This document shows positions 1 to 64,000 of a DNA stretch of 64,000 bases, piece after piece (positions within the stretch are counted from its first letter, which is position 1; each line of letters begins with the position of its first letter). The stretch comes from Candidatus Enterousia sp. (GTDB taxonomy: Bacteria > Pseudomonadota > Alphaproteobacteria > Rs-D84). Where the stretch lies: NCBI GenBank assembly GCA_045612805.1, contig JAZKZR010000010.1, positions 67,136-131,135 on the forward strand, written 5' to 3'. A model generated the notes under the pieces. It had not been told where the DNA came from, did not search any database, and saw only the letters and a list, made by a program, of their open reading frames with translations. Position numbers and translations under genes: made by a program.

Positions 1-848
1 GGATTAAAATTTTCCGGGTCGCGCGCCCACGCATCCATCGCCGCACGATATGCGTGAACAACACTGCCCACATAGTATTCGCTGCGATTGCGCCCTTCGA
101 TTTTAAGTGAATCCGGCGCGGATTCCAACACATCGGCCAACCGTGGCATCAAACACAAATCTTTGCTGTTCATAATATATGCGCCGCGCGCGTCTTCTTC
201 TATCGGCATTTCAATACCACTTTCGCATTCGCGCAAAACCACATCGTATTTCCACCGGCACAGTTGCGCGCACGCCCCACGATTCGCCGGCCGCCCCGTG
301 ATAAAGTTCGATAGCAAACACCGCCCCGAATATGCCATACACATTGCGCCATGCACAAAAATTTCAAGTTTAATGTCGGGACACGCCCGTCGAATAGATA
401 TGAATTCGTTGTGTGAAACTTCGCGTGCAAGCACGCACAGCGACGCACCCGCCGCCTGCCAGAACTTTACGGACGCGGCGGAACAAATGTTCGCCTGGGT
501 CGAAATATGAATCGGAATATCGGGGTGATTTTTACGCACCCACATTAAAACACCCGGGTCGGACACAATCAGCGCATCAGGCGATAAATATCGAATTATT
601 TCCGACACGCGCGGCATATTTGCAAATTCAGAATCGTGCGCAAACAGGTTGAACGCCAAATAAACTTTTTTCCCCGCCGCATGCGCAAGTTCGATTCCGG
701 TTTTAACTTCATCGGTTGAAATTTTCGCCCGCGCCCGCATTGAAAACCCGGGCAGGCCGGCATAAATCGCATCCGCACCATACAAAATCGCGGTCCGAAA
801 CGCGTCCAGCGTCCCCGCCGGCGCCAAAAGTTCAGGTAGTTTCATCAT
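1..848 (-). CDS. Peptidase U32 family protein (collagenase-like); partial, C-terminus lies beyond window start
   Basis: Hand translation of the minus strand from the ATG at 848 gives MMKLPELLAPAGTLDAFRTAILYGADAIYAGLPGFSMRARAKI...CAQLCRWKYD with no stop down to position 1. The ELLAPAG...YGADA N-terminus and the Cys-rich region are typical of the U32 family. It is absent from the ORF track because there is no in-window stop. Confidence 0.7.
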   Translation of the reverse strand, partial: MMKLPELLAPAGTLDAFRTAILYGADAIYAGLPGFSMRARAKISTDEVKTGIELAHAAGKKVYLAFNLFAHDSEFANMPRVSEIIRYLSPDALIVSDPGVLMWVRKNHPDIPIHISTQANICSAASVKFWQAAGASLCVLAREVSHNEFISIRRACPDIKLEIFVHGAMCMAYSGRCLLSNFITGRPANRGACAQLCRWKYDVVLRECESGIEMPIEEDARGAYIMNSKDLCLMPRLADVLESAPDSLKIEGRNRSEYYVGSVVHAYRAAMDAWARDPENFN

Positions 849-925
849 AAGTGTAATACTAACCCGCCCCCCGCCATTTGCAAGATTTTTTTGAAATTTG
901 TTAATGCACACTTAAAACAAACCAG

Positions 926-1006
926 GTTGATTATTCCAGAACGCCATCATACCGCCGAAGGGCGGTATCCAGTTTTTGCGAATGCAAAAACCTGCGTCGC
1001 AGACAT
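926..1006. repeat. Truncated copy (left half only) of MITE-like palindromic element family 1 (ttattccagaa...gtttttgcgaatgcaaaaacctgcgtcgcagaca)
   Basis: About 80 bp nearly identical to the left half of the elements at 3308-3494 and 33917-34096. The right arm is missing. It sits upstream of tRNA-Thr. Confidence 0.7.
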
Positions 1007-1077
1007 CAAATAAATTGTCACATCTTGAAATTTTTTCTTGCTTTACCTGGTGCGATATGTATAATTACATGCACATT

Positions 1078-1153
1078 GCCAGTTTAGCTCAGTTGGTAGA
1101 GCATCTGATTTGTAATCAGAGGGTCGTTGGTTCAAGTCCGACAACTGGCACCA
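1078..1153 (+). tRNA. tRNA-Thr (anticodon UGU)
   Basis: 76-nt cloverleaf with acceptor gccagtt/aactggc, D-arm gctcagttggtagagc, anticodon stem tctga/tcaga with loop tttgtaa (UGU), T-arm gttggttcaagtccgac and an encoded CCA. Confidence 0.9.
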
Positions 1154-1190
1154 GGAAATTTTTAAGCCCACGCACCAAGCGTGGGTTTAT

Positions 1191-1225
1191 AAAAAAAACG
1201 GAATCAGATGATTCCGTTTTTTTAA
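1191..1225. terminator. Bidirectional rho-independent terminator between tRNA-Thr and cvpA
   Basis: Hairpin aaaaaaaacggaatcagatgattccgttttttt with an A-run on one side and a T-run on the other. It serves the convergent tRNA (+) and cvpA (-). Confidence 0.7.
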
Positions 1226-1959
1226 TTTTTTCCCTGTCGTTCTTTCTCGCGCTGTTCGACCGCGTTGGCGACATTTTCAATTTGCAGTAATTGATTTTCC
1301 AGTGCGCCCCGTTCGGAATTTTTATATCCCGTTTCTTCCGCATTTGTTGGCGCGCCGTCTTTCGATTTGTTCGAATCATCAACCACACGCGGGTTTATCA
1401 GGTTATCGTAAATCCGCTGTGCTTCACGCGAACCTTCGATATCACGTAACAACAATTTACTTGTTTGCCCCGGTATAAACCATTCGTCCAACTTTAATGC
1501 CGTCACCTGCATCACCGGACGCGTGCGCGCATCGGTAATCCACGCCGGCACACTTGGCGTGTCTGAAAAATACCAAAGCGCAACCCAATAGAAAACGCCC
1601 ATCACAACAATGCCGCGGACAATTCCAAAGATTACGCCCAATGTATGGTCGGTGACACTCATCACACTGGCCTGAATTTTATCGCGCAGTTTTTGATTAA
1701 AGAATCCCACAACAAGCAATATAACAAAAAACACGATGAAATACGATGCGACCAATGTGCCCACGGTTGATTCGGGCAACCCGAACCAACCCTGAAGCAA
1801 TTTATCAAGCATCGGCGACACGAACCGCGCGGTCACCGCCGCCACAACCCAAGACAAGGTTGCGATGGTTTCATAAATTCCACCGCGTATCGTCGCCCAT
1901 ACGGTTGACGCAAGCAATATCCCAACATACGCATAATCAAGTCCGGTCAAATTAAACAT
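1222..1959 (-). CDS. cvpA: CvpA family membrane protein (colicin V production protein-like)
   Basis: 245-aa ORF with four N-terminal TM helices and a polar C-terminal tail. The sequence pattern and size match CvpA/DedE. Confidence 0.7.
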   Translation of the reverse strand: MFNLTGLDYAYVGILLASTVWATIRGGIYETIATLSWVVAAVTARFVSPMLDKLLQGWFGLPESTVGTLVASYFIVFFVILLVVGFFNQKLRDKIQASVMSVTDHTLGVIFGIVRGIVVMGVFYWVALWYFSDTPSVPAWITDARTRPVMQVTALKLDEWFIPGQTSKLLLRDIEGSREAQRIYDNLINPRVVDDSNKSKDGAPTNAEETGYKNSERGALENQLLQIENVANAVEQREKERQGKN

Positions 1960-2064
1960 CGTGCTTTCCTGTTATTCATTTCTTTTTGCGGCAAAGAACG
2001 AAAACCAATCCCACAACAAAAATCCCAAGTATTCCGTAATAGAACCAGTTCGCGTTCCATTTAA

Positions 2065-2550
2065 TTAGTTTTTTTTTGCGTCCGCGTTTTCGGTCTTTTC
2101 AACAACGCGTTCAACAACCGCCGCCGCGCGGTCCGCATGTGCACTGCGAAACGCGGCCGCATCAGATTCCATTGCTTTCTTGTTATCGGCGGCAACCCCC
2201 TTGGCGGCATCGTCCATATCAATTTCTATCGCCGCACGGATTGAATCACCCATGGAATCGCCATAACCCTGGAAACATTTTTCACCAACGACCATCACCG
2301 GCACACCACCCGATTCGTATTCGCACTTTTTAAGTGTCGCCATAAATTCATCACGATTTGCGGCGTCCATAACATTGACCGTTGTCACATTCAGATTCGG
2401 ATATTCGTAAATCAAATTCTGCGAAATAAATTCACGCGCATGATGACAGTGCGGACACGTCGGCGAATAGTAAATCGTAATATCCGCGGCCATCGCATTA
2501 CCAATAAACATCGCACCCGCAAGTGCACCAAACAAAGTTGCCTTTTTCAT
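2065..2550 (-). CDS. Secreted thioredoxin-fold thiol:disulfide oxidoreductase (DsbA/glutaredoxin-like, CPHC active site)
   Basis: Internal start MKKATLFGALAGAMFIGNAMA (signal peptide) preceded by the RBS aggagaaaaa. A CPHC motif follows the signal peptide. The track ORF extends further upstream without an RBS. Confidence 0.6.
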   Translation of the reverse strand: MKKATLFGALAGAMFIGNAMAADITIYYSPTCPHCHHAREFISQNLIYEYPNLNVTTVNVMDAANRDEFMATLKKCEYESGGVPVMVVGEKCFQGYGDSMGDSIRAAIEIDMDDAAKGVAADNKKAMESDAAAFRSAHADRAAAVVERVVEKTENADAKKN

Positions 2551-2692
2551 TTTTTCTCCTTTATTACTTTGCATGGTGATTATAGAAACATACATTATCA
2601 TAGCGCAAGTGGTTTTTAATAAAAAACAAACATTTTTTCCTATGGTCACGGCCACGTATTTTTGCAAGAATGCCCACAAAGGAGATAGAAAA

Positions 2693-3286
2693 ATGTTTAA
2701 CCTTGCCGAATATCCATTACCTTTTCGTGAAACAGACCTGGTCCCGTATATGTCGGTTGAAACGGTGCGTACGCATCACGATAAACACATGGGCGCATAC
2801 ATTGCGAACCTAAATAAACTAATCGACGGAACAGAATACGCCGACATGGATTTGCGCGAAATTATTTTGAAATCGCACAGGGATAAAAACGCGACAAAAA
2901 TTTTTAATAACGCGGCGCAAATTTTTAATCACGAATTCTTTTTCAATTGCCTTGGGCGCGGGAATACTTTGATTCCAGATTTAATATCGGATGCGTTTGG
3001 CGGCGTGTCCGAATTCAAAGAAAAATTCAAATCGGTCGCGAACGATGTCTTTGGTTCGGGCTGGGTTTGGGTTGTACAAAATTCAAATAAAAAATTTGAA
3101 ATCATATCGACCGCAAATGCGGATACACCAATTGTCCATGGGTTAAAACCTGTGCTGGTTTTGGATTTGTGGGAACACGCATATTATTTGGACTATCAAA
3201 ATCGGCGCGCGGAATTTATTGATAATTTCCTGGAATTTTTAATCGATTGGAAATTCGTTCTTGATAATTTGAATGTGGAAGGTTAA
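2693..3286 (+). CDS. sodB: Superoxide dismutase [Fe]
   Basis: Starts MFNLAEYPLPF...HHDKHH with the RBS ggagatagaaaaatg. The FNNAAQIFNHEFFF motif (AAQ-x-NH) is the Fe type rather than the Mn type, and the DLWEHAYY motif near the C-terminus is present. Confidence 0.85.
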   Translation: MFNLAEYPLPFRETDLVPYMSVETVRTHHDKHMGAYIANLNKLIDGTEYADMDLREIILKSHRDKNATKIFNNAAQIFNHEFFFNCLGRGNTLIPDLISDAFGGVSEFKEKFKSVANDVFGSGWVWVVQNSNKKFEIISTANADTPIVHGLKPVLVLDLWEHAYYLDYQNRRAEFIDNFLEFLIDWKFVLDNLNVEG

Positions 3287-3307
3287 AGCACAATTAAAAC
3301 GGAACGA

Positions 3308-3494
3308 GGTTATTATTCCAGAATGCCGTCACCCCGGCGAAGGCCGGGGCCCAGTTTTTGCGAATGCAAAAACCTGCGTCGCAGACATTTATGTTTTTCA
3401 TCGCTTTGCGATGAAAAATCCCCTGCGGGGCAAACCATCGCTGTCGCGATGCCTGGGCACCGCTCTTCAGCGGTGTGACGATTCTCTGGAATTT
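3308..3494. mobile_element. MITE-like palindromic element family 1, full-length copy (imperfect terminal inverted repeats ttattccagaa ... ttctctggaat)
   Basis: About 187 bp, non-coding, with nested hairpins (ccccggcgaaggccgggg; gcatcgctttgcgatgaaaaatc; caccgctcttcagcggtg). It shares its ends and several internal modules with 33917-34096 and with the partial copy at 926-1006. The track ORFs inside it are spurious. Confidence 0.7.
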
Positions 3495-3546
3495 TAAGTG
3501 TCACATATTAATCGTGTATTAACATAATTTGAATGTGGAATAATTT

Positions 3547-3849
3547 TTACGCGGCAAGTTTCATAAGTCTAACATCATCAAATTCCGCATACCGGTTAAA
3601 GATTGACTGCGCCCGCGGGCAAAGCGATAAAATCTTTCGATGTTCCCGGCGCGCAGATTCCACAACGCACCGCACCAGGTTTTTGCATACATCACTGTTT
3701 TCAAACGCGCCATCGATTTGCGTGGATTCAATGATTAAACGATTTGCGCCGACATAGACAATATCTATTTCACCGATTATTTTACCGTCACACTTTGCGC
3801 AAAATCCATTTCCATTTGAAAGTTTTTGGTATTCAATATCTAATGACAT
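3547..3849 (-). CDS. Small GNAT-like N-acetyltransferase (about 100 aa, YjdJ-like)
   Basis: 100-aa ORF with a beta-rich N-terminus and a ...RREHRKILSLCPRAQSIF...-type acetyl-CoA-binding segment. Assignment is by pattern only. Confidence 0.4.
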   Translation of the reverse strand: MSLDIEYQKLSNGNGFCAKCDGKIIGEIDIVYVGANRLIIESTQIDGAFENSDVCKNLVRCVVESARREHRKILSLCPRAQSIFNRYAEFDDVRLMKLAA

Positions 3850-4261
3850 ATTGCCCCCCTTATACCAAAACTATACCACGCGCGGCGTGCGGTATGAATA
3901 TGAATGTTTGCCAAAATTCGGGTATGTTTTCCGCAATATTATGCTTCGTCATCTATTAACACTTGCACAAACCTAAATATATCAACGTTATGTAATGCGC
4001 CGTTTTTTGTATTGATTTTTTACCCAATATAATGTACCATCTTGCTTGATGATGGTGGTTTGCCGTCGTCTGGAGATTCCAAACTCCATACTTCGTTGTC
4101 AGTGATGACATAAAAAATCTCCAACCTATGGGTTGGAGTGTGTGGAATATATTGAATACACACAACAATCCTCGAAGTATTGTTTTGGAAACTCCAGCCC
4201 ACTAAGATTTTTTCTTGTTGGGTATTTTTATTATACAAACAATACACAAAGGAGATTAAAA

Positions 4262-4627
4262 ATGAAATTAAACAAATTTCAAAAAGCCACTTTTGATACA
4301 ATAAAGGAATTGGCCGAAGAAAAGAAAAATCAGATAAAATTTTCGGCTGATAAAAATGGTGTGCATCGCAATTATGTTTTGCTTTCGCCCGATACGAATG
4401 AACAAATTTTTACAATAAAATTTCGCGCAGCAACCGAAAATTTACCGTGGCGTTGTGATTTAATTGTGGACGGTGAAAATGTAAATTTACCCCAAGATTC
4501 AATCTATGAAATTATGGAAATTTTGCGTGACAGACACGTCACAGGAAAAGAGATTGATAAAAAAGTTACGGAACACATGGACCAAACAAAGGTTCTAAAA
4601 TTTTTGGGCCGTTTCCAAACAAAGTAA
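4262..4627 (+). CDS. Hypothetical protein (121 aa)
   Basis: ATG with the RBS aaaggagattaaaaatg. No recognisable domain. Confidence 0.45.
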   Translation: MKLNKFQKATFDTIKELAEEKKNQIKFSADKNGVHRNYVLLSPDTNEQIFTIKFRAATENLPWRCDLIVDGENVNLPQDSIYEIMEILRDRHVTGKEIDKKVTEHMDQTKVLKFLGRFQTK

Positions 4628-4683
4628 TAAATATGGTCGGATAACACATCCGACCAATTGGATTCTGTGAAGGGGGGGTAGGT

Positions 4684-5919
4684 ATGAAAAAAATTTTAGT
4701 CGTTTTATGTTTGTATGCTATCACGGCTCCAACTTATTCCGCAACGAATTGCGTAATGATCACGCCTACCCGCGGCGAAGATACTACTACAGGTGCCTGG
4801 ATCCAAAGAACTTCTACGTATGATTATTATTACTGTGGTGAGCATACTGGGGACGATTATGGTTGCCCCAACGCTGTTGATATTTATACAAATTTTGGTC
4901 CAAGTGGTCCAGGTTTCTACACGTGTTATTCTAATATCCCCAAGTGGTCATTTGTTGAACCTACACGTTGGATTGCTGATTGTGCAAATGACCCTGTGAC
5001 AGACCGTAATGCACGTGATGAAGTTGAAGGAGATCCGGACGATTATGTGTTCTTTTATAATTATGATGTCGGTGAAAGTGCAAAAAATATATGTAAATTT
5101 TCACGAAGCGAACTTGAATCTTACACGGCGGATTGTGAATCGACTGGCGGTGAAAAAAATTTTTACAGATATCGCTGTTTGTGTTCAGATCCATACGAAA
5201 ATGATGGTCCATATAAATGTAAACCAAAATCAAAATTTAATTATAAATCCTGTTCGTCTGATTCTGATTGTACGGGCATAGATAACACAGTGCGGCCGTA
5301 TTTGCATTCGACGGCGTGGCACTGTGCGTGGCAAAGTGCGGGTGTGCGTGTTTGCACCGCAACCGCGTGTGAATCGGGGTGGACGCCGATAAATGGATAT
5401 TGCCAGGAAGATAAAAACATCCAAACACCGCAATCCGAAAATAAAAATGCCAATTCGGTATCCAATATCAAAACCGAAACGAAAGCGGGCACAAAGAAAC
5501 CCTGTACTGATTTGGATAATATGGATTCGAATTGCAAATGCATTGTTGCGGGAACTGTGGAACGTAACGGAACATGTGTTTGTTCGGATTCCGACAAAGA
5601 AATCAAAAATGGCAAATGCGAATGGACGGCAAAATATGTGGCGGGTTTGGAAAGCGACCTGGACAGCAAATTTAACGGTTTAACCGCAACGATTGGTGGG
5701 TTCGAAAAGAATGTTTGGCGTGATGAAAACGGCGAATTTAACACCGCGCGCCTTGCGTCGGACAGTATTGCGGGTGTTGTTTTGGGGACCGTTGGCGGAA
5801 TTGTGACGTCAAACCTTGTCAAAAAGGCCCAGGTTAAACAGGGCTTCGAAGACATCGGTTGCTATATCGGCGGTCAATCCGTCGCCGGCTATGGCGATGA
5901 ATTTAATGTCGGACGCTAG
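4684..5919 (+). CDS. Secreted cysteine-rich protein (411 aa, about 40 Cys) with signal peptide
   Basis: N-terminus MKKILVVLCLYAITAPTYSA preceded by the RBS ggggggtaggtatg. Cys-rich modules (CxC, CxxC spacing) run throughout, and the C-terminus is Gly-rich. No enzyme motif was found. Confidence 0.55.
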   Translation: MKKILVVLCLYAITAPTYSATNCVMITPTRGEDTTTGAWIQRTSTYDYYYCGEHTGDDYGCPNAVDIYTNFGPSGPGFYTCYSNIPKWSFVEPTRWIADCANDPVTDRNARDEVEGDPDDYVFFYNYDVGESAKNICKFSRSELESYTADCESTGGEKNFYRYRCLCSDPYENDGPYKCKPKSKFNYKSCSSDSDCTGIDNTVRPYLHSTAWHCAWQSAGVRVCTATACESGWTPINGYCQEDKNIQTPQSENKNANSVSNIKTETKAGTKKPCTDLDNMDSNCKCIVAGTVERNGTCVCSDSDKEIKNGKCEWTAKYVAGLESDLDSKFNGLTATIGGFEKNVWRDENGEFNTARLASDSIAGVVLGTVGGIVTSNLVKKAQVKQGFEDIGCYIGGQSVAGYGDEFNVGR

Positions 5920-5952
5920 TTCCCTCAAATGGGACATCACTTTCGCTGTGTA

Positions 5953-6882
5953 TCAAATCCGTGAAAAGTTTTTTTGAATTATCTTTCCGCTTTTGCGCAG
6001 TGCCGCCGATTCCGCCGGTGACATTTTTGGCGCCAATGTCGCAACAACACCGTTCGCGCCAACAATGCGTGGCAAAGACATTGCAATCACATGTGCGCCC
6101 GTGCCCGTGACGATTGATACAGTTAAAATTCTGTGCTCGTCATTTATGATGCACTTTATCAAATCTGCAACCGCGGCGCCGATTCCGTCCCATGTTGCGC
6201 CACGCCCGCGAATAATTTCATACGCCGCATTGCGAACGTGTTCTTCGATACTGGTGCGAATTGTGGCGGTCAGTGGAATTTTCACCTGGCGACAGAAATC
6301 ATCCAACGACAGTCCGCCAACCGTAATCGACGACCAATCAATAACACTGGCGTCGCCATGTTCGCCAAGGACATAGGAATGAATCGATTGCGGCGACACG
6401 GCAAGTCCCCGTGCCAATATCGTACGCAAACGCGCACTGTCCAACATTGTGCCGGTTCCAATCACGCGCGCCGGCGGCAATCCCGAAATTTCCTGGGCCA
6501 ACATAACCATTACATCCAACGGGTTCGTCACGATAATTAAAATTACACGTTTTGAATCAACGTTCGCCATCACGCGCGGCACAATATCGCGAATAACCGC
6601 GGCATTGTTTTGCAATAAATCTGTCCGTGTTTCGCCGGGCTTTTGATTCTTGCCGGCGGCAATAATAACAATGTCCGAACCACGAATTGCGCGATAATTA
6701 CTGGCCGCGGAAATGTTCACATCAAAACCAAAACTTGCCGCATGACCCAAATCTTCGGCGGCGGCACGCGCCCGCACCGCATCGCGGTCAAACAAAACAA
6801 TTTCATGCACAAGTCCCGTATTCTTTACCGCCGTCGCAACGGCCGAACCAACGGTCCCCACACCAATAATCGCCACTTTCAT
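5953..6882 (-). CDS. ldh: L-lactate dehydrogenase (LDH/MDH family, Gln at the substrate-specificity position)
   Basis: MKVAIIGVGTVGSA Rossmann fold. The AGKNQKPGETRTDLL motif (Q-type, LDH-like) and GTGTMLDSARLR are present. Confidence 0.75.
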   Translation of the reverse strand: MKVAIIGVGTVGSAVATAVKNTGLVHEIVLFDRDAVRARAAAEDLGHAASFGFDVNISAASNYRAIRGSDIVIIAAGKNQKPGETRTDLLQNNAAVIRDIVPRVMANVDSKRVILIIVTNPLDVMVMLAQEISGLPPARVIGTGTMLDSARLRTILARGLAVSPQSIHSYVLGEHGDASVIDWSSITVGGLSLDDFCRQVKIPLTATIRTSIEEHVRNAAYEIIRGRGATWDGIGAAVADLIKCIINDEHRILTVSIVTGTGAHVIAMSLPRIVGANGVVATLAPKMSPAESAALRKSGKIIQKNFSRI

Positions 6883-6916
6883 CTCTCTACTCCTTTGTGT
6901 GGATTATAGCATATTT

Positions 6917-6998
6917 TAGTGGCAAGTGTTAGTGATTAGTGTAAGTAAAAAAACACGGGCGCAACCGCGCCCGCACTAACACTAATCACTTACCACTA
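6917..6998. repeat. Palindromic intergenic element family 2 (gtgttagtg...cactaacac arms)
   Basis: tagtggcaagtgttagtgattagtg ... cactaacactaatcacttaccacta forms a long imperfect palindrome with a GC-rich centre. Related copies are at 52448-52540 and 56626-56746. It lies between the ackA stop and the ldh start. Confidence 0.7.
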
Positions 6999-8237
6999 TT
7001 TCGAAAACGAATAATCCATTTTCAGGTGATCCGGATTATACGTGCCGTTCATAATTCCGATTGTATCTTCGACGATAACGATTTCTTCGTTTGTTGGAAT
7101 CATAAATATCTTTACGCGACTGTCGTTCGCGCTGATTACAGATTCGCCCGCATCCAATCGCGCCAACGCCCGCGCATTTTTATCCGCATCGATTTTGATG
7201 CCTAATTCTTCTAATCCCTCACAGAATTTCCAGCGCAGGTAATCGTCGTTTTCGCCCACGCCCGCGGTAAAGACCAACGCGTCCACATGCCCCAGTTCCG
7301 CCATAAACGCACCGATATATTTCTTTACGCTGTGCACCTCCATTTCCAGCGACAACTTGCAATCAGGATTTGTTTCGCGGTTGCTTTCAACATCGCGGCG
7401 GTCGGCAAAGCACTTTGTAATACCGACATGCCCGGAATCTTTATTCATGTGCTTTGTCATCTGTTCCGGCGAAAGTTTTAATTTATCCATGACATAGAGC
7501 AACGCACCCGCATCCACATCGCCCGGCCGCGTTCCCATCATCAATCCCGCCGTCGGCGTCATGCCCAATGTCGTATCAACCGCGCGCCCACCCTGAATCG
7601 CAACACCCGACGCGCCCGAACCGATATGCATAGTAATCAAATTGCAATCCGAGGCTTTCCGCCCCAACATAACCGCGGCACGCTTTGACACATACAAATG
7701 GCTTGTCCCATGGAAACCATAGCGGCGCACGCCCAATTCGCGATACCACGCGTCCGGCACCGCATAGCGATACGCGTATTCCGGCATAGTTTGCAAAAAC
7801 GCGGTGTCAAAGACCGCAACCTGGGTCGCGTTCGGTAACATTTGGCGCGCGCTTTCGATGCCCATCAGTGATGCCGGAATATGCAACGGCATCAAATCGC
7901 GCCAGTTCTGAATTTCGCGCATAACTTCATCAGTAATTTCAACGGACGAAGCATATTTAGAACCGCCCATAACCACGCGGTGCCCAACACCACGAATTTC
8001 GTTCATATCGACTGATGCCGCACGCAGCATGCCCATAACGACATTTAACGCATCGTTATGATTTTGCATTGGGGTTTCTTTGCGTTCTTTTTTACCATCA
8101 GGATATTTTTGCGTGATAAAAGAATCCGGTGACCCGATTTTTTCAACATTACCACCAACAATTTGCTTTTTTGAATCGGCATCAAAGATTTGATATTTCA
8201 AACTGGATGACCCACAGTTCAGCGCCATAATATACAT
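6996..8237 (-). CDS. ackA: Acetate kinase
   Basis: 413-aa ORF starting MALNCGSSSLKYQ (conserved acetate/propionate kinase N-terminus). The HIGSGAS and EGLEELG motifs are present and the RBS is aaaggaaag. Confidence 0.85.
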   Translation of the reverse strand: MYIMALNCGSSSLKYQIFDADSKKQIVGGNVEKIGSPDSFITQKYPDGKKERKETPMQNHNDALNVVMGMLRAASVDMNEIRGVGHRVVMGGSKYASSVEITDEVMREIQNWRDLMPLHIPASLMGIESARQMLPNATQVAVFDTAFLQTMPEYAYRYAVPDAWYRELGVRRYGFHGTSHLYVSKRAAVMLGRKASDCNLITMHIGSGASGVAIQGGRAVDTTLGMTPTAGLMMGTRPGDVDAGALLYVMDKLKLSPEQMTKHMNKDSGHVGITKCFADRRDVESNRETNPDCKLSLEMEVHSVKKYIGAFMAELGHVDALVFTAGVGENDDYLRWKFCEGLEELGIKIDADKNARALARLDAGESVISANDSRVKIFMIPTNEEIVIVEDTIGIMNGTYNPDHLKMDYSFSK

Positions 8238-8331
8238 ATTCTTTCCTTTTGGTTAAAATTATTCCGTGGCAAACAATAGCAAACAAATTTGATAGTTTCA
8301 ATAAAAAACGCCCACAACCGTGGGCGTGGAT

Positions 8332-10842
8332 TTATGCGGCACGATATGCACCACGAAAAGAGGCGAATTGTGTCAAAGCATCTTTACGCATCGGTTTTTG
8401 TTTGTTTTCGGCACTGCCAAAACGCCAACTATAAAGTGGCCCAGTGTGTGAATCACGTCCGGTTTCCAAGAAATCCCAATAAGCCATAAGTTCGTTATAC
8501 ACATCGACGTGTTTTTTGTCCCACTCCCTCAATTCTTTATCGCGACGATCGATACTTGCTTGTGAATTTTTGATTTCCTCTGTGGCCTTGCGAAAATCAT
8601 TGATGTGTTGTTGCTTTTCAGCATTTTCCTGACTGATCAGTTCGTAATCTAAAACAGCGTTCTGATATCCAGGATCGACATTTTGAATGTGATCGATAAT
8701 TGCTTCTATATCAGCCACAGCAACCGTATCAATATCTACAATGCCACGACCAATAAGTCCCAAATCGATAACATCTCTAAAATTTTCCAATTGCTCTATA
8801 AGACCTTTTTTGGAATTTAACAAAGCGGTTAATTCTGCGACCTTCACGTCTTTATCTGGTCCGGCAGCCATAATAGCTGCTCGCAAAACGGGTTCCTGTG
8901 CCTCAATAGGTTCTAATTTTTTCTTGATATCATGGACTTGTTGCAATTGATTCAAAATTTGTTCATACGGTTCAAGTGCATACTGGGCTTTTAATTCATC
9001 TTGACGTCCTTTGGTATCCAAGTCTTTTTGTTTCAAATCTACATCAGCAACCCCACCACCAGGAATCCCCAAACCAACAAGTGCCGCGCCTTTCTTCATA
9101 ACATTTGCATCGCGGTTTAATGCGTCTGCAGATATACCGGCTCTATCATCTGTGACCTTCGCCACTAATGCACTCTTATCGGTAGTATTTTTTGCGTTCC
9201 ACGCAGCATAAGAACTCCTCATACCATTGTTACTAAATTTTTGGTTAAATTTACTGCCCGATTTACGTATGCCGTTAGTCAGGAAAGTTGCACCGTATCC
9301 TATGCCAATAAATGCGGCACGAACACTTTTGTCCAATGCATTGGTAACAAATTGAACCCCGGCATTTTTATTCCAAGATAATTTGTCGTTGGAAAATATA
9401 CTAAACAAATCTTTATCACTGTGCACAGCATCCATAATCTTACTGGTGGTATTGCCATACTTTATGATAGAAAGAACCTCCATCGCTATTTTTACTTGTT
9501 TAATAACATCTTCTTTTGTTTTTCCATTTTTCGGATCTTGCGCTTCTTTTGCGGCCTTCATGATAAGTTCAGAAATAAGATATTTCATTTGACGTCCGTT
9601 TTTCAGTGCACCAGCAAAAGTTTTTGACATGTTTGGATCAGATTGAAATTCTTTCAGTGTCGATTCAAGCCAATTGAACGCCGCCGTTGCATCATTTTTA
9701 CCCTTAAGATTCCCCTTGATAGCGGACGCAGATTCAACAATTTTTCCAAGTCCGTCAGACGGTTTTATATTCGATTTGTCAAGAGCCTTACAGATATCTT
9801 TGGTGGCTGGGTTAAGATATATTCTGTCGCCACGAAATTTCGTATATTTTTTGAACAGGTCTTCATATCCATCGCCAATATCTTTTTTTATCTGTTGCAA
9901 TAATGTCAGCTGGTCGGTACGTTTCGGTGTTATGTAATCTTTGGATTCGGGGTTAGCATAATCGACTTTTTCTTTTGCAACCGCGATGGCCGATGATATT
10001 TGATTGTTTTGTCCTTCGTGCTGCTTAAATGCATCTAAAACCTTTTGATTTCTATATAACAGCAACATGAAATCCGGATAATGAACCTTGAAATTTGCTA
10101 ATTTAGCAGGGTCAACTTCCGGGGTAATCCAACCAGCATAATCATTACTGATAAAACCAACATTGTTAAGACGAAACTCGTCTGCAAGGTTTTCTGCGTC
10201 CTTATCTATACCAGGGATATTTTTGCTATCATCATAAACGAATTCTGTATATTTCTGAGCAATGTTTCGAATTTCTTTTTGAAATTCTGCTTTATTATAT
10301 TCTTTTCTTGCAACCTTGGTTCTTAGTTCGTGTATGTTTACATAAGGCAACCCAAGGTAACGGAACAAATCAGGATTTTTCCTTAATAAATCTTCCAACT
10401 TTGCAACCAAATAACCAATAGCTGCCTCTGTTTCTGGTGTTGCTTTCTTTGTTTCACCCCAAGATTTATCAAATCTATCTTTGTTGTCATCTATAAAATT
10501 AACTACATCATCTTCGCCAAGATCAGCGTAAGATTTACGCTGTGCAACCAACCCAGACATAGCATTTTGCGTATTAAGAAACAATTTTTCCCAATCTTCA
10601 TCGCTTAATTCTGTCGGATTCAACGTTATAAGTTCAAAAAAAACATCCCTGTCTAACGTGAGTTCACCAGTAACAGGATCACGTTTTAACAATTTTGCCC
10701 AATCAGCCATATTTTTGGTGAGATCTTCTTTTTTTACCAAAGATTCAAATTGAACCCAGCGCTCAATATCGTCAGACTTCATCTCATTCAAACGAACAAG
10801 TTTAAAATAAGTTTCTAAAAACTTTTTCATACTCATTGCCAT
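8332..10842 (-). CDS. Large lineage-specific hypothetical protein (about 837 aa, Lys/Asp-rich, predicted coiled-coil); candidate secreted effector
   Basis: Long uninterrupted ORF. The preferred start MAMSMKKFLE has a canonical RBS (aaggag, 6 nt, atg). No enzymatic motif was recognised. Confidence 0.5.
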   Translation of the reverse strand: MAMSMKKFLETYFKLVRLNEMKSDDIERWVQFESLVKKEDLTKNMADWAKLLKRDPVTGELTLDRDVFFELITLNPTELSDEDWEKLFLNTQNAMSGLVAQRKSYADLGEDDVVNFIDDNKDRFDKSWGETKKATPETEAAIGYLVAKLEDLLRKNPDLFRYLGLPYVNIHELRTKVARKEYNKAEFQKEIRNIAQKYTEFVYDDSKNIPGIDKDAENLADEFRLNNVGFISNDYAGWITPEVDPAKLANFKVHYPDFMLLLYRNQKVLDAFKQHEGQNNQISSAIAVAKEKVDYANPESKDYITPKRTDQLTLLQQIKKDIGDGYEDLFKKYTKFRGDRIYLNPATKDICKALDKSNIKPSDGLGKIVESASAIKGNLKGKNDATAAFNWLESTLKEFQSDPNMSKTFAGALKNGRQMKYLISELIMKAAKEAQDPKNGKTKEDVIKQVKIAMEVLSIIKYGNTTSKIMDAVHSDKDLFSIFSNDKLSWNKNAGVQFVTNALDKSVRAAFIGIGYGATFLTNGIRKSGSKFNQKFSNNGMRSSYAAWNAKNTTDKSALVAKVTDDRAGISADALNRDANVMKKGAALVGLGIPGGGVADVDLKQKDLDTKGRQDELKAQYALEPYEQILNQLQQVHDIKKKLEPIEAQEPVLRAAIMAAGPDKDVKVAELTALLNSKKGLIEQLENFRDVIDLGLIGRGIVDIDTVAVADIEAIIDHIQNVDPGYQNAVLDYELISQENAEKQQHINDFRKATEEIKNSQASIDRRDKELREWDKKHVDVYNELMAYWDFLETGRDSHTGPLYSWRFGSAENKQKPMRKDALTQFASFRGAYRAA

Positions 10843-10904
10843 CGCCGACTCCTTTGGTTCTGTCTTGCCCTGGACTTTGTTATTATAGTGCAAATTTGAC
10901 AAAA

Positions 10905-11060
10905 TTTCAAGGGGGAAAGGTGGTCCCCTTCGCTGGCGAAGGGGTGGTGCCGAACGGCACCGGGGTAGTGGTATCGGCGCGTGGCGCCAACTAACTCATA
11001 CCCCACCACTTCCAGTGGTCCCCCCCTTTCCACGGGAAAGGGGAAATCCTCCCGGAATCC
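10905..11060. other. GC-rich structured intergenic element with multiple hairpins
   Basis: gggggaaaggtggtcccc, cttcgctggcgaagg, ggtgccgaacggcacc, ggcgcgtggcgcc and ccagtggtcccccctttcc form stacked hairpins. GC content is far above the surroundings and the stretch is non-coding. Confidence 0.4.
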
Positions 11061-11067
11061 ATTCACA

Positions 11068-11802
11068 ATGACAATGCCGGGCTGGTGCGGTAAAATATGG
11101 CATATGTGGGAAAAAGTCCGGGATTTTGTATTGCGTGCGTTGCCCTATGTCGCGTCCATTTTGGGCGGCGTGTTGTTGTTCACCATATCGCTTGATAATA
11201 TCCAAGACCCAAATGTTGCCGATTTAATCACAAATATATCGGCATCGCTGTTGGCGATACCGCTGGTGTTTTTGCTTTACGATTACACGAATTCGCGTGT
11301 GTCGCGGCGACTAATGGAAACAATGACGGTCAATGTAGACGATCGGATAAACACACTGGTCCTGCATGTGATTTTGGTGTTGCGAAAAATGCTTGGGATG
11401 CGTGGGCGCACGACCCTCGTCAACATAAACAAGATGCAAACACTAAGTGAATCGCACATAATCAAAAAATTGCGCATGGATGCCCGGTGCATAAATTTGC
11501 TGCACGGGTATTACAACGAATTGGAAAATATCATCTATCGATACGGGCGTGAAAGTGTGCTGTCAATTGACAATTTGCGGCTGCTGACGGAACTGGGGCG
11601 GCACATATCGCACGTGGTAAACGAACATCACCTGCGTGGAAATCGGCGAATCCTTGCGCGGCACGTCAAAAACACCATAGAAAAAGTCATAGATTGGCTG
11701 GATTCCGGGGCGGCAATCGCGATGAAGTTCGAAAAATTACTTGCCGATGCGGAATTGGCGGGGCCCGATGCCGCGGCGCAAGAAAGCGCGCCGATGAAAT
11801 AA
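11068..11802 (+). CDS. Hypothetical membrane protein (start uncertain)
   Basis: The ORF has an N-terminal TM segment (LPYVASILGGVLLFTISL). The start was chosen at the first ATG after the structured element. Alternative ATGs lie at 11086 and 11104. Confidence 0.4.
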   Translation: MTMPGWCGKIWHMWEKVRDFVLRALPYVASILGGVLLFTISLDNIQDPNVADLITNISASLLAIPLVFLLYDYTNSRVSRRLMETMTVNVDDRINTLVLHVILVLRKMLGMRGRTTLVNINKMQTLSESHIIKKLRMDARCINLLHGYYNELENIIYRYGRESVLSIDNLRLLTELGRHISHVVNEHHLRGNRRILARHVKNTIEKVIDWLDSGAAIAMKFEKLLADAELAGPDAAAQESAPMK

Positions 11803-11884
11803 TTTTTTGGCGCACACCATAATTTTCTTGCTTTTTGTGAAAAATGTGTCATAATCTGGCCCGAACTGCTGGAAAAAAAGTTCT

Positions 11885-11960
11885 GGGGCTATAGCCCAGT
11901 TGGTAGAGCAAATGACTTTTAATCATTGGGTCCAGGGTTCGAGTCCCTGTGGCCCCACCA
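11885..11960 (+). tRNA. tRNA-Lys (anticodon UUU)
   Basis: 76 nt with acceptor ggggcta/tggcccc, anticodon stem aatga/tcatt with loop cttttaa (UUU), T-arm cagggttcgagtccctg and an encoded CCA. It closely resembles the E. coli tRNA-Lys pattern. Confidence 0.9.
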
Positions 11961-12112
11961 AAATTCAAACCGACGTTACGTCGGTTTTAATTTTGGTTTG
12001 GGAAAGCAAGACGAGAACCCGTGGGTTCGACACGATAGCCGGTTTCGTAAGCATCGCGAAACGAAACCGTTGCGAGTGGAAGGGCCCCATCACGCCATAG
12101 GCGGATGGGATG

Positions 12113-12135
12113 TGCAATCCCTGTGGCCCCACCAC
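12113..12135 (+). repeat. Direct repeat of the tRNA-Lys 3' end (tccctgtggccccacca); att-like scar
   Basis: A 17-20 bp identical copy of the tRNA-Lys T-arm/acceptor 3' half lies about 155 bp downstream of the tRNA, followed by hairpins ggcctgcgcataaaagcgcaggcc and gtgtcccgccgtagccc... Confidence 0.6.
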
Positions 12136-12298
12136 AAAAATTTGTTGGCCTGCGCATAAAAGCGCAGGCCTAAAAATTTTTAGTGTCCCGCCGTAGCCCA
12201 AAAGGCGAAGGCGGACCAAACCGACACTTTTTTACTAATTTTTATGAATTGTTTATGGTATAATGCACACAGATTTATAAAAAGGAATCTGTTTAAAT

Positions 12299-13015
12299 AT
12301 GCCAGGTATATTTCATTTCAAAAAGGGTAAAATTAGTCCTGTGGTTAGCAACAGGCCGCAAACAGATGAAAACAAAATAAAAAAAGTGAACACTGCATTA
12401 CAAAAGATTGATAAGTTTTTCCATGATATAGAACCATCATTGAAAAATGGCATTTCGCGTGATGAATACTGTGAACAACACCCAGAAATAAAAGATTGCC
12501 AAAATTGCAATTTTTCTTTGACTGCCGATGAAATTATAAAACACAAAATTCCTTATAAAGTCGCGGGTTGCACAGGGCGCGCAAAATTATTTTCTAAATT
12601 TGCCCGCGATATTGGACTTACAGATTTTTTCGTTGCGCCCGCTTTTGTGATTGATGATATAGAAAGAAAAGGGCAAATCAATGGGCATGGGTTAATAGCA
12701 ATTCAATTATCTTATGGATTGTTTCTAATTGACCCAATGAAAGGGAAAACTTTTGAAACGGCAAGGATAAAGGGTAAATGCGTGGTAGATGAAAAAATTG
12801 ATGCGTCGGGAAACGGCAAAAAAGATTACACTATCGCCGCGATTTTAACACCGTACGAATACGATAAAATCAACAGTTATGCAAAAATGAAAAAGATATT
12901 TTTTGGTTGTAAAACCGCAAAAAAAATCTTGCTAAATAAAGCAACGAAAGAATTAAACAAGAAAACAGCGACACACAAAACAGCGCATATTGAAAATCAA
13001 TATCAAAACGGTTAG
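12299..13015 (+). CDS. Hypothetical protein (238 aa), lineage-specific
   Basis: ORF immediately downstream of the tRNA-Lys att-like repeat. Lys-rich, with no recognisable domain. Confidence 0.45.
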   Translation: MPGIFHFKKGKISPVVSNRPQTDENKIKKVNTALQKIDKFFHDIEPSLKNGISRDEYCEQHPEIKDCQNCNFSLTADEIIKHKIPYKVAGCTGRAKLFSKFARDIGLTDFFVAPAFVIDDIERKGQINGHGLIAIQLSYGLFLIDPMKGKTFETARIKGKCVVDEKIDASGNGKKDYTIAAILTPYEYDKINSYAKMKKIFFGCKTAKKILLNKATKELNKKTATHKTAHIENQYQNG

Positions 13016-13036
13016 TCAAAAAACTTGTGCGTTCCA

Positions 13037-14839
13037 TTAATCACTTTTCTTATTCTTAATCTGAATGTCACGCAGTTTTTTATATTCGCCGCCAAGTTTG
13101 ACCAGTTCTTCATCGGTTCCCTGTTCGACAATTTCGCCGTCTTTGATAACGCAAATTATATCGGCATCAAAAATCGTCGACAGCCGGTGAGCAATAACAA
13201 ACGTCGTCCGCCCGCGCATCAAATCGCGCAATGCCTCTTGAATTAGTTTCTCGCTTTTTGTGTCCAGTGCGGATGTTGCCTCGTCCAACAACAGTATCGG
13301 CGCATCTTTAAGAATCGCACGCGCAATCGCGATGCGTTGCTTTTGCCCGCCCGACAGCAATGCGCCACCTTCGCCAACGCATGTTTCATACCCGTGCGGA
13401 AACGCCGTGATAAAATCGTGGGCGTTCGCCGCGCGCGCCGCCGCAACAACAGCATCATGCGACGCATTTGGCGCACCGTATTTAATGTTTGCCTCTACGG
13501 TGTCATTAAACAGGAACACGTCTTGCGACACCTCTGATATATTTTTGCGCAACGAATTCAGCGTGTATTTCTTTATGTCCGTTCCGTTTATTGCAATAAA
13601 TCCATCGTCCGGGTCATAGAAACGTTCAATCAAATTAAACATTGTCGTTTTGCCACCACCACTGGGGCCGACCAGGGCGCAAACCTTGCCCGCCGGCACA
13701 TGCAGGTTGATATTGCGCAACACCGGTTCGTCCGGCACATAGGAAAATTTCACATTTTTAAATTCAACGGACGGCCGTACCGCATGCAACGCGTTTGCAC
13801 CGCGCGCATCGCGAATCGTTGGTTTCGTATCCAAGAAATCGAACAAAATTTCCGCGGCAAGTAAACCATGCTGCACCGTGTCACCGGTATTCGTAATGGA
13901 CTTTGCCGGTTTATACGCGGCGGTAAGTGCCAACAAGAACGCCGTGAAATCACCGGTTGTAATCGCACCACTTACAATAAAATGACCGCCCAAAATCATC
14001 GCCAAACACAGGCCGATTGAAATCATAACCTCTAACAATGGCGATTGCAGTCCGTTCGCCTGTGCGCTTTTATACGAATTTATCATTGAATTATTTAGCA
14101 CATTTGCGAAACGTTTTGATTCCGCATCTTCGGTGGCGAACGACTGAATAGTTTTAATTCCGCGCAGGGTTTGATTCAAATGCTGGGACACATCGTTCGC
14201 AATACCAAACGATTGCCGCGACAATTTCCGCCGCCGCCGCATAATCGCAACCATCGGCAATATAATCGCCGGCACCAAGAACAACAACACCACGCACATT
14301 TGTGGCGCATAGTAAATCATAAGGCCCACCGTGATAACCAGGGTTGCAACCTCTTGCACCACCTTGACCACGGTGCCGGTCACCAGGTTCAACACCGCGC
14401 CCGCCTGGACCCAGAAATAGTTAAGGTGTTTGCCAATCCCTTCGCCAAAAAATCCGGAAATGTCCATGCGAACCATATGATTATAAATGCGCTTTTGCAA
14501 CATCGCACTGGCGTTAAGGCCCGCCTTGGACATAAGCAGCGTCTGCGCATACCGAAACGCGCCCTTGGCGGCGAACGCGGCGATAATAAGCAGCCCGACG
14601 ATATATGTTGAATCCATATTTTTTTCGATAAACGCCTGGTCCACGACACGTTGAACAAGCGTAATCGTGTACCCTTCGGCCGCCGCGGCGCAGACCGTCG
14701 CAATAACACCGGCGATAATCCACTTTAATTGCGGCATACCGATTTCGCGCCAAATACGCACATACAGTGACCATTTAATGCGCCCGTTCTTTGGGTCGCC
14801 GTGAATAAACTTTTTAATAGAATTTATAATCTTTCTCAT
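13037..14839 (-). CDS. ABC transporter ATP-binding/permease fusion protein (MsbA-like lipid exporter family)
   Basis: 600-aa ORF with six N-terminal TM helices, then Walker A GPSGGGKTT, ABC signature LSGGQKQRIAIARA and Walker B ILLLDEATSALD. Confidence 0.85.
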   Translation of the reverse strand: MRKIINSIKKFIHGDPKNGRIKWSLYVRIWREIGMPQLKWIIAGVIATVCAAAAEGYTITLVQRVVDQAFIEKNMDSTYIVGLLIIAAFAAKGAFRYAQTLLMSKAGLNASAMLQKRIYNHMVRMDISGFFGEGIGKHLNYFWVQAGAVLNLVTGTVVKVVQEVATLVITVGLMIYYAPQMCVVLLFLVPAIILPMVAIMRRRRKLSRQSFGIANDVSQHLNQTLRGIKTIQSFATEDAESKRFANVLNNSMINSYKSAQANGLQSPLLEVMISIGLCLAMILGGHFIVSGAITTGDFTAFLLALTAAYKPAKSITNTGDTVQHGLLAAEILFDFLDTKPTIRDARGANALHAVRPSVEFKNVKFSYVPDEPVLRNINLHVPAGKVCALVGPSGGGKTTMFNLIERFYDPDDGFIAINGTDIKKYTLNSLRKNISEVSQDVFLFNDTVEANIKYGAPNASHDAVVAAARAANAHDFITAFPHGYETCVGEGGALLSGGQKQRIAIARAILKDAPILLLDEATSALDTKSEKLIQEALRDLMRGRTTFVIAHRLSTIFDADIICVIKDGEIVEQGTDEELVKLGGEYKKLRDIQIKNKKSD

Positions 14840-14970
14840 AGCGGTTTGATTATAGATAGTTATTCGGGTGGTGTAAAGACATTTATTTCCTATGGATTTT
14901 TACGAAAAAAACTTATTTATTTGCGTTTTTGAAAAAAATACTATAACATACGACAGTAAAAGACGGTTTC

Positions 14971-15064
14971 GGATGGTTGGCAGAGCGGTTGAATGCATCC
15001 GACTTGAAATCGGACAAGGTATGAAATAAGACCTTCGGGGGTTCAAATCCCTCACCATCCGCCA
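14971..15064 (+). tRNA. tRNA-Ser (anticodon UGA)
   Basis: 94 nt with acceptor ggatggt/accatcc, D-arm gcagagcggttgaatgc, anticodon loop cttgaaa (UGA), a long variable arm (aaggt...acctt), T-arm gggggttcaaatccctc and an encoded CCA. Confidence 0.85.
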
Positions 15065-15065
15065 C

Positions 15066-15100
15066 AAAAATCAAACGCCCATTCGGGCGTTTTATTTTTG
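15066..15100 (+). terminator. Rho-independent terminator after tRNA-Ser
   Basis: Hairpin aacgcccattcgggcgtt followed by ttatttttg. Confidence 0.7.
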
Positions 15101-15227
15101 TCTTGTATGGCATCGGGTTGGGCACTGGCAACATTTGTTGCCCGGGTTCACACGATAGTTGGCAAGAACAAGCGCAAAAGCGCGCGGTTCGCGCCTTACG
15201 TGTGGTGAGCGCACGCGAACAAATCCC

Positions 15228-16133
15228 TCACTTTTTCGCAAAAAAATCATAGAAATTAAACCACTGGGTTGGGGCGGCGATGGCGGCGCTTTCCAAAAAT
15301 TCGGCAAAGCCGTTCGCCATATTGTGGACATTTTTATCATCTAATTTTTTAATAACCAATTTATACTTTTCGGCACCAATGTTTAATAAGGCCACCGCAA
15401 ATACGGGGTGCGACATGGCACGCGCAAACCTGAACACACCAATCGGCAATTCGCAATCGCGCCCCAGTATTTGCGCACTTATTGTCTTGCCCGGCGTTGC
15501 GGCGGATACCCGATCGCCCGCCATCATAACCAATTCGCCGTTAGCCAGGGAATCAAACATTTCGCCGGCCGTTCCAACATTCATATCTTCCACCGCATGA
15601 ATAATCGTGTTCGGTCGCACGGAATGCGCGGATATAAAACGATAAAAAACGCCTGTTTGCCCAATTTGTTGAAATGCGTGAATTTTTATATCTTGGCCAC
15701 CAGGGAACGCGGACAATGCACCGATATTACCGACATGACCGCAAATTAAAAAAGCACCCATTTTTTGTTTAATCAGATTTTGAAATTCGCGCCAATCGGC
15801 ATCTTCTTGGACGATAAATTTTATGCGATTTTTTTTGTCGCACATCGCCACCATTTTATCGACCAAGGAATCCGCAAAACACCGAATATGCCGCGCGGGG
15901 GAAAATATTGTCGGTTCCGTATTTCGTGCAATTTGATATTCATTCAAAATTCGCCGATATTCGCGCGAAAACCGCCTGGTGGATTTTGCGCCCATACCGA
16001 TTACGGTTGCAATAATGCGGACCCAAAATTTCATAAACCGGATGCCAAAAATTCGGTACACCCACAACAACAGCCCCAATCGCCACATGCCCGCACCACG
16101 TTCCTGTTGCTGATACCATTTCCCTGTGTTCAA
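15228..16133 (-). CDS. Lipid A biosynthesis lauroyl/myristoyl acyltransferase-like protein (LpxL/HtrB family), APE-cluster associated
   Basis: 301 aa with an N-terminal TM segment and an LpxL-like acyltransferase fold pattern. It sits at the edge of the APE-like cluster. Confidence 0.55.
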   Translation of the reverse strand: MNTGKWYQQQERGAGMWRLGLLLWVYRIFGIRFMKFWVRIIATVIGMGAKSTRRFSREYRRILNEYQIARNTEPTIFSPARHIRCFADSLVDKMVAMCDKKNRIKFIVQEDADWREFQNLIKQKMGAFLICGHVGNIGALSAFPGGQDIKIHAFQQIGQTGVFYRFISAHSVRPNTIIHAVEDMNVGTAGEMFDSLANGELVMMAGDRVSAATPGKTISAQILGRDCELPIGVFRFARAMSHPVFAVALLNIGAEKYKLVIKKLDDKNVHNMANGFAEFLESAAIAAPTQWFNFYDFFAKK

Positions 16134-16165
16134 AGTGACTTGCCTTTGGTTGTTTTTATTTTATA

Positions 16166-16669
16166 ATGCGTTTTATGCAGGTATTTATAGCAAACATTGA
16201 TTCAATAAGCAAGAACACCGATGATTTTATGGCACTGTTGTCGGCCGATGACCGTGCGCGCGCGAAAAAATTCCAAAAACAAACACGCAAATTGCAATTT
16301 GTATTGGGGCATTTAATGGTGGCAAACATCGGCAAAAAATATGCATCTATTGCGCACAGGGATAATGTAGTTGTTGTTGCAACCGCTTCAAATGCGCGCC
16401 TTGGTGTTGATATAGAAAATGCATCTGTTAAACGTGACTTTGTTGCAGCGTCGGAAATTATTGGGATAAAGCCGTCAAAAACATTATTCAATTTTTATAA
16501 AAACTTCACAGAATCCGAGGCGATATATAAACTGGGGACCACGCCGGCGTGCACCCATTTTATAACATATGGCGATTATTTAATCTGTGTTGTGGCAAAT
16601 AAAAAATTTGCAATGCCGCGCGTGCATAATTTTGATGCGCTATCAATTTTGACGGCAAAACAGGAATAA
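16166..16669 (+). CDS. 4'-phosphopantetheinyl transferase (Sfp/EntD type)
   Basis: 167 aa with ...RARAKKFQKQTRKLQFVLGHLM... and the GVDIE motif. Size and motifs are typical of PPTases. It is adjacent to a cluster with two ACPs. Confidence 0.6.
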   Translation: MRFMQVFIANIDSISKNTDDFMALLSADDRARAKKFQKQTRKLQFVLGHLMVANIGKKYASIAHRDNVVVVATASNARLGVDIENASVKRDFVAASEIIGIKPSKTLFNFYKNFTESEAIYKLGTTPACTHFITYGDYLICVVANKKFAMPRVHNFDALSILTAKQE

Positions 16670-18790
16670 AGATATCAAATACCCAAATGTCAATCCCAAT
16701 CCCAGTGTAATACCCATTGATTGAATTAAAAAGAAACTTGCAAACGCCAATATTCCAAACCCAACCAAACTGGTCAGGAAAGAAAACAAAACTGGTTTTA
16801 TTTCGTGGCTGTCCATCGCGTTAATATGAAAAATTGAATAATCCAAGCTTAGACCAATAACTATGAATAAACTTAATAAATGAAAGAATGTTATCGGTTG
16901 CCCAAACCATGTTAATACTGCGGCGGTTAGTCCAATGGCTAATACGGATGGTGCCAAATAAATCAAAGCTTTTTTCCTGTATAAAAATAGTAATAATAAC
17001 AACAATGCAACACCACACACGGCCAATAATTGATACGATTCATGCGAATACCGTTCCATTAAATCGTTCATTTGTTGTGCGGGCGAAATGGTTATCGCGT
17101 TTGGGGACGTTGTTGCAAAATCGGCATTAACATGTGCAACAAGATACATATATTTTCCATCATCAAACATAAATTTGCCTAATAGATTTTCCAATGTTTT
17201 ATTATCACGAATATCAGAAATTTGAATAGCCGGCGTTTCAACAAATTTTGGTGCCTTCCGAATCCCCAGCTCTTTTTGAATTTTTCGTGATTCCGATTTA
17301 TATAACGCACGAATTAGGTTTTGATTTTCAATTTGCCTTTCGATTGATGGAATAATGGTTGCGATATCAAAAAAATATCCTGATTCATCTTTGATTATTT
17401 CAGAAGTGCGTAAAGCATCATTTAGTGTTTCACCACGAATAAGCAAAAATTTAGACGTATTTACCCCGTTCAGGTCTTGCATTAACGATTCTGCGGCCAA
17501 TAGTTCCGAATTTGGTCGATATAATTGCGACATATTGTTTTTCGTTTTCATAAAAGGTATTGTTGCGACTATCGCCAAAATTATTGCACCGATTACAAAC
17601 GGACGATATTTTTTAGAAACGGCATGTGGCATTTTTACGGATGTTTTTTTTGCATCTATTTTTGTTGGCATAAATATCCGCCAACCTAAATAAATCGTGG
17701 CAAGCCCGGTAATGGTAAACACGGAAATCTGTTGCAACAAAGATACCCCGGAAAAAGCCAGTGGCAAAAAGCACACAACCGTCGTTAAAAAAGAATGCAA
17801 AATGTTTTTATGGATATTGTTGGCGTCTTTGTGAATCATCGCACTGATGAAATGGAACGAATAATCTATGCCCAATCCAATCAATGTCACACCAAACACA
17901 AATGTCAAAATATGCGGTTCGGCAAAACATAAAAATAAAGCCAACGCCCCAGATACAAACCCCAATCCCAAACTTAATACAACGGGCAACAGTGTCGCGG
18001 TTCTGCGAAATAATAACCAATTTAGCAATATGGCCATGGCCAACGCCAGAAATGAAAAAACACTTAATTGCAATTTGCTTGTTTGAGTCATATTCGCAGT
18101 GTGTATCGGGATTCCAGACAAGAAAACCCGCGCATCATCACCATTGTATTTTTTTATCATATTCGTCAAAGAATCAACGGTTTTTACCATGTCGTTCGTG
18201 TCGCGTGCATTAACATCCATGGAAATCAAAATATAATGATCGGGGGCAACATATTGCCATAAAAATCCGTCACGCGCGGTCCATTTGCCGTTCACCAATT
18301 TCAATTCGTTTACATAATTTGTGGACAAAAGAAAGGGGTCGTCGGTCAAACTTAAAACACTTGGCGCCATTGACCCCGAAACACTTGCAACCGCATTATC
18401 TGTAATTTTGGCAAATTCACCATTTTGAAGTATTTCGCGATAATTCGAACTTAAAAAAGAATTCCTGTGAATACGTAATTGGTTGATTGTATCAGATACG
18501 GAAAAATCGGTGGTTATAATCGATAATTTATCAAATTCATCCGCATCCAAAATGCGCGTTATTTCATTTGCGGTCTGTTTTGCGGTATTTAGATTTTCAG
18601 ATTTAATGACAACGTTAACAACATTTGAAAATTTGTTTGTTAAATTCCCGATGGGCCAATCGGCATAATTTATTTCGATCAAAGAATTAAGGTTGGTCTG
18701 AATCGACAATGGCGTGCGCCAAAGGCAAGTCGCCAAGAAAGCCACCAAACACACGATTCCAAAGATAATTTTTTTAACATTTAATTTCAT
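16643..18790 (-). CDS. MMPL/RND-superfamily membrane exporter (ApeM-like)
   Basis: 715 aa with two blocks of TM helices separated by large periplasmic domains, the typical MMPL architecture. It is adjacent to the GT-LolA-like gene. Confidence 0.7.
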   Translation of the reverse strand: MKLNVKKIIFGIVCLVAFLATCLWRTPLSIQTNLNSLIEINYADWPIGNLTNKFSNVVNVVIKSENLNTAKQTANEITRILDADEFDKLSIITTDFSVSDTINQLRIHRNSFLSSNYREILQNGEFAKITDNAVASVSGSMAPSVLSLTDDPFLLSTNYVNELKLVNGKWTARDGFLWQYVAPDHYILISMDVNARDTNDMVKTVDSLTNMIKKYNGDDARVFLSGIPIHTANMTQTSKLQLSVFSFLALAMAILLNWLLFRRTATLLPVVLSLGLGFVSGALALFLCFAEPHILTFVFGVTLIGLGIDYSFHFISAMIHKDANNIHKNILHSFLTTVVCFLPLAFSGVSLLQQISVFTITGLATIYLGWRIFMPTKIDAKKTSVKMPHAVSKKYRPFVIGAIILAIVATIPFMKTKNNMSQLYRPNSELLAAESLMQDLNGVNTSKFLLIRGETLNDALRTSEIIKDESGYFFDIATIIPSIERQIENQNLIRALYKSESRKIQKELGIRKAPKFVETPAIQISDIRDNKTLENLLGKFMFDDGKYMYLVAHVNADFATTSPNAITISPAQQMNDLMERYSHESYQLLAVCGVALLLLLLFLYRKKALIYLAPSVLAIGLTAAVLTWFGQPITFFHLLSLFIVIGLSLDYSIFHINAMDSHEIKPVLFSFLTSLVGFGILAFASFFLIQSMGITLGLGLTFGYLISLFLFCRQN

Positions 18791-20072
18791 CGGGCGAATC
18801 CGTTTTTATGCGTTTGAAATCAATCGTAATAGTCATGCCATTTTTATATGTGATAACAATTTGTTTCAAATCTTTTGTATCCCCGGTCAGTGTCAAAGAT
18901 TCCAAAAATTCGGCCACAGCGGAAATTTTGGGGGTCGCAACCAACACCCAATTCTTTTTAATTTCCGTATAATCCGCGTTAAAAGCGGTCAAAAACATGC
19001 CCATATCGCCGTCCATCATATCTTTTATCATGGATTGAACCTGGGAAAAATGGGGCAGGGCAGATAGAGCATTCGTATCACCATTTATACAATACGAATC
19101 CAGTGTGGACGTGAAGTCAAAGGCATTTGGTTTTTGCTGTTTCCATTTGAAGCCTGCGCCCTTTACAAATTTTACTGTGCCGGTTGCACGAAAAGTTTTG
19201 GTCGATTCCGGTAAAGTTTTTGTTTGCGTATATGATGCGTGCACGGTTCCCAAATTGTCGGTAAAGGTTTTTAATGTGGCGGGCATTTCGGTGATGTTTT
19301 GCGCATTGGCCGCGCCACAGATTATCATTGACACCAAAAATAAATTTTTAACCTTTTTGAACGCTTTCTTAATCAACCACCACGGCAATCCACAACATAG
19401 GTATATATGCAGCAAACTTATATAAAAATTATCCCGCCAAACATGGAAATGCGATATTCCGGTTTTGGGGTATATAACACGCGTTTCCGTGGTGACAATC
19501 CGAACCCCCGCGCGGTACAGTTTTACAAAAATTTCAATATCAATACCCATACGCAAAAAATGCAAAGATGATAATACGCGTTCGGTTTCGGCCAATGGAT
19601 ACACGCGAAATCCGCACATCGCATCGGGCATGTGCCGGTTCATTGTTTCAACCGCAACCCAAAAATTTGTAATTTTGCGCCCAATCAACCGGGACCGTGG
19701 TGCCGATGAATCATACACCGGTTGCCCCATAACAAGTGTATTTGGATTTTTTCTGGCAAGTTCTATGAATCTTGTAATATCATTTATATCATGTTGTCCA
19801 TCCGCATCAATTTGCAGTGCATTCGAAAACCCAAGTTGTAATGCCTTTCTAAACCCGGTTATCATGGCGGCACCCTTGCCGGCATTTTTTTCGTGTTTTA
19901 TATATGTATAACCATATTTTGTGCATGTGTGTTGTAATTTTTTAGATTGTTCCTTCATACTGCCGTCATCGACAACAATCACCGGAATTTTATGTTCATA
20001 AATTTGGCCGGCAACCCCAACAAATGCATCCGCATGATTAAAACAAGGTATTATTATGACGGGCTTAAACAT
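18774..20072 (-). CDS. Fusion protein: N-terminal family-2 glycosyltransferase, TM helix, C-terminal LolA-like outer-membrane-lipoprotein-carrier domain (ApeJ plus ApeL equivalents)
   Basis: Single 432-aa frame. Residues 1-230 have GT2 motifs (IIIPCFN, VVDDGS, DADGQHD, CGFRVY). A hydrophobic segment GLPWWLIKKAFKKVKNLFLVSMIICGAANA follows, then a beta-rich domain resembling LolA/LppX. No stop separates the domains. Confidence 0.6.
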   Translation of the reverse strand: MFKPVIIIPCFNHADAFVGVAGQIYEHKIPVIVVDDGSMKEQSKKLQHTCTKYGYTYIKHEKNAGKGAAMITGFRKALQLGFSNALQIDADGQHDINDITRFIELARKNPNTLVMGQPVYDSSAPRSRLIGRKITNFWVAVETMNRHMPDAMCGFRVYPLAETERVLSSLHFLRMGIDIEIFVKLYRAGVRIVTTETRVIYPKTGISHFHVWRDNFYISLLHIYLCCGLPWWLIKKAFKKVKNLFLVSMIICGAANAQNITEMPATLKTFTDNLGTVHASYTQTKTLPESTKTFRATGTVKFVKGAGFKWKQQKPNAFDFTSTLDSYCINGDTNALSALPHFSQVQSMIKDMMDGDMGMFLTAFNADYTEIKKNWVLVATPKISAVAEFLESLTLTGDTKDLKQIVITYKNGMTITIDFKRIKTDSPDEIKC

Positions 20073-20074
20073 CT

Positions 20075-21772
20075 TTATTCCTTTATAACAATTTTACCGG
20101 CCGAATATTTTACATCGCCATTTTCATAACAGAAACTAAATTCATCTTCATTTAATTTATTTAATTCAAAATGCACCATTGTATCCGGCAAAATCAAATT
20201 GGTAAATTTTAGTTTTATAATATCATAAGTTTTAACATTTTTATGAAAAAACATTTGAATGAATTTAATAACGAAATGCAGTTGCATCACACCCGGTAAA
20301 ATAGGGCAATTTTCAAAATGTCCCTTGAAATATGCGGAATCCCCCAAAAAGATAAAATCCGCGGATAAAAAATTGTCGTTTTTTACCAAGTTTTTTGCGA
20401 TTGGGTCCGCCACCGCGGAACGCAAAATTTCGGCAATTTCGGACTTTAATATCTTGCCTTGGGTATTCATCGGTATTTTATTAACAATTCTAATTTTTCG
20501 TGGCAATGCGACATTTGGAAAATATACCGACAGCCAATTTTTTATATCAGATACAAATTCATGCCGCCCATGCGCGGTTATAAAATCTTTGCCCGCATCG
20601 GTTAGGGTTAAAACGCACCCAATAACAATTCGTCCATTTTGATTCACGGTTGTCACATAACAACCATCAACGAATTTATGCGACCCCAATTTTTCTTCGT
20701 ATTCCGGCAATGATATTCGTTCTTCGGCAATTTTAACAATTCTGTCTGCACGCCCCTTTAACAAGAATTGCCTTTCATTTTGCACCTCTATCACATCCGA
20801 CATTTGAAAAGGACGTGCACAGCAAAATTCCGAATCCGCAATTATACAATTATTTTCATCTAAACCGATTTTAACATCATCAAAAGCCGTCCAAGACGGC
20901 CCGTTTTTCTGTTGCCGAAATGCAACGCCACCGGTTTCGGTACTGCCAAAAACCTCAAAAGGTGATGCGCCAAAGATTTCGAATGCTTTTTGCGATGTTT
21001 CAGGCCTTAACAAACTGCCCGAAGAAAAAATGCCAATGCAATTATTTGGAAAATCGTATTGGTTTTGATATTTTGTTATACCATCCAAGAACGAAGGTGT
21101 GGTCGCAAATAATACATTGGCAAATTTATGTTGCGATGCCTGTAATTCTTCGGGTGTAAAAATCATATTTGTGTCAACCGCGATGCCGGCGGAAAGTGGA
21201 ATTAAAAAACGCCACAGCAAACCGTACATATGATATGGTGCGATTGATGCAATCATCACGGGATTTTTGACAAAATTATCGTGTTGCATTTTATTATGCA
21301 TGGCAACTTCGGCCGCCAGATTATGAAATGTTTTACAGATTTTTTTTGGTGCGCCGGTACTGCCCGATGTGAAAAAATATATCAATCGGTCATCCATATC
21401 ACAGAAATCCCAATTGCCACCAAAATCTTGATTGATATCAACAAATGTAAAGCCGGCAAAATCAAATTTTTGGTCGGTCACAATTGTGTCGGTTAATTCA
21501 CGCAGTGTATCGATATTTTGTTCCGTTAGCATCGCGGGCAAAATCACATCTTTGCCGGCCTGCATCAACCCCATAAAGGTCACATAAAACATATAAATAT
21601 CATTTGGAATAAATAAAATCACCGTCTTGGCATCCGTGCGGGCAAATATGTTCGCCATGCGCGCAACATCGTTTGAAAATTCATGGAACGACACACCCGT
21701 CCCACCGCGATAGAAAACCGTCCGTGTCGGTGCGATATTATTGATAAAAAACTTATTTATTTCCGCGAACAT
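20075..21772 (-). CDS. Fusion protein: AMP-dependent synthetase/ligase (acyl-ACP synthetase-like adenylating enzyme) plus C-terminal FabA/FabZ-like hotdog dehydratase (ApeH plus ApeI equivalents)
   Basis: About 565 aa. The adenylation motifs FFTSGSTGAPKK, FGSTETGG and ...GKILKSE are followed by hotdog-fold motifs AYFKGHFENCPILPGVMQLHFV. Confidence 0.65.
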   Translation of the reverse strand: MFAEINKFFINNIAPTRTVFYRGGTGVSFHEFSNDVARMANIFARTDAKTVILFIPNDIYMFYVTFMGLMQAGKDVILPAMLTEQNIDTLRELTDTIVTDQKFDFAGFTFVDINQDFGGNWDFCDMDDRLIYFFTSGSTGAPKKICKTFHNLAAEVAMHNKMQHDNFVKNPVMIASIAPYHMYGLLWRFLIPLSAGIAVDTNMIFTPEELQASQHKFANVLFATTPSFLDGITKYQNQYDFPNNCIGIFSSGSLLRPETSQKAFEIFGASPFEVFGSTETGGVAFRQQKNGPSWTAFDDVKIGLDENNCIIADSEFCCARPFQMSDVIEVQNERQFLLKGRADRIVKIAEERISLPEYEEKLGSHKFVDGCYVTTVNQNGRIVIGCVLTLTDAGKDFITAHGRHEFVSDIKNWLSVYFPNVALPRKIRIVNKIPMNTQGKILKSEIAEILRSAVADPIAKNLVKNDNFLSADFIFLGDSAYFKGHFENCPILPGVMQLHFVIKFIQMFFHKNVKTYDIIKLKFTNLILPDTMVHFELNKLNEDEFSFCYENGDVKYSAGKIVIKE

Positions 21773-22310
21773 CCATATGCCTTTTGTGAATAATAAACAC
21801 AACCACGATCATCATAGCAATCAGAATATAGGAAATCAAACCGTTAAACAAAACCCAAATTTCATCAGATAAAAATACGGTTACGCAAGAAACCGCCGCC
21901 AAACAAAACATAAAAATCGCCCACGCATATGTTGCCCGATGCGCATATTGTTTGTCGGTCGCGCCCAATTTATACCCCATCTTTGTTGCAAACTTTTCAA
22001 TCAAAGGCACCCCACGTAATGATAGCGCGAACATTAAACACACCGAAATATTCATCAAAACGGGGTACAGTTTTAGAAAAACATCATCATTAAATATAAT
22101 TAAACCCAAACCAAACAATAAAACGCATATAAATATCCATATGTTTTTATTGCGTACAAACGAAATACCCGCGGCGGCCAATAAAAATAGTGCCAAAAAA
22201 CGCACCGCAACGTGCCGCTTTAACGCAAAAAACACGACAAACGGATAGATAACAGTAAACCCAACACCAAGAACCTTAATGATTTTTATTAACGATTTTT
22301 TCAATGGCAT
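21753..22310 (-). CDS. Integral membrane protein of the APE-like cluster (ApeG-like); start uncertain, overlaps ACP gene
   Basis: Four to five TM helices. The ATG chosen is at MPLKKS. The track ORF extends to 22409, overlapping the upstream ACP. Confidence 0.45.
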   Translation of the reverse strand: MPLKKSLIKIIKVLGVGFTVIYPFVVFFALKRHVAVRFLALFLLAAAGISFVRNKNIWIFICVLLFGLGLIIFNDDVFLKLYPVLMNISVCLMFALSLRGVPLIEKFATKMGYKLGATDKQYAHRATYAWAIFMFCLAAVSCVTVFLSDEIWVLFNGLISYILIAMMIVVVFIIHKRHMDVRGNK

Positions 22311-22530
22311 CAACCATGTCTTGTAAAGTGCGAATTTGTTTGAAATCATCGGGTTCAACCTTGCAGCCAATGATTTTTTGCAATCGAACCACAAGGTCCA
22401 CGGCATCAATTGAATCCAAATCTAAATCTTCAATCAATAATGATTCTGGTTTCAATTTGTCCGAATCTATATCAAATTCTTTGACCAAGATATTTTTTAT
22501 TTCTTTAAAAATTTCGTCTTTTGTGTACAT
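22276..22530 (-). CDS. Acyl carrier protein
   Basis: 84 aa with the DLDSIDAVDL phosphopantetheine-attachment motif. Confidence 0.8.
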   Translation of the reverse strand: MYTKDEIFKEIKNILVKEFDIDSDKLKPESLLIEDLDLDSIDAVDLVVRLQKIIGCKVEPDDFKQIRTLQDMVDAIEKIVNKNH

Positions 22531-22536
22531 ATCAAT

Positions 22537-22812
22537 TTACTCCAATGTAATGTTTTTTGATTCCGCAATATACGTTGCCAAACGTGCCACAGATTTGAAA
22601 TATTCCTTGTTGGCTTCTTTATCCGCCTTAAAATTTACCTGATATTTTTTCTTTAGCGCCATACCCAATTCCAACGCATCAATGGAATCAAGCCCAAGCC
22701 CAGTTCCAAAAAGTGGCGCAGACGCATCAATATCATCGGCCGTCACGTCTTCTAAATCCAACGCAGATACGATTAGTTCTTTGATTTCACGTTCCAATAA
22801 TTCCCGTTTCAT
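22537..22812 (-). CDS. Acyl carrier protein (second tandem ACP)
   Basis: 91 aa with the LGLDSIDALEL motif. Confidence 0.8.
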   Translation of the reverse strand: MKRELLEREIKELIVSALDLEDVTADDIDASAPLFGTGLGLDSIDALELGMALKKKYQVNFKADKEANKEYFKSVARLATYIAESKNITLE

Positions 22813-22872
22813 ATCACATCCTTATGCAGGCAATACTAACAATATACAAATAAAAATTCAAGGAAATTATAC

Positions 22873-23607
22873 CTAAAACAATATGTTTTTGGCTTTTTCT
22901 GTGATATCAACCGCGATGGCGCGTTTATTTGTTTTTTTTATCGTATTATAACAAATCAATGACATGGGGATAATATCATACACGGACGTCTTATTCCCGA
23001 TGCCCCACCATTTTTGTGTTTTCCCCAATATTGGTGGTGTATTGGTAATTTTTATGGGCAAAATGTTTGCCCCGGTCGCCATTTGCAGGTATGCAAACCC
23101 GCGGTGCAATCGTATTATTTTGTTCGACACCGTCCGTGTTCCTTCGGGAAAAATAACGATATTATATCCCCGTGCCAAAATATCCGAACCGTTCGCAATA
23201 AATTCGTCTGGCTTCATCGTGTTGGACAGATATGTGTTGCCGATAACCCGGCGAACAAACACATTTCTAAATAAACTTTCCTTTACAACACACACTGAAT
23301 TTGGAATTCGTGATACCAAGATAACAACATCAATCAAAGAAGGGTGGTTGGCAATCACAATTGTCCCACGCAGTTTTTTTAATTGTTTGCACGCCGGGCA
23401 ATTTACCCTGATTAAACGCAAAGCACACAATAACCATATGAACGCACGCCAAGAAAGATGAATTGTGTTTATAAAAATTTTTCGCTGTTTATCGGACCTG
23501 GACACCAATAAAATAACGGGGAATATCGCGGACCCAATCAGCAAACCGCCCAATCCAAAGATACAAAAACAAAACGCACAAAGAAGTGACCGTATAAATT
23601 TAATCAT
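22873..23607 (-). CDS. 1-acyl-sn-glycerol-3-phosphate acyltransferase-like (lysophospholipid acyltransferase family, ApeD-like)
   Basis: 244 aa with an N-terminal TM segment. The NHPSLIDV (HX4D) and FPEGTR motifs are present. Confidence 0.75.
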   Translation of the reverse strand: MIKFIRSLLCAFCFCIFGLGGLLIGSAIFPVILLVSRSDKQRKIFINTIHLSWRAFIWLLCALRLIRVNCPACKQLKKLRGTIVIANHPSLIDVVILVSRIPNSVCVVKESLFRNVFVRRVIGNTYLSNTMKPDEFIANGSDILARGYNIVIFPEGTRTVSNKIIRLHRGFAYLQMATGANILPIKITNTPPILGKTQKWWGIGNKTSVYDIIPMSLICYNTIKKTNKRAIAVDITEKAKNILF

Positions 23608-24232
23608 TTTGCATTGTCCAACTTTTTGTTGTCACGCAATTTGTTCGCCCTTGCAAAAAATCCACCATTGTTTCCAATGTTAAAAGATTTGCATCGCAAT
23701 CGCCTTTTGTGATTTTAATTCCGCGTTTGCCGTGTTTTTTTATCATAAATGCCAATCCAAATGCGTTGTGTGGCGTGTCCAACAATGGCGCGTACATATC
23801 CGGATTATGTTCACCCGCAAACACAACCATAACATCGCAGGGTTCCATTAACGCCTTTAATATCGCCATTCCAAGGGTGTTATCGCCCGCCGCAATTGAT
23901 GTATAACTGTTTGTGTTTCGGGTAAGTAATGAAAACAGCCCCGCGGCGGCATTATGCACAGAATTACTGAATCCCGCCGGTGACATTTCATGTTCTTCAA
24001 AAAATTGTTTGATTAACTGTATCGTTTGTCCCCATTCGCCGAATTTAGATGCAAACACGGTCGTATAATCTTGTGCCCCTTGGACAATTTTCCCGGCGAT
24101 TCCAACGGCGATTTTTTCAATGTTCGACATACGACGACGAACCATGGATGGAATAAAAGAAAAATCCGGCAATTTTTCATCCGCTGATTCTTGCCAAATA
24201 ATAAAATCATCAATATAGATTTTGTTGTTCAT
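23600..24232 (-). CDS. Beta-ketoacyl synthase N-terminal-like protein lacking the active-site Cys (chain-length-factor-like, ApeC-like)
   Basis: About 210 aa. Internal ATG at MNNKIYIDDFIIW. A KS-like fold with FSNSVHNAAAG in place of the catalytic Cys. Confidence 0.5.
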   Translation of the reverse strand: MNNKIYIDDFIIWQESADEKLPDFSFIPSMVRRRMSNIEKIAVGIAGKIVQGAQDYTTVFASKFGEWGQTIQLIKQFFEEHEMSPAGFSNSVHNAAAGLFSLLTRNTNSYTSIAAGDNTLGMAILKALMEPCDVMVVFAGEHNPDMYAPLLDTPHNAFGLAFMIKKHGKRGIKITKGDCDANLLTLETMVDFLQGRTNCVTTKSWTMQND

Positions 24233-24308
24233 ACTTGAAAAATACTTTTTTTTATAGCACAGTGGCATTATATGAAAAAAATCATAATTTGCAAGCGGGT
24301 TTATGTAT

Positions 24309-25445
24309 ATGTCGGTGATATTACAAGATTTGGGTTTTGTTTGTGCGCTTGGGGTGTCGCACGATGAAATTGTTGAAAACGCACGGCGCGGCGACACGTC
24401 GGGTATGTTTCGTGTGATGCCGACCGTGGCGGAAACATCGGTTCCGTTTGGTTCGGTGAATATCGAAACGCACGAAATAATGCGATGCTATGATTTATTA
24501 CTTGCGGCATTGCGACAAATTGAACCGGCAATATCGAAATTAAAATCTGATTATGCACCGGACAGAATTGGAATAGTTATCGGTGCAAGTAATACCGGCG
24601 TGCACGAGGCGCAAAAACATTTAAACATTGCATTGGGAACAGGCAAATTGCCACATGAATTTTCCTTGTCCGAACTAGAATTATATTCACCAACCGCATT
24701 TTTGGTTGAAAAAACTGGGTTCGCCGGCCCCGCATATACCGTATCAACGGCCTGTTCATCCAGTGCCAAGGTTTTTCAAGATGCCAAGGATTTAATAGAA
24801 CAGGACATCTGTGACGCGGTTTTGGTTGGTGGTGTTGATGCGCGTTGTGATTTTGCACTGAACGGGTTTAATGCACTATCGGCACTTAGTTATAAACACA
24901 CAAACCCAATGTCGCAAAATCGTGACGGAATCAACCTTGGCGAAGGCGCGGCTCTTTTCATAATGACGCGTGGGGCGGTCGGTATAAAAATGTTGGGCGT
25001 GGGCGAAAGTTCCGATGCGTATCATTTAACAAGTCCGGATCCAACCGGGGCCGGTGCCATTGCTTCTATGAATTCTGCATTATTAAATGCTGGTTTAACG
25101 CCGGAAAAAATTGATTTTATAAATATGCACGGAACGGGAACGATTGCCAACGATGCGATGGAATCTTTGGCTATAAATTCGGTTTTTGGTGATAAAACGT
25201 TGTGTGCATCAACAAAACCATTAACCGGTCACACCCTTGGGGCGGCCGGCGCGGTAAGTGTGGCACTATCGTGGCTTATGATAAAACACCAATTTGTAAT
25301 ACCGCACATTTTTGATGGTGAATATGGTGCGGATTGTGCAAAGATAAATTTGGCGACCACGCAATGCAAAAAAAACATAAACAATGTGTTGTGCAACGCC
25401 TTTGCTTTCGGGGGCAGCAACGCAAGTGTAATAATTGGACGGTAA
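24309..25445 (+). CDS. Beta-ketoacyl-ACP synthase (KS, ApeO-like)
   Basis: Active-site TACSSS. The HGTGT and GHTLGAAG motifs are present. Divergent from the CLF-like gene. Confidence 0.8.
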   Translation: MSVILQDLGFVCALGVSHDEIVENARRGDTSGMFRVMPTVAETSVPFGSVNIETHEIMRCYDLLLAALRQIEPAISKLKSDYAPDRIGIVIGASNTGVHEAQKHLNIALGTGKLPHEFSLSELELYSPTAFLVEKTGFAGPAYTVSTACSSSAKVFQDAKDLIEQDICDAVLVGGVDARCDFALNGFNALSALSYKHTNPMSQNRDGINLGEGAALFIMTRGAVGIKMLGVGESSDAYHLTSPDPTGAGAIASMNSALLNAGLTPEKIDFINMHGTGTIANDAMESLAINSVFGDKTLCASTKPLTGHTLGAAGAVSVALSWLMIKHQFVIPHIFDGEYGADCAKINLATTQCKKNINNVLCNAFAFGGSNASVIIGR

Positions 25446-25446
25446 A

Positions 25447-25917
25447 ATGGGCAAATATGATTTAACAAAACTTATACCACAACGCACGCCGATGATTTTC
25501 TTGTCGGACATTGAAAATTTTGATTATGAAAACCAAACCTTGGTTGCGCGGGTTGATGTTCGTGATCCAGATTTATTGTTTGATAAAAATCTTGGTGGCA
25601 TTCCGTCTTGGGCGTGTTTGGAATTTATGGCACAAAGTGTCGCGGCCTATGTCGGATTGGGCGATTTGCATGAAGACCCAAATGCAATGCCCGCGGTCGG
25701 GTTTGTTTTGGGGTCGCGCAAAATATCTGTATCGGCCCCCGTGTATTTGGCCGGACATTCATACTTTGTGCATGTTAAATCTTTATTTTGTGACCAAAAC
25801 ATTGCGTCATTTGATTGTCAGATTCTTGATGAAAATAACAATGTCGTTGCGGCCGGCGCACTAAACGCCTTTCGACCGGATGATATAACAAAATTTATGG
25901 AGAACAGAAATGAATAA
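25447..25917 (+). CDS. Hotdog-fold 3-hydroxyacyl-ACP dehydratase (ApeP-like)
   Basis: About 156 aa with a hotdog pattern (...GIPSWACLEFMAQSVAAYVGL...). It is translationally coupled to the upstream KS. Confidence 0.6.
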   Translation: MGKYDLTKLIPQRTPMIFLSDIENFDYENQTLVARVDVRDPDLLFDKNLGGIPSWACLEFMAQSVAAYVGLGDLHEDPNAMPAVGFVLGSRKISVSAPVYLAGHSYFVHVKSLFCDQNIASFDCQILDENNNVVAAGALNAFRPDDITKFMENRNE

Positions 25918-26635
25918 AACGGTTCTTATTACGGGTGCAAGTCGTGGCATAGGGCGCGCAATCGCGATATATCTTGCGCGGGCGGGTTATGATTTGGTGT
26001 TACATTATAATTCAAATTCTGCAGCGGCGAATGAAACACTAAACGCGGTTAAATCGTTTGGTGCGCGGGCGCGGTTATTGTGTTTTGATATCGCCAACCG
26101 TGTGCAGACAAATGATGTTATAAACGCGGATATTGCACAGTATGGCGCATATTGGGGCGTTATTTGCAACGCGGGGATAAACCAAGATGCCCCGTTCCCA
26201 GCGATTGAACCCGACGCATGGGACAGGGTGGTTCACACAAACCTGGACGGACTTTATAATGTGTTGCATGCGACGGTTATGCCGATGATTTCTGCGCGCG
26301 CCGGCGGTCGCATCGTGGCGTTGTCGTCCGTGTCGGGATTGATTGGTAACCGTGGCCAGGCAAACTATGCCGCATCCAAGGCCGGAATTATTGGCGCGTG
26401 TAAATCTTTGGCAATTGAATTGGCGCGACGTAATATAACGGTAAATTGTATTGCGCCGGGTATTATCGAAACTGATATGACCGCTGATTTGCCTGATGGT
26501 ATTGTTGATCAGGCAATACCGATGCGTCGCGCCGGTCGGCCCGACGAAGTGGCAAGTTTGGTTGCGTATTTATTATCTGACGATGCGGGTTATATCACGC
26601 GCCAGGTTATATCTGTAAATGGGGGGCTTATCTAA
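25910..26635 (+). CDS. fabG: 3-oxoacyl-ACP reductase (SDR family, FabG/ApeQ-like)
   Basis: TGASRGIGRAIA cofactor motif. Catalytic S...YAASKAG, and the IAPGIIETDM motif. Confidence 0.85.
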   Translation: MNKTVLITGASRGIGRAIAIYLARAGYDLVLHYNSNSAAANETLNAVKSFGARARLLCFDIANRVQTNDVINADIAQYGAYWGVICNAGINQDAPFPAIEPDAWDRVVHTNLDGLYNVLHATVMPMISARAGGRIVALSSVSGLIGNRGQANYAASKAGIIGACKSLAIELARRNITVNCIAPGIIETDMTADLPDGIVDQAIPMRRAGRPDEVASLVAYLLSDDAGYITRQVISVNGGLI

Positions 26636-26636
26636 A

Positions 26637-27869
26637 ATGACAAGACGCGTTGTTGTGACCGGAATGGGGTTGGTTAGTGCACTGGGGAATGACCCTGATT
26701 CCGCATTTAATCGTTTGCACACATATAAAAACACAATTCGTGAAATTGAAGGTTTGTCCGCGATACACGGGTTAAATTCACATTTGGCATCTTTGGTTCA
26801 TTTTTCTATTCCGGACCATTTTAATCGCAAGGTTTTGCGTACAATGGGACCGGTATCTGTTTTGGCGGTGTATTCGGCGGAAAACGCGTTAAATGATGCG
26901 GGTTTGTTGGGTGATTCTGTGATAACAAACGGTCGTACGGGTGTCGCATATGGTTCGTCGTTTGGTTCGGCGGGCCCCGTTGCGGATTTCTTTTCCATGG
27001 TAAAAACAAATGAAATCGGGAACATTACATCTTCGTCGTATATCAAGATTATGCCGCAAACAACGGCGGTCAATATATCGTTATACTTCAAAACCACGGG
27101 GCGTTTAATCCCAAGTGGTACCGCCTGTACTTCGGGCAGTTTGGCAATCGGTTTTGCATATGAAAATATAAAATCCGGCGCCCAAGATATAATGATTGCG
27201 GGCGGTGCCGAAGAATTTGACCCGACCCAGGTTGCCGTGTTTGATACCCTTTATGCAACCAGTACGAAAAACGATACACCCGACAAAACCCCGTCACCAT
27301 TTGATGCAAACCGTGATGGTTTGGTTATTGGTTGTGGTGCCGGAACATTGATATTGGAAGAACGCGAACATGCATTGGCGCGCGGGGCCAAGATTTATGC
27401 CGAACTTGTTGGTTTTGGTACGAACACGGACGGAACGCATATCACACAACCAAATTCGGATACAATGGCAAACTGTTTGGAATTGGCGTTGGAATCGGCA
27501 AAACTAAAACCCACGGACATCGGATATATATGCCTGCACGGAACGGGGACAACATTTGGCGATATCGCCGAATCAATTGCAACAAATCGCGTCTTTGGTG
27601 ATAAAACCCCGGCCAGCAGTTTGAAAAGTTATGTCGGACATACCCTTGGTGCATGTGGTGCGTTGGAATCAATTTGGTCGATTCAGATGATGAATAATGA
27701 TTGGTTTGCGCCGACATTGAATTTGAATACGGTGGACGAAAAATGCGGTGCATTGGATTATATAACAAAAACCGGTCGCAATTTTAGTGCCGATTTTGTA
27801 ATGAACAACAATTTTGCCTTTGGCGGAATAAACACATCACTAATCTTTAAAAAAGGAGGAAAAAAATGA
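26637..27869 (+). CDS. Beta-ketoacyl-ACP synthase II-like (KS, ApeR-like)
   Basis: MTRRVVVTGMGLVS N-terminus. Active-site GTACTSGS, and the HGTGT and GHTLGACG motifs. A track alternative start lies at 26619. Confidence 0.85.
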   Translation: MTRRVVVTGMGLVSALGNDPDSAFNRLHTYKNTIREIEGLSAIHGLNSHLASLVHFSIPDHFNRKVLRTMGPVSVLAVYSAENALNDAGLLGDSVITNGRTGVAYGSSFGSAGPVADFFSMVKTNEIGNITSSSYIKIMPQTTAVNISLYFKTTGRLIPSGTACTSGSLAIGFAYENIKSGAQDIMIAGGAEEFDPTQVAVFDTLYATSTKNDTPDKTPSPFDANRDGLVIGCGAGTLILEEREHALARGAKIYAELVGFGTNTDGTHITQPNSDTMANCLELALESAKLKPTDIGYICLHGTGTTFGDIAESIATNRVFGDKTPASSLKSYVGHTLGACGALESIWSIQMMNNDWFAPTLNLNTVDEKCGALDYITKTGRNFSADFVMNNNFAFGGINTSLIFKKGGKK

Positions 27870-28282
27870 AAACATTAATATCACTTTTGTCTGTGGGAAC
27901 TTTGGCGGCATGCAGTGCGGCGGGCCCAATTATGCGCCCGATTCATGAAGACCTACATTCTGCGCGTGCCGACGGTTTTCTAAATCCATCGATTGAACTA
28001 TCTTTTGGAAAGTCAGAAATTACAGGTAAAAATCTTGGAACATGGGTGTCCAACAAGAAAACAAACTCCGTAAACAAAGATGCGTCCACGGCATGTCAAA
28101 TCGCGTTCCTGTCCGCGGTAAAATCATTACAGGATAGGGCTGTTCGTGAAGGCGGCAACGCGGTGACAAATATTCATAGTTTCTATGACAAAGTTCCAGA
28201 ATGGAGTGAAACGACATACCGTTGTAAAGACGGCCATTTGATGAGTGGCGTGGCCCTGCGTGGAACGGTGGTGAAAAAATAA
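27866..28282 (+). CDS. Cluster-associated lipoprotein (138 aa)
   Basis: Signal peptide with the lipobox LAAC. It overlaps the KS stop (coupled). Terminal gene of the + operon. Confidence 0.55.
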   Translation: MKTLISLLSVGTLAACSAAGPIMRPIHEDLHSARADGFLNPSIELSFGKSEITGKNLGTWVSNKKTNSVNKDASTACQIAFLSAVKSLQDRAVREGGNAVTNIHSFYDKVPEWSETTYRCKDGHLMSGVALRGTVVKK

Positions 28283-28312
28283 CAAACGCCCGTTTGGGCG
28301 TTTTTTATTTTA
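28283..28312 (+). terminator. Rho-independent terminator closing the + operon of the APE-like cluster
   Basis: aacgcccgtttgggcgtt followed by ttttatttt. Confidence 0.75.
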
Positions 28313-28724
28313 ATTTTTCCTGGTATCTTTGTATTTCGCGCAATAATTGATTCTGGGTCGAATCAAATTCCGCAACGCGGGCATTTGCAACGGAATCATT
28401 ACAATTCGCAATCCACCCAAGGCGTGAAATCAAGCGTTGATTTTTTTCGAATTCTTCTAAATTTTCCAGAGCCAAATTATTATTTGCTCGTGCAAGCGAA
28501 TCAATAACCAGGCGCAGATGTTTGTTTTGCGTAATTTCTGGTGCGGTTGCTATATATATTCGCCGTGCCTCTGCATTGTCGCGCAATTTAAATTCACAAT
28601 TTTCAATTTTTTTGCGTGCCTCTTTACGACCCTGATAGTGGCTTACAATCATCACACCCGCCAATATCAGTATGGCGACGGTCGCACCCACCGCAATTCC
28701 ATGCCAATCTGTGTTTTTGCTCAT
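28305..28724 (-). CDS. Hypothetical single-pass membrane protein with coiled-coil
   Basis: 139 aa with an N-terminal TM segment (GIAVGATVAILILAGVMIV). Confidence 0.4.
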   Translation of the reverse strand: MSKNTDWHGIAVGATVAILILAGVMIVSHYQGRKEARKKIENCEFKLRDNAEARRIYIATAPEITQNKHLRLVIDSLARANNNLALENLEEFEKNQRLISRLGWIANCNDSVANARVAEFDSTQNQLLREIQRYQEKLK

Positions 28725-28832
28725 GTGTTTACCCCTTTGTTCGTACTGTTTTTATACCACATGGAAATAAAAAATCAACCAATGTATAAAAAATCGCCGT
28801 ATTCACGGCGATTTGTATGTCATTTTATTTGT

Positions 28833-29834
28833 TTACAACAATTTTCCCATTGCAACGGCGGTATCACTCATACGATTTGAAAATCCCCATTCGTTGTCAT
28901 ACCACGCGGTCACATGAACCAAGCGACCATCAATCACATGCGTTTGCGTCGAATCGAAAATCGAACTGTGTGCATCGTGCGTAAAGTCGATTGAAACCAA
29001 CGGCAATTCATTATATCCAAACGTCTTGGATTCGGCCGCACGCATAGCGTCGTTTATTGAATCCACGGTTGCATCTTTGTTCAAGTTTACAACTAATTCC
29101 ACAACAGAAACATCCGGTGTTGGAACGCGGATTGCAATTCCGTCCAATTTCCCCGCCAAATTCGGCAACACCAAACCAATCGCCTTGGCGGCGCCGGTAC
29201 TGGTTGGAATCATGGACATTGCCGCCGCACGTGCGCGCCGGAAATCTTTGTGATTTTTATCCAATAATTGCTGGTCCCCGGTATATGCGTGCACGGTTGT
29301 CATCCAACCCGACACAATTCCGAATTTTTCATCCAAAACCTTTGCCACCGGCGCAAGACAATTCGTTGTACAGGACGCATTTGATACAATAATATCATCG
29401 CGGGTCAATGTGTCTTGGTTCACGCCGAACACAATCGTTTTATCCGCACCCGCGGACGGTGCCGAAACCAAAACGCGCCGGGCCCCACAATCAATATGCA
29501 CGCGTGCCTTGTCCGCCGCGGTGAAAATCCCCGTGCATTCCATTACGATATCAACCCCCAATTCACGCCATGGCAATTTTGTTGGGTCTTTTTCCGAAAC
29601 ACATTTGATTTTCTGCTTGCCGACAATAATCGTGTCGCCGTCCAGTTTAACATCCATCGGCAAATTCCCGTGCACAGAATCGTGTTGCAGCAAATATGCG
29701 TTTTGTTCCGCCGGTGCCAAATCGTTCACCGCAACAAATTCAATATCATCGCGCCCAGATTCCAATGCCGCACGTAAAACCAAACGACCAATACGGCCAA
29801 AGCCATTTATTGCAACTTTTATTTTTTTTGACAT
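28833..29834 (-). CDS. gap: Glyceraldehyde-3-phosphate dehydrogenase, type I
   Basis: INGFGRIGR N-terminus, catalytic SCTTNCLAP, 333 aa. Confidence 0.9.
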   Translation of the reverse strand: MSKKIKVAINGFGRIGRLVLRAALESGRDDIEFVAVNDLAPAEQNAYLLQHDSVHGNLPMDVKLDGDTIIVGKQKIKCVSEKDPTKLPWRELGVDIVMECTGIFTAADKARVHIDCGARRVLVSAPSAGADKTIVFGVNQDTLTRDDIIVSNASCTTNCLAPVAKVLDEKFGIVSGWMTTVHAYTGDQQLLDKNHKDFRRARAAAMSMIPTSTGAAKAIGLVLPNLAGKLDGIAIRVPTPDVSVVELVVNLNKDATVDSINDAMRAAESKTFGYNELPLVSIDFTHDAHSSIFDSTQTHVIDGRLVHVTAWYDNEWGFSNRMSDTAVAMGKLL

Positions 29835-29951
29835 AACATACCTTCCTTTATTTTGTTTAATGCCGACTTATCATAGCACCATTCGCCAAAAAATCCAATC
29901 TGAATTTTGCGCCCGCTTGAATTTGCCAAATCGTGCGGTATAATTCTACTT

Positions 29952-30833
29952 ATGAATACAAAAAGCGCATACATTATCGCCGGTCCAACCGCATCAGGCA
30001 AATCAGATTTTGCCCATAAATTGGCGCGTGCAGTTCATGGCGCGATTATAAACTGTGACAGTGTGCAAATATATCGCGGCATTGAAAATATATCGGCAAG
30101 TCCTTTTGCCGGCCGTGAAATATCGGATGAAATTGACGGCGTACCATATCGGTTGTTTTCGATTCTGCCATTGTCAGAACAAATAAGTGTCGCGGACTAT
30201 ATCGCACTGGCGCGCCGTGAATATGATGCGGCGCGTGCAAATGGTTTCGTCCCGATTTTTGTGGGCGGAACGGGGTATTATATAAATGGCCTTGTAAATG
30301 GTATCGCGGAAATTCCGGAAATATCACCGGAAAATCGCGCCCGTGCGCGTGAAATGGTCGCACATGATTTAGATGCGGCGCGTGCGATGGTGGCGGAAAC
30401 CGGCGCATCGGATTCGCAACGCGTTGCCCGCGCGGTGGAGGTTTTTTTGCAAACCGGCCGTCAAATAACCGAATGGTGGAACGAACCACGCGTGGGCGCA
30501 ATTACGCCGACACCATATAAAATATTGATAAACCCACCGCTAAATGTATTGCACGAACGTATCGCCGCGCGAATCCCAAAAATGCTTTCGGGCGGTGCGG
30601 TAAGTGAGGCAAAATATATCATTGAAAATAATCTAAATTCATCACGTGCCATCGGGGTAGGGCAATTATGTGACTTTTTAACCAGAAAAATAACACGCGA
30701 TGCGGCAATTGAAAACTGGATAACCAAAACCAACCAATACGCCAAACGTCAGCGGACATGGTTCAAAACACAATTTGCGCCCGATATAACGATAAATCAT
30801 ATCCCTGACGCTGATGATTCAATGTTGTTCTGA
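29952..30833 (+). CDS. miaA: tRNA dimethylallyltransferase
   Basis: IIAGPTASGKS P-loop, DSVQIYRG, GGTGYY. Confidence 0.85.
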   Translation: MNTKSAYIIAGPTASGKSDFAHKLARAVHGAIINCDSVQIYRGIENISASPFAGREISDEIDGVPYRLFSILPLSEQISVADYIALARREYDAARANGFVPIFVGGTGYYINGLVNGIAEIPEISPENRARAREMVAHDLDAARAMVAETGASDSQRVARAVEVFLQTGRQITEWWNEPRVGAITPTPYKILINPPLNVLHERIAARIPKMLSGGAVSEAKYIIENNLNSSRAIGVGQLCDFLTRKITRDAAIENWITKTNQYAKRQRTWFKTQFAPDITINHIPDADDSMLF

Positions 30834-31546
30834 TTTTGCTGTTCTGCCTCTGCGGCCGCACGCGCCTGTTGACGTTCCAACTGTCGTTGCTGTTTTGCGG
30901 CAACTTTTTCAAGAATCGTATTGTATTCATCACGAATAGCATCGTTCAAACCGGATTTGCGCATCGCACTTGAATACGCGGTCGCGTTTGCAAATTCGGT
31001 TTCCAATTTCCCCCATCCGGCATATTCCCAATCGATAATTCCAACAATATCCATGGTTGCGGGATCAACAATTATATTATTACAAAGGTCATTATGATTC
31101 CAACCATCGCCATCGCCGGTTTTCAAATCATCAATACCTTCGGGCCGGGAATTGTGAACTTTATATATAAAACTTGCAATTTGTTTTGCCAACTTTTCGC
31201 GATTAGCCGTTATTTTCTTTACACCCATAAGGTTTAGGTTTTTTCCGGGTATATACGGATATTTATAGAATATGTATTCGCCCGCCGGAACAACGCGTAT
31301 GGACAAAATACGCACCGGCGAAAATGGCGCAAGCGCGTCGGTTATACGCTTTTCACGTATGATTTTGTCCCGGGGAACCGCCGTATCATTATGCTTTCTA
31401 ACCTTAAACACAAATTTATTTTCGACGATAAATCCGATATTCCAACCACCCTTTACCATTTTTACGTCCATAAAGTCCAATTTCGGAAACGTTCGTTTAA
31501 GTGCGTTATATTTCCGATACCAATCAAACAACTTTACGCGCCGCAT
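30797..31546 (-). CDS. Phosphotransferase-family kinase (APH/choline-kinase-like fold); start uncertain
   Basis: WNHNDLCNNIIVD (Brenner HxD) and IIDWEYAG (DxD) motifs. Gln/Ala-rich C-terminal tail. The track ORF extends to 31675. Confidence 0.5.
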   Translation of the reverse strand: MRRVKLFDWYRKYNALKRTFPKLDFMDVKMVKGGWNIGFIVENKFVFKVRKHNDTAVPRDKIIREKRITDALAPFSPVRILSIRVVPAGEYIFYKYPYIPGKNLNLMGVKKITANREKLAKQIASFIYKVHNSRPEGIDDLKTGDGDGWNHNDLCNNIIVDPATMDIVGIIDWEYAGWGKLETEFANATAYSSAMRKSGLNDAIRDEYNTILEKVAAKQQRQLERQQARAAAEAEQQNQNNIESSASGI

Positions 31547-31688
31547 ATACACACGCCACCGACGCACCGGTATAAATCGACACAGGAAATCACAAACCGC
31601 GAAAAAATACATCCACATCAGTTTTCCTTTTATAAATGTTTTATTAAATACTATTGAAACCCACGAAAAAAACAAGTATTTTGTTTAT

Positions 31689-33881
31689 ATGTTTAATAAA
31701 GGCACAATTGTAAAAGTTCTTGTCCCAAATGTGGTAAACCATGGTTATGATTACCGCCTGGGCACTGATGCGGATTTGGGAACTTTTGTCGGGTGCAACG
31801 TTATGAATCGCCCATATATCGGTATCATTTACGGTATCGGCGATAGTAATTTGCCCCCCGAAAAGATAAAAGATGTTGGCAACGTTTTCCCATATAAATT
31901 GCCGGTCGCGACACTACAATGGATTCAGAAAATGTCCGAATGGACACTTATGGCGCCTGGGGCGGTGTTGCGATTGATTCTAAATGTGCCGGACGCGTTT
32001 AATGAACCAAAGACCGAACAACTTTACGCATATAATTTTGAATCTAAAAATGCGAAAATGACCGAAAATCGCCAAATGGTTTTGGATGCGTTTCAAATAA
32101 ATAACAACGAACCAATGTCGGCGACAGATATTCAAAATATCGCGCGTGTCGGTCCGTCTGTGGTCAAAACGATGATTGCGCGCGAAATGTTATTGCCGGT
32201 ATCAACGCGTCGCGTTACCGAAAGTTTCAATTATAAATACGCTGATATGGGTAATGTTGAACTGAACCCGGAACAACGTGCCGCCGCCGACAGCATCGGT
32301 CGCGATATCGCGCACGGCGGATTTTCGGTGAACCTTATTGACGGCATCACGGGCAGTGGTAAAACCCAAGTATATTTTGATTCCGTATGGCGTGCATACA
32401 GTGCGGGTCGTTCGGTGTTGCTTATGATGCCGGAAATTGCCCTTACAACACAATTTATAAAGCGGTTTGAATCGCGCTTTGGTGCACCGCCCATTGTGTG
32501 GCACAGCAATCTAACTGCGGCGCGCCGTCGTGATATTTGGCGCGGTGTTTTAACGGGCGAAATAAAAATAATCGTCGGCACGCGCAGCGCACTGTTTTTG
32601 CCATGGCAAGATTTGGGCTTAATTATAATTGATGAAGAACACGATTCATCTTATAAACAGGAAGATATGGGAAATTATCATGGTCGCGATATGGCGATAC
32701 TTCGCGCAAAACTTGAAAAAATCCCCGTTGTATTGGCAAGTGCGACGCCGTCCGAAGAAACAATGAATAATGTAGAGTTAGGGCGATACGGCCACCATGT
32801 TTTGAAATCGCGATACGGTGGTGCGGAATTACCAAAAATTGAAACAATCGATTTGCGCGAACACCGACCGGAAGAATACAAGATAAATGATGAAACGCGC
32901 CCCGGTGCGCTGTCGCCGATTCTGTGCGATGCAATCCGCGAAACAATTCAAAATCATCGCCAGGTTATGTTGTTTATAAATCGGCGTGGTTTTGCCCCAA
33001 TTACCCAGTGTAAAAAATGCGGTTGGGTTGCGACATGCCCCGATTGTTCGGTCGGTATGACATACCATAAAAAGTTGGGAAAATTGTTGTGTCATGTTTG
33101 CGGTCGGACAAAAACATTGCCCGACAAATGCCCAGAATGTGGTGACGCGGTTTCCATGCGTGGCGCGGGACTTGAAAAGGTGGAAGAAGAGGTCGCCATA
33201 AAATTCCCCGGGGCAAAAACCGCCCTGGTGTCAAGTGATACGATGGTGTCACGCGGGGCATTGGAAAGATTGGTTGAAAAAATGGAATCGGGCGAATTGG
33301 ACATCATTATCGGCACGCAAATTTTGGCCAAGGGCCACCATTTTCCGAACCTGACGCTGGTTGGTGTGGTGGACAGTGATATGGGCCTGTTCGGAACGGA
33401 TTTTCGCGCCGCAGAACACACATTTCAACAGTTATTCCAAGTTGCCGGCCGTGCCGGGCGTGGCAAAATTCCGGGGCGCGTAATGTTGCAAACATATCAA
33501 CCAACGAATCCCGTTTTAACCGCAATTTGCGCGGGCAATCGCGATGAATTTTTGCACGGCGATATGGATGTGCGCAGGGCTGCAAAAATGCCACCATTTG
33601 GCCAATTGATTGCGATAATCGTCGAATCAAAAAAAGAATCGTTGTTAAAGGATTTTTGCGAGACGCTTGCACGGCAAAGGCCAAATGTGAACGGCGCGCG
33701 CATAATGGGCCCGATTGTCGCACAAATGTACCAAGTCCGCGGATTTTACCGTATGCGGTTTTTAATTGCGGGTGATGCGCGTGCATATTTGCAACCAATC
33801 GTGAAAAAATGGATGTCGCACATAAATGTCCCGGCAAACATCCGAATCAAAATCGATGTCAACCCCCAGAATTTTATGTAA
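31689..33881 (+). CDS. priA: Primosomal protein N' (replication restart helicase)
   Basis: About 730 aa. Walker A GITGSGKT, the DEEH box, and two Cys4 zinc-binding modules (CKKCGW...CPDC, CHVCG...CPEC). The start was chosen at MFNKGTIVKV, because the longer track ORF overlaps the upstream gene. Confidence 0.85.
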   Translation: MFNKGTIVKVLVPNVVNHGYDYRLGTDADLGTFVGCNVMNRPYIGIIYGIGDSNLPPEKIKDVGNVFPYKLPVATLQWIQKMSEWTLMAPGAVLRLILNVPDAFNEPKTEQLYAYNFESKNAKMTENRQMVLDAFQINNNEPMSATDIQNIARVGPSVVKTMIAREMLLPVSTRRVTESFNYKYADMGNVELNPEQRAAADSIGRDIAHGGFSVNLIDGITGSGKTQVYFDSVWRAYSAGRSVLLMMPEIALTTQFIKRFESRFGAPPIVWHSNLTAARRRDIWRGVLTGEIKIIVGTRSALFLPWQDLGLIIIDEEHDSSYKQEDMGNYHGRDMAILRAKLEKIPVVLASATPSEETMNNVELGRYGHHVLKSRYGGAELPKIETIDLREHRPEEYKINDETRPGALSPILCDAIRETIQNHRQVMLFINRRGFAPITQCKKCGWVATCPDCSVGMTYHKKLGKLLCHVCGRTKTLPDKCPECGDAVSMRGAGLEKVEEEVAIKFPGAKTALVSSDTMVSRGALERLVEKMESGELDIIIGTQILAKGHHFPNLTLVGVVDSDMGLFGTDFRAAEHTFQQLFQVAGRAGRGKIPGRVMLQTYQPTNPVLTAICAGNRDEFLHGDMDVRRAAKMPPFGQLIAIIVESKKESLLKDFCETLARQRPNVNGARIMGPIVAQMYQVRGFYRMRFLIAGDARAYLQPIVKKWMSHINVPANIRIKIDVNPQNFM

Positions 33882-33916
33882 ATAATCATGTTAATGCAAA
33901 ATTAAAATGGGACAGT

Positions 33917-34096
33917 GGTTATTATTCCAGAATGCCGTCATCCCGCGGTAGCGCGGGATCCAGGCCGAGCGTAGCGAGGACTTGCGTCGCAGACAGTTTG
34001 TCGTCGCATTGCGACGACAAATACCCTGCGGGGCAAGTTTTTGCATTCGCAAAAACTGGGCACCGCTCTTCAGCGGTGTGACGCGTCTCTGGAATT
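33917..34096. mobile_element. MITE-like palindromic element family 1, full-length copy
   Basis: Shares its termini (ggttattattccagaatgccgtca ... caccgctcttcagcggtgtgacg.gtctctggaatt) and internal modules with 3308-3494. The central module is in inverted orientation (gtttttgcattcgcaaaaac versus gtttttgcgaatgcaaaaac). Confidence 0.7.
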
Positions 34097-34142
34097 ATGT
34101 AATTTTTGTTGAAAATTACATTTTTATGATAAAATACCAATA

Positions 34143-34961
34143 ATGGTAAATGACGATGCTTTTTGGTGTGATGAATCTGGTAAAGCCATAACTTGCTTTC
34201 ATGGCACTTATTATGATTTTGATTACTTCTTCCCGTTGACTCATTTTGGGTCCAAGGCTTCTGCACAAACGGTATTAAAAGAAGGTAAATGGAAACGTGA
34301 TAAAAATATAGATATAAACAAACCAAAAATAATCCCTGTGCATTTTAGAAAGGGGTTTTATTTAGAAATACCAGATTTGAATAATCATTATGTGGAAGAT
34401 TGGCGGGCAATAATTTTAGCATTTTTATTAGATAAAACCATTATTGAAGATATAGATAATCTGCACAAGTGGGACGATATTCAAAAAAAATGTGAAATGG
34501 CGGCATTAAAAAAATTACCCCATCAATACGATTTTATTGCGCAATCGGTTGGCGATGATAAAATTAAACAAGAAATATCGTATGAATCTTTGTATGATAA
34601 GGCAAATGCTGAAAATTTGTTTTTACAACGAATTATAAGATTTTTCGAATCTGTTGGTATAGACGGTTTTTATTATAAAAATTTTACAGAATGTGGCGGC
34701 GATAATTCATACATTATATTCAGACAGAACAATGTGGTGCGAACGGATAAAAAATTGTCGCCTATGAAAACACATGTTGATGCTGAAAAACTAAAACATA
34801 TAGAACAAGAATTTGTAAAAAATTATGTCCCGCGCTGTTTAACAGCCCAAGAAAAAGAAAAATGGATAAAGCAATTGCGTGACTTTTATGATTTCAGAAT
34901 TGATGAAATTGCGTGGCAAAAACAGAAATTAAACGTATGTAAAAACGCGTTATCACTTTGA
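34143..34961 (+). CDS. Hypothetical protein (272 aa), lineage-specific; candidate effector
   Basis: ATG immediately after the MITE. No recognisable domain. Lys/Glu/Asp-rich. Confidence 0.45.
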   Translation: MVNDDAFWCDESGKAITCFHGTYYDFDYFFPLTHFGSKASAQTVLKEGKWKRDKNIDINKPKIIPVHFRKGFYLEIPDLNNHYVEDWRAIILAFLLDKTIIEDIDNLHKWDDIQKKCEMAALKKLPHQYDFIAQSVGDDKIKQEISYESLYDKANAENLFLQRIIRFFESVGIDGFYYKNFTECGGDNSYIIFRQNNVVRTDKKLSPMKTHVDAEKLKHIEQEFVKNYVPRCLTAQEKEKWIKQLRDFYDFRIDEIAWQKQKLNVCKNALSL

Positions 34962-35108
34962 TGGGTTTTTGTGTGCCAGTGGGGCATGATTAGTTAAAGT
35001 GGCAAACCAGGACGCCGCACTGGCCGCGTAAAAACACCGCCCCAAAGATTCAACCCCTGGGGCGGCGTTCATGTATAACCCTTTTAAGTTATTTTGCGCG
35101 GTTTGAAA

Positions 35109-35495
35109 CTATTTTCCATGTTCCGGTTCCGGTGACATGCGCCGTTGAAAACCGAATATGTGCAATGCGCCATCCGTTAATCTTTGAATCATTTTTTGGC
35201 GTTTTGCTTGTTTTTCTGTGTATCGTTGCACAATTTCTTCTTCGCGACTTGGCTGTTGAGGTTCAACAATACCAAGTAATTCATGTACAACATCTAAATC
35301 TTTATACAGCATGTTTAAATGATGCCCCCCGGGTTCTTCATGATTCCTAATCTGCGATAGTATTCTGTTTGCTTCATTTGTTAAAAATTCAACATATGCC
35401 CCCTGGTTAAGGATGTTACCTTTATTATCTATAATTCCTTTTGTGGACATGCTACCAAGAATCATTTGTTTTACTTCCTGTAAATAATCAGACAT
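35109..35495 (-). CDS. Hypothetical protein (128 aa)
   Basis: Located downstream of the VirB11-like gene in the same orientation. No domain recognised. Confidence 0.4.
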   Translation of the reverse strand: MSDYLQEVKQMILGSMSTKGIIDNKGNILNQGAYVEFLTNEANRILSQIRNHEEPGGHHLNMLYKDLDVVHELLGIVEPQQPSREEEIVQRYTEKQAKRQKMIQRLTDGALHIFGFQRRMSPEPEHGK

Positions 35496-35520
35496 TTTTT
35501 TCTTCCTTTTGTTTGTTAAA

Positions 35521-36516
35521 TTAAACCACCTCGGTCACGGCGCGCAGTGAACCGTCGCGTGACAGTTGCACAACACGAATCTTTTGCTTCATTTCCGCAA
35601 TCAAATCCGTGCGGTTATATGCGGGTTGCGTGTGCAAAATCCTGTCGGCGAATGCGGCATAGGCGGCTTCGGCACTTTCCGCGTGAATCGTTGTATAAAA
35701 ATGTTCGTGCCCGGTCCCAAGCATTTCCCAAAGAACCGACGCATTATCCGTTGATATTTCGCCACCAATAATTACGTCCGGTGTCATACGAACAACCAAA
35801 TCAAGCAATCGCGCATAATTAAAATCATTTGTTTGCTCTGTTCGCGACAATACAAAATGCACATGATTTTTCTGTGGAACGCGAACTTCGCGCGCATCTT
35901 CGACGGTAATAACACGACTGTTTTGGTCAATAAGGGTCAACATATGATTCAAAAATGTTGTTTTACCCGTCGCGGTCGCACCGCTTATCAAAATCGGACT
36001 GCCGTCGTTTATTGCGGACATCAATCTGTCGTATGGGTCGTCGGGCCGATTCGTTTTTCGTGGTTTTACCTTCATCAATTTTTTACCCCGTTCCAGGTGG
36101 TATTCGCCGAACGAAGTTTCCGCCACGCCGCCACCACGTATATTTAGCGCAACACCGCCCGTTATATCGCGTTCGTCATATTGCACATTTGGCCCGGCAA
36201 TCGCACTGAATCGATGGTTGCCCGGCAAAGTCGCATAAACGACCGGGATCCCATGTATCGGATCAAACGGTCGTTCATAAATGTTTGCAATCGTATGAAT
36301 TAAATCGACAAGGTATTGCTTGCTAAGCACCGGGGCATCATACGCAACCCACGGCACACGCGCCCCATGCAGGCGCATCCACACTTCGCCCGCATGGTTT
36401 ATCGCGATTTCTTCGACGAAACTTGGCCGATAAAATTCCGATATAGGTTTCAATAAAGATTCTAATACAACATTTGTCATCAAATTCATTTTATCATAAA
36501 TCGCCACTTGAATCAA
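35521..36516 (-). CDS. Type IV secretion ATPase, VirB11/TrbB family
   Basis: 331 aa. Walker A ISGATATGKTT, the RVITVEDAREV motif, an Asp box and a His box. Size fits VirB11 rather than CpaF/PilB. Confidence 0.6.
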   Translation of the reverse strand: MIQVAIYDKMNLMTNVVLESLLKPISEFYRPSFVEEIAINHAGEVWMRLHGARVPWVAYDAPVLSKQYLVDLIHTIANIYERPFDPIHGIPVVYATLPGNHRFSAIAGPNVQYDERDITGGVALNIRGGGVAETSFGEYHLERGKKLMKVKPRKTNRPDDPYDRLMSAINDGSPILISGATATGKTTFLNHMLTLIDQNSRVITVEDAREVRVPQKNHVHFVLSRTEQTNDFNYARLLDLVVRMTPDVIIGGEISTDNASVLWEMLGTGHEHFYTTIHAESAEAAYAAFADRILHTQPAYNRTDLIAEMKQKIRVVQLSRDGSLRAVTEVV

Positions 36517-36556
36517 AAAAGTTTATTTGTTAGAATCAAAAAAAAGAGAGAAGGAA

Positions 36557-37105
36557 ATGAAGAAACTATTTTTTATATTTTTGGTCGGAACGCTTGGGTT
36601 GGCGGGCTGTTCGGAATATAACCGTCGCGATTTTGCAAATGGTGGCGATGACGCACCGTATTACAATGAACGCACAAGTACGTTTATGCAATCGGATAAT
36701 GAATACGCCGGAATCGATTCTTATCGTCCAAAAACCGATAGGGAACTTGATGAAATGGAAACCAAATGGAACACATCGCGCATGGAAACCCGGTGGCAAG
36801 AATACCGTGGTGCGATGGTTCGTGTTCAAATCTTGCTTGGGAATACCGATATGCGTGAAATGCGCCTGCGTTTGATACAAAATGCGGACGGTATGGATGT
36901 CGATGGCGATATTCGCAGTGTCCTGTCCCGTGTGGCGGATTATGAAATGAAGCGTGTCTGTGGCCGTAATGCCGACAGTATCGTTTTGATTTATGATCGC
37001 CCATCCGTAGAGGCAATGCGCCCAACACCGTATTTCGATTATAGAATAGAAGCCGAAGGCGCGACAATGCGCGAATATGGTTTCCGATGCGTTTACAACA
37101 ACTAA
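36557..37105 (+). CDS. Hypothetical lipoprotein (182 aa)
   Basis: RBS aaggaaatg. Signal peptide MKKLFFIFLVGTLGLAGCS (lipobox). Confidence 0.5.
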   Translation: MKKLFFIFLVGTLGLAGCSEYNRRDFANGGDDAPYYNERTSTFMQSDNEYAGIDSYRPKTDRELDEMETKWNTSRMETRWQEYRGAMVRVQILLGNTDMREMRLRLIQNADGMDVDGDIRSVLSRVADYEMKRVCGRNADSIVLIYDRPSVEAMRPTPYFDYRIEAEGATMREYGFRCVYNN

Positions 37106-37141
37106 AAACAAACTAAACCAAAAAAACAAAAAGGAAAAAAA

Positions 37142-37474
37142 ATGAAAAAAATGCTTGGTGTATTTGGTCTGTGTGGTGCACTGGTGTGCGCGGGATGTGA
37201 TGCGGGCGATGTGACCGCACAAAACGGTGATACGGTTATCATCAACTTTGCGGGCTATTTGGATGGCGTCGCGTTCGAAGGCGGAACCGCAGAATCTTAT
37301 CCGTTGGTTTTGGGCAGTGGTCAATTCGTTCCGGGTTTCGAAGAACAATTGATTGGTGCGAAAAAGGGTGAAGAACGTGATTTGAATATCACTTTCCCGG
37401 AACAATATGTCCCAAGTTTGGCCGGCAAAGACGTCGTATTCAAGGTCAAGGTTGTTGATATTCAAAAGAAATAA
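37142..37474 (+). CDS. FKBP-type peptidyl-prolyl cis-trans isomerase lipoprotein
   Basis: Lipobox LVCAGC. FKBP domain motifs GDTVIINFAGYLDG, LVLGSGQFVPGFEEQLIG and VFKVKVVDI. Confidence 0.7.
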   Translation: MKKMLGVFGLCGALVCAGCDAGDVTAQNGDTVIINFAGYLDGVAFEGGTAESYPLVLGSGQFVPGFEEQLIGAKKGEERDLNITFPEQYVPSLAGKDVVFKVKVVDIQKK

Positions 37475-37485
37475 TTTGAAAATCT

Positions 37486-37522
37486 GTCGAACAAAAACGC
37501 CGGAATTTTCCCGGCGTTTTTT
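37486..37522. terminator. Bidirectional rho-independent terminator
   Basis: aaacgccggaattttcccggcgttttttt between convergent genes. Confidence 0.7.
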
Positions 37523-39012
37523 TACCTGTTATTCGATTTTGTTTTTTTTGCCAATGCAATGTTTACCAACTTTACATAATCATCATACGTTCGACAATTT
37601 GACAGCTTATACACAGATACACCAACACCGATTTCATTTTTTAAAACGCTTCTAAGGTGTTCAAACTTTATAGCATGATTAAGTGCTGCCCACAACGGTT
37701 CCATGTCTTCAAGTGCAATATATGTGGCTTCAGATTTCCCCCGCATTACCATAGAATCATGCACAGCACAACAAATATCCCCAACTTTTAAATACGGATC
37801 TGTCATATCTATTTTGATTTTGTGTTCGTTTTCCAAATTTTCGAATGTTTTTTCTAAATTAATTACTTTTTCTTGGTTGTCGTGTATCTTACTTAATAAG
37901 TTGCTAACCTTGGTATAAGATTGAACACTGCGTTCAAGAGAAACGGCGTGATTAATTTCGTATATAATATCCCGAAAAATTTCATGCCTTGGTTTATTTT
38001 CATGGGGCCCTTTGTTTTTATTTACAATATTTTCGATTGTTTTTTGTTTTCCGAATAATATGTTCCGCAATTCTTCAGAATGATTTGCTTTTTCATAAAC
38101 ATACCAATAAAGCCGGCTTAATTTTGTGCCGGAAATATCATAATCAACCGTTATTCCAAAGGTGTTTTGTACATTTTGTTTAATGGATTTCGCCTTATTG
38201 GTATCAATCAAAGTTTCGGAAATACCGTGGCATAGATTGATTTCGCTGTTATCAAATACAATTTCATTAATTTTATTTTTCACTAATAATTTGATAACAT
38301 ACCCATCCAAATCTTCATAAGATTTAACGTTTGATATGGTTTTTATCGACGGCCGAATTCCAAACTTTTCTCGTAAAATATTTACTAGTGTATTGAACGT
38401 CATTGATGTCCTAATTGGCACCCACAAAGGGCTCATACCGGCACACTCAACCTTTGGATCTATGGCTTTGCCGTATTTAACCAAAGCGTATGTTACCTGG
38501 TTCACAATGTTATAAACCGTCATTTCTGGCTTTAATTTTGTATCCGATGTTATATTTATGGGGACACCAAAAGACAGATACAATAGTTCTGATAATACTT
38601 TATCAACCCCTTTTCCTGCTTTTGTTTCAATTTCTGTTTTCAACTTGCAAATTGGTTCAGTTGGAAAAATACGACGTCCAAGTAAACTGTTAAACACACC
38701 CAAAGTAATGGCAAAAACTTCATGACTGTTCAGTAAATTTTTCTCAGCGGATATTTCTTTCTGTGTAATCTTTTTGCTTTCTGAACATCGCACAAACTCG
38801 TAAACTTGTTTGCAAATTTCATCGGTGGTCATGCCAGATATTTTACAATCTAACTTTAAGCCAAAAAGTTTTTTTATAGACCTTTTTATATGGTATTCGT
38901 CAAAAGGGGATATCTGCACGATATCACCGATTTTTTTGGACGTGTCTTCATCCCCAAAACAGGGCATAAAGATAATATGCTTGATTCTTTTGTCTAAATA
39001 TTTGTATTGCAT
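37522..39012 (-). CDS. Large hypothetical protein (about 496 aa), lineage-specific; candidate effector
   Basis: Long ORF with no TM segment or signal peptide and no recognised domain. Alternative GTG starts lie at 39021 and 39024. Confidence 0.45.
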   Translation of the reverse strand: MQYKYLDKRIKHIIFMPCFGDEDTSKKIGDIVQISPFDEYHIKRSIKKLFGLKLDCKISGMTTDEICKQVYEFVRCSESKKITQKEISAEKNLLNSHEVFAITLGVFNSLLGRRIFPTEPICKLKTEIETKAGKGVDKVLSELLYLSFGVPINITSDTKLKPEMTVYNIVNQVTYALVKYGKAIDPKVECAGMSPLWVPIRTSMTFNTLVNILREKFGIRPSIKTISNVKSYEDLDGYVIKLLVKNKINEIVFDNSEINLCHGISETLIDTNKAKSIKQNVQNTFGITVDYDISGTKLSRLYWYVYEKANHSEELRNILFGKQKTIENIVNKNKGPHENKPRHEIFRDIIYEINHAVSLERSVQSYTKVSNLLSKIHDNQEKVINLEKTFENLENEHKIKIDMTDPYLKVGDICCAVHDSMVMRGKSEATYIALEDMEPLWAALNHAIKFEHLRSVLKNEIGVGVSVYKLSNCRTYDDYVKLVNIALAKKTKSNNR

Positions 39013-39081
39013 CGATTTCACCACTAGTTTTTTTTTATGACAGTGGCGTATTTTATACTAAATAAAACTGCTGTCAACAAA

Positions 39082-39894
39082 TTATTCGTCCACGGCCATA
39101 ATGAAAATCCCGCGTTCGTTTGCGCGTTTTATCACCGCGTCTCGATTCACAACAAAGCAGGTTTTTGTGTTCACGATAATTCCATGCAATTTCGCATCCG
39201 CAACCGCGTTCACCGTGTCAATACCGATTGCCGGAATGTCAATATGCAAATCTTGACCTGGTTTGGTCATTTTTGCAAATACGCCACCGCTTTTTTTGCG
39301 ATTCTTTCGCATTTCAACAACGCGGTCCAACATTTTTGCGGTACCTTCGGCGGCCTCTACCGCGATGACCTGTTTGTCCACAACGACCGATGCGCCAATA
39401 TCCGCGGCCCCGATAGTATGTGAAACATCAATCGCGCGTTCAATGTTCGCCATGTCGCCACGCGCCGGTTTCTTTTTTGTAAGCACGCCCGCGTGTTCAA
39501 AGGTCAGTTCCGGTGCCACATCTTGGGCCGCAACAACATCGAACCCCGCATCCGTCATAATTTTATTCAATGCAACCGCCATAGAATCATACCCCCGTTG
39601 ATGTTTTAACATTTTGAAAAGTGCAAAAAAAGTCCACAAATCCGGCCGTAAATCGGACAAATTCGGATGCCCAATTGCACCAACAAATGTGACCTTTTTA
39701 ATTCCCATTTTTCGTGCCGCATGCACCGCACGTCCCGCACCCCCCAATCGAATGACCAAGTCCGGATTTAACCGCGGGTCATAAAAGTTTTTAAGTCCGA
39801 TTACAAACACGTCCCACCCCCGCCGTCGCAACGCGTCACGCGTCAAAATCGGCAGATCCAGCGCCCCGGCAACAATCGCAATCTTCTTTTTCAT
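39082..39894 (-). CDS. lpxI: UDP-2,3-diacylglucosamine diphosphatase LpxI (DUF1009 family)
   Basis: MKKKIAIVAG N-terminus and C-terminal ...CFVVNRD..., the two-domain LpxI pattern. Confidence 0.65.
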   Translation of the reverse strand: MKKKIAIVAGALDLPILTRDALRRRGWDVFVIGLKNFYDPRLNPDLVIRLGGAGRAVHAARKMGIKKVTFVGAIGHPNLSDLRPDLWTFFALFKMLKHQRGYDSMAVALNKIMTDAGFDVVAAQDVAPELTFEHAGVLTKKKPARGDMANIERAIDVSHTIGAADIGASVVVDKQVIAVEAAEGTAKMLDRVVEMRKNRKKSGGVFAKMTKPGQDLHIDIPAIGIDTVNAVADAKLHGIIVNTKTCFVVNRDAVIKRANERGIFIMAVDE

Positions 39895-39983
39895 ATGTTT
39901 AAGTTTAGTCATAAATCATACTGGAATCAAGTCGGATTTTATGATATAATACCACAGAATTATAAATCAGGTGGAATTACCAA

Positions 39984-40841
39984 ATGAAAAAAATATCTTG
40001 TTTTTTGTTGGGTGTGTTGGTTTGCGTGTTCACCGCGGATGCCGATGCCAAAAGTTTAACCAGTGAAATTCGCAGCGGTCTTAAAAGTTCCGCATACGGT
40101 GGTTCGGCGCGTGCACCACGTTCAACGCGTACGCGTCGTCGGGCCGTAAATTACACGGCGGGCAATACGGTTGATACGGCCGTTTACGAAATGTCTGATA
40201 CAATCGTTAATGTTGATGCCGGCGAAATGGGAAGCGAGGTTTTCTATGACGAAAAACCGGTCGAATATGACGAAGACGAAGAATATCGTTTGTTTATTCC
40301 AACATCAATGTATATGCGTGCGGGGGGCGGTATGAACCTTGGGTTCGCAACGAAAAAGGCGCGTGTTGGAAATGAAACATATCCGTCCAAAGATTCATGG
40401 ACCATGTTGTTTGGGCTTGGGTGGAATATGTCATCGTATGTTCGTACGGAATTGGAATTTCAACGTTCGGTATTTCGGTTTAATGATTTGGGTGACGAAA
40501 GTGCATATTACAACATGATAAATGGCATGCTGTATTTCGATTTGGCGCGTCGCTATGTCCAAGACGGCGATATCACATACCGCCGCACGATTGTTCCGTT
40601 TATGGGCTTTGGCGCGGGAATCGGTATGTATGATTTCAAAGGTGGCGCGGGCGCAAGTGGCCTAATGGTTCCGGTGCCACGCGCGGAATTGGGACTAAAT
40701 TTCATGATTACCGATATGATCGGGATTGATATTTATTATCAATACCAATTGTTTGTTGAACGCGGTTTTGGTTGGAATACAACAAAGCACAGTGCCGACA
40801 GCGTCAGCAATGTCATGTTGTCATTTCGTATGAATTTCTGA
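39984..40841 (+). CDS. Outer-membrane beta-barrel protein (OmpA-like/OMP_b-brl family)
   Basis: Signal peptide MKKISCFLLGVLVCVFTADA. Alternating amphipathic beta strands. C-terminal ...SFRMNF (terminal Phe). Confidence 0.6.
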   Translation: MKKISCFLLGVLVCVFTADADAKSLTSEIRSGLKSSAYGGSARAPRSTRTRRRAVNYTAGNTVDTAVYEMSDTIVNVDAGEMGSEVFYDEKPVEYDEDEEYRLFIPTSMYMRAGGGMNLGFATKKARVGNETYPSKDSWTMLFGLGWNMSSYVRTELEFQRSVFRFNDLGDESAYYNMINGMLYFDLARRYVQDGDITYRRTIVPFMGFGAGIGMYDFKGGAGASGLMVPVPRAELGLNFMITDMIGIDIYYQYQLFVERGFGWNTTKHSADSVSNVMLSFRMNF

Positions 40842-40852
40842 TGGGGGACGAT

Positions 40853-41491
40853 ATGAAAAAATTATTGATTTGTCTTTTTTGTTTTGTGCCGATGATGGCG
40901 AATGCGGAAATCACATACCGCGTACAGAAAACATGGACGGAACGGGGCGAAAACGCCGTACGTGATACGTATGCATCCAAGCATCGTTTCTATGCGGGTG
41001 CGATGTATAACTTTTCAATATGGCAAGATTACACCACCGATGACAACATAACCGCGAACGGCCACGACACATCGGGTTTTGACGTAATGCTTGGGATTCG
41101 TTGGTTTGACACTTTCCGGATAGAGGCCGATTATTTCACGGCCAAGGCAAAGTGGAACGGTTTCGCAATAAACACGAATACGGCGTTTTTGAATTTACTT
41201 GTTGATGCAAGAATCGATAGTTTATATCGCATGTTTTATAAACAAAAACTTATTCCATACATCGGCGCGGGCGTTGGTGCAACCTGGACAGATGGCAAGG
41301 ACATTGTCGTCGATAATGATACGGTTGCGTCATTTGCGGTGATGGCGGGTCTTGGAATTGAATTCAACGATTGGTTCACACTTGATATCGGATATCGGTA
41401 TATGTATATGTTAAAGCCGGGAATTGATGGGTTCCGCGACCTGGCACCGAACGCAAATCAGATTCGCGTCGGCGCGCGCGTGAATTTCTAA
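40853..41491 (+). CDS. Outer-membrane beta-barrel protein, paralog of the upstream gene
   Basis: Signal peptide MKKLLICLFCFVPMMANA. C-terminal ...RVGARVNF. Same family pattern as the upstream gene. Confidence 0.6.
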   Translation: MKKLLICLFCFVPMMANAEITYRVQKTWTERGENAVRDTYASKHRFYAGAMYNFSIWQDYTTDDNITANGHDTSGFDVMLGIRWFDTFRIEADYFTAKAKWNGFAINTNTAFLNLLVDARIDSLYRMFYKQKLIPYIGAGVGATWTDGKDIVVDNDTVASFAVMAGLGIEFNDWFTLDIGYRYMYMLKPGIDGFRDLAPNANQIRVGARVNF

Positions 41492-41514
41492 ACGGCGAAC
41501 ATGGGGCGGATAAA

Positions 41515-42480
41515 GTGATAAAGACATGCCCATTATTTTCAATCTGTGGCGGGTGCGTATATGATTTTGCATCACCGAATTACCGCGCGGAAAAAATCAA
41601 AAAATTAAATGGATGGGATTTGTCATCCGAACCGTTTTGGACGGATGCGGGGCAACGCCGTCGCGCAGATTTCTGTTTTTCCGGATGCGAATTTGGTTTT
41701 TATCAGCGCGGAACAAAAAATATAATTCGTGTTGACCGGTGCCCGAATTTATTGCCGGAAATAAATGCGATTTTGCCAAAACTGGCCACGTTGCCGTGGG
41801 TTGGCACGGGTTCGGCACTGGTGACGGTTTGCGATAACGGAATCGATTTGGGTGTTGTTTCTGATGTTCCGTATTTCACACGCGAATTCAAAGAATCGGT
41901 TGAAAAATTGCCACTTATACGCGTAACATGGAACGGCAACATCGTTATGCAAAAAACGCAACCAAAAATAAGTTTTGCGGGCCACACTGTGGACTATATA
42001 CCAAACGCATTTTTGCAACCGACCGCGCAAAGCGAATCCGCAATGCGCGAATTTGTGGCATCGCATATTGATGATGGCGCGCGCGCGGCGGATTTATTTT
42101 GCGGGCTTGGCAATTTTACATTTGTGGCGAACGCGGACGGACAAGGTCGCGACGGAGTGAGCAAAGCGAACATAGACGGATTTGATGTGGTTGGCATCGG
42201 TGCAAAGCGCGATTTATTCAAAAATCCTTTATCAGTAAAGATGCTAAACACATACGACGTAATAATCATGGACCCACCGCGCGCCGGCGCATTGGCGCAA
42301 ACAAAACTTATCGCCGAATCAAATGTAAAGAAAGTAATTTATGTTTCGTGCAATCCGATAACTTTGCGTCGAGATGCAAAAATACTAACTAATGCAGGAT
42401 ATAAAATCACCGCCACCGCCGCATTCGATCAATTCGTCGGCACCGACCATTGGGAATTGGTGGTTGTGTTTGAAAAGTAA
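41515..42480 (+). CDS. 23S rRNA (uracil-C5)-methyltransferase RlmD/RumA-like (class I SAM-dependent, TrmA family)
   Basis: GTG start. N-terminal Cys cluster CPLFSICGGC, SAM motif DLFCGLGNFT, IIMDPPRAG, and the catalytic nucleophile region YVSCNP. Confidence 0.75.
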   Translation: MIKTCPLFSICGGCVYDFASPNYRAEKIKKLNGWDLSSEPFWTDAGQRRRADFCFSGCEFGFYQRGTKNIIRVDRCPNLLPEINAILPKLATLPWVGTGSALVTVCDNGIDLGVVSDVPYFTREFKESVEKLPLIRVTWNGNIVMQKTQPKISFAGHTVDYIPNAFLQPTAQSESAMREFVASHIDDGARAADLFCGLGNFTFVANADGQGRDGVSKANIDGFDVVGIGAKRDLFKNPLSVKMLNTYDVIIMDPPRAGALAQTKLIAESNVKKVIYVSCNPITLRRDAKILTNAGYKITATAAFDQFVGTDHWELVVVFEK

Positions 42481-42485
42481 AGAAA

Positions 42486-42512
42486 CACCGCCGTTGCCGG
42501 CGGTATTCTTCG
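42486..42512 (+). terminator. Rho-independent terminator after the rlmD-like gene
   Basis: caccgccgttgccggcggtattctt. Confidence 0.6.
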
Positions 42513-42853
42513 AACGGCTTTGAAAGGAAGGAAAGGAGAAAAAGAAATAAGCCGTTCTAAACTTTGCTGGGGTCCAGAGTCCAGAGGAGAGAGAATGTAG
42601 GAGGGAGTCTGGAATCTCTGGGCCCCACGAACATTTTCATGCTCGGTCAGGGATTGTTGCCTCTCTGACAATCGAAAATATAATACAACGAAAACTGTTT
42701 GTCAAGGCCTTTTGTCAAAAAAATTTTTTGGGTATTTATAATTGGGTTAAAAATCCGCTGAAAACCCCGGAAACCTTAGGAAATTGTGCTTGTTGCGACC
42801 CGGCACCACACGCGTTAAAATATAATCAAATTTAATAAAAAAAGGAAAAAATT

Positions 42854-43102
42854 ATGACACATGAAGATGTTTGGCGCGCGATAGAGCGATTCGCAATGGA
42901 ACATGGAATGTCATGTTCGGGTCTGGCGCGGTGCAGTGGTTTAGACCCGACGACCTTTAATAAAAGCAAGCGTTGGACCAAGGAAGGTCAACCCCGTTGG
43001 CCATCCACCAACAGCATATCAAAGATTTTGTCGTCGACTGGGGCGTCAATCCAGGAATTTACCAAGTTTATTGATAATCCTGGGCCTGAACGTGCCGGAT
43101 GA
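42854..43102 (+). CDS. LexA/phage-repressor-like HTH DNA-binding protein lacking the S24 peptidase domain (82 aa)
   Basis: The pattern DVWRAIERFAMEHGMSCSGLARCSGLDPTTFNKSKRWTKEGQPRWPSTNSISKIL matches the N-terminal HTH of alphaproteobacterial S24-family repressors. The ORF ends right after the HTH. Confidence 0.55.
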   Translation: MTHEDVWRAIERFAMEHGMSCSGLARCSGLDPTTFNKSKRWTKEGQPRWPSTNSISKILSSTGASIQEFTKFIDNPGPERAG

Positions 43103-43205
43103 TGGCAAAATGTGGGCCTCAGAGCAGCCAAAACCGATACGCGCCTGCGCGTATCGGTTCCCCTTTTTTATAGACAGTTGAATTTTTGCGTATTATCATA
43201 AACCT

Positions 43206-43625
43206 ATGTTATCTGGATTCAAAATTTTTTCATCTGACCCCGTATGGCAACAGATTGTCACGGAATTTGGGGGTATGGTCACGACCGATTCGGTGTTGTG
43301 CGATGTGAATATGGACACGTTGAATTTGAAAACGCCAGTTTCGCCATCACTATTAAAATCATCAATTATTGCGACAACGGACAATACCGCGATTATCGAT
43401 TCTGTTTTTGGGGAACATGTTTCACTTTCACCCATACAATCACAAATCGTGACATTGCTTTATAAAACCGGCGGCATGTCCGCGGATGATTTAAAGGTTG
43501 CACTTGGGTATGCGCCGGATGCAACAACGCACAGTGTGGAAACCGCGATATACGAATTGCGCAAACTGTACGGTCATGACTTTATAAAAAACATAAACGG
43601 AATTTTCAAACTTGGGCGGATATAA
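43206..43625 (+). CDS. Hypothetical protein with C-terminal OmpR-type winged-helix-like segment
   Basis: The C-terminal ...LSPIQSQIVTLLYKTGG..SADDL...AIYELRKLYG resembles a trans_reg_C domain. Weak. Confidence 0.35.
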   Translation: MLSGFKIFSSDPVWQQIVTEFGGMVTTDSVLCDVNMDTLNLKTPVSPSLLKSSIIATTDNTAIIDSVFGEHVSLSPIQSQIVTLLYKTGGMSADDLKVALGYAPDATTHSVETAIYELRKLYGHDFIKNINGIFKLGRI

Positions 43626-44277
43626 AGTTTTTTCTTTTGATAAAATTCAAAGCACGCAAGATTATGCGTATGATATGATTGCAAATGGCACCGCGCGCGA
43701 TCACTGTGTTGTCACGGCACTGGCGCAATCCGCGGGACGCGGGCGTTATCGGCGTAAATGGGTGTCGCATCATGGAAATTTGTACGCAAGTTTTATATTC
43801 GATTCACCCGAACGCGATCCACGACTTTCGTACGCGGTGGCGGTCGCAATTGCGGAAACACTTATCACATTTGGAATACACCCAACAATAAAATGGCCAA
43901 ATGATATTTTAATTTCCGGGAAAAAAATATCGGGCGTTCTAATTGAATACGCGGGGCGATTCGTTATTGTCGGAATTGGAATAAATGTTCACACCAATCC
44001 AACGGTCGCGGAATACGAAACAACGCGCACCGATAAATATACGCGCGCGGATATCGCAGAAATTTTTTCCGCACTTACAAAAAATCTTGATAAATGGATG
44101 AACGCAAAATTCGATTCGGTGCGTGATGTGTGGATGAAACTTGCCATCGGAATAAATGCGCCGGTTAAATATCGCGGCGAAATTGTGGAACTGATTGGTA
44201 TAAACGATTCGGGGGCGTTGGTCGTACGACGGGGGTCGGAATACCTGTGGATTCACGGCGATGAAATAATGGTTTGA
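43612..44277 (+). CDS. birA: Biotin--[acetyl-CoA-carboxylase] ligase
   Basis: GRGRYRRKWVSHHGNLYASF (biotin-binding GRGRxGR motif), KWPNDIL, GVLIE. TTG start. No N-terminal HTH (group I BirA). Confidence 0.75.
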   Translation: MGGYKVFSFDKIQSTQDYAYDMIANGTARDHCVVTALAQSAGRGRYRRKWVSHHGNLYASFIFDSPERDPRLSYAVAVAIAETLITFGIHPTIKWPNDILISGKKISGVLIEYAGRFVIVGIGINVHTNPTVAEYETTRTDKYTRADIAEIFSALTKNLDKWMNAKFDSVRDVWMKLAIGINAPVKYRGEIVELIGINDSGALVVRRGSEYLWIHGDEIMV

Positions 44278-44438
44278 ACATCGCAGAAAACCGGTGTCGC
44301 AAACAATTGTCTTGACTTTTACATCGTTTTATGATACACTATTACTATCAACAGGAGAGATTATATGGTTCGCGCTTTTTAAGTGCGGATTTTTTTTATG
44401 CCACGCGATACGCGTGGCTTTTTACATGGGGAAAAATC

Positions 44439-44849
44439 ATGCAAATGGAAATAATAGAGGCGCACGATGAAACAACCACATTGGCGTATGCGGTCGCGCG
44501 AATCGTTTATGCGGAAACACTTGCAAAATCTTTGCGCGTCGTCGAAGCATTAACATCAATGATTTTTAACGCCGCGAATCACGACATAAAAAATATCAAA
44601 CGCATTATATCGAATTCTAGGATGTTCGAATCGCTATGCACAGAATCAACGCGTCATGAATTTTTATCTGTGGATGCGTCGCGTCGCGATTTTCAAATGT
44701 GCCTGCGCGTGGCGAAAACCATGTTGCACGGAAATTTGCCGGACACGTGTTGTCATGCAACAATGTTTCATCGTGCGGAATTCTTGCCGTCTTGGGCGGT
44801 TGCACGTGGATACATTTGCGACATTGATGGAATTTTATTTTACATATAA
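44439..44849 (+). CDS. Cell-wall hydrolase, SleB-like (possible phage-associated lysin)
   Basis: About 136 aa. ...VVEALTSMIFNAANHD... and C-terminal HATMFHRAEFLPSWA...GYICDIDGILFY resemble the SleB/CwlJ family. Pattern-level only. Confidence 0.45.
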   Translation: MQMEIIEAHDETTTLAYAVARIVYAETLAKSLRVVEALTSMIFNAANHDIKNIKRIISNSRMFESLCTESTRHEFLSVDASRRDFQMCLRVAKTMLHGNLPDTCCHATMFHRAEFLPSWAVARGYICDIDGILFYI

Positions 44850-44867
44850 TTTTTACACGGGGGCAAC

Positions 44868-45056
44868 ATGAGCAAATTTTTTCGTGGTGGATTCTTTGCG
44901 AATCGCCGAACACAAATAATGACCGCATGTGGAATTATGTCTGCGTTGTGTGCATACCTTGTTGGCGATTCGGATCTGTTTGCCACAATCCAGGCATTGA
45001 TCGCCGTTGGCGGTGTTTATCTGTTGCATAAAACAAATCAACAAAAAGGAAAATGA
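44868..45056 (+). CDS. Small membrane protein (62 aa)
   Basis: RBS acgggggcaacatg. One TM helix. Located between the hydrolase and the phage scaffold gene (holin-like position). Confidence 0.35.
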   Translation: MSKFFRGGFFANRRTQIMTACGIMSALCAYLVGDSDLFATIQALIAVGGVYLLHKTNQQKGK

Positions 45057-45057
45057 A

Positions 45058-45714
45058 ATGGAAAAAGTACCAGAAAAATTTTTAAACGAAGATGGAACAT
45101 TAAACAGTGACGCATTGATAAAATCATACAACGAACTTGAAAAAAAGATTGGCGGAATGATAACAGTGCCGGATGAAAAATCTGACGAATCGGTGCGAAA
45201 CCGCTTTATGCGCGCGATTGGTGTTCCCGAAAGCCCCGATGAATATCCACATAATGAATTGTTTGATGATGAAAATGTGCGCAAAGAATTTCATAAAATT
45301 GGTTTAACAAATTCGCAGGTTGAAAAAATTTATAACATTGCACAAGAATTTTTATCGCCAATCATATCTGAAATTTTTACGACACAACAAGAAGCAGATG
45401 CAATATCAAAATTAAAAAATTTTTTTGGTGGTGAAGAAAAAATGCATAATGCATTTGTTGCAATAAAATCATTTGGCGAAAGATTTTTACCCGTTGACGC
45501 GTTTAATGAATTATGCTCTACACCCCAAGGAATTCAAGGTGTTTACAAGATGATGCAATCAATGGAACCGCATGTAGAAACGGAAGGTAATGCACCGGAA
45601 AAATTATCTGAATCTGATTTGCGAGACATGATGCGCGATCCAAAATATTGGCGCGATCATGATGCAGAATACATTCGCAAAATTGAAAACGGTTTTAAAA
45701 AATTATATTCGTAA
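45058..45714 (+). CDS. Phage capsid assembly scaffolding protein (T7 gp9-like)
   Basis: RBS aaaaaggaaaatgaaatg. Acidic, helical, 218 aa. Immediately upstream of a T7-gp10-like capsid gene. Assignment is mainly by synteny. Confidence 0.45.
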   Translation: MEKVPEKFLNEDGTLNSDALIKSYNELEKKIGGMITVPDEKSDESVRNRFMRAIGVPESPDEYPHNELFDDENVRKEFHKIGLTNSQVEKIYNIAQEFLSPIISEIFTTQQEADAISKLKNFFGGEEKMHNAFVAIKSFGERFLPVDAFNELCSTPQGIQGVYKMMQSMEPHVETEGNAPEKLSESDLRDMMRDPKYWRDHDAEYIRKIENGFKKLYS

Positions 45715-45831
45715 TGAATTTTTTTTATAAAAATTCACTTTTCTTCTTTACTAATTTTTTTGTTTAATATAAAATAGAACTAAGAACAAAAGAAATTTGT
45801 TCTATCCAAAAAAAATAGAAAGGAGAGATGA

Positions 45832-46113
45832 ATGGCATTCACATTCTTGAAGACTGCGGCAAAGAAACCTGCTGCGAAAAAAACTGTTGCGGCTAAAAAG
45901 CCTGCGGCAAAGAAACCTGCTGCGAAAAAACCTGCGGCGAAAAAGCCGGCTGTGAAGAAAGTTGCGGCAAAGAAACCGGTTGCAAAAAAGACCGTTGCAA
46001 AGAAACCAGCGGCGAAAAAAGTTGCTGTGAAAAAAGTTGCGGCGAAAAAACCGGTTGCAAAAAAGACCGTTGCGAAAAAACCTTGCGCAAAAAAATGCGT
46101 TAAGAAAAAATAA
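45832..46113 (+). CDS. Histone H1-like lysine/alanine-rich DNA-binding protein (KKPAAKK repeats)
   Basis: 93 aa with about 16 tandem AAKKP(A/V) heptad-like repeats (codon-level repeats gcgaaaaaacctgc...). Strong RBS gaaaggagagatgaatg and its own terminator. Confidence 0.7.
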
Positions 46114-46127
46114 TTTTTCGCTAAATC

Positions 46128-46160
46128 TATAAAATGCCCGCAAGTGCGGGCATTTTTAAT
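46128..46160 (+). terminator. Rho-independent terminator after the H1-like gene
   Basis: aaaatgcccgcaagtgcgggcatttttaat. Confidence 0.75.
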
Positions 46161-46334
46161 TCGTAAAATTTTTCAGTCAGATTTGATCGGTCTGACTGAA
46201 TTTTTTTACTTGGATAATCCGGTATTCCGGACCCGTTTAATTTTGTTCTTTGGCGCATACGTGCATAACCAGAAAACAATTTTTGGTTCGGTGAATTTTT
46301 TCATCATGTATAACGTTTAACAAAAGGAATAATA

Positions 46335-47153
46335 ATGTCTGTTTCCATAGATCAAGTATTTGTGAAACAATTCGAAGCCGATGTCCATTTGGCTTATCAA
46401 CAGATGGGCACCAAATTGCGTTCAACCGTGCGCAGCAAATCCGGTGTTGTTGGCAAATCTACAACATTTCAAAAAATCGGTAAAGGCACCGCCAGTACAA
46501 AATCCCGTCATGGAATTGTGCCGGTTATGAATCTGAATCATGAACCTGTGGAATGCAATTTGCAAGATTACTATGCGGGTGATTGGGTTGATGCGTTGGA
46601 TGAATTAAAGGTCAATATTGATGAGCGCCGTGTCGTTGCGTCCGCGGGTGCGTATGCATTGGGGCGTAAAACTGATGAATTGATTATCAATGCGATGACC
46701 GCAACAACCCAGAATTCTGGTGATTATTCGACAGGCCTGACCAAGGCGATTGTTTTGGGTGCATTGGAAAAATTAAATGAAAATGATGTACCGGATGATG
46801 GTCGCCGTTTTGCGGTTGTTGGTGTAAAACAATGGAACGAATTGCTTGCCATTGATGAATTTTCATCCGCGGAATATGTTGGGGATGATTTGCCATTTAT
46901 TAACGGTGGTGAAGTCAAAAGATGGCTTGGCATTACATGGTTGATGCACAACGGTTTGCCGTTGTCTTCGTCAACGCATCGCGATTGCTTTATCTATCAT
47001 GCATCTTGCATTGGTCATGCGTGTGGGCAAGAAGTGAAAACCGATATTTCGTGGCACGGTGAACGTGCGGCGCACTTTATTAGCAACAGTATGTCCCAAG
47101 GCGCGGTGCTGATTGATAACAGTGGAATTGTCCGTCTTAAGTGCGGCGAATAA
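46335..47153 (+). CDS. Phage major capsid protein (T7 gp10-like)
   Basis: 272 aa. Segment-by-segment resemblance to T7 gp10A recalled from memory: QFEADVHLAYQQ...RSKSG..GKSTTFQKIG versus FGGEVLTAFARTS...SISSGKSAQFPVLG. The C-terminal GQEVKTDIS...AVLIDNSGIV resembles T7 AVGTVKLRD...AAGAVVF. RBS aaaggaataataatg. Confidence 0.65.
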   Translation: MSVSIDQVFVKQFEADVHLAYQQMGTKLRSTVRSKSGVVGKSTTFQKIGKGTASTKSRHGIVPVMNLNHEPVECNLQDYYAGDWVDALDELKVNIDERRVVASAGAYALGRKTDELIINAMTATTQNSGDYSTGLTKAIVLGALEKLNENDVPDDGRRFAVVGVKQWNELLAIDEFSSAEYVGDDLPFINGGEVKRWLGITWLMHNGLPLSSSTHRDCFIYHASCIGHACGQEVKTDISWHGERAAHFISNSMSQGAVLIDNSGIVRLKCGE

Positions 47154-47177
47154 CATCAATAACCAAGAGGAAAAACA

Positions 47178-47411
47178 ATGGCTTTTCAAAACAAAAATTT
47201 GTCGGTAATTGCATATGCAAATGGGTTCACGTTGTGGCACTATGTTGAAAGCGCAACATTGGCAACAATCACGGCAAGCGGTTATTTCGATGCGGTGGCA
47301 ACACTTATGAACAATGGTGATATTGTTATTATCAATGGTTCGGACAAAACATCGATAAAGAAAATCGCGGTTAGTGATGCCGGCGTTGTGACGACCGCCA
47401 CATTGGACTAA
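47178..47411 (+). CDS. Small phage structural-module protein (77 aa), function unknown
   Basis: RBS agaggaaaaacaatg. Located between the capsid and gp11-like genes. Confidence 0.4.
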   Translation: MAFQNKNLSVIAYANGFTLWHYVESATLATITASGYFDAVATLMNNGDIVIINGSDKTSIKKIAVSDAGVVTTATLD

Positions 47412-47488
47412 GGTTGATTATTGTTTGCAAAAATATAGGGCCGATTCTTTTCGGCCCTTTTTTCAATTTTTTAGAATAGGGGAAAATA

Positions 47489-48007
47489 ATGCTAACGAAA
47501 ATAGATTTGTGTTCTATGGCATTGTTGAAATTGGGTGAAAATCCGATTCAATCTTTGTCAGATGATACCGCGGCGGCAAAACTGGGACGAACGCTTGTTG
47601 ACTTTGTCATAGACACATTATTGGCAATGCATCCGTGGCGGTTTGCGTGTCGCACATATAATATCATACGTAACGAAAACGGAGATTTTATTATACCATC
47701 GGATGTGTTAAGGGTTATAAAAACCAACGGTAAAATTATCGGAAATCAAATTATATCCAATACAGATACCTTAAACCTGGTGGCCATAGTTCGTGTGACA
47801 CCGGATGTTTTCCCAAGTTATTTCGCATCACTTGTCGCGACAAAACTTGCGGTGGAATTTTGTATGCCGCTTATTTCCGATCAAACGGTATTCAGAACAT
47901 TGGTTGCACTTTATGAAAACGAATTACAAACCGCAAAATTTATAGACAGCACAACATCGGTGAATACGGGGATAGAAAATTTTTCATTGATAGATAGTCG
48001 TTTTTAA
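47489..48007 (+). CDS. Phage tail tubular protein A (T7 gp11-like)
   Basis: 172 aa. N-terminal ...LCSMALLKLGENPIQSLSDDTAAAKLGRTL...HPWRF parallels T7 gp11 ...[34 protein letters not shown]...RGWTF, recalled from memory. Confidence 0.55.
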   Translation: MLTKIDLCSMALLKLGENPIQSLSDDTAAAKLGRTLVDFVIDTLLAMHPWRFACRTYNIIRNENGDFIIPSDVLRVIKTNGKIIGNQIISNTDTLNLVAIVRVTPDVFPSYFASLVATKLAVEFCMPLISDQTVFRTLVALYENELQTAKFIDSTTSVNTGIENFSLIDSRF

Positions 48008-48028
48008 CAAGCCAAAGGAGATTTTAAT

Positions 48029-49732
48029 ATGGGAAATTTTATAAAAACCGAGAAATCTTTTACTAATGGTGAAGTTTCAATAAACTTTTTTGAAAACGAT
48101 GATATCCAAGGCCTTAGGTTTATGGAAAATTTTGATGTGTGTGCGGGTGGTGGCCTTGTGCGGCGGCCTGGTCTAAAAAAATCCACACAATTGATTTCTG
48201 ATGCAAGATTGGTATCTTTTTCATTATCGGAATCCCAAGAATATATTTTGGCAATGATGAACGGACGCATAAGAATTTATGCGAACAATACTTTCGTGCA
48301 AGATGTATTAACACCATGGCCAAGTTCCGTGATTCCGAAATTACAATACACGCAACGTTTTGGCACAATGATATTTGTGCATCCAGATTACGCGCCAATG
48401 GTTTTATATTACGAAAATGGGCTTTTCAAAATTAAAAATTTCACTTTTTCAAAATCGCCGGATACCGGGAATTTGCAAATACCCTTTATGCGATTCGAAG
48501 ATTCCGAAGATGTCACAATAACCATAACAAATTCGGGTGGCATCACACATTTCATAGCAAGTGAAGATTTTTGGACCCAGAATAATGTTGGTGGGCATTT
48601 GTTTGCAATTGGAAAAAGTTGGTTGGTAAATTCGTATGTAAGTGCCACAGATATAACGGTAATATGCAACGGCACATATACAATACCGAATGACCCAATT
48701 TCAGATTGGCAAGAAGCCGCGTTTAGTCCACGTCGCGGTTGGCCATCATCGATAACTTTTCACCAAGATAGGTTGGTTTTTGGTGGTGCTAAATCATGGC
48801 CGGGTGGAATATGGTTGTCGCATGTTGGTGGGCACAGAAATTTTGACCCTGGGACCGGATTGGATGACGAAGCAATATTTTTCACACTATTGTCAGACCA
48901 CAGACAGCATGTTTGCACACTGGTCAGCAGTGATAATTTACAGATACTTACATCCGAAGGGGAATGGGCGGTTTCCAACAAACCACTTACCCCAGAATCA
49001 GTCGATATAAAAACGCATACATCGATTGGCAGCCCCGCGGACAGATATCTTGCGCCACAACAAATCGAAGGCAAAACTATATTCGTCGCAAAAAATAAAG
49101 AAATCCGACAACTGTGTCTTGATAGTTTGGGCGAAAATTACGATGCCAACAATTTATGTGCATTTGCCGAACATTTGATAACGAACCCCGTCGATATTTC
49201 TTACAATAAAAACAATAAAAAACTTTTTGTTGTTATGTCTGATGGAAATATGGCGGTATTGAATTATGACACATCGCACGGAATATCTGCTTGGGGACGA
49301 TACACAACGGATGGAAAGTTTACATCAACCACAACGTACGATGACAAAACATTTGTCGTTGTAAAACGTGGTGACGATTTTTTCCTTGAATATTTTGATG
49401 ATTCAGAATTCGTTGATGCAGATAGTCACACATACACCGCGACGGCATACGGATTACCACTTTTAACATCGGGACATAATGCAAAATATATCAGAATCAC
49501 AAAAATAACAGTTCGCGTTTATAATACCAAGACATTATTCATAAACGATGAACGGGTGGTTTTGCCAAACGATGTTTATTCCGATGATTCGGTCGGGTTC
49601 AGTGGTGATGCATCTATAAATGTATTGGGAACAAGTGCAGATTTAATTGATGCGCCATGGAAAATTTCTACGACAGACAATTTGCCATTAAAAATATTGT
49701 CGGTGACAATATACGGAAGATATCAAATATAA
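48029..49732 (+). CDS. Phage tail tubular protein B (T7 gp12-like), shortened
   Basis: 567 aa. ITFHQDRLVFGG...LQILTSEGEWAVSNKPLTPESVDIKT resembles T7 gp12 VFFFRNRLGFLSG...LLIWSDEAQFVLTASGTLTSKSVELNLTT, recalled from memory. Confidence 0.5.
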   Translation: MGNFIKTEKSFTNGEVSINFFENDDIQGLRFMENFDVCAGGGLVRRPGLKKSTQLISDARLVSFSLSESQEYILAMMNGRIRIYANNTFVQDVLTPWPSSVIPKLQYTQRFGTMIFVHPDYAPMVLYYENGLFKIKNFTFSKSPDTGNLQIPFMRFEDSEDVTITITNSGGITHFIASEDFWTQNNVGGHLFAIGKSWLVNSYVSATDITVICNGTYTIPNDPISDWQEAAFSPRRGWPSSITFHQDRLVFGGAKSWPGGIWLSHVGGHRNFDPGTGLDDEAIFFTLLSDHRQHVCTLVSSDNLQILTSEGEWAVSNKPLTPESVDIKTHTSIGSPADRYLAPQQIEGKTIFVAKNKEIRQLCLDSLGENYDANNLCAFAEHLITNPVDISYNKNNKKLFVVMSDGNMAVLNYDTSHGISAWGRYTTDGKFTSTTTYDDKTFVVVKRGDDFFLEYFDDSEFVDADSHTYTATAYGLPLLTSGHNAKYIRITKITVRVYNTKTLFINDERVVLPNDVYSDDSVGFSGDASINVLGTSADLIDAPWKISTTDNLPLKILSVTIYGRYQI

Positions 49733-49751
49733 ACGAACAAGAGGTATAAAA

Positions 49752-50096
49752 ATGGGACAAATTATTTCAGATGTTACAGATATTTTGAATTATAAAGAAA
49801 ATAAAAATGCGGCCGAAAAAAACAAAAAAAAGATTTTATCAGATATTGCATCGGACGAAGTAGAAAAACAAAACATTGTGAAAAAAGTGCTTGCCATGCA
49901 ACGCGCAAAATACGGCGCATCCGGCATGTCGGCCAATGGAATAACGGAAAAAAATGTTATGCACAGGTTGCAACAGGAAATCGAAACCCCGTATGACAAT
50001 AAAATAAAAACAAACATGGCAAAATTAAATAGTATCGGCGTAAAAAAGAAAAATATGCTGACATCAATTTTGGAACACCTGGATAAACTGGTTTGA
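49752..50096 (+). CDS. Hypothetical phage protein (114 aa); position suggests terminase small subunit
   Basis: RBS aagaggtataaaaatg. Lys-rich and helical. Sits immediately upstream of the terminase large-subunit fragment. Confidence 0.3.
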   Translation: MGQIISDVTDILNYKENKNAAEKNKKKILSDIASDEVEKQNIVKKVLAMQRAKYGASGMSANGITEKNVMHRLQQEIETPYDNKIKTNMAKLNSIGVKKKNMLTSILEHLDKLV

Positions 50097-50695
50097 AAAC
50101 CATGAATCAATACAATGAATTTTTGGATTCTTGGAATCATGTATTGGGATATGAAACGCCGGCGCATCACCGTGATATGATGAATTTTTTAACAAGTGTA
50201 ATCACCGGCGATTCGCACCGGGGGTTGCTTATGGCGTTCCGTCATTCAGGCAAATCAACAATTGTCGGAATTTTTGCCGCGTGTGTATTATATCGGCGAC
50301 CCGAAACACGGATTTTGATTTTATCCGCGGAAACACATTTGGCAACAAGGATGGTTATGCATATTCGCAATGTTTTGGAAAATCATCCTTGGTGTGCGGA
50401 TATGATTCCAAAAAATAAACGCGAATGGGCGGAAAATAAAATAACCATAAACCGCCCCATCGGAATTCGTGAACCATCCGTTGTTTGCCAAGGCGTTTAT
50501 GGCAACATCACCGGTATGCGTGCGGATTTAATAATATGTGACGATGTCGAAGTTCCAAATACTTGTAATACAATAAAAAAACGGGCCGGTCTGCGCGACA
50601 GATTGCGCGAACTGGATTTTATCCTGTCACCAAATGGAACGATGATTTATATTGGAACGCCACACACACTGGATACAATATACCGAATATCTTAG
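50093..50695 (+). pseudogene. Terminase large subunit, N-terminal ATPase fragment (T7 gp19-like), terminated after motif C
   Basis: Walker A LLMAFRHSGKST, Walker B LIICDDVE, motif C IYIGTP, then a TAG stop. The nuclease domain is absent here and found at 54064-54927. Confidence 0.6.
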
Positions 50696-51345
50696 GCCGC
50701 ATCATGCGACGGCATAGAACTAAGCAACCCGTGTAAACGGTGCAACATCTTTTTGCCTTCATCACCAAACATTGGTAAATACGTTTCATATTCCGGCATG
50801 TCTACCTGCAGATTTGCGCGTGCGCGTTCGGTAATGGGTTTAGATAATACATCGTTCGCGTTGTCCCACATACGATAAGCCGTGGCCGCGCGAACAATAT
50901 CATCAAATTTTCGTAATGCTTCGGGATTGTTGAACAATGCGTTTTTGGACCGCGACACCCAATCGTCACCGAATTTTTTAATGATCGGATTCGCCATGAA
51001 TCGATTTATGCCATCAAGATCTGGGTTAAACGAATCAATTGCCGAAATCAATTGCTGTAATTCATCATCCGCCATGTCTGATGCATCCGCAGATTCATTC
51101 ATCATGCCACCATACGGCAACAATTCGCGCGCAATAGAATCCATTGGTGTTGTGCCGTCACGTAAATTTTTAATATGTTGAATCAACATTTTTCCGGTGG
51201 GTAAATCTTGCAATTCGTGCAAAATCTCATCGGTTGCTTCGTCAACAAAAACACGATTCACTGCGCGCCATCCACCGACGATAACATGCGCCTGGCGATA
51301 AAGATTCAAAAGTTTTTGTGCAATAACACTTGCCCTTGCTTTCAT
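50692..51345 (-). CDS. Hypothetical protein (217 aa) within the block inserted in the terminase gene
   Basis: ORF on the opposite strand to the phage structural genes. No domain recognised. Confidence 0.4.
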   Translation of the reverse strand: MKARASVIAQKLLNLYRQAHVIVGGWRAVNRVFVDEATDEILHELQDLPTGKMLIQHIKNLRDGTTPMDSIARELLPYGGMMNESADASDMADDELQQLISAIDSFNPDLDGINRFMANPIIKKFGDDWVSRSKNALFNNPEALRKFDDIVRAATAYRMWDNANDVLSKPITERARANLQVDMPEYETYLPMFGDEGKKMLHRLHGLLSSMPSHDAA

Positions 51346-51371
51346 CCCGATTATTCCCCCGCGGTGGTGTT

Positions 51372-52382
51372 TTATTCGGCCAAAATCATTATAACCTTGT
51401 GCATTGTCGGCGCAGAAATCTTTTCATCGGGCGAAACCATTTGACCATAAATTTTGCCCTTGGAATCTTTACGCACAACGGCGATATTGGCGGTTGTTTT
51501 TTCCTCGGACTTTAGCGAATTAAATTCCGCATCAACGAAAACAGCCAAATCACCCGGAACAACGTTTGCCTTTGCATCCGCAAAAACATATGATTTTTCC
51601 GGTATAAATCCGCCCAAGCGTTTAGAATTAGGAATGACCGCATATACATTACGACGACCTTCAAGATTTGCCGGTGCGGCAATCATTTTTGATTCAGACC
51701 GTACAAAACTCATAACCTTGCCATCGGGCCGCCCAAACACAGGAATCAATTTACGCCGCGCATTATCATAAAGTTTTGCACCGTACAAATGCCCATGCGT
51801 TTCATCAAAATCATTGGACGAATCACCTGGTACCAAAACGGCCTGAACACGTTCTTTGACCTTGTTCATCTGTTTGGTAAGTTCGCCAGATTTATAAAGT
51901 TCGGCAATTTTATCAAACAAACTTTCGACAGAATGTGCAAAAGATTTTGCCAAAGGTTCAATTTCGTTTTTATAAACCTCGCGTTGACCAACCTCTATCT
52001 TATGATACACCGAAAGTGTCATGCCGGCATCTTTGGCGGCCTGGGCAATTGTTTTGCCAGATTGTTGACGTATTTTGCGCAATCCGGTACCAAACACCTT
52101 AAGACCACCGTCTTCGTTATCATTCATACGACGGGTAATTTCATTTTGCCATTTTGACGCAACCTCGTCAGTGTCTTTGATGAAAATATCGGACAATTTG
52201 CACCCCAAGATGTTGCAGATATTCAATAACTGTTTCTGATTAAGGCGACGAACACCCTTTTCAATCTTGGAAACAGCGGACAGCGATAAATTCGAACGCC
52301 GTGCCAGTTCGGTCATTTTCATACCAGTGGCAAGACGTATATTACGAATATTATTCGGAAAAATGATTTCTTCTTGGGCCAT
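51372..52382 (-). CDS. XRE-family transcriptional regulator with tandem HTH domains and a C-terminal LexA/CI-like beta domain
   Basis: Start MAQEEIIF with canonical RBS aaggag(6)atg. Two HTH_XRE-like segments (IRNIRLATGMKMTELARRSNLSLSAVSKIEKG; LRKIRQQSGKTIAQAAKDAGMTLSVYHKIEVG). The C-terminal domain is CI/S24-like but has no clear Ser-Lys dyad. Confidence 0.55.
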   Translation of the reverse strand: MAQEEIIFPNNIRNIRLATGMKMTELARRSNLSLSAVSKIEKGVRRLNQKQLLNICNILGCKLSDIFIKDTDEVASKWQNEITRRMNDNEDGGLKVFGTGLRKIRQQSGKTIAQAAKDAGMTLSVYHKIEVGQREVYKNEIEPLAKSFAHSVESLFDKIAELYKSGELTKQMNKVKERVQAVLVPGDSSNDFDETHGHLYGAKLYDNARRKLIPVFGRPDGKVMSFVRSESKMIAAPANLEGRRNVYAVIPNSKRLGGFIPEKSYVFADAKANVVPGDLAVFVDAEFNSLKSEEKTTANIAVVRKDSKGKIYGQMVSPDEKISAPTMHKVIMILAE

Positions 52383-52447
52383 AAAAAACTCCTTGGGTAA
52401 ATCTTGACAAAATGATAAGCGATTTTTTGAATTATGGCAAGGAAAAA

Positions 52448-52540
52448 GTGATAGAGTGTTAGTGGTTAGTCGTTTCTGGAATAAATTCGCAATTACAAGA
52501 TAATTCCAGAAATTACTAACCACTAACACTAGCCACTATT
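52448..52540. repeat. Palindromic intergenic element family 2 copy (with nested ttctggaat...attccagaa inverted repeat)
   Basis: gagtgttagtggttagtcg ... ctaaccactaacactagccacta arms flank a tctggaataaattcgcaattacaagataattccaga core. Lies between the regulator start and the dnaB stop. Confidence 0.7.
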
Positions 52541-54089
52541 ATTCGAATTCATCTGGAATTTCATCAATATCAATCGACATTGGGGCGTCGACCGGTTCGG
52601 CAACTGGCGGCATATCCGGTGCAAATTCTACACCGCGTCCCGCCATTTCGCCAAGGTTGTCGAACAAACTATATTCCGCCAAGAATGCGACCGTGACCGT
52701 ATCCGTTCGGCCGTGACGGTTCTTGCCAATGATAATGTCCGCCTTGCCCTTGGCCTTTTCAAGCCGGTTTTGCCACGAATCGACGGACTTTTCACTTGGC
52801 GTATTTGAAAGTCGCCGTGACGGGTCACGATTTTGCAGATAGTATTCTTCACGATATGTGAACATAACAATGTCGGCGTCTTGTTCAATTGAACCTGATT
52901 CACGCAAATCGGCAAGTTGTGGCCGTTTATCATCACGATTTTCAACACTGCGCGACAATTGCGACAGGGCGATAACCGGGACATTAAATTCCTTGGCCAT
53001 CATTTTAAGGCCACGCGTGATTTCGGACAATTCTTGAACACGATTGTCGCTGCGTTTCCCGCCCGGCAAAGTCAGTAATTGCAAATAATCGATAACGATA
53101 AGTGCAATGCCATTATATTTCCGCGCAAGACGCCGCACCCGCGTGCGAATCATCGGCAAAGACATGCCAGGCGTATCATCAATGAACAACGGAATCCGCC
53201 CGATTGCATCTGAAAACTGGGCCATTTTAAGGAAATCTTCATCCGTTAGTGAACCTTCACGCATTGCGGAAGACGGAATTCGTGCCTGGGAAGCCAAAAC
53301 GCGCGCCGCCAATTCAGACGCACCCATTTCAAGACTAAAAAACGCGACCGCGCCCTTATATTGTTCGTTCGCGCGACTGGAATAAATCGCATTCGCGGCA
53401 TTGAACGCGATATTCATGGCAAGCGTGGTTTTACCCATACCCGGACGACCCGCGATAATAAGCAAATTTGATTTATGCAAACCACTTATTGCGCGGTCCA
53501 AATCGGTAAGTCCCGTGGTAAGTCCCGAAAGTTTTCCGTCCGCCTTGTATGCAATTTCCGCCTCACTCAGGGCATCTTTTAACGCGTTTGCAATCGGCAC
53601 GACATCGCGTGACGCATCGCCGGTCATTGCCAAATTGAACAATTTTTGTTCGGCGGATTCAATCTGTGACGACACCGGGTTATCAAGGTCTTCGACAAAC
53701 GCGGCATCGGTGACCGATTGCCCAAAATCGATAAGTTCGCGCCGCACCGCGTTTTCATGAACGATTCGACCGTATTGTTCGACATTTACAACGGTTGCGC
53801 CGGCACTTGCCAACTGGGTCAAATATTCAACGCCACCAACAGATTCCAATGTCCCTTGCTGGTCCAAATAGTTTTTTGCGGTGATTATATCAAACGGAAT
53901 TCCGGCGGCAAATTGGCGCAGGGCAAGTTTATAAATTTCTTGGTGCGCGGGATGCGAAAAATCTTCCGGTCGCAAAAATTCGGAAATTTTTTCAAGTGCC
54001 CGATTCTTCATTAAAACCGCGGCAAGAACGGCCTGTTCGGCCTCTAAATTCGTTGGCAAAGTTTTGGGAGTAAAGTCCATGTCAAACAT
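52539..54089 (-). CDS. dnaB: Replicative DNA helicase DnaB
   Basis: 516 aa. N-terminal domain LEAEQAVLAAVLM. Walker A GRPGMGKTT, SLEMG, Walker B LIVIDYLQL, arginine finger region IIGKNRHG. Acidic C-terminal tail. Confidence 0.85.
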   Translation of the reverse strand: MFDMDFTPKTLPTNLEAEQAVLAAVLMKNRALEKISEFLRPEDFSHPAHQEIYKLALRQFAAGIPFDIITAKNYLDQQGTLESVGGVEYLTQLASAGATVVNVEQYGRIVHENAVRRELIDFGQSVTDAAFVEDLDNPVSSQIESAEQKLFNLAMTGDASRDVVPIANALKDALSEAEIAYKADGKLSGLTTGLTDLDRAISGLHKSNLLIIAGRPGMGKTTLAMNIAFNAANAIYSSRANEQYKGAVAFFSLEMGASELAARVLASQARIPSSAMREGSLTDEDFLKMAQFSDAIGRIPLFIDDTPGMSLPMIRTRVRRLARKYNGIALIVIDYLQLLTLPGGKRSDNRVQELSEITRGLKMMAKEFNVPVIALSQLSRSVENRDDKRPQLADLRESGSIEQDADIVMFTYREEYYLQNRDPSRRLSNTPSEKSVDSWQNRLEKAKGKADIIIGKNRHGRTDTVTVAFLAEYSLFDNLGEMAGRGVEFAPDMPPVAEPVDAPMSIDIDEIPDEFE

Positions 54090-54927
54090 AGTATACGAAA
54101 AAAATGTTTTTTCAACGCCTTTTTTATCGGGTTATTCGGAATTGAAAATTCCAATAATTGACAGTGACGGAAACCCGGCGTGGCCGGCGGTTTTCCCAAT
54201 TGAAAAAATCGATAAAATCCGCAAAACCGTGGGCGAACGACATTTTTCGGCACAAATGATGTTGCAATATATCGCGCCCGATAAAATCCGCCTTGACCCG
54301 GGGGGAATAAAATTATATGACGCGGAATTTGATCCGCACGGGTGCCGAATTGACGAAATGCCAATAACCGGTGCGACAATATATTGGGATCCGTCGGGTG
54401 GGCGACGAAATTCGGATAACAGTGTTTGCGTGATTATTTATCGTGATGACCGAACGCATCGCGCGTTTATTCACGATATGATTTATTTGGTTGTCCCAGA
54501 CGAAGTTGAATATCCACTTGCATACCAATGTGAAAAGGTTTTGTCGTTTGTGCGCGCACACCGGCAAAGAACCCTTGCACTTGAAACAAACGGAATTGGT
54601 GCGGCGTTGCCGGAAATTATGCGTGAAACAATTGCGCGCGCGGGCTATGAAATACAAATCCGCCCGATAAGCAACAGCCACCGCAAAGAAGACCGAATCT
54701 TGGACGCAATCGAACCGTTGCTTACGACCGGGCGACTTTACGCGCATCGGCGCATAACGCAAACCCCGTTTATCTCGGAAATGTTGGCATGGACACCGAT
54801 TGGTGGCGGCGAACATGACGACGGATTGGACGCGGTTGCGGGGGCAATTTTATGTTCGCCCAGCCCCGTGCGTCCCATTGGAACAAACGTTCGCCCATTT
54901 ATCGCGAACACAGAATTCAAACTTTAA
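54064..54927 (+). pseudogene. Terminase large subunit, C-terminal nuclease-domain fragment (T7 gp19-like)
   Basis: IYWDPSGG...D.SVCVIIY (RNase-H-like nuclease Asp motif) and DDGLDAVAGAI (terminal Asp motif), parallel to T7 gp19 AGIDSQ... and NEALDCFVYALAA. In-frame continuation of the 50093-50695 fragment is impossible, because about 3.4 kb of opposite-strand genes intervene. Confidence 0.6.
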
Positions 54928-54942
54928 CCAAAAGGAAGAAAA

Positions 54943-56169
54943 ATGAAATATGACTTACAACAAATGTATTCACATGCATTGGCTCTGCGCGAACCATGGA
55001 TTAAACGTTGGTCTGATGCGCGCCGTTACACTATGCCTACAACCGATGAAGAAATCGCGACACTGTTCGATGGAACAGCGGCGGACGCGGCAGATAATTT
55101 GGCGGCGTGTATGTATTCATTACTAACCCCGCCGGAATCATTGTGGTTGAACCTTATTCCGGAATCCGAAGATTCCCCGGATGCGGCAACGGCGACAATG
55201 GCATTACGTTCGAACCTAAACGAATCAAATTTTTATACAACGGTGCACCAATGTTATCTTGATTTGGTGACGGTTGGAACGGCGTGTCTGTTTATGTCCG
55301 AATCACCAATTGGCGCGGCAAGTGCGTTTAACTTTACCGCGATTCCGATGACGGATATTGCGATTTTGCCGAACGCGGTGTTTCACACGGCAACCATGAC
55401 CGCCCAAGAAGTTGCGCGCCGTTATCCCGAATGGACACCACCACACGCAATCCTTGACGCGATGAAGCAAAATCCGGAATACCAATTGCGCCTTGTTCAG
55501 GCATTGGTTGACACGGAATTCACCGCATGGATAGATGTCGGTGGCAATCTTGAAAACAACATTGTGTCGCGTGGCACATTTGAAACGAACCCATACATCA
55601 TATTCCGCTGGGCCGTGTCCAGTGGTGAACTGTACGGCCGCGGGCCGGTGCTGCGCGCGTTGCCCGATATCAAAACCGCGAACAAGGTCGTCGAACTTGT
55701 CCTAAAAAACGCAACCATCGCGGTCAGTGGCATATGGCAGGCCGACGATGATGGCGTCATAAACCTTGGCAACATAAACCTTACCCCGGGTGCAATTATA
55801 CCCAAAGCGGTGGGCAGTACCGGCCTTACACCACTTGCAACGGGTGCAAATTTTGATGTGTCGCAAATAATTCTAAAAGACCTGCGCGAACGCATCCGCC
55901 ACACAATGCTTGCGGACAGAATCGGCACACTTTCGGACAAAGAAATGACCGCAACGGAAATACTTGCGCGGAATGCGGACATGTTGCGTATATTGGGCGC
56001 GACATATGGACGATTGCTGCACGAATTTATCCGGCCGCTTTGCGACCGCGGATTGCAAATCCTTGCACGGCGCGGGGTAATCGACAAAATATCACTGCAC
56101 AGTGACGCGGAATTAAAATACATTGCCCCGATTGCACAAATGGTCGCGGAAAACGGAACATTGATATAG
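54943..56169 (+). CDS. Phage portal/head-to-tail connector protein (T7 gp8-like), shortened
   Basis: 408 aa. AACMYSLLTPPESLWLNLIPESE / YLDLVTVGTACLFMSE parallel T7 gp8 LASKLMLALFPMQTWMRLTISEYE / LKQLVVAGNVLLYLPE, recalled from memory. RBS aaaggaagaaaaatg. Confidence 0.55.
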   Translation: MKYDLQQMYSHALALREPWIKRWSDARRYTMPTTDEEIATLFDGTAADAADNLAACMYSLLTPPESLWLNLIPESEDSPDAATATMALRSNLNESNFYTTVHQCYLDLVTVGTACLFMSESPIGAASAFNFTAIPMTDIAILPNAVFHTATMTAQEVARRYPEWTPPHAILDAMKQNPEYQLRLVQALVDTEFTAWIDVGGNLENNIVSRGTFETNPYIIFRWAVSSGELYGRGPVLRALPDIKTANKVVELVLKNATIAVSGIWQADDDGVINLGNINLTPGAIIPKAVGSTGLTPLATGANFDVSQIILKDLRERIRHTMLADRIGTLSDKEMTATEILARNADMLRILGATYGRLLHEFIRPLCDRGLQILARRGVIDKISLHSDAELKYIAPIAQMVAENGTLI

Positions 56170-56178
56170 GGGGCGCGT

Positions 56179-56385
56179 ATGGAAAAAATTGCACACGAAT
56201 ACGCCCGCACCTTTGCGGGCGCATCGGGGCGGGCGGTCATTGAACACCTGCGCCGGATAACAATCGAAAGGGTGCTGGGGCCACATGCAACGGACGGCGA
56301 ATTGCGCGCACTGGAAGGTGCGCGCGCGATCGTGCATCAAATTGAAACTTTAATTGAACGGGGGCGCGGCAATGCCAAAATCTAA
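56179..56385 (+). CDS. Small hypothetical phage-module protein (68 aa)
   Basis: Follows the portal gene. No RBS evidence. Low confidence. Confidence 0.3.
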   Translation: MEKIAHEYARTFAGASGRAVIEHLRRITIERVLGPHATDGELRALEGARAIVHQIETLIERGRGNAKI

Positions 56386-56629
56386 TGGATTCGCAAACAT
56401 CATCGACACATTACGCAGTGGTTGGTTCATTATCGCGTTTATTGCGGGCATGATATATTGGGTGGCGCGCCAAGATAACGCCCTGGTCGAACTTGACCGA
56501 TTGACGACACGCATAACGACACTTGAAAATCGCACAACGATTTTGGAAACCGGAATAGGGCAATTGCAATTAAAAATCGACGGCATCAAAGAAGACCTGA
56601 CCCTTATCAAAACCGCAGTGATAAAGTAG
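56372..56629 (+). CDS. Small membrane protein with coiled-coil (85 aa), phage module
   Basis: Start MPKSNGF. One TM helix (WFIIAFIAGMIYWV), then a coiled coil. Confidence 0.35.
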   Translation: MPKSNGFANIIDTLRSGWFIIAFIAGMIYWVARQDNALVELDRLTTRITTLENRTTILETGIGQLQLKIDGIKEDLTLIKTAVIK

Positions 56630-56746
56630 TGTTAGTGGGAAATGCAAGTGGTTAGTGTTAGTGTGTCCTGGAATAACTTCGAGATTACGGATTGATTCCA
56701 GAAGACGACTAACCACTATCCACTAACACTTACCCCTACCCACTAA
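56626..56746. repeat. Palindromic intergenic element family 2 copy marking the right end of the phage-like module
   Basis: agtgttagtgggaaatgcaagtggttagtgttagtg ... cactatccactaacacttacccctacccacta with nested cctggaata...attccagaag. Abuts the yraN stop. Confidence 0.7.
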
Positions 56747-57084
56747 AACGCATTCTTCGTCCAATCGATATGTCGGCCGTGGACAATTATAACATCGAAC
56801 CGTGCGTCGCCCGTCCATCGCCGTTGCAGTAAATATGTTTCCGCCGCCAATCGCAACCGCCGTTGTTGCGCGGGCGTAATTGCGCCCCACGCGGTCATTA
56901 CATCTTTGCGTTTTTTTACTTCAACAAAAATAATCAACTTTCCGCGTTTGGCGATAATATCAATTTCTGCGCGCCCAGTGTTTCGCCCGGTTGTATAACG
57001 CCGATGCAAAATCCTAAACCCGTGCAGAATTAAAAACGCGCACGCAAAAAATTCTGAAAAAATTCCGGTTTTATAAGAATCCAT
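56743..57084 (-). CDS. yraN: YraN family (UPF0102) predicted endonuclease
   Basis: 113 aa. GE..A..FL...G..IL.RN(Y)....GEIDIIA....L.FVEVK.R pattern (GRAEIDIIAKRGKLIIFVEVKKR). Confidence 0.75.
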   Translation of the reverse strand: MDSYKTGIFSEFFACAFLILHGFRILHRRYTTGRNTGRAEIDIIAKRGKLIIFVEVKKRKDVMTAWGAITPAQQRRLRLAAETYLLQRRWTGDARFDVIIVHGRHIDWTKNAF

Positions 57085-57087
57085 ATC

Positions 57088-57885
57088 TTAAAACGCATAC
57101 GGTTTCGCGGCAAAGTTATCTTGGGAATGTTGCGCGTTAAGGGCGCTGTCTTCCGTATGTTTGCCACAATCAATCAATTCCAATTCGCCCGAATACGCCG
57201 TCATCATCGGGTCAAAAGAATTATCCGAACTTGCCCAACGCGAATTACCAGCATTTGGTGCACCGTATTTATCAACAACATTTTGCCACCAATACATTGT
57301 TTTTTTGTCGCGTTGATTTTCGAATTTTTCCGCGTCGCCCTCTATTTCATCTGTGTCATTTCGATATACGATTTTCCACACGACATTATCGGTTGCGTTG
57401 CTTGTGAAAAACACATCAATCGTTTCGCCCGTGACATCCCGCACCAAGTGCAATTCCGACGCATACAAAACCCCACGATTCCGCGCAAGTGAATTTATAC
57501 ATTTTTCCAACGCCGCCGGTGCATAGATTTTCTGTTGCCGGCATTCGTAATCAAGATTATATTTCCAATCCGGGTGTATCGAATACACAACACTATTTTT
57601 CGGCCGTTCGGTATAAAGCCCATCGACGGCGGCGATAAATTTAACCTCGTCAAAATCCATACCCAACATTATCCCCGCAATATCAAAGTCCGCAACCGGC
57701 AACACCGTCGCACCGGCATTCAATGACATCGTATCCAAACTGCACTCAATATCACCCGTATCCGGCGTTTCGATATAGTAATCATCAAAATTGATATTTT
57801 CATCGGCCAATACATCATCAAATTCATCCGCGCGCGCGCAGATTGAAAGCAAACATACAAAAATTCCAACAATAATTTTTTTCAA
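57088..57885 (-). CDS. Secreted hypothetical protein (265 aa) with signal peptide
   Basis: MKKIIVGIFVCLLSICARA signal peptide. Acidic. No domain recognised. Same strand and operon as the VirB8-like genes. Confidence 0.5.
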   Translation of the reverse strand: MKKIIVGIFVCLLSICARADEFDDVLADENINFDDYYIETPDTGDIECSLDTMSLNAGATVLPVADFDIAGIMLGMDFDEVKFIAAVDGLYTERPKNSVVYSIHPDWKYNLDYECRQQKIYAPAALEKCINSLARNRGVLYASELHLVRDVTGETIDVFFTSNATDNVVWKIVYRNDTDEIEGDAEKFENQRDKKTMYWWQNVVDKYGAPNAGNSRWASSDNSFDPMMTAYSGELELIDCGKHTEDSALNAQHSQDNFAAKPYAF

Positions 57886-57887
57886 CT

Positions 57888-58541
57888 TTATTTCTCTTCG
57901 ACCAAGACCCGTTGCACATTGAACACAAACACCAACGCCGGATCAATACCATCTTTTAATGCCCCGTGAACATCGCCTTCGCGGACATTGCCGATACTGT
58001 TTACCCAATCATCATCGCCCAAATCAAGATACATTGTTCCACGCGTTATCTTTGGACTTTCCGACATGTCATTTGGTTTATACCATGTTTTAAGTTCATA
58101 ATCAACCCGCCAATAATTACTTGACGCCGGGCGATAGATTTCATTAAACACCGTCACCGTCCGCCGCGCGCCATTTGCAACCAAACCTTCTATTTCCGGC
58201 AATTCATTTTGCCGCCAATAATCAAACGCCGCCGTCCCCGACATTCGCGCCAGTGTTGACCGCCGCGTTGTCCGTCGCGCAATGTTTTCTTCGTCCGGCA
58301 CGGCATAAAAGTATTCCGTCACATATTTTTGAACAAGCCAATCGCGCAACTTGCGTTTTCCAACCTCGGCCCAGGAATGCGGCATGCCGGGCAAATCGTT
58401 AGATTGAATACTGGTGCGTAAAAAACGCGGTTCAACGGCAAACCGTTCGGACGTATCATAAATCGACGCGGCAACATAAATCGCGCCAAAGACCATAATC
58501 ATGGTCGCAAATCCGAACAAAAATCCAAAAAGTTTCTTCAT
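57888..58541 (-). CDS. Bitopic membrane protein, VirB8/DotI-like (T4SS inner-membrane component), paralog 1
   Basis: 217 aa with an N-terminal TM helix and a periplasmic domain. The C-terminal DPALVFVFNVQ resembles the VirB8 NPxG-LVVTSYQ end motif. Weaker than paralog 2. Confidence 0.4.
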   Translation of the reverse strand: MKKLFGFLFGFATMIMVFGAIYVAASIYDTSERFAVEPRFLRTSIQSNDLPGMPHSWAEVGKRKLRDWLVQKYVTEYFYAVPDEENIARRTTRRSTLARMSGTAAFDYWRQNELPEIEGLVANGARRTVTVFNEIYRPASSNYWRVDYELKTWYKPNDMSESPKITRGTMYLDLGDDDWVNSIGNVREGDVHGALKDGIDPALVFVFNVQRVLVEEK

Positions 58542-59239
58542 TACTGTTCCCTGAACGCGTTAAATTCCGTCACATAAAACCCAAGTGTTTGCGGATACCG
58601 TTCCACATCACGCGCGATTTTTACATACGCAATCACATCAAAATCGCCGTTCAAATTCGACCGCACCGACGTCCGCACGACCCAGGTTCCGCCATCTTTG
58701 GTTATTTCACCACTGGGCATAACACTAATTTTTTTCGTATCAACATACCAACGTTGCCCCATAGATTCATACGACCGATACATCGGCAAAACCTTTTCGG
58801 TAAAGGAATGAAACATATTGTCGCCCGCCATACAATATAAATCGCAACCGGCATCCGATTCAAAAGTGTTGCTTATGCGGTCGGCACAATCGGCACCCCG
58901 ATTACACGTCGCCCAATTTTTTGCATTCAATGTCGGGTTATCGGAAATAGTGAACCATTTTTTCGTAAAAATCCCGGCCAATGCACGCTGGGCGGAATCA
59001 TAATACGGCACAACGATATTCGGCCGAACCTGGCCCACCAATTGCCAATTCCCGCGCATACCATCAACATAAATCACATACGGACTAACGGTGCGACTGT
59101 TTTGCAACCACGGTATCGCAACACAGCATGCGATGGTCAAAAAGAACGCAACCATCACCCACACACCAAACGTGCGGGAAATCGCAATCCGTTTCCCTGC
59201 GGGAAATGCGGGCGTATCAAAATCTTCTGGGTAATCCAA
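58541..59239 (-). CDS. Bitopic membrane protein, VirB8-like (T4SS component), paralog 2
   Basis: 232 aa. Cytoplasmic N-terminus, a TM helix, then PYVIYVDGMRG (compare VirB8 PVYLWIRPDGT), GTWVVRTSVR (compare TWTATVRYE) and C-terminal YPQTLGFYVTEF (compare NPGGLVVTSY). Comparisons are to A. tumefaciens VirB8 recalled from memory. Confidence 0.5.
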   Translation of the reverse strand: MDYPEDFDTPAFPAGKRIAISRTFGVWVMVAFFLTIACCVAIPWLQNSRTVSPYVIYVDGMRGNWQLVGQVRPNIVVPYYDSAQRALAGIFTKKWFTISDNPTLNAKNWATCNRGADCADRISNTFESDAGCDLYCMAGDNMFHSFTEKVLPMYRSYESMGQRWYVDTKKISVMPSGEITKDGGTWVVRTSVRSNLNGDFDVIAYVKIARDVERYPQTLGFYVTEFNAFREQ

Positions 59240-59267
59240 AATTCCCCCCTACGCGGTGCCGCGCCGA

Positions 59268-59414
59268 CTATGCGCGATAAACCATAATGCATGCGCACGG
59301 ACTAAGTTTCAATTCGTTTGTGTCATATCCAATTCCAACCGGTTCGCGGTCATAAATCTGGCCACAGCCGGCAAGCGTCAGTCCCAAAAACATGGCAAGT
59401 ATAAACTTTTTCAT
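59268..59414 (-). CDS. Small lipoprotein (about 48 aa), VirB7-like position
   Basis: RBS aagggggaaagtgatg. MKKFILAMFLGLTLAGCGQ lipobox. Immediately upstream of the VirB8-like genes. Confidence 0.4.
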   Translation of the reverse strand: MKKFILAMFLGLTLAGCGQIYDREPVGIGYDTNELKLSPCACIMVYRA

Positions 59415-59486
59415 CACTTTCCCCCTTTGCTTTTTTTGATTATAAAAAAATCTTCCGCCCCCGGTCAAGTGTAAATAAAAGGTAAG

Positions 59487-61745
59487 TTAAAACTGGGTTT
59501 CAAACGAAAGCAAGAAACGGCGTTCGCGGTCATGCGGACCGGTTTTTAGTGGCCAACCCCAACTGAAATTCATCGGCCCCATCGGCGTGTTCCAATATAT
59601 ACCAAACCCCGCAGATGTACGCCAACCACTTTCGATATAATTCGGTTGCCCAAGGTAAGTGTCTTCACGCGCGGGCGGTTTGCCAAGTATACCGTAATCC
59701 ATAAACACAAAACCCTTTATCTGGTATTCATCGGGGATAAATATCGGGAAATTCAGTTGCGTTGAACCATTTGCCTTCCACATACCGCCCAATGAATATG
59801 ACGGATATGCCCAATTACGACTGCCCACGCCGGCAACATCAAACCCGCGCAATGATTCACCACCCAAAAAGTACCGATACACACGCGGCACATAATCGCC
59901 ACCAATCGTTTGAATATAACCAAATTCTAATGAAGAACGTAACTGCCACCGGTCGTCCCAAAAATTCACCATTCCAATCACGTCGGCATTATACCGGAAA
60001 AATTCTTCCGTTCCGCCAAACCCGGTATACGCAACGCCGATATTTCCAACAACCCCGGTGTGGGTGTTTTGTTCAAAATTCGTATTCAAATTATGATACT
60101 TAAAATATGTCCCAAGGGTATACAGCGTCGCATCGCGCCACCCGCCTTCTTGCAAATCATAGTTTTGATCAAATGCCGCCGAAAGGCGTAAAATCTGGGT
60201 CCAATGGTCGGTCAGTTGCCACCCAAGCCGCCCCGCAATGGTAAGTGAATCGCGGTCATACCCAAAACCACCAAGTTTTTTATAGTTATACATTGTGTAC
60301 GACACATCAAACCCCGCCGATAGCGCGCGCCCAAACAGGAACGGTTCGGTAAAACTGAACAACGCTTGCTTTTGATATTGGGCGATTGAACCGCGTAATT
60401 GCACCGTTTGACCGCGTCCCATAAAGTTATTTTCCGTAATACCCGCATCAACCATAAACCCGTTTATATTCGACCAACCAAACCCGCCCGACAATTCGCC
60501 CGTCGGTTGTTCTTCGACCTTGATATCCAAATTCATCATATTCGCATCGGGAATACGACTTGGCACCATTTGAACATCTTTGAAATAACGCGTACGCATC
60601 AAACGTTGCCGACCCTGTTCAATTGTTTGCAACGAAAACGGGTCACCCGCGCGCATCGGAATCAATTGATTTATCACGGAATCAAACGTCCGCACATTGC
60701 CAAGTATATTGATAGAATTCAAATAAATTCGATTTGTTTTTTGAATTTTGAATTTCAAATCAATCGTGCGCGTGTCATCGTTTTTCTGTGGAATCGGGTC
60801 AACACTTATGAATGCATAGCCATAGTCCGCAACCGCACCACGAAGGGCGGAAATTGTTGCTTCGACATCGTCAACATTATACGTGTCGCCGGTGGAAATT
60901 TTCATAACATCAAACAGTTCTGCATCCGTGACATCCGAAAAAGGATTATCCAATTCAACCTTGCCAATCTTGTATTTTTCACCTTCGTCCACATTGAAAA
61001 CCACAGAATAAAATTGTCGGTCGGGCGTAAATGTTCCCTTGGCACTTTTAACCTGAAAATCGACATACCCATTACGCAAATAAAATTGACGCAGCATTTG
61101 TTGATCGTATTGAATTCTATCTTCGTCATACACATCAAATTGCGACATAAAACGCCACCACGCGTGTTCGCGCGAAAGAATTTCCCCGCGCAATGTCCGG
61201 TCACTAAACCGTTCGTTGCCTTCGAATTCAATCGATTCAATGTATGTCGGATGCCCTTCGGTAATTTCATAGACAACATTCACGCGGTTGTCGTCTAACA
61301 AGATTTTTTTTGGTTCAACCTTTGTGCCGAAAAAACCCTTGCGCTGGTAAACCGTAAGGATGCGACCAACATCCGCACCAACGACCGATTCATCAAACGC
61401 CGCGCGTTCGGCAAGTTTAATTTCCTTTTTCAAATCATCGGTTGAAACATCATCGTTCCCTTCGACCGTGACCATATTCACAATTGGGGCCTCGGTCACG
61501 CGGATTTGAAGCACATCGCCGACATTTTGCACGGATACCTTGGAAAAATATCCGCTTTCTTGCAATTTTTTTGCAATTTGGTTTGCGCGTTCCACGCCCA
61601 CATTTTCGCCGCGTTTAACATCCGCCAGAATTCGAACAGATTCCGCATCCATACGTTTATTGCCCATAACATCGATGCGCGAAATACCCGCGTGCGCCAC
61701 GCCCATCACAAACAAAGCCAAACAAAAAATAATCTTTTTCATCAT
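59487..61745 (-). CDS. bamA: Outer membrane protein assembly factor BamA
   Basis: 752 aa. Signal peptide, POTRA repeats, and a C-terminal 16-strand barrel ending ...LSFETQF. Confidence 0.9.
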   Translation of the reverse strand: MMKKIIFCLALFVMGVAHAGISRIDVMGNKRMDAESVRILADVKRGENVGVERANQIAKKLQESGYFSKVSVQNVGDVLQIRVTEAPIVNMVTVEGNDDVSTDDLKKEIKLAERAAFDESVVGADVGRILTVYQRKGFFGTKVEPKKILLDDNRVNVVYEITEGHPTYIESIEFEGNERFSDRTLRGEILSREHAWWRFMSQFDVYDEDRIQYDQQMLRQFYLRNGYVDFQVKSAKGTFTPDRQFYSVVFNVDEGEKYKIGKVELDNPFSDVTDAELFDVMKISTGDTYNVDDVEATISALRGAVADYGYAFISVDPIPQKNDDTRTIDLKFKIQKTNRIYLNSINILGNVRTFDSVINQLIPMRAGDPFSLQTIEQGRQRLMRTRYFKDVQMVPSRIPDANMMNLDIKVEEQPTGELSGGFGWSNINGFMVDAGITENNFMGRGQTVQLRGSIAQYQKQALFSFTEPFLFGRALSAGFDVSYTMYNYKKLGGFGYDRDSLTIAGRLGWQLTDHWTQILRLSAAFDQNYDLQEGGWRDATLYTLGTYFKYHNLNTNFEQNTHTGVVGNIGVAYTGFGGTEEFFRYNADVIGMVNFWDDRWQLRSSLEFGYIQTIGGDYVPRVYRYFLGGESLRGFDVAGVGSRNWAYPSYSLGGMWKANGSTQLNFPIFIPDEYQIKGFVFMDYGILGKPPAREDTYLGQPNYIESGWRTSAGFGIYWNTPMGPMNFSWGWPLKTGPHDRERRFLLSFETQF

Positions 61746-62797
61746 AACCCAAACACCCGCGCTATATCATTCCACATGGTCAGCATGAATACAAAACCCA
61801 AAAAAATCCAACCGCACACGATTACGATTTCCATACCCTTACCACCTAATTTTTTGCGTGTCACCGCTTCGATAAGTAATATCAGCAAATAACCGCCGTC
61901 CAACACCGGCAACGGAAGCAAGTTTATCACACCCAAATTCACCGACAACAACGCAATAATGGACAGCAAAGCAAAGAATCCCGCCGCCAATGCCTGGCCA
62001 GATACTTGGGCAATGGTGATAAATGAACCCAATTGTTTCGAAGACCGATCGCCGGTTATGATTTGTTTTAACACAACAACCAATGTTCGCGATTGATAAT
62101 ATGTTTCGCGCGCGCCGGCATATAACGCCCCAAAGAACCCCTTTTTACGAAGTTCGGTTTTTGAACCGTCCGCAACCAGGCCCCACCGCGCCGCCGGCGA
62201 CAACTTTACATTTACGATTTCACCGTCGCGCATAATCACAACATCCGCATCGTGTGTGCCGGCCAATTCCTTGGCAATAACCAATTCGCCCCAGTTTGTA
62301 ATTTCCGCATCATCTATTTTGACTATTGTATCGCCCGGTTTAACGCCGGCATTGAATGCGACACTTTCCTGAATAACCTGACCAACCACGGGTAATTGCA
62401 CATCGCGCGGTTTGAACATAAATATCGCAGAATAAATTGCCCATGCCAAAACAAAGTTCATAAACACGCCCGCACCGATAATAATCATTTGCTTCCACGC
62501 CGGCGCCGACAGGTAATGCCCAACCTTTTTTGCCTTTGGTAAATCATTGTATTTTTTACGATTGAACATATCTTCTTGACCATAAATGGAAACATATCCA
62601 CCAAGGGGCAAACATGCAATTTTCCACACGGTGCCCCGTTTGTCGTGCCATTTTATAATCGCGGGGCCAAATCCAATAGAAAACGCATCAACGCGTACGC
62701 CGGCCCATCGCGCCGCTAAAAAATGCCCAAGTTCGTGAATAAACACCACGACCCCAAGGACAATCAATAATGCAATAATCGTTGTTATCGTATGCAT
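61742..62797 (-). CDS. rseP: RIP metalloprotease RseP (site-2 protease)
   Basis: HELGH zinc motif in TM1, a PDZ domain, and the LDGG motif (NLLPLPVLDGG). Confidence 0.85.
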   Translation of the reverse strand: MHTITTIIALLIVLGVVVFIHELGHFLAARWAGVRVDAFSIGFGPAIIKWHDKRGTVWKIACLPLGGYVSIYGQEDMFNRKKYNDLPKAKKVGHYLSAPAWKQMIIIGAGVFMNFVLAWAIYSAIFMFKPRDVQLPVVGQVIQESVAFNAGVKPGDTIVKIDDAEITNWGELVIAKELAGTHDADVVIMRDGEIVNVKLSPAARWGLVADGSKTELRKKGFFGALYAGARETYYQSRTLVVVLKQIITGDRSSKQLGSFITIAQVSGQALAAGFFALLSIIALLSVNLGVINLLPLPVLDGGYLLILLIEAVTRKKLGGKGMEIVIVCGWIFLGFVFMLTMWNDIARVFGL

Positions 62798-62812
62798 TTT
62801 CTTTTTTCCCCC

Positions 62813-63463
62813 CTACGCAAGTATCATCCAAATCAGTGGCAACACATAAATCCAACCATCTGTGCGGTCGATAATTCCACCATGCGCGCCAAGGACATGA
62901 CTAAAATCTTTTATCTTTAACCGGCGTTTAACAAAACTTGCGGTCAAATCGCCATATTGCGACAGCAACGAAATACTAATTCCAATCCAGAGCAATTGTG
63001 GCGCAAACGCACCAAGTGTCAAATATCCATACAGAACCGCAACCGCCGTTCCGCCAATAACACCGAAAATTTGCCCGGCCCACGTTTTATGTTCCGAAAT
63101 TCGTTCCCAAAGTTTATCGCCACCAATTATACGCCCAAACAGCCACGCGCAAACATCCGCCGCACATATCACACACAGCACAAACAACAATAACATCGGC
63201 CGATGTCCAAGTGTCAAAAGCGAAACAAAATCAACCCCCAACAGACCAAGGAAAATTCCGAATAAAACAAGATTTTTTACATTGAACATAATCGCACGTG
63301 GCGCATTCCAAAGGCAATACGCAAATTCGCCAATCATCGCCAAACCCACGATGATACAAAGCCAATAAACACCGTGAATCCCCAAAAATTCCAACCATGC
63401 GGCGGCACCGATAACGAACGCCAAACCGGCCGCGACCAAAATCCTGTTCATTGTATCCGACAT
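62813..63463 (-). CDS. cdsA: Phosphatidate cytidylyltransferase
   Basis: C-terminal signature SQYGDLTASFVKRRLKIKDFSHVLGAHGGIIDRTDG. Multi-TM. Confidence 0.8.
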   Translation of the reverse strand: MSDTMNRILVAAGLAFVIGAAAWLEFLGIHGVYWLCIIVGLAMIGEFAYCLWNAPRAIMFNVKNLVLFGIFLGLLGVDFVSLLTLGHRPMLLLFVLCVICAADVCAWLFGRIIGGDKLWERISEHKTWAGQIFGVIGGTAVAVLYGYLTLGAFAPQLLWIGISISLLSQYGDLTASFVKRRLKIKDFSHVLGAHGGIIDRTDGWIYVLPLIWMILA

Positions 63464-63466
63464 TTT

Positions 63467-64000
63467 TTATTTATCCTTTTTCCCAGAATAATTTGCTTTC
63501 TTGCCACCACCAAACCGACGATTGCGCTTGGCATATTCGTCCAAAACAAATTGCCAAAGTTTTTCGGACTTTACCAAATCCGGCCAATGTTGTGGCACGA
63601 ACAGTAATTCCGCATACGCCAATTTCCATAGCAAGAAATTCGAAATCCTAAATTCATTACTTGTTCGCACCATCAAATCAATAGGTAACAAATCCCCCGT
63701 ATCAAGGAATGTTTCAAATGTTTCACGTGTGACCGGCGCGCCCGCATCAATCGCGGCATTTACGGCGTTCACAATTTCATCTTGCCCGCCATAGTTCAGT
63801 GCGAACACAACCGTGCCACCGGTGTTTTCTGCAGATTTTTCTTCCAATTCGTCGCACATTTTTGCCAATTTTTTGGGAAGTCTATCGCGCGTCCCAATCA
63901 CCCGATAACGCAGATTTTTTTCCAATGCGTGTTTCAAATTCTTTTCCAATTCGGTATAAAACAGGTCCATAAGGAAATTCACTTCTTCTTCGGACCGGTT
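63467..64000 (-). CDS. uppS: Isoprenyl transferase (undecaprenyl diphosphate synthase); partial, N-terminus beyond window end
   Basis: The reading frame stays open through position 64000 (...NRSEEEVNFLMDLF...), matching the UppS STENW..P..EV..LM.LF region. The track 'M' at 63982 is a GTG inside the gene. The RSNEFRISNFLLWQ signature is present. Confidence 0.85.
   Translation of the reverse strand, partial: NRSEEEVNFLMDLFYTELEKNLKHALEKNLRYRVIGTRDRLPKKLAKMCDELEEKSAENTGGTVVFALNYGGQDEIVNAVNAAIDAGAPVTRETFETFLDTGDLLPIDLMVRTSNEFRISNFLLWKLAYAELLFVPQHWPDLVKSEKLWQFVLDEYAKRNRRFGGGKKANYSGKKDK

Follow-up and report, generated by a model that had tools for sequence, protein, structure and literature searches.

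A small lysine-rich repeat protein, encoded between the scaffold and major capsid genes of a phage-derived cluster in Candidatus Enterousia, is confirmed, judging from the way its orthologues differ, as the product of a real gene that is translated in the called frame and held under purifying selection. The protein is a disordered polycation, a stand-alone pentamer-repeat protein of the H1-tail/Hc2 type. The reading favoured here, tentatively and at a little under even confidence, is that this moron-like, lineage-specific polycation would bind and compact DNA, most likely the nucleoid of the cell that carries it. The window referred to below is the whole stretch of DNA that was analysed, 64 kb in length.

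The lysine-rich gene and evidence that it is translated

The gene comprises the following features.

45820..45827, + strand: Shine-Dalgarno sequence AAGGAGAG, read from the sequence, 4 nt before the ATG and kept in the orthologue alignment
45832..46113, + strand: coding sequence of the 93-aa lysine-rich repeat protein, with an ATG start, from the ORF list and translation
45854..46095, + strand: tandem repeat array within the coding sequence (TRF: 15-nt unit x15.9, nested in a 75-nt unit x3.2)

The protein begins with a MAFTFLK head, continues as a core of about 16 (A/V)(A/V)KKP pentamers and ends in CAKKCVKKK; a first-pass annotation of this DNA had counted some 16 repeats preceded by a strong ribosome-binding site, and the repeat analysis and the conserved Shine-Dalgarno sequence agree with it on both points. 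There are 36 lysines, 26 alanines, 11 valines, 9 prolines and no acidic residues, with a net charge of +36 and a pI of 11.0. Across 68 orthologues K, A, V and P together account for 93% of residues, and a make-up of K 37%, A 31%, V 13% and P 11% is that of a small polycation. A second ATG at 45828 is out of frame and unconserved in the orthologue alignment, and no other protein with repeats of this kind was found within the window.

Comparison of the window with the orthologue of L006 gave ten substitutions, all ten at third codon positions and all synonymous, and with the orthologue of L009, which has the same length, 31 of 36 substitutions fell at third positions, the codon changes being 28 synonymous and 4 non-synonymous. 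This third-position excess is far above chance. Every indel among the orthologues is in frame, and the ATG, Shine-Dalgarno sequence, N-terminus and stop are kept in 154 loci. The first-pass annotation had preferred this frame to that of the opposite-strand ORF, and the bias supports its judgement: the antisense ORF of RFF repeats (45802..46143) does exist, but the codon-position pattern rules out coding, because third positions of the sense frame are first positions of the antisense frame and the antisense protein is thus unconserved. That the ORF might serve the capsid operon as a leader peptide, or as an attenuator built on Lys codons, was also considered and was rejected on the grounds that the amino-acid sequence is under purifying selection and that the ORF is 38-164 aa long.

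Distribution and length variation

The repeat protein, which it had been proposed to seek in related genomes, was found in every clade locus with enough upstream sequence to reach the slot between scaffold and capsid, 154 of 154 in total (75/75 genome loci, 14/14 IMG/VR loci and 65/65 metagenome loci). Among orthologues from 68 species the length ranges from 38 to 164 aa with a median of 105 aa, and the orthologue of L007 is set apart from that of L008 by precisely one unit of 25 aa (75 nt), as was to be expected from the earlier suggestion that the DNA repeats make the gene prone to changes in length. The N-terminal motif MAF(T/S)FLK, which contains all of the aromatic residues in the protein, is conserved throughout the clade, including the deep lineages L164, L169 and L189. 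A Cys is present within the last 14 residues in 64 of the 68 orthologues and is missing from the deep lineages.

The distribution looks like that of a single old gain, specific to the lineage and fixed ever since. The suggestion that this might be an independently inserted gene does not hold in the sense of a recent insertion, because the module that houses it is itself fixed and syntenic across the Candidatus Enterousia clade. When five orthologues and the antisense product were looked up by exact match in a collection of 15 billion proteins, none of them was there, although the neighbouring scaffold and capsid proteins were, and this probably reflects the handling of low-complexity proteins in that collection. 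To judge by the NCBI locus tags, there would be room for one annotated gene between J5714_00180 (scaffold) and J5714_00190 (capsid).

Predicted transcription-unit signals

The coding sequence is flanked by the following predicted signals.

45747..45775, + strand: sigma70-like promoter of the lysine-rich gene (consensus scan: -35 TTTACT, 17-nt spacer, -10 TAAAAT)
45783..45803, + strand: palindrome AGAACAAA-N5-TTTGTTCT shortly after the -10, a candidate for an operator or for a stem in the 5'-UTR
46131..46157, + strand: intrinsic terminator T1, a GC-rich hairpin (46131-46156; -17.6 kcal/mol, z -5.3) followed by a U-run
46172..46207, + strand: intrinsic terminator T2, from a terminator scan, a 12-bp hairpin TTCAGTCAGAT...GTCTGACTGAA (46172-46200) followed by T7

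Across 26 species-level orthologous regions the promoter blocks CTTTACTA and ATAAAAT vary little or not at all, and the -35 block CTTTACT also occurs in the sister lineage L131, where it precedes a different gene. The arms of the palindrome are invariant in 26 aligned orthologues and its centre is variable. It occurs once per locus in 149 clade loci (about 6 kb on each side of the capsid gene), not at all in outgroup loci, and is unique in the 64-kb window; as RNA it would form a hairpin of -6.6 kcal/mol (z -3.1). A link to p82, the gene for a CI-like regulator, was rejected, as there is no inverted repeat resembling the palindrome near p82 and the palindrome does not recur in the window or in the loci. 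The alphaproteobacterial LexA box is a GTTC-N7-GTTC direct repeat, and a LexA-box reading of GAAC-N11-GTTC was discarded for its misfit both to that repeat and to the Cheo box, the other form compared.

The T1 stem is preserved through compensatory changes in 28 loci, and for T2 (-16.8 kcal/mol, z -5.5) double-sided changes were seen in 8 of 11 predicted pairs. A consensus scan between the lysine-rich gene and the capsid gene revealed no sigma70-like site. Thus the terminator ascribed to the gene in the first-pass annotation is joined by a second one and by a predicted promoter, and the extent given to the feature there, ending at 46160, takes in the coding sequence and T1 and leaves T2 outside. 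With a predicted promoter, a private palindrome, a Shine-Dalgarno sequence and two terminators, all recognised in the DNA itself, the gene is best described as a self-contained moron-like unit, and its tandem terminators and private palindrome are more in keeping with insulation and autonomy than with a co-transcribed head component.

The slot between scaffold and capsid

45055..45714, + strand: scaffold gene (T7 gp9-like; Pfam Phage_T7_Capsid, E 1.9e-10), net charge of the product -13
46208..46274, + strand: conserved two-hairpin leader motif of the capsid gene, GGAYAAYC-hairpin-GGMCCC ... GG-hairpin-CAYAACC
46335..47153, + strand: major capsid gene (Pfam Phage_capsid_2, E 6e-76; phrog_3437)

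The true start of the scaffold gene is the ATG at 45055 and not the TTG at 45007, and the 218-aa form that begins there is the one that public protein sets contain. In 27 prophage-like relatives with T7 gene order the scaffold and capsid genes are adjacent, with a non-coding gap only, which upholds the earlier remark that T7-like phages have nothing at this position. In the sister lineage L131/L162 the slot holds a gene for a 188-aa hydrophobic (membrane) protein, and in the relative L148 a promoter-like TTGACC-N18-TGTAAT stands upstream of the capsid leader. The leader motif itself, 47-68 nt before the capsid ATG, is shared by the clade, L131 and GC-rich relatives. A search of Rfam found no family matching the structured regions that flank the lysine-rich gene, and a sigma54 reading of TGGCGCA-N-TGCAT within the leader was rejected on finding that the spacing varies by 3-9 nt and that the bases covary as a hairpin.

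The unit's own signals, the swapped content of the slot and its emptiness in 27 relatives together make up the classic moron pattern, said to have been established in HK97 and HK022 by Hendrix and colleagues. As with the morons of HK97, HK022 and lambda, the gene separates two genes that are direct neighbours in relatives, has its own predicted promoter and terminators, and has its place taken by another cargo gene in a sister lineage. Unlike them, it is carried by a fixed, vertically inherited module and not by a mobile prophage, and it is universally retained rather than sporadic.

Resemblance to histone-like proteins

The protein matches Pfam HC2 (PF07382) with 60.6 bits against a gathering cut-off of 40 (E 2.9e-16; 88 of 194 HMM positions covered). 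Three composition-preserving shuffles gave no match, but the reversed sequence still scored 30.7 bits (E 4e-7), and for that reason the family resemblance is silent on shared ancestry or function. Scores against the NCBIfam models were well short of their cut-offs, at 46.2 bits against 135 for histone_lik_HC2 (NF038052) and 41.1 bits against an equivalog cut-off of 80 for the Burkholderia/Bordetella H1-like proteins of the BpH1 type (NF038053). The Pfam scan yielded HC2 and a sub-threshold Extensin_1 alone, with no globular winged-helix Linker_histone domain. A single-sequence AF2 model contains no secondary structure (pTM 0.12), which is weak evidence but consistent with disorder. The likeness drawn in the first-pass annotation to H1 tails, chlamydial Hc2 and BpH1 therefore stands as one of pentamer pattern and composition and falls as one of homology: what these sequence comparisons support is a shared repeat pattern, not demonstrable common descent. 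Protein homology searches were swamped by compositional matches, among them otherwise unrelated proteins in which an AKKP tail is fused to a SWIB, MetJ, topoisomerase I or L29 domain, and they are consequently uninformative on orthologues; DNA matches to an Erwinia jumbo phage, which fall in the lysine-rich N-terminus of a 221-aa hypothetical protein in a different context, were set aside as compositional.

Lysine-rich pentamer proteins such as Hc2, BpH1, Hq1 and the AlgP tails are binders of DNA or other polyanions. The protein is Lys/Ala/Pro-rich and disordered like the tails of linker histone H1, and it consists of consecutive pentamers with two basic residues, set within longer elements of varying copy number, as Hc2 is defined (PMC2848022). 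Hc2 and BpH1 bind DNA, and in both the longer elements are duplicated or deleted in frame to produce length variants (PMC2848022). Like Hc2 (HctB) and the Hc2-like and BpH1 proteins of Bordetella, Burkholderia and Herminiimonas, the Enterousia protein is built almost entirely of pentamers of two basic residues and three of A/V/T/P, nested in longer in-frame units (75 nt here). It differs from Hc2 in being shorter (median 105 aa and minimum 38, against 165-237), in having Lys as its only basic residue, and in having termini (MAFxFLK and a Cys-containing KKK tail) with no Hc2 counterpart; unlike Hc2 and BpH1 it is encoded in an alphaproteobacterium and inside a phage-derived cluster. It also shares a Lys/Ala/Pro-rich, disordered, polycationic character with the C-terminal tail of H1, the KPAA tail of AlgP and the AAKP tail of PhaF, but it is the tail alone, the winged helix of H1 and the N-terminal domain of AlgP and PhaF being missing.

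The surrounding phage-derived module

44331-44849, + strand: endolysin-like gene (phrog_938 endolysin, E 2e-6), part of the lysis cassette 44331..45056
44868-45056, + strand: holin-like 62-aa gene with two hydrophobic segments, part of the same cassette, assigned from sequence only
47178..50695, + strand: sm77 (phrog_18004), tail tubular proteins A and B, a 114-aa basic protein and the N-terminal ATPase part of the large terminase, from profile matches
54064-54927, + strand: nuclease part of the large terminase, within 54064..56169
54943-56169, + strand: T7-type portal, within 54064..56169

The gene order trmA, p82, birA, lysis genes, scaffold, lysine-rich gene, capsid, tail genes, terN and dnaB block is found in all genome loci. 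Three minus-strand genes, dnaB among them, separate the nuclease part and the portal from the ATPase part of the terminase, and every clade locus long enough to include the region shows this split arrangement. The T7-type large internal core proteins and tail fibre are missing, tubeB being followed by the 114-aa protein and then the terminase. The capsid protein is full length in 78/78 species, as is tubeA (78/78), and terN in 74/74; median identity is 83.5% for the capsid (78 species), 66.7% for BirA and 57.2% for TrmA. The CI-like repressor is truncated, with the loss of its S24 peptidase domain, and the matches listed in a capsid homologue search were all close members of the clade. The host, Candidatus Enterousia, belongs to the order Rs-D84 and has genomes of about 1 Mb, and cellular-type genes lie within the area of the module, with birA upstream and dnaB inside the split terminase.

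What the first-pass annotation regarded as a phage element is thus, from its gene content and order, a chromosomally fixed and rearranged head-tail-terminase-lysis module of BPP-1/T7-like type; the gene is indeed carried by phage-derived DNA, but synteny with trmA, birA and dnaB throughout the clade speaks against a free or recently integrated phage. As in the gene transfer agents RcGTA and BaGTA, head, tail, terminase and lysis genes of phage origin occupy a single fixed position in the chromosome, pass down by vertical descent and are held under purifying selection throughout the clade, and the loss of part of the CI-like repressor is a further point of likeness. The Enterousia module differs from these agents in its podovirus (T7/BPP-1) ancestry, its split large terminase and its lack of a tail fibre. 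We know of no podovirus-type gene transfer agent that has been described. In a text search of one genomics paper on these bacteria the terms phage, capsid and gene transfer were absent (PMC12306168).

Possible roles of the protein

The proposal that the protein binds and compacts DNA is drawn by analogy from Hc2, BpH1 and the AlgP/PhaF tails, and we infer that the nucleoid is a likelier substrate than capsid DNA. Evenly spaced KK pairs would bind the phosphate backbone irrespective of sequence, neutralise its charge and bridge duplexes, and so compact the DNA; the number of pentamers would set the charge per molecule and would drift through slippage or unequal recombination of the 15- and 75-nt units. 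The most likely substrate would be the cell's chromosome, in which case the lineage would have gained a nucleoid-associated protein by way of a phage remnant. The location between scaffold and capsid offers weak support for a function in the head, because the module is interleaved with cellular-type genes and all of them are syntenic. Two considerations run counter to a nucleoid role. The gene could be co-expressed with the head genes through read-through or antitermination, since it lies on the same strand and behind what seems to be the ancestral position of the capsid promoter (cf. L148), and the conserved MAF(T/S)FLK patch suggests a specific protein contact that plain coating of the nucleoid would not need.

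These considerations lead to the main alternative, possible but rather unlikely, in which the protein is a protamine-like partner of a phage-derived particle, made together with the head proteins and condensing DNA that is packaged or about to be packaged. It might be recruited by the hydrophobic N-terminal patch or by the electrostatic pull of the acidic scaffold (-13 against +36), and would either neutralise and condense DNA in a podovirus-type capsid or compact the host chromosome for packaging. The same-strand position between scaffold and capsid, the persistence of the N-terminal motif even in the deep lineages, the module's lack of the large internal core proteins and tail fibre of T7-like phages and the failure of the consensus scan to find a promoter ahead of the capsid gene, which may mean that one promoter is shared, all fit such a role. 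Particles are probably still made, because all genes of the module are intact and conserved in 78 species. The terminal Cys of most orthologues recalls protamines that are cross-linked by disulfides or zinc, but that Cys does not extend to the deep lineages. The tandem terminators, moreover, favour insulation over co-expression, the palindrome is private to the lysine-rich gene, and the sister lineage and all of the prophage-like relatives assemble the same head genes without such a protein. A packaged H1-like repeat protein is, to our knowledge, without precedent in any tailed phage. In comparison with established DNA-condensing virion proteins (T4 internal proteins, adenovirus protein VII/mu) and with protamines, this putative particle component is likewise small and highly basic, is encoded among head genes and has a terminal Cys that recalls protamines; it differs in that the module has no prohead protease and that relatives assemble without it.

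A more far-reaching version of this alternative, which we consider unlikely, is that the module is an undescribed podovirus-type gene transfer agent or similar particle system universal in Candidatus Enterousia, with the lysine-rich protein as its lineage-specific DNA-condensing 'protamine', either packaged or co-assembled; the polycation would then condense DNA loaded by the split terminase.

It is improbable that the protein binds or organises some cellular polyanion other than DNA, such as polyphosphate granules, RNA or ribosomes, although a disordered chain of charge +36 would bind any polyanion. The KPAA tail of AlgP localises to polyphosphate granules and spaces them, and PhaF acts on PHA granules; KPAA peptides of AlgP also bind DNA. 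Both proteins, however, owe their specificity to a separate structured N-terminal domain (PMC9239181), for which the Enterousia protein could offer only 7 non-repeat N-terminal residues. The AKKP tails fused to ribosomal protein L29 in other organisms would suit such a role, but no gene related to polyphosphate or PHA is present in the neighbourhood.

A little less credible still is a part in lysis, by which the protein would act like a disruptin and permeabilise the outer membrane after the holin and endolysin had done their work, in place of spanins. There is a precedent in the T7-like podophage phiKT, whose cationic peptide gp28 disrupts the outer membrane (bioRxiv 10.1101/515445); the lysis cassette here includes no recognisable spanin, and the protein does consist of a hydrophobic N-terminal patch followed by a polycation. 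It is, however, non-amphipathic, proline-rich and predicted to be unstructured, its evenly spaced Hc2-type KK pentamers are typical of DNA binders, and its gene is parted from the lysis genes by the scaffold gene and has a predicted promoter and terminators of its own. Finally, the idea that there is no functional protein at all, and that the ORF comes about as a by-product when a leader is repetitive, acts as an attenuator of the capsid operon or lies opposite a real RFF ORF, could appeal to the several frames that low-complexity repeats leave open and to the place of the ORF ahead of terminator-like hairpins and of the structured leader of the capsid gene, but it is effectively refuted by the predominance of synonymous and sense third-position changes, the in-frame indels and the conserved start, Shine-Dalgarno sequence, N-terminus and stop.

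Implications

Whatever its substrate, this is an H1-tail-like protein cut down to a bare tail with a conserved 7-residue head and kept throughout a genome-reduced gut clade. Should it prove to be a nucleoid protein, it would be a clean case of a phage remnant giving a chromatin protein to a minimal genome; if it acts in a particle instead, we know of no earlier H1-like DNA condenser from a capsid of the tailed-phage type, and as the 'protamine' of such a particle it would in function amount to a histone-like invention in the service of a domesticated virus. The context may outweigh the gene itself in importance, for in these genomes of about 1 Mb the capsid is conserved to a higher degree than housekeeping proteins, which points to a domesticated podophage system that has gone unrecognised and that would belong to abundant rumen and gut bacteria. 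The natural series of orthologues from 38 to 164 aa provides a ready-made test of charge against function.

The reading frame and its product

The lysine-rich (K-rich) gene lies, as first called, at 45832..46113 on the forward strand, where it opens with an ATG and encodes 93 amino acids, and it is a gene in that frame. Comparison with a same-length orthologue from a different genome (L006) revealed 10 substitutions, all 10 at third codon positions and all 10 synonymous, and against another locus (L009) 31 of 36 substitutions fell at third positions, the codon changes being 28 synonymous and 4 non-synonymous. Each sense third position is a first position in the antisense ORF at 45802-46143, and the RFF protein on that strand is therefore not conserved; the conclusion of the first-pass annotation against an opposite-strand reading was upheld, and the pattern effectively refutes both the antisense and the non-coding reading. 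The ATG, Shine-Dalgarno sequence (SD), N-terminus, stop and frame across all indels are conserved in every orthologue examined.

The protein consists of MAFTFLK, about 16 pentamers (the number claimed previously) of the type (A/V)(A/V)KKP/(A/V), and a C-terminal tail. It contains 36 K, 26 A, 11 V, 9 P and no acidic residues, giving a net charge of +36 and a pI of 11.0, and an AF2 single-sequence model predicted no secondary structure (pTM 0.12). The underlying array (45854-46095) was resolved by Tandem Repeats Finder into a 15-nt unit (x15.9) nested in a 75-nt unit (x3.2), and the length variation anticipated from such repeats does occur, the product ranging from 38 to 164 aa (median 105.5) over 68 species and differing between L007 and L008 by exactly one 25-aa unit. 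Across the same 68 species Lys content is 34-42% in every orthologue and aromatic residues are confined to the first 8 positions; the N-terminus is MAFTFLK in 42, with variants MVFGLFK, MAFLFKR and MSLFKK. One to three Cys occur within the last 14 residues in 64/68 (CAKKC, CAKC, VCKKK), the remaining four having either an N-terminal Cys (two) or none (two). The proteins of deep lineages are without Cys, so that the Cys tail is derived and the N-terminal patch ancestral.

Predicted expression signals

The following elements flank the coding sequence:

45747 to 45775 (+), promoter from a sigma70-like consensus scan: -35 TTTACT at 45747, 17-nt spacer, -10 TAAAAT ending at 45775
45783-45803 (+), palindrome AGAACAAA-N-TTTGTTCT, between promoter and SD
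ending 4 nt before the ATG (+), SD AAGGAGAG, read from the sequence
46172-46207 (+), second terminator, a 12-bp hairpin and T7, downstream of the first
46208-46274, two-hairpin leader GGAYAAYC-[hairpin]-GGMCCC ... NNNGG-[hairpin]-CAYAA-CCNNN, 47-68 nt before the capsid ATG

In an alignment of 26 species-level upstream regions the promoter lies within the invariant blocks CTTTACTA and ATAAAAT, and the palindrome is itself invariant. Exactly one palindrome was found in each of 149 clade loci and two in none; it was absent from all outgroup loci searched, and the 64-kb window holds no second copy. The strong ribosome-binding site reported earlier is the conserved SD, and the reported terminator is a hairpin (-17.6 kcal/mol, z -5.3) followed by a U-run. 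Both terminator hairpins were recovered by RNAalifold from 28 loci, with double-sided compensatory changes in 19 of 25 predicted pairs. Promoter, private palindrome, SD, coding sequence and two terminators together suggest that the K-rich gene is an insulated unit. A consensus scan found no sigma70-like site between it and the capsid gene.

The conserved capsid leader also precedes the capsid gene in L131:2700-2790, L136, L137, L139-L144, L148, L155 and L157, and is common to the AT-rich Enterousia clade and GC-rich prophage-like relatives. Both stems covary (e.g. UGG/CCA, TTCGG/CCGAA, TCCGG/CCGGA), and many loci have a further, terminator-like hairpin directly ahead of the SD. There was no match in Rfam 15, and the leader may be a new cis-regulatory RNA, acting as attenuator or antiterminator on the capsid genes of alphaproteobacterial podophages.

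Relationship to known proteins

The likeness to H1 tails, Hc2 and BpH1 proposed in the first-pass annotation holds for the pentamer pattern, the protein matching Pfam HC2 with 60.6 bits (threshold 40). It missed the cut-offs of both the curated NCBIfam Hc2 model (46 against 135) and the Burkholderia-type model (41 against 80). Three shuffled sequences scored nothing whereas the reversed sequence still reached 30.7 bits, which indicates that the HC2 model recognises the pentamer rhythm. A Pfam scan found no linker-histone globular domain, and in a database search the same repeats appeared as the tails of SWIB, MetJ, topoisomerase I, L29 and RodZ proteins. Pentamers nested in longer elements and length polymorphism are shared with Hc2 and BpH1 (PMC2848022), and the tails of AlgP and PhaF bind DNA as well as polyP or PHA granules (PMC9239181). 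The K-rich protein is accordingly treated here as working like an Hc2/H1-tail polycation, homology not being claimed. The protein type is already known; new are its minimal form with conserved ends, its presence in an alphaproteobacterium and its having become fixed among the head genes of a domesticated podophage.

Jumbo phages of Erwinia, among them pEa_SNUABM_13 (L161, 161972-162637), encode a 221-aa hypothetical protein with AKKPAAKK repeats at its N-terminus, which match at the DNA level with 73.6% over 112 nt. Bona fide phages thus do encode H1-tail-like proteins.

The phage-derived module

The surrounding gene set is T7/BPP-1-like but rearranged, the portal having moved behind a split terminase:

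42854-43102 (+), p82, an 82-aa HTH protein of CI/LexA repressor type (compare L148:436-1068 (-))
43206-43625 (+), 139-aa protein overlapping the birA start, with a faint match (E 0.008) to the winged-helix DNA-binding domain of OmpR/QseB-type regulators
also upstream of the scaffold, birA, a 62-aa holin-like gene and an endolysin-like gene
45055-45714, T7 gp9-type scaffold, upstream neighbour of the K-rich gene
46335-47153, major capsid protein (Phage_capsid_2, E 6e-76), downstream neighbour
then, in order, 77-aa protein (phrog_18004), tail tubular A, tail tubular B and 114-aa basic protein
50093-50695 (+), large terminase ATPase part (terN), 200 aa
50692-54089 (-), unknown 217-aa protein gene, double-HTH regulator and DnaB-type helicase (dnaB), between the terminase halves
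54064-54927 (+), large terminase nuclease part, 287 aa
then the T7-type portal

The 139-aa protein may activate the module. Neither a tail fibre gene nor a large internal core gene was found in the module (42854-56169). The split terminase is conserved in all clade loci reaching that region, including the sister lineage L131, and from the median identity of terN both halves appear functional.

The capsid gene was found in 502 GTDB species genomes; the 80 best matches all come from Candidatus Enterousia or from unnamed alphaproteobacterial gut MAGs (rumen, horse, chicken and human), among them a closed chromosome of 958,618 bp. The bacteria are members of order Rs-D84, with genome sizes of 0.75-1.0 Mb (PMC12306168). 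Every Candidatus Enterousia/Rs-D84 genome sampled carries the module at one chromosomal site with all genes intact (loci L001-L130, L163-L241), and the trmA-to-dnaB gene order is identical in all loci. Over 78 species, the window's own excluded, the capsid has a median identity of 83.5% (minimum 81%), is full length in all and contains no stops; medians for terN and p82 are 74.4% and 89.9%, against 66.7% for BirA and 57.2% for TrmA. Conservation in this neighbourhood is highest for p82, with 476 members in one 90% cluster. It has lost the S24 self-cleavage (peptidase) domain, which is kept by its homologue in the prophage-like relative L148, a GC-rich contig with the classical order of CI-like repressor, portal, Bbp19-like protein, scaffold, capsid and tail tube.

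From the shared synteny, the conservation across 78 species and the repressor's loss of its peptidase, the 'phage' is what remains of a temperate podophage that was domesticated and is inherited vertically, and not a mobile element. The module, intact in all species of a genome-reduced clade and with a capsid that exceeds housekeeping proteins in conservation, is a more surprising object than the K-rich gene and may represent an undescribed podovirus-type GTA-like system. A text search of one genomics paper on these bacteria (PMC12306168) found no mention of phage, capsid or gene transfer.

History of the scaffold-capsid slot

Among loci with enough sequence upstream of the capsid, the K-rich gene was present in 75/75 genome, 14/14 IMG/VR and 65/65 metagenome loci. 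It occurs even in deep lineages (L164, L166, L169, L189) in which capsid identity to the window falls to 75-79%. Promoter, palindrome and SD were all read directly in L164 and L199, palindrome and SD were seen in the in-frame translation upstream of the start in L169 and L189, and the MAF(S/T)FLK start is conserved in all of these. The sole exception is the lineage of L131 and L162, which branches first within the domesticated clade in an NJ tree of the capsid and shares the synteny and the -35 block. Behind that block the slot holds a gene for a very hydrophobic 188-aa protein (L131:2121-2687, L162:1-200) with no Pfam match, which may be superinfection-exclusion or lysis-type cargo. In all 27 prophage-like relatives (capsid 61-66% identical) the scaffold-capsid gap is ~300 nt and only non-coding, in keeping with the earlier remark that T7-like phages have nothing between gp9 and gp10. 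The simplest history is that a promoter-bearing gap became a cargo slot and that the K-rich gene was gained once and retained since, which speaks against a recent independent insertion.

Possible functions

A flexible chain in which a KK pair recurs every five residues would be expected to bind polyanions, above all DNA, and once bound to neutralise and bridge them. The reading tentatively preferred is that the protein acts on the cell's nucleoid. It is favoured by the autonomous, doubly terminated unit with its private palindrome and by the moron-like slot with different cargo in the sister lineage; moreover, the interleaving of cellular-type genes with the module weakens any argument from position. 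A partner of the phage-derived particle is rather unlikely, for all that the gene stands behind the probable ancestral capsid promoter, the adjoining scaffold is acidic (net -13) and the N-terminal patch is conserved; that the protein would be the particle's DNA condenser is more doubtful still. Binding of polyP or RNA is improbable, and slightly more so is a disruptin-like outer-membrane permeabiliser (bioRxiv 10.1101/515445), with which a lysis cassette without a spanin would be consistent.

Flanking regions

The distant flanks of the module region encode a VirB11/T2SSE-type ATPase (35521-36516 (-)) and a VirB8-like protein (58541-59239 (-)), which suggests that this reduced genome encodes a type IV secretion system.

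Follow-up and report, generated by a model that had tools for sequence, protein, structure and literature searches.

Gene transfer agents (RcGTA, BaGTA and others) consist of phage-derived head, tail, packaging and lysis genes that are fixed in alphaproteobacterial chromosomes, inherited vertically, kept under purifying selection at the level of the host, and devoid of functions for phage replication or integration. The cluster described here, from Candidatus Enterousia, is like them in these respects, but while the parts of RcGTA are those of an HK97-type siphovirus, the parts of the Enterousia cluster are those of a podovirus (T7-type), and its terminase is split. Its closest cultured relatives by capsid are the Pelagibacter phages EXVC031P (47% identical) and HTVC010P (33%), and the HTVC010P-type pelagiphages and T7-like podoviruses differ from it in being autonomous viruses of 32-40 kb, with replication genes and a single-chain large terminase (TerL).

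In B. subtilis, the excisable skin element divides the sigK gene; it carries a recombinase and att repeats, and its excision restores the gene. The integrase gene of SSV1-type elements is split on integration (PMC6563490), and terL can lie in fragments through group I introns, homing endonucleases or inteins, as in the Jug jumbo phages (PMC12880540) and with the TerL inteins of mycobacteriophages (PMC5050341). The Enterousia terL resembles the skin/sigK and SSV1-type cases in that intervening DNA divides the gene into an N-terminal and a C-terminal part, but those elements have a recombinase, defined att repeats and restoration of the gene by excision, none of which was found here. It resembles the intron- and intein-split genes in that it lies in at least two genomic fragments, but in those the interruption lies on the strand of the gene itself and is taken out at the RNA or protein level, so that one chain results, whereas the Enterousia gene is interrupted by 3.4 kb of cellular genes on the opposite strand. 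An intein was rejected since intein halves would not fit at the fragment ends, and an intron since an Rfam search finds none in the intervening block. In the literature searched, no description of a podovirus-type split-terminase cluster was found.

The source of the window, a stretch of 64,000 nucleotides, is an alphaproteobacterium of the gut or rumen, of Candidatus Enterousia type and from the order Rs-D84, with genomes of about 0.75-1 Mb, and the phage-derived module occupies 44.4-56.6 kb (Table 1). The genes at its two ends have counterparts in the same places in a related locus, L001 (136 and 85 aa), and the histone-H1-like gene, which sits between scaffold and capsid, has counterparts of 97-104 aa in L001 and in a further relative, L003. 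The 114-aa protein is conserved in 75 loci. The 62-aa protein has no family match. Genes for an integrase or for phage replication are lacking from the module, and neither a tail fibre, internal core proteins nor a recognisable small terminase was found in the window; a gene resembling a tail-fibre N-terminus is present in some relatives.

Table 1. Features of the phage-derived module and of the block that interrupts its terminase gene (window positions).
Feature	Position	Strand	Evidence and remarks
Endolysin-like (cell-wall hydrolase-like) protein	44439-44849	+	136 aa; phrog_938, E = 2.5e-6; left end of module
Hydrophobic protein, possibly holin	44868-45056	+	62 aa; position conserved in L001 and L003
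T7-type scaffolding (capsid assembly) protein	45055-45714	+	PF05396 Phage_T7_Capsid, 41.9 bits vs cut-off 27.1
Lys/Ala-rich histone-H1-like (HC2-like) protein	45832-46113	+	93 aa; PF07382 HC2, 60.6 bits vs cut-off 40
Major capsid protein	46335-47153	+	PF19821, E = 6e-76; phrog_3437
Possible decoration protein	47178-47411	+	77 aa; phrog_18004, E = 4e-12
Terminator-like hairpin	47437-47458		3' of the 77-aa gene
Tail tubular protein A-like	47489-48007	+	phrog_394, E = 1e-29; weak PF17212 Tube
Tail tubular protein B/nozzle-like	48029-49732	+	phrog_376 tail protein, E = 1e-80
114-aa protein	49752-50096	+	Weak internal-virion-protein match, phrog_418, E = 0.0017
TerL-N	50093-50695, probable ATG 50102	+	200 aa; ATPase core with Walker A, Walker B and motif III
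217-aa protein	50692-51345	-	Lineage-specific, all-helical; function not assigned
Double-HTH (XRE-family) regulator	51372-52382	-	336 aa; HTH_3 x2, E = 2e-18
Palindromic repeat (hairpin)	52448-52540		Between dnaB and regulator; only in some relatives
dnaB, host-type replicative helicase, full length	52539-54080/54089	-	NF006606 equivalog, 597.6 bits vs cut-off 540
TerL-C	ORF 54064-54927, real ATG 54079	+	282 aa; RNase-H-like nuclease domain
T7-type portal (head-to-tail connector)	54943-56169	+	PF12236, E = 6e-82
Bbp19-like small phage protein	56179-56385	+	PF25181, 47.1 bits vs cut-off 25
Membrane/coiled-coil protein	56354-56629	+	85-91 aa; weakly spanin/XhlA-like (phrog_739, PF10779); right end of module
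Second palindromic repeat	56626-56746		Directly after module

A preliminary description of this DNA had proposed that a terminase gene is divided between two ORFs on the same strand around opposite-strand genes, and profile searches bear this out. TerL-N matches positions 273-458 of phrog_38 and positions 2-189 of the 500 in NCBIfam termin_lrg_T7 (NF033889; 225.6 bits against a cut-off of 150), while TerL-C matches positions 481-705 of phrog_38, positions 329-500 of termin_lrg_T7, and PF22530/PF17289. The two ORFs are thus successive parts of one T7-type terminase, and not unrelated proteins; by sequence and by fold, T7-type terminases (PDB 8dgc, 4bij) are the most similar. The expectation that little sequence had been lost holds, as alignment of TerL-N and TerL-C to intact relatives leaves no residue missing. 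The nuclease half was rightly placed in the same orientation, but its start lies at the ATG given in Table 1 and not at the beginning of the ORF, and the nuclease domain itself comes further in, preceded by one predicted strand (206-210) and the lid helices (227-246).

The three minus-strand genes in between are also as first described, including a full-length dnaB and an XRE-type regulator. The helicase is of the host type, since it passes the cut-off of the replicative-helicase equivalog model and falls below that of the phage_DnaB model. The regulator has a C-terminal domain of about 130 aa without assignment, is annotated at 335-336 aa in relatives, and has a dN/dS of 0.058; as no S24 peptidase domain was detected in it, its initial labelling as CI-like is unsupported. 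For the 217-aa protein, there is neither a family match nor a significant fold match.

The split was followed through the best 80 loci from species-representative genomes, and through metagenome contigs besides; a locus is informative when its flank shows both junctions. Every informative locus, at TerL-C identities of 54-98%, shows one and the same arrangement of genes and junctions: capsid, tube A, tube B, the 114-aa gene and TerL-N, then the 217-aa gene, regulator and dnaB on the minus strand, then TerL-C and portal. The chromosomal site is fixed as well, with a biotin/lipoate-ligase gene recurring upstream of the module and yraN and bamA downstream. That unrelated contigs had been joined by mistake at 50696 and 54063 would be suggested by the unusual layout alone, and its probability is negligible, given that the same junction sequences recur in samples of cattle, goat, yak, deer, horse, chicken and human origin that were assembled independently of each other, and also in one circular chromosome from long reads (958,618 bp, L037).

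Neither half has decayed. TerL-N is free of stop codons in 78 of 78 loci and TerL-C in 85 of 85, and Walker A, Walker B and motif III of the former, as well as the catalytic D/E/D residues of the latter, are invariant or nearly so. The dN/dS values are 0.053 for TerL-N and 0.095 for TerL-C, to be compared with 0.045 for the portal, 0.062 for the capsid (80-96% identical across loci), 0.045 for DnaB and 0.042 for BamA, so that the whole cluster, and both terminase halves with it, is under purifying selection. The divergence of the phage-derived proteins tracks that of DnaB and BamA (r = 0.8-0.88), and the capsid and portal are slower-evolving than either of these host proteins. Two loci (L030 and L055) have lost the tube genes and the 5' part of TerL-N, so that some lineages can do without the cluster.

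These observations bear directly on the earlier proposal of a recent event, by which the terminase would have been left as pseudogene fragments, either through a mobile element of 3.4 kb or through repeats recombining with each other. The palindromic repeats that inspired it are real (7 matches to the pattern against 0.15 expected), they belong to one family with one copy within the block and another just past the module, and the block stands on the opposite strand with a slightly different composition. Within the window the repeat occurs at three sites (6925, 52455-52530 and 56628-56730), and the copy between dnaB and the regulator, with arms 52455-52482 and 52503-52530 that are 93% complementary, folds into a hairpin of -45.4 kcal/mol (z = -10.9). 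The repeats are, however, variable, none lies at a terminase junction, and the spacer around the copy in the block measures anything from about 78 to 604 nt, depending on the locus. Furthermore, profile and fold searches find no recombinase or transposase in the block, its dnaB is of the host type, and the identical split is present in every informative locus. When the strong selection on two stop-free halves is added, a recent insertion becomes extremely improbable. The split is instead an old arrangement, kept by selection in at least 80 small-genome Candidatus Enterousia species, and the terminase therefore looks like a working two-piece enzyme.

The break was first taken to fall at the boundary between ATPase and nuclease domains, but it is situated just past motif III, in a loop within the ATPase fold, about 65 residues before the nuclease domain, whose start lies about 100 residues into TerL-C. 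In an AF2 model of an intact relative, P0075 (pLDDT 86), it falls in an ordered loop (185-205) between strands 175-184 and 206-210, and the nuclease domain begins near residue 264. At the left junction, TTAG, the stop codon of TerL-N (TAG, 50693-50695) overlaps that of the convergent 217-aa gene, and this 4-nt overlap is found in most loci, while the TerL-N tail past DTIY varies between them. At the right junction, CATG, the start codon of dnaB, a Met conserved across species (54080-54078), overlaps the ATG of TerL-C at every locus surveyed. TerL-C has a Shine-Dalgarno sequence of its own, GGGAG (54066-54070), which lies within dnaB codons, and the ATG together with a purine-rich Shine-Dalgarno sequence is conserved at every locus surveyed. 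Codons 4-16 of TerL-C overlap a promoter-like element of dnaB (TTGAAA-16-TACTAT, 54115-54088), with a third-position entropy of 0.35 against a gene mean of 1.42. A search inside dnaB for a conserved promoter serving TerL-C and portal detected none.

Another reading is a programmed rearrangement of the skin/sigK kind, in which the block would be excised in particle producers that are about to lyse, so that TerL-N and TerL-C are rejoined and dnaB and the regulator are lost. Fusion of the two halves at the I-x-Y codons that both have (ACAATATAC at 50675, ACATAGTATAC at 54085) would indeed keep the reading frame and yield a TerL of normal length, and the loss of dnaB would be tolerable in a terminal producer cell. 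Such excision is nevertheless very unlikely, as a recombinase is absent and the 217-aa protein is all-helical without a significant fold match, no DNA repeats conserved across species were found at both junctions, the tail of TerL-N is variable, and TerL-C retains its conserved start and Shine-Dalgarno sequence. Moreover, a search through 5.8 billion proteins gave no fused Enterousia-type TerL among its matches, of which the full-length ones are only 39-44% identical.

A further possibility is that the two chains, though conserved, have ceased to work together as a packaging motor. A break inside the ATPase fold is more demanding than one between domains, and reconstitution is not guaranteed. 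TerL-C might, for example, serve as a nuclease on its own and TerL-N have become an unrelated ATPase or regulator, with capsid genes that have other uses than DNA transfer, for instance in building a protein compartment or a particle akin to a bacteriocin. The lack of a recognised tail fibre or small terminase and the faster evolution of TerL-C (54-98% identity among loci, against 69-92% for TerL-N) are in line with this possibility, which we consider rather unlikely: the ATPase motifs and the nuclease residues are all conserved, the portal, to which a terminase docks, is among the most conserved genes, and the divergences of TerL-N and TerL-C are correlated (r = 0.78).

The ancestral one-gene state of the terminase is seen in compact T7/BPP-1-like clusters from other alphaproteobacterial metagenome-assembled genomes (L085, L086, L087; also many IMG/VR entries of 10-13 kb). 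These clusters are of similar size (10-12 kb), likewise without integrase or replication genes and flanked by host genes, and they share with the Enterousia cluster the portal (PF12236), Bbp19, the T7-type scaffold, the capsid (PF19821), tube A, the nozzle (for which the tail tubular protein B homologue of L085 has a faint Phage_nozzle match), a T7-type TerL and a cell-wall hydrolase. Their TerL is a single protein of 469-495 aa, 39-43% identical to the joined Enterousia halves, and they lack dnaB, the histone-like gene and the 217-aa gene. The Enterousia cluster departs by rearrangement from their gene order, in which the portal comes first and TerL last, with Hydrolase_2 after TerL. A LexA-like S24 protein adjoins the clusters in L085 and L087.

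With a probability of about 0.65, we read the module as a domesticated, vertically inherited podovirus-like (T7/HTVC010P-type) cluster with an ancestral dnaB-block rearrangement, a two-chain terminase and particles like those of gene transfer agents. In the common ancestor of the lineage, a single rearrangement would have placed the host segment with dnaB, the double-HTH gene and the 217-aa gene, in opposite orientation, inside terL, at a surface loop directly past ATPase motif III. The terminase would have survived as two independent genes, with TerL-N closed by a new stop codon and TerL-C provided with a start codon and a Shine-Dalgarno sequence, both within the first codons of dnaB. We infer that the two polypeptides most likely associate without a covalent bond, completing an ATPase fold that bears the nuclease domain, and that the terminase so formed would drive packaging of DNA into portal-containing proheads. 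The module of about 12 kb, with its proposed two-chain terminase, is thus a candidate for a gene-transfer-agent cluster, and in Candidatus Enterousia it would act as a particle system of the gene-transfer-agent kind.

The two plus-strand reading frames TerL-N and TerL-C, which lie 3.4 kb apart, are, as judged by their profile matches, consecutive parts of one terminase. In the profile search against PHROG 38 (large terminase), TerL-N falls on profile positions 273-458 and TerL-C on 481-705. In the NCBIfam model termin_lrg_T7 (NF033889), TerL-N scores 225.6 bits (cut-off 150) over positions 2-189, and TerL-C covers positions 329-500, with 107 bits by itself, which is under the cut-off of 150 set for the full-length model; its scores with PF22530 (35.6 bits, cut-off 27) and PF17289 (32.3 bits, cut-off 22.6) exceed the thresholds. 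ORF map and profile matches thus agree with the preliminary description, where the terminase was assigned to two plus-strand ORFs around a minus-strand block. TerL-N has the N-terminal ASCE ATPase of a T7-type terminase with Walker A, Walker B and motif III, and across 78 loci its GKST, LIICDDVE and GTPH motifs do not vary, or hardly do, while TerL-C has the C-terminal RNase-H-like nuclease with its conserved acidic residues, in motifs (YWDP, ETNG and HDDGLDA) that are conserved across loci with little or no variation. According to Pfam, the T7-type nuclease domain begins only at about residue 106 of the TerL-C ORF. ATPase and nuclease do not share a single polypeptide, since each has its own start and stop in all loci.

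Positions of features in the window, with median dN/dS (Nei-Gojobori, over pairs with dS below 1)
Feature	Position	Strand	Description	dN/dS
HC2-like gene	45832-46113	+	93 aa, lysine/alanine-rich	
Terminator-like hairpins	46172-46200, 47437-47458		either side of capsid and 77-aa gene pair	
Capsid				0.062
Tube A				0.076
Tube B				0.093
TerL-N ORF	50093-50695	+	200 aa	0.053
217-aa gene	50692-51345	-	no family match	0.078
Regulator ORF	51372-52529	-	real gene 51372-52382; two HTH_3 domains	0.058
dnaB ORF	52539-54089	-	516 aa; full-length DnaB	0.045
TerL-C ORF, mechanical	54064-54927	+	287 aa; real ATG at 54079	0.095
Sigma-70-like TTGAAA-16-TACTAT	54115-54088	-	just upstream of dnaB	
ORF after TerL-C	54943-56169			
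Portal				0.045
Palindromic intergenic elements	6925-6940, 52448-52540, 56626-56746		REP/MITE-like hairpins; family scattered in genome	
Three conserved genes	57088-59239	-	265, 217 and 232 aa	
BamA				0.042

When both pieces are aligned with intact relatives of 463-503 aa, they abut and nothing is missing, as expected from the initial view that little sequence was lost at the split. TerL-N ends in '...GTPHTLDTIYRIS*' and TerL-C begins with 'MSNIVYEKNVFSTPFLSGY...'; across the break, intact relatives read '...GTPHTxDTIYxTxxxGFLxGF...'. The resemblance between the two ends is at most 3-4 residues (TIY/IVY), and could be a small duplication. Compared with the solved T7-type terminases 8dgc and 4bij, TerL-N ends near position 212-220 in a protein of 586 aa. 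An AlphaFold2 model of the intact relative P0075 (pLDDT 86.4) has motif III on a strand at residues 175-184; then come an ordered loop (185-205), another strand (206-210), helices (227-246) and, from about residue 264, the nuclease domain. In a Foldseek comparison, about 250-280 columns of the model align to the isolated ATPase domains of T4 gp17 and P74-26 TerL. The P0075 model, the Foldseek result and the alignment to solved terminases together place the break not at a domain boundary, as had been proposed, but in a loop inside the ATPase domain, about 65 residues ahead of the nuclease domain. Strand 206-210 and the lid helices thus belong to TerL-C, together with the nuclease.

When the joined TerL halves were searched against about 5.8 billion proteins, the matches included many stand-alone proteins of 279-288 aa with 56-91% identity to TerL-C, from alphaproteobacterial MAGs and often on long contigs (up to 354 kb), and full-length terminases with only 39-44% identity to the joined halves. 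For two of the stand-alone relatives (69% and 59% identity), the layout matches the window, minus-strand block included. With one genome per species (GTDB representatives), a relative was found in 255 genomes, from which the best 80 loci, with 54-98% identity, were taken. Their sources are cattle, goat, sheep, yak, buffalo, deer, horse, chicken and human gut, many carry the name Candidatus Enterousia, and one is a circular chromosome of 958,618 bp. Enterousia is placed in Rs-D84, an order that is uncultured, and its genomes measure about 0.75-1.0 Mb (PMC12306168). When all loci were mapped by tblastn, the order was invariant wherever the contig is long enough: capsid, tube A, tube B, the gene of a 114-aa protein (p114), TerL-N, then the block with the 217-aa gene, the HTH regulator and dnaB, all on the minus strand, and thereafter TerL-C and portal. 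The split is ancient and fixed. A recent insertion is contradicted by this identical layout across the best 80 of 255 relatives where the contig suffices, and a check for close relatives without the block found it present in every locus with enough contig. An assembly error is contradicted by the same layout in the relatives' assemblies, the circular chromosome among them.

On the left, the TAG that ends TerL-N (50693-50695) overlaps TTA (50692-50694), the stop of the convergent 217-aa gene; this 4-nt stop/stop overlap is common to most loci, and the short TerL-N tail past the conserved DTIY is variable both in length and in sequence. On the right, the TerL-C ATG (54079-54081) overlaps the dnaB Met codon (54080-54078) in the palindrome CATG, in every locus surveyed, while an upstream dnaB Met at 54089 is not conserved across loci. 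A purine-rich Shine-Dalgarno sequence (GGGAG or variants) stands 8-9 nt before the TerL-C ATG, within dnaB codons 3-5, and persists despite synonymous change. The third-codon-position entropy has its gene minimum exactly at this overlap in both genes, with 0.35 for codons 9-21 of the mechanical TerL-C ORF (gene mean 1.42) and about 0.7 for dnaB codons 1-10 (gene mean 1.28), which indicates a constraint at the DNA level. Synonymous sites are unusually conserved on both sides of the divergent dnaB/terL-C starts (54079-54120 and 54050-54089). The sigma-70-like TTGAAA-16-TACTAT lies within the low-entropy TerL-C segment, and it is likely to be the dnaB promoter, placed inside terL-C. The promoter scan as such performs at chance level (34 promoters with 31 expected, and 18 terminators with 20 expected), and this is the sole scanned promoter backed by cross-species conservation; promoter scan and third-position entropy gave no evident conserved TerL-C promoter deeper in dnaB. 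A replication terminus at the junction, where the GC skew changes sign at about 50.5 kb, was rejected, because the skew follows the coding strand across the window.

Target-site duplications, for which a check of the block ends had been suggested, are not seen as any exact repeat. What is seen is a short resemblance of 3-4 codons between ACAATATAC and ACATAGTATAC (TIY/IVY), which is indistinguishable from shared ancestry of the loop. The same junctions bear on the alternative that programmed excision rejoins terL, by a skin-like or prophage regulatory switch. This is unlikely, since the element encodes no site-specific recombinase, conserved direct repeats at both junctions are lacking beyond the short resemblance, the TerL-N end is variable in DNA, and TerL-C has its own Shine-Dalgarno sequence and ATG. 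Furthermore, no fused Enterousia-type TerL occurs among the matches of the 5.8-billion-protein search, from which rare events could escape. An intron- or intein-interrupted terL was also rejected, because the intervening genes are on the opposite strand and the abutting fragments leave no space for intein halves. Rfam at gathering threshold found only three tRNAs in the whole window. In the split terL genes known so far, the interruption is an intron, a homing endonuclease or an intein, and the parts are rejoined (PMC12880540, PMC5050341).

The full-length dnaB claimed for the block is confirmed, with N- and C-terminal domains that score above the equivalog cut-offs (597.6 bits with NF006606, cut-off 540; 504 bits with TIGR00665, cut-off 385). 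Since these cut-offs are passed while the phage_DnaB exception model is failed (410 bits, cut-off 498.65), the dnaB product looks like the cell's own helicase. The real regulator gene is taken to be shorter than its ORF, because relatives are annotated with 335-336 aa. The label 'XRE/CI-like regulator' is correct in its first part, i.e., there are two XRE-type HTH domains, and is not borne out in its second, as Pfam, BLASTP against an S24 protein adjoining an intact-terminase cluster (L085) and a PDB sequence search all failed to find an S24/LexA/CI-like domain in the C-terminus. The regulator has a weak match (E = 5e-6, 26 bits, cut-off 300) to the male-killing Wmk family of Wolbachia phage WO, which also has two HTH domains; the C-terminal part of the regulator is about 130 aa. 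The 217-aa protein has 1096 homologues, the best 120 of which are 211-229 aa long without a Pfam domain; it is predicted to be all-helical, a fold search gave no meaningful match, and as modelled it is not recognisable as a recombinase.

Repeat-mediated insertion had been suggested from the palindromic elements. These are genuine, with a very stable hairpin (dG about -45 kcal/mol), but they are located in the dnaB-regulator spacer and just past the module, away from the terminase break points; in relatives, this spacer measures between about 78 and 604 nt, and the element is variably present. The element is a later, variable addition, and the split is not explained by it.

The reading frames are stop-free in 78 of 78 TerL-N copies and 85 of 85 TerL-C copies, and by their dN/dS values both terminase halves are under selection; that they are pseudogenes is contradicted by these frames and by purifying selection. 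The pairwise divergence of the phage-derived proteins tracks that of DnaB and BamA (r = 0.8-0.88), with slopes below 1 for capsid and portal, which therefore evolve more slowly than those host genes. A biotin/lipoate-ligase gene lies upstream in 32 loci, wherever the flank extends to it, and yraN and bamA recur downstream. Selection, divergence correlation and recurrent flanks argue for a cluster vertically inherited at a fixed site. Two loci, L030 (about 5700-6700) and L055 (about 4969-6700), lack the 3' part of the capsid gene, the tube genes and the 5' part of TerL-N, and in L055 the portal is also truncated; the block with dnaB, the regulator and the 217-aa gene is kept in both. The particle genes seem to have been lost naturally, which fits an accessory cluster built around an essential gene. 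Between yraN and bamA, three conserved genes are syntenic in the relatives' loci L001 and L002, the 232-aa one with a weak VirB8-like match.

The module spans about 44.4-56.6 kb and contains, in order, genes for an endolysin-like protein, a 62-aa hydrophobic protein, a T7-type scaffold, a histone-H1-like protein, the capsid, a 77-aa protein, tube A, tube B, the 114-aa protein, TerL-N, the three-gene block, TerL-C, portal, Bbp19 and an 85-91-aa membrane/coiled-coil protein, as assigned with Pfam and PHROGs. The split is flanked by T7-type genes for capsid, the tail tubular proteins A and B, and portal. The histone-H1-like protein, with AAKKPAAKK repeats, is above the Pfam cut-off for chlamydial HC2; relatives have a 97-104-aa gene at this place between scaffold and capsid, and intact-terminase clusters do not. 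It could be a packaging-linked DNA-condensing protein, or a host nucleoid protein. The strong terminator-like hairpins around the capsid suggest that its expression may be separately controlled within the cluster. Many relatives, L003 (5522-6070), L004, L027 and L028 among them, have between p114 and terL-N an extra gene of about 182 aa, absent from the window, with an N-terminus like those of phage tail-fibre/tail proteins (phrog_1640, E = 7e-9).

Clusters of 10-12 kb from other alphaproteobacterial MAGs (L085-L087) have the same families but an intact TerL (469-495 aa), in the T7-like order portal, Bbp19, scaffold, capsid, tube A, nozzle, small genes, TerL and Hydrolase_2. They sit among host genes, an S24 LexA-like gene adjoins L085 and L087, and IMG/VR has many such entries of 10-13 kb. 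These widespread compact clusters of about 10-12 kb, from portal to TerL to hydrolase (L085, L086, L087 and L088-L134 from IMG/VR), lie between host genes of other Alphaproteobacteria without integrase or replication genes, and may themselves form a GTA-like family that has yet to be described. Among cultured phages, the closest are HTVC010P-type pelagiphages, with 33-47% identity in the capsid, and T7-like podoviruses, with about 28-35% in TerL. The Enterousia cluster is a rearranged derivative of a compact podovirus-like cluster; from the portal-first order more than one step is needed, and the exact series is irrecoverable.

The comparisons show that a single ancient event cut terL in the loop after motif III and placed dnaB, the regulator and a third gene inside. 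They also show, as read from frames, motifs and substitution rates, that both pieces have long been maintained as separate, translatable and catalytically intact genes, in a cluster that evolves like core host genes. Tailed-phage large terminases are treated as single-chain motors. TerL-N and TerL-C would probably reassemble into a working terminase; it is possible that the conserved halves instead have unrelated functions. By definition, GTA particles package host DNA more or less at random, are unable to pass on the complete set of their own genes, and are produced under host regulatory control. The Enterousia cluster is a chromosomal, phage-derived set of structural, packaging and lysis genes in which Pfam and PHROGs found no integrase, phage polymerase or primase (44.4-56.6 kb); a conserved double-HTH regulator is embedded in it, and the same flanks across 80 species genomes, with dN/dS of 0.045-0.10, accord with vertical inheritance with the host under purifying selection. 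Unlike RcGTA, which is HK97-type, it has podovirus parts: capsid PF19821, portal PF12236 (T7 gp8-type), T7-type scaffold and tail tubes A and B. Such a cluster would make DNA-containing particles as a GTA-like system. It may also be that, because of the overlapping starts, the placement of the probable dnaB promoter inside terL-C and the absence of a terminator between convergent terL-N and the block, particle-gene transcription would run antisense across dnaB and the regulator, and replication would be shut down on commitment to particles. The full reading, a podovirus-type GTA of reduced-genome gut Alphaproteobacteria, with a two-chain packaging ATPase that reassembles within the ASCE fold and late genes interlocked with dnaB and the regulator so that particle production is coupled to replication shut-down, is speculative, and we give it a probability of roughly 15%.

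Within the searchable literature on Enterousia, Rs-D84 prophage, split terminase and T7-like GTA, this cluster is not described, nor did we find there a terminase split by cellular genes. What seems to be new is a domesticated phage cluster, or GTA candidate, with a split gene, both kinds being known separately; it is of interest for how terminases work and for how gut bacteria with reduced genomes exchange genes. A selected split inside the ATPase fold across a whole lineage would be a natural experiment in motor construction, with the outcome that the fold can be assembled from two chains. The cluster may be a new podovirus-derived GTA type. Its hosts are uncultured bacteria of gut and rumen with less than 1 Mb of genome, and that they keep about 9 kb of phage-derived genes, which evolve as slowly as DnaB and BamA, implies a real benefit, e.g., DNA exchange during genome reduction. 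With the essential dnaB nested inside it and the start codons overlapping, the cluster would constitute a clear, testable regulatory interlock that ties a host core gene to domesticated viral genes.

Follow-up and report, generated by a model that had tools for sequence, protein, structure and literature searches.

The window, a 64,000-nt stretch of DNA, belongs to Candidatus Enterousia (Alphaproteobacteria, order Rs-D84), gut bacteria with tiny genomes of about 0.75–1 Mb that are strongly reduced (PMC12306168). It holds a module of about 12 kb with head, tail, packaging and lysis functions (Table 1). The genes run from an endolysin-like protein through scaffold, capsid, tail tubes A and B and an internal protein to the N-terminal piece of the large terminase (TerL-N), then p217, a helix-turn-helix (HTH) regulator and dnaB on the opposite strand, followed by the rest of the terminase (TerL-C) and the portal. 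Among the ORFs between 44.3 and 56.7 kb there is no integrase, polymerase or primase, and the module has no recognisable small terminase or large internal core proteins (gp15/gp16-like). A short tail-fibre gene is kept in 31 of 77 species and is absent from that of the window.

Several of the smaller genes have recognisable relatives. The conserved part of the endolysin-like p172 begins at about M37 (44439); the protein has no direct Pfam match and is weakly matched by tblastn (22%, E 5e-5) to the PF07486 Hydrolase_2 gene after TerL in the distant chromosomal relatives L163–L166. For the 114-aa protein, whose gene overlaps the TerL-N start with its stop codon, viral contig L154 has a homologue that follows tube B. 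At the right edge, the 91-aa protein resembles XhlA at E 0.009, short of the cut-off; it is 71% identical in L169–L171 and has a homologue at the start of L135, and is a possible lysis or holin accessory.

The two genes that accompany dnaB differ in how much can be recognised. For p217 nothing was found in Pfam, PHROG or NCBIfam; all of its 1096 homologues are hypothetical proteins from the same clade, and its AF2 model (pLDDT 80) has no fold match in the PDB. In most species its stop codon overlaps that of TerL-N by 4 nt. The regulator, in turn, had been described as CI-like in the first-pass annotation. This holds for the Cro/C1-type HTH part, whose PDB matches are XRE/ClgR/C-protein HTH domains. 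An S24/LexA-type domain was not detectable: there is no Peptidase_S24 match at E ≤ 1, hhalign against E. coli LexA gives a probability of 1%, and a PDB profile search for the C-terminal domain was negative. A beta-rich structure is predicted for the last 150 aa, and the single-sequence AF2 model (pLDDT 38) is unusable. The conserved ATG lies at 52382-52380; the listed ORF extends to 52529, and its first 48 codons are unconserved and carry stops in 37 species. Mean column identity is 81% with the sister-lineage contig L167 included, which also has the HTH-p217 pair. Upstream of the regulator, an inverted repeat around a sigma70-like promoter is probably the autoregulatory operator of the HTH gene. 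It occurs once in the window (0.03 expected), with no second copy there, and many species have it in the corresponding intergenic region.

Table 1 Features of the dnaB-containing module and its borders (window coordinates).
Feature	Position	Strand	Evidence or remark
birA, host gene left of the module	43612-44277		
p172, endolysin-like; left edge, directly after birA	44331..44849	+	conserved in other species
T7-type scaffold (capsid assembly) protein	45007..45714	+	PF05396 Phage_T7_Capsid 1.9e-10; dN/dS 0.25
Major capsid protein	46335..47153	+	PF19821 6e-76, phrog_3437; dN/dS 0.037, stop-free
Small conserved ORF, 77 aa, after capsid	47178..47411	+	homologues in L171 (74%) and L165 (47%)
Strong terminator-like hairpin	47437-47458		3' of the 77-aa ORF
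Tail tubular protein A (adaptor)	47489..48007	+	phrog_394 1e-29; dN/dS 0.076
Tail tubular protein B (nozzle)	48029..49732	+	phrog_376 1e-80; dN/dS 0.094; stop-free in 76 species
114-aa coiled-coil protein (sm114), probably internal virion protein	49752..50096	+	77 species; dN/dS 0.14
TerL-N, ATPase N-terminal piece of large terminase	50093..50695	+	phrog_38 7e-42; dN/dS 0.057
p217, clade-restricted all-helical protein; last gene of HTH-p217 unit	50692..51345	-	
Double Cro/C1-type HTH regulator, 336 aa	51372..52382	-	HTH_3 1.3e-18, two copies
Inverted repeat CTTGCCA-N25-TGTCAAG around promoter TTGCCA-17-TATCAT	52403..52441		promoter and repeat scan
dnaB, replicative DNA helicase	52539..54089	-	conserved start 54080; Pfam, NCBIfam, orthologue alignments
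Overlap zone with dnaB and TerL-C starts	54079..54138		junction alignment of 80 species
TerL-C, rest of ATPase and RNaseH-like nuclease domain	54079..54927	+	PF22530, PF17289, phrog_38; dN/dS 0.096
Portal (head-tail connector)	54943..56169	+	PF12236 5.8e-82; dN/dS 0.043; stop-free in 73 species
Bbp19-like small phage protein	56179..56385	+	PF25181 2.2e-12; conserved after portal in other species
91-aa transmembrane and coiled-coil protein; right edge before yraN	56354..56629	+	weakly XhlA-like
yraN, host gene right of the module	56743-57084	-	

The replicative helicase DnaB

The dnaB ORF encodes a complete protein of 516 aa with the N-terminal domain (PF00772, 1.7e-31), DnaB_C (PF03796, 3.2e-98) and the motifs GRPGMGKT (Walker A), SLEM, IDYLQL, SQLSR and ESGSIEQDAD, which bears out the earlier description of a canonical DnaB in a terminase-flanked block. 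The start that 80 species have in common lies at 54080, an ATG that corresponds to M4 of the listed ORF and yields 513 aa; the upstream M1 is not conserved among them. One orthologue was located per species representative, with 10 kb on either side of each match examined, and this dnaB is presumably the sole copy in the genome. The 81 orthologues are all 512–523 aa long, with at least 73% identity among the species compared and a dN/dS of 0.037. They share a C-terminal extension, also remarked on in the first-pass annotation, in which a variable linker some 30 aa long leads to an acidic tip that is conserved (IDxxAIPDDMPL / IDIDEIPDEFE).

Both curated models of cellular DnaB accept the protein: it scores 597.6 bits against the cut-off of 540 for NF006606, the alphaproteobacterial equivalog, and 504.1 against 385.25 for TIGR00665. 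It belongs to one protein superfamily with the phage DnaB-type helicases (phrog_19, 1.9e-113) but fails the phage_DnaB model TIGR03600, with 410.3 against 498.65. As the best 120 direct protein-search matches came from the same clade only, outgroups were drawn from a 50%-clustered protein library; the closest DnaBs beyond the clade are all cellular, from an Alphaproteobacteria MAG (60%), Stellaceae (50%) and Rhodomicrobium (47%). The top phage-database matches reach 49% (MT835812) and 43%. MT835812 is an unverified, unannotated faecal contig; at the nucleotide level it resembles none of the six gut-outgroup loci it was set against (L176, L179, L180, L185, L188, L203). The protein has the full N- and C-terminal domains and all helicase motifs of the chromosomal DnaBs of Alphaproteobacteria (NF006606 / PRK09165; TIGR00665). 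It differs from them in its additional linker and acidic tip and in lying between terminase halves, whereas dnaB of the gut outgroup L185 follows rpmB in a plain host context.

A phage origin of the helicase would mean that a temperate T7-like ancestor brought its own DnaB and a Cro/CI regulator, and that in the ancestor of Rs-D84 this DnaB took over from the cellular one and has become essential. The location inside phage-derived DNA beside an XRE/Cro-type regulator would fit such a history, as would the absence of any DnaB above 60% identity beyond the clade. The long acidic tail is another point of resemblance, given that T7 gp4 helicase likewise ends in one; several cellular DnaBs of free-living Alphaproteobacteria, however, also end with a (D/E)x(L/I)P(E/D) motif, and such proteins are the closest outgroups. 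A clade member appears in one database record as "DnaB-like replicative helicase [Caudoviricetes sp.]", a label that arises because virus-mining tools call the chromosomal region viral. Against a phage source stand the outcome of the curated models and the low identity of the phage matches. In addition, the stretches examined of the free-phage relatives L136–L161 contain no homologue of DnaB, HTH385 or p217, and on L167, the only contig from the sister lineage, the genes after dnaB are ordinary host genes (MFS, MipA, bamA). There dnaB lies about 9 kb from HTH-p217, and the sequence covered runs from dnaB to p217. We consider the phage origin improbable. Between the two possibilities raised at first, a prophage-borne DnaB-like helicase and the cell's own dnaB within phage-derived DNA, the comparisons favour the second: the gene appears to be the ordinary, vertically inherited cellular replicative helicase of Candidatus Enterousia, which would work like every other DnaB and is unusual in its genomic address. 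A very old xenologous replacement of dnaB is conceivable, since no DnaB from beyond the clade exceeds 50–60% identity to the protein.

Conservation and descent of the module

As DnaB itself is ordinary, the interest of the locus lies in its surroundings. Among species-level genomes with enough flanking sequence, TerL-C adjoins dnaB upstream in 77 of 77 loci, HTH-p217-TerL-N follows it downstream in 78 of 78, and the complete module is present in 57 of 57. The arrangement recurs in 80 species-representative genomes that were assembled independently, as well as in numerous contigs from metagenomes and IMG/VR, far more often than chance would allow. The host flanks are likewise constant, with birA on one side and, in most species, yraN...bamA on the other, so the earlier statement that dnaB lacks a conserved chromosomal context does not apply: the context is invariant across the genus. 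In the literature on Enterousia, Rs-D84, T7-like gene-transfer agents (GTAs) and split terminases with dnaB, we did not find the arrangement described.

The phage-type genes are under selection comparable to that on host genes. Their dN/dS of 0.04–0.10 resembles the values for birA (0.051) and bamA (0.043), with scaffold (0.25) and sm114 (0.14) higher, and no in-frame stop was found in them in 73–79 species. The sequences compared are far from near-identical, as dS among them is 0.2–1.5. When species are compared in pairs, the distances in the phage-type genes are correlated with those in DnaB at r 0.82–0.90 (birA 0.69, bamA 0.83); the phage-type genes co-diverge with host genes by vertical descent.

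Could module and dnaB together be an active element, such as a small integrating phage, a satellite or an island, that enters the same target site in each species? Many of these regions are listed in IMG/VR as viral genomes of 10–13 kb. Between the window and L004, moreover, dS is a mosaic, 0.55–1.3 from capsid to HTH against 0.1–0.3 in the flanks, which shows recombinational exchange inside the module. Yet there is neither an integrase or recombinase nor a flanking repeat, the host flanks stay constant, the gene distances follow the host distances, and the dnaB inside is of the cell type. We find this explanation very hard to sustain.

A dead T7-like prophage, broken by an insertion of host DNA and persisting as neutral leftovers, is harder still to reconcile with the data. 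The two pieces of terminase, the missing integrase, polymerase, small terminase and core proteins, and the absence of the tail-fibre gene from the species of the window would all be expected of such a remnant. However, about 9 kb of phage-type genes have been retained in every one of the 57 species in spite of strongly reduced genomes below about 1 Mb. They show low dN/dS, no in-frame stops and invariant catalytic motifs, and the capsid (at least 80% identity; 80–100% across 75 species) is more conserved than DnaB (at least 73%). The picture of a phage remnant in a mobile-element graveyard, drawn in the first-pass annotation, is at odds with phage-type genes that are intact in 57 of 57 to 78 of 78 species.

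We read the module instead as a domesticated phage-particle module of the GTA kind and not as a decaying prophage, because it lacks integrase and phage replication genes, is found at one chromosomal position in every species examined and is under strong purifying selection. The structural and packaging cluster is inherited vertically at a fixed locus across the clade, with dN/dS of 0.037–0.14 for capsid, portal, tubes A and B, TerL-N, TerL-C and sm114. It carries neither a replication or integration module of phage type nor a lysogeny switch, and the dnaB that is present is of the cellular type. Taken together, the gene content and conservation make it likely that the helicase of the cell is lodged within a domesticated, GTA-like module of T7 type with a two-piece terminase. 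Particles would presumably be produced by this module, and a GTA would be expected to package random host DNA in them. The absence of a recognisable small terminase is compatible with non-specific packaging and proves nothing. A selected T7-like module throughout the genus would imply that a strongly reduced and probably partner-dependent gut bacterium pays for a virus-particle machine.

The two-gene terminase and its junction with dnaB

We aligned the terminase halves to PDB 8dgc, PDB 4bij and the TerL of phage YeP4. TerL-N covers positions 273-458 of phrog_38 and TerL-C positions 481-705; concatenated, they give a single continuous alignment that spans 95% of unsplit T7-like TerL, and no part is lost or duplicated. 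TerL-N, which aligns to T7 gp19 residues 41-221, carries Walker A, Walker B and motif III and ends 3 residues beyond ...GTPHTLDTIY. The cut is located within the ATPase domain, right after motif III and off any domain boundary. Across 80 species neither the ATPase nor the nuclease motifs vary (YWDPS, ETNG and DDGLDA in TerL-C). The pair has the ATPase and the RNaseH-like nuclease with acidic catalytic residues of a T7-type TerL, at 25–28% identity to the TerL of cultured T7-like phages; in place of the single polypeptide of gp19-like TerL, it is encoded by two ORFs 3.3–3.8 kb apart in all species. It is thus a two-gene form that derives from a T7-type TerL and would act like one.

TerL-C appears to be translated independently, because its ATG is invariant, a Shine-Dalgarno sequence (GGGAG, 54066-70) is conserved, and 10 species have a 21-nt insertion directly after the ATG that preserves the reading frame. 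TerL-N has its own stop codon and short tails of variable length. The two chains would be expected to join into one working enzyme, a natural example of a motor cut within the ATPase domain that could be useful for studying motor assembly. A split intein was rejected for lack of room, since about 23 profile positions are matched by just 3 + 32 residues. A target-site duplication at the split (IY/VY) was also rejected: alignment to unsplit TerL places the two stretches at different positions.

The same split is found in the low-GC relatives L135 and L162 (..GTPHTENSIYY* / MQKIYNK..), where a non-coding spacer of 335 nt takes the place of dnaB. The spacer is an sRNA-like unit with its own promoter and terminator, which matched no Rfam family. 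The bipartition of Enterousia and L135 from the unsplit relatives has a bootstrap of 91–100. Since L135 and L162 share the split with a spacer of only 335 nt, the division of the terminase seems to predate the arrival of the dnaB block, and the idea that this block interrupts the terminase gives way to one in which two terminase genes already existed. We suggest that the terminase became two separately translated genes in the common ancestor of Enterousia and the low-GC relatives, and that the dnaB-HTH-p217 block would afterwards have filled the spacer in the Enterousia lineage.

Other phage genes are split by inserted DNA. In T4-like phages, homing-endonuclease insertions divide nrdA or the gene for DNA polymerase, and in some actinophages the ATPase-domain and nuclease-domain parts of the terminase are annotated as separate ORFs. 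The Enterousia terminase resembles these in its two collinear conserved ORFs and presumably two-chain enzyme, but its cut falls within the ATPase domain, beyond motif III, and its gap is filled not by a homing endonuclease but by the sRNA-like unit (L135/L162) or by the host dnaB operon (Enterousia).

That the 3.4-kb block is instead excised in particle-producing cells to rejoin the terminase, like the skin element in sigK, is extremely unlikely. The halves are indeed collinear, read in one direction and lack no residues. Yet neither junction carries direct repeats, no recombinase is encoded by the block or its neighbourhood, TerL-C has its own start and Shine-Dalgarno sequence and tolerates in-frame insertions after the ATG, TerL-N has its own stop and variable tails, and L135/L162 have the same two-gene layout around a spacer with its own promoter and terminator. 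Excision or inversion of the block was rejected in general, as its ends carry no meaningful direct or inverted repeats.

At the junction, dnaB and TerL-C meet head to head. An invariant CATG contains both starts, the TerL-C ATG at 54079-81 (+) and the dnaB ATG at 54080-78 (-). Synonymous sites are frozen in codons 1-20 of TerL-C; these codons have a normalised synonymous-codon entropy of 0.15–0.30 against a gene mean of 0.76 and hold a minus-strand -35 TTGAAA / -10 TACTAT pair (promoter-like site 54115->54088). Promoter calls in the region occur at background frequency, with 34 found and 31 expected. The frozen codons are probably the dnaB promoter. We propose that the two genes have been locked in this arrangement, start codons overlapping, since the block arrived; the ribosome-binding site of TerL-C lies inside dnaB codons, and the dnaB promoter region would lie inside TerL-C codons 1-20. 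This would be a rare case of an essential replication gene that shares control sequence with a domesticated viral gene. It points to a link between replication and particle production, or else to a route by which domesticated genes become entrenched.

Relation to gene-transfer agents and T7-like phages

The module is comparable to the RcGTA-type GTAs of Alphaproteobacteria in several respects. Both are head-tail-packaging clusters that lack replication and integration genes, both occupy one fixed chromosomal site with vertical inheritance across a clade and purifying selection, and both are associated with lysis-type genes; the distant relatives L163–L166 carry PF11351 GTA_holin_3TM and PF07486 beside TerL. 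Whereas RcGTA descends from an HK97-type siphovirus, the PF12236 portal, PF05396 scaffold, T7-type TerL and tubes A and B of the Enterousia module indicate a T7-like podovirus ancestry. Its terminase is divided between two genes, and it encloses an essential host gene. If particles are made, GTA-like domestication would extend to podovirus ancestry.

With T7-like podophages (Autographivirales-type; uncultured IMG/VR relatives L136–L161) the module shares homologous structural and packaging genes and the order scaffold-capsid-tube A-tube B. Identity to the IMG/VR relatives is 61–66% for the capsid, 41–46% for the portal and 34–49% for TerL. In contrast to these phages, the module is without RNA polymerase, DNA polymerase, a primase-helicase region, large core proteins and a small terminase, its portal directly follows the split TerL, and it is fixed in the chromosome and co-diverges with its host.

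A broader reading would unite these features in a podovirus-derived, GTA-type particle system of Enterousia and its relatives, with a packaging enzyme split into two genes and its control interlocked with dnaB. We put this forward tentatively and regard it as doubtful in full. Under it, the overlapping starts, the promoter in TerL-C and late-gene transcription convergent into the dnaB operon would make replication and particle production either coupled or mutually exclusive, and the interlocked control would make loss of the module impossible without harm to dnaB. To our knowledge, all known GTA families stem from phage types other than podoviruses, so the Enterousia system, if the reading is true, would be a new type.

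The locus also bears on virus mining. Pipelines of this kind (IMG/VR UViGs; "Caudoviricetes" labels) call a chromosomal region viral here, and a host replication gene is consequently mislabelled as phage-borne.

Identity and setting of the dnaB gene

The dnaB reading frame lies amid a split T7-like large terminase, encoded by TerL-N and TerL-C, and beside a double Cro/C1-type HTH regulator. The first-pass annotation had placed it within an interrupted terminase gene, next to a CI-like regulator; the domain searches, phrog_38 matches and alignments confirm the observation. Concatenated, the two halves give a one-block alignment over 95% of the length to unsplit T7-like terminases. They share 28% identity with the terminase of Yersinia phage YeP4 and also align to the T7 gp19 structures 8dgc and 4bij. 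The cut falls inside the ATPase domain, right after motif III (..IGTPHTLDTIY), and the alignment to unsplit terminases shows no residue lost or duplicated. Between the halves, the opposite strand encodes p217 (a 217-aa clade-restricted protein with no family match), the HTH regulator and DnaB.

Features of the dnaB-terminase locus, with dN/dS (Nei-Gojobori, window against closer relatives)
Feature	Position in window	Strand	dN/dS	Remarks
dnaB	52539-54089	-	0.037	516 aa; DnaB N-terminal domain 1.7e-31, DnaB_C 3.2e-98
dnaB ATG	54080-78	-		right junction
TerL-N	50093-50695	+	0.057	phrog_38 positions 273-458
TerL-C	54064/54079-54927	+	0.096	phrog_38 positions 481-705; PF22530, PF17289
TerL-C ATG	54079-81	+		right junction
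TerL-C ribosome-binding site GGGAG	54066-70			within dnaB codons
Inverted repeat CTTGCCA-N25-TGTCAAG	52403-52441			brackets the HTH gene's own promoter-like site
capsid			0.037
portal			0.043
tube A			0.076
tube B			0.094
birA			0.051
bamA			0.043

Two origins had been considered for the helicase. The protein passes the alphaproteobacterial DnaB equivalog model NF006606 (597.6, cut-off 540) and TIGR00665 (504, cut-off 385), and it falls short of the phage_DnaB model TIGR03600 (410, cut-off 498.65). Relatives were searched among 1.84 billion cluster representatives. The clade's own representative is 70% identical, the nearest DnaB outside the clade comes from an Alphaproteobacteria MAG (60%, named “replicative DNA helicase”), and the next are cellular DnaBs of Stellaceae (50%) and Rhodomicrobium (47%). 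The top matches among collected phage records come from a faecal contig that is unverified and unannotated (49%) and from a Caulobacter phage (43%). A prophage-borne helicase is not borne out by these scores and identities, which favor the alternative that this is the cell's own dnaB. The sequence comparisons place the protein in the cellular alphaproteobacterial DnaB family, and as a protein it is not novel. From genome size, the single orthologue per species and strong constraint, we infer that it is the sole copy per genome.

In the 60% relative (contig L167), dnaB is followed by the ordinary host genes MFS, two MipA, DEAD helicase and bamA, and homologs of HTH (57%) and p217 lie ~9 kb beyond it. 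The HTH-p217 pair is therefore ancestral in the order Rs-D84 and has not always been next to dnaB. In an outgroup from the human gut (49%), DnaB is 490 aa long and lacks the C-terminal tail, and its gene follows rpmB in plain host context.

The acidic C-terminal extension remarked on earlier is real. All 81 clade members have a DnaB of 512-523 aa, in which the canonical end (..YSLFDNL) is followed by a variable linker of ~30 aa and a conserved tip, IDxxAIPDDMPL (IDIDEIPDEFE in the window). The tip looks more like a feature elaborated in this lineage than like a phage trait, because comparable tips occur in L167 (VEDLPDMDA) and the clade representative (MEDLPFLD), and the closest cellular alphaproteobacterial DnaBs carry a short terminal ..DDxLPE.. 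motif.

Conservation and descent of the locus

Scanning species-representative genomes with the window DnaB gave 80 loci (73-99% identity), all in MAGs of Candidatus Enterousia or unnamed gut Alphaproteobacteria from ruminants, birds, humans and other animals. Published work assigns Enterousia to the uncultured order Rs-D84; these genomes, of ~0.75-1.0 Mb, are without a TCA cycle or respiratory chain, and the bacteria are probably partner-dependent (PMC12306168).

When window proteins were compared with all 80 loci by tblastn, full-length matches to the same gene series recurred. The series runs birA, the endolysin-like p172, scaffold (PF05396), capsid (PF19821), tube A, tube B, a 114-aa coiled-coil protein and TerL-N; p217, HTH and dnaB on the opposite strand; and TerL-C, portal (PF12236), a Bbp19-like protein (PF25181) and a small membrane protein, this last pair seen in the loci inspected. 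Usually yraN ... bamA and rseP come next. Among loci with enough flank, TerL-C is immediately upstream of dnaB in 77/77 and HTH-p217-TerL-N is downstream in 78/78, a count taking in five loci that an over-strict threshold had flagged. The complete module is present in 57/57. These counts contradict the view that dnaB is not in a conserved chromosomal context.

Nor are the surroundings a mobile-element graveyard. The genes in the table have low dN/dS and no in-frame stops among 73-79 species; the terminase shows no variation in Walker A, Walker B or motif III, nor in its nuclease motifs YWDPS, ETNG and DDGLDA. For the phage-type genes, pairwise protein distances follow those of DnaB (r = 0.82-0.90) at least as well as do the distances of the host genes birA (r = 0.69) and bamA (r = 0.83). 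Genes for integrase, polymerase, primase and small terminase are all absent from the module.

Several minor features were seen along the region. Window 46335-52529 shows mosaic divergence from the close relative L004, with dS of 0.55-1.3 from capsid through HTH and 0.1-0.3 in scaffold, dnaB, TerL-C, portal and the host genes on either side, which suggests that the mid-module was replaced by recombination between related species. The interval from the post-portal small genes to yraN varies from 0.1 to 3.9 kb by species. It is empty in the window, and holds a 395-aa ORF, fibre- or adhesin-like by eye with no Pfam match, in L004 (6059-7246, -) and a large lipoprotein together with a protein resembling an outer-membrane beta-barrel in L021 (3975-7393). 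Between the 114-aa gene and TerL-N, 31/77 Enterousia species, the window species not among them, carry an additional gene of 188 aa (for example L059:13917-14483, -). Its product is similar to the N-terminal domain of the T7 tail fibre (PF03906, E 3e-5, narrowly missing the cut-off); the version in environmental contig L135 has 237 aa (E 3e-6).

Cumulative GC skew has its minimum at ~24 kb (about 23000-24500) and its maximum at ~51 kb (about 50700), the latter at the convergent TerL-N/p217 junction. Both turns track gene-orientation switches and, at a spacing of 27 kb, they cannot both correspond to landmarks of replication. A 331-aa ORF at 35521-36516 (-) is VirB11/TrbB-type secretion ATPase-like by eye, and no further type IV secretion genes were recognised nearby. 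Many copies of the Enterousia arrangement are catalogued in IMG/VR as “viral genomes” (L082-L134, 10-13 kb UViGs), and an nr record of the clade DnaB (P0040) is titled “DnaB-like replicative helicase [Caudoviricetes sp.]”. Such labels on this chromosomal region are likely a systematic mis-call of host DNA as viral.

Age of the terminase split and its junctions

Environmental T7-like contigs from IMG/VR (L136-L161; capsid 61-66% identical) have the order portal-scaffold-capsid-tube A-tube B-(~3 kb)-TerL. In those including TerL (L149, L154, L156, L159-L161), the N and C parts are at most ~180 nt apart. L135 (GC 31%) and L162 (GC 29%) have the Enterousia order, with portal after TerL, and their TerL is cut at the identical point (..YVGTPHTENSIYY* and MQKIYNKT..), leaving ~335 nt of non-coding spacer. 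Neither carries dnaB, HTH or p217. Neighbor-joining trees of capsid, of TerL and of capsid+TerL+tube B all group L135 with Enterousia against all unsplit relatives (bootstrap 91-100). The block was earlier held to interrupt the terminase; the same cut around a spacer lacking dnaB shows that the split predates it. In the simplest history, the terminase would have split once, in the common ancestor, into two separately expressed genes, and the dnaB-HTH-p217 block would have entered the spacer afterwards in the Enterousia line, by insertion or paired inversions. No repeats were found at the block ends.

The L135 and L162 spacers (L135:9058-9391, L162:160-489) are ~94-97% identical over ~210 nt, and the flanking TerL-C proteins only 57%. 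They contain a TTGACA-17-TAAACT promoter, two long hairpins, whose loops are CU-rich and anti-Shine-Dalgarno-like (CCUCC, UCUCUCCUC), and a GC-rich terminator. The element reads like a small-RNA gene; it matches no Rfam family and is missing from the window and the Enterousia loci.

At the right junction, an invariant CCATG contains both start codons, and conservation does not extend to codons 1-3 of the 516-aa dnaB ORF as listed. TerL-C translation starts at its own ATG there, because 10 species have 21-nt in-frame insertions directly after it. Normalised synonymous-codon entropy over TerL-C codons 1-20 is 0.15-0.30 (78 species), against a gene mean of 0.76 and a next-lowest window of 0.62. 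The dnaB strand of these codons reads TTGAAA-16-TACTAT, 7 nt short of the dnaB ATG. This would be the dnaB promoter, lying inside TerL-C; across the region, sites that look like promoters are no commoner than expected by chance. At the left junction, TerL-N ends 2-8 residues past DTIYR and its stop overlaps that of p217 by 4 nt in most species.

The inverted repeat has one match in the window against 0.03 expected and recurs in many species. Its position around the HTH promoter-like site suggests that the gene is autoregulated. There is no second copy near phage-type genes, and therefore no evidence of the regulator controlling the module. Between the dnaB stop and the HTH promoter (52455-52530) lies a near-perfect 28-nt palindrome (93% complementary, 20-nt loop). 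As it is confined to the closest relatives (L003, L006, L008), it is probably a recent small insertion or terminator-like hairpin.

Possible working of the module and likeness to gene transfer agents

By family membership, DnaB acts as the replicative helicase. TerL-N and TerL-C are made separately and presumably join as one ATPase-nuclease, since both pieces and all catalytic motifs are conserved. Judging by selection and gene content, the module probably still assembles a T7-like head, with its portal and a short tail, and releases it by lysis. With this layout the late genes (scaffold to TerL-N) must be transcribed towards the dnaB operon, and the dnaB and TerL-C/portal signals lie nested within each other; replication and particle production may thus be coupled or mutually exclusive.

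Phage structural genes under selection, spanning some 9 kb and fixed at one site in tiny genomes, are the signature used to recognise gene transfer agents (GTAs). By sequence-level criteria the module qualifies as a GTA-type domesticated phage cluster and would work like one, GTAs being defined functionally by particles and random packaging. Its ancestry, however, is that of a T7-like podovirus, and it has a two-gene terminase and an embedded essential gene. We found no account of this arrangement in the literature on Enterousia, Rs-D84, T7-like GTAs or split terminases with dnaB. The question first raised is answered by a cell-type dnaB in conserved context, and the surroundings are more interesting than the object first proposed.

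Unsplit TerL (494-501 aa) occurs in more distant chromosomal T7-like clusters (L163:1311-4437, L164, L165:903-13494, L166), found in a MAG of a marine alphaproteobacterium and on a contig of 2.33 Mb. Downstream of TerL, both lineages have a small gene, then genes for a cell-wall hydrolase (PF07486) and a GTA_holin_3TM protein (PF11351), and then the same host genes nhaA, icd, folD and yggT; between them TerL is 50% and Icd 67% identical. This suggests that vertically kept T7-like modules are more widespread among Alphaproteobacteria.
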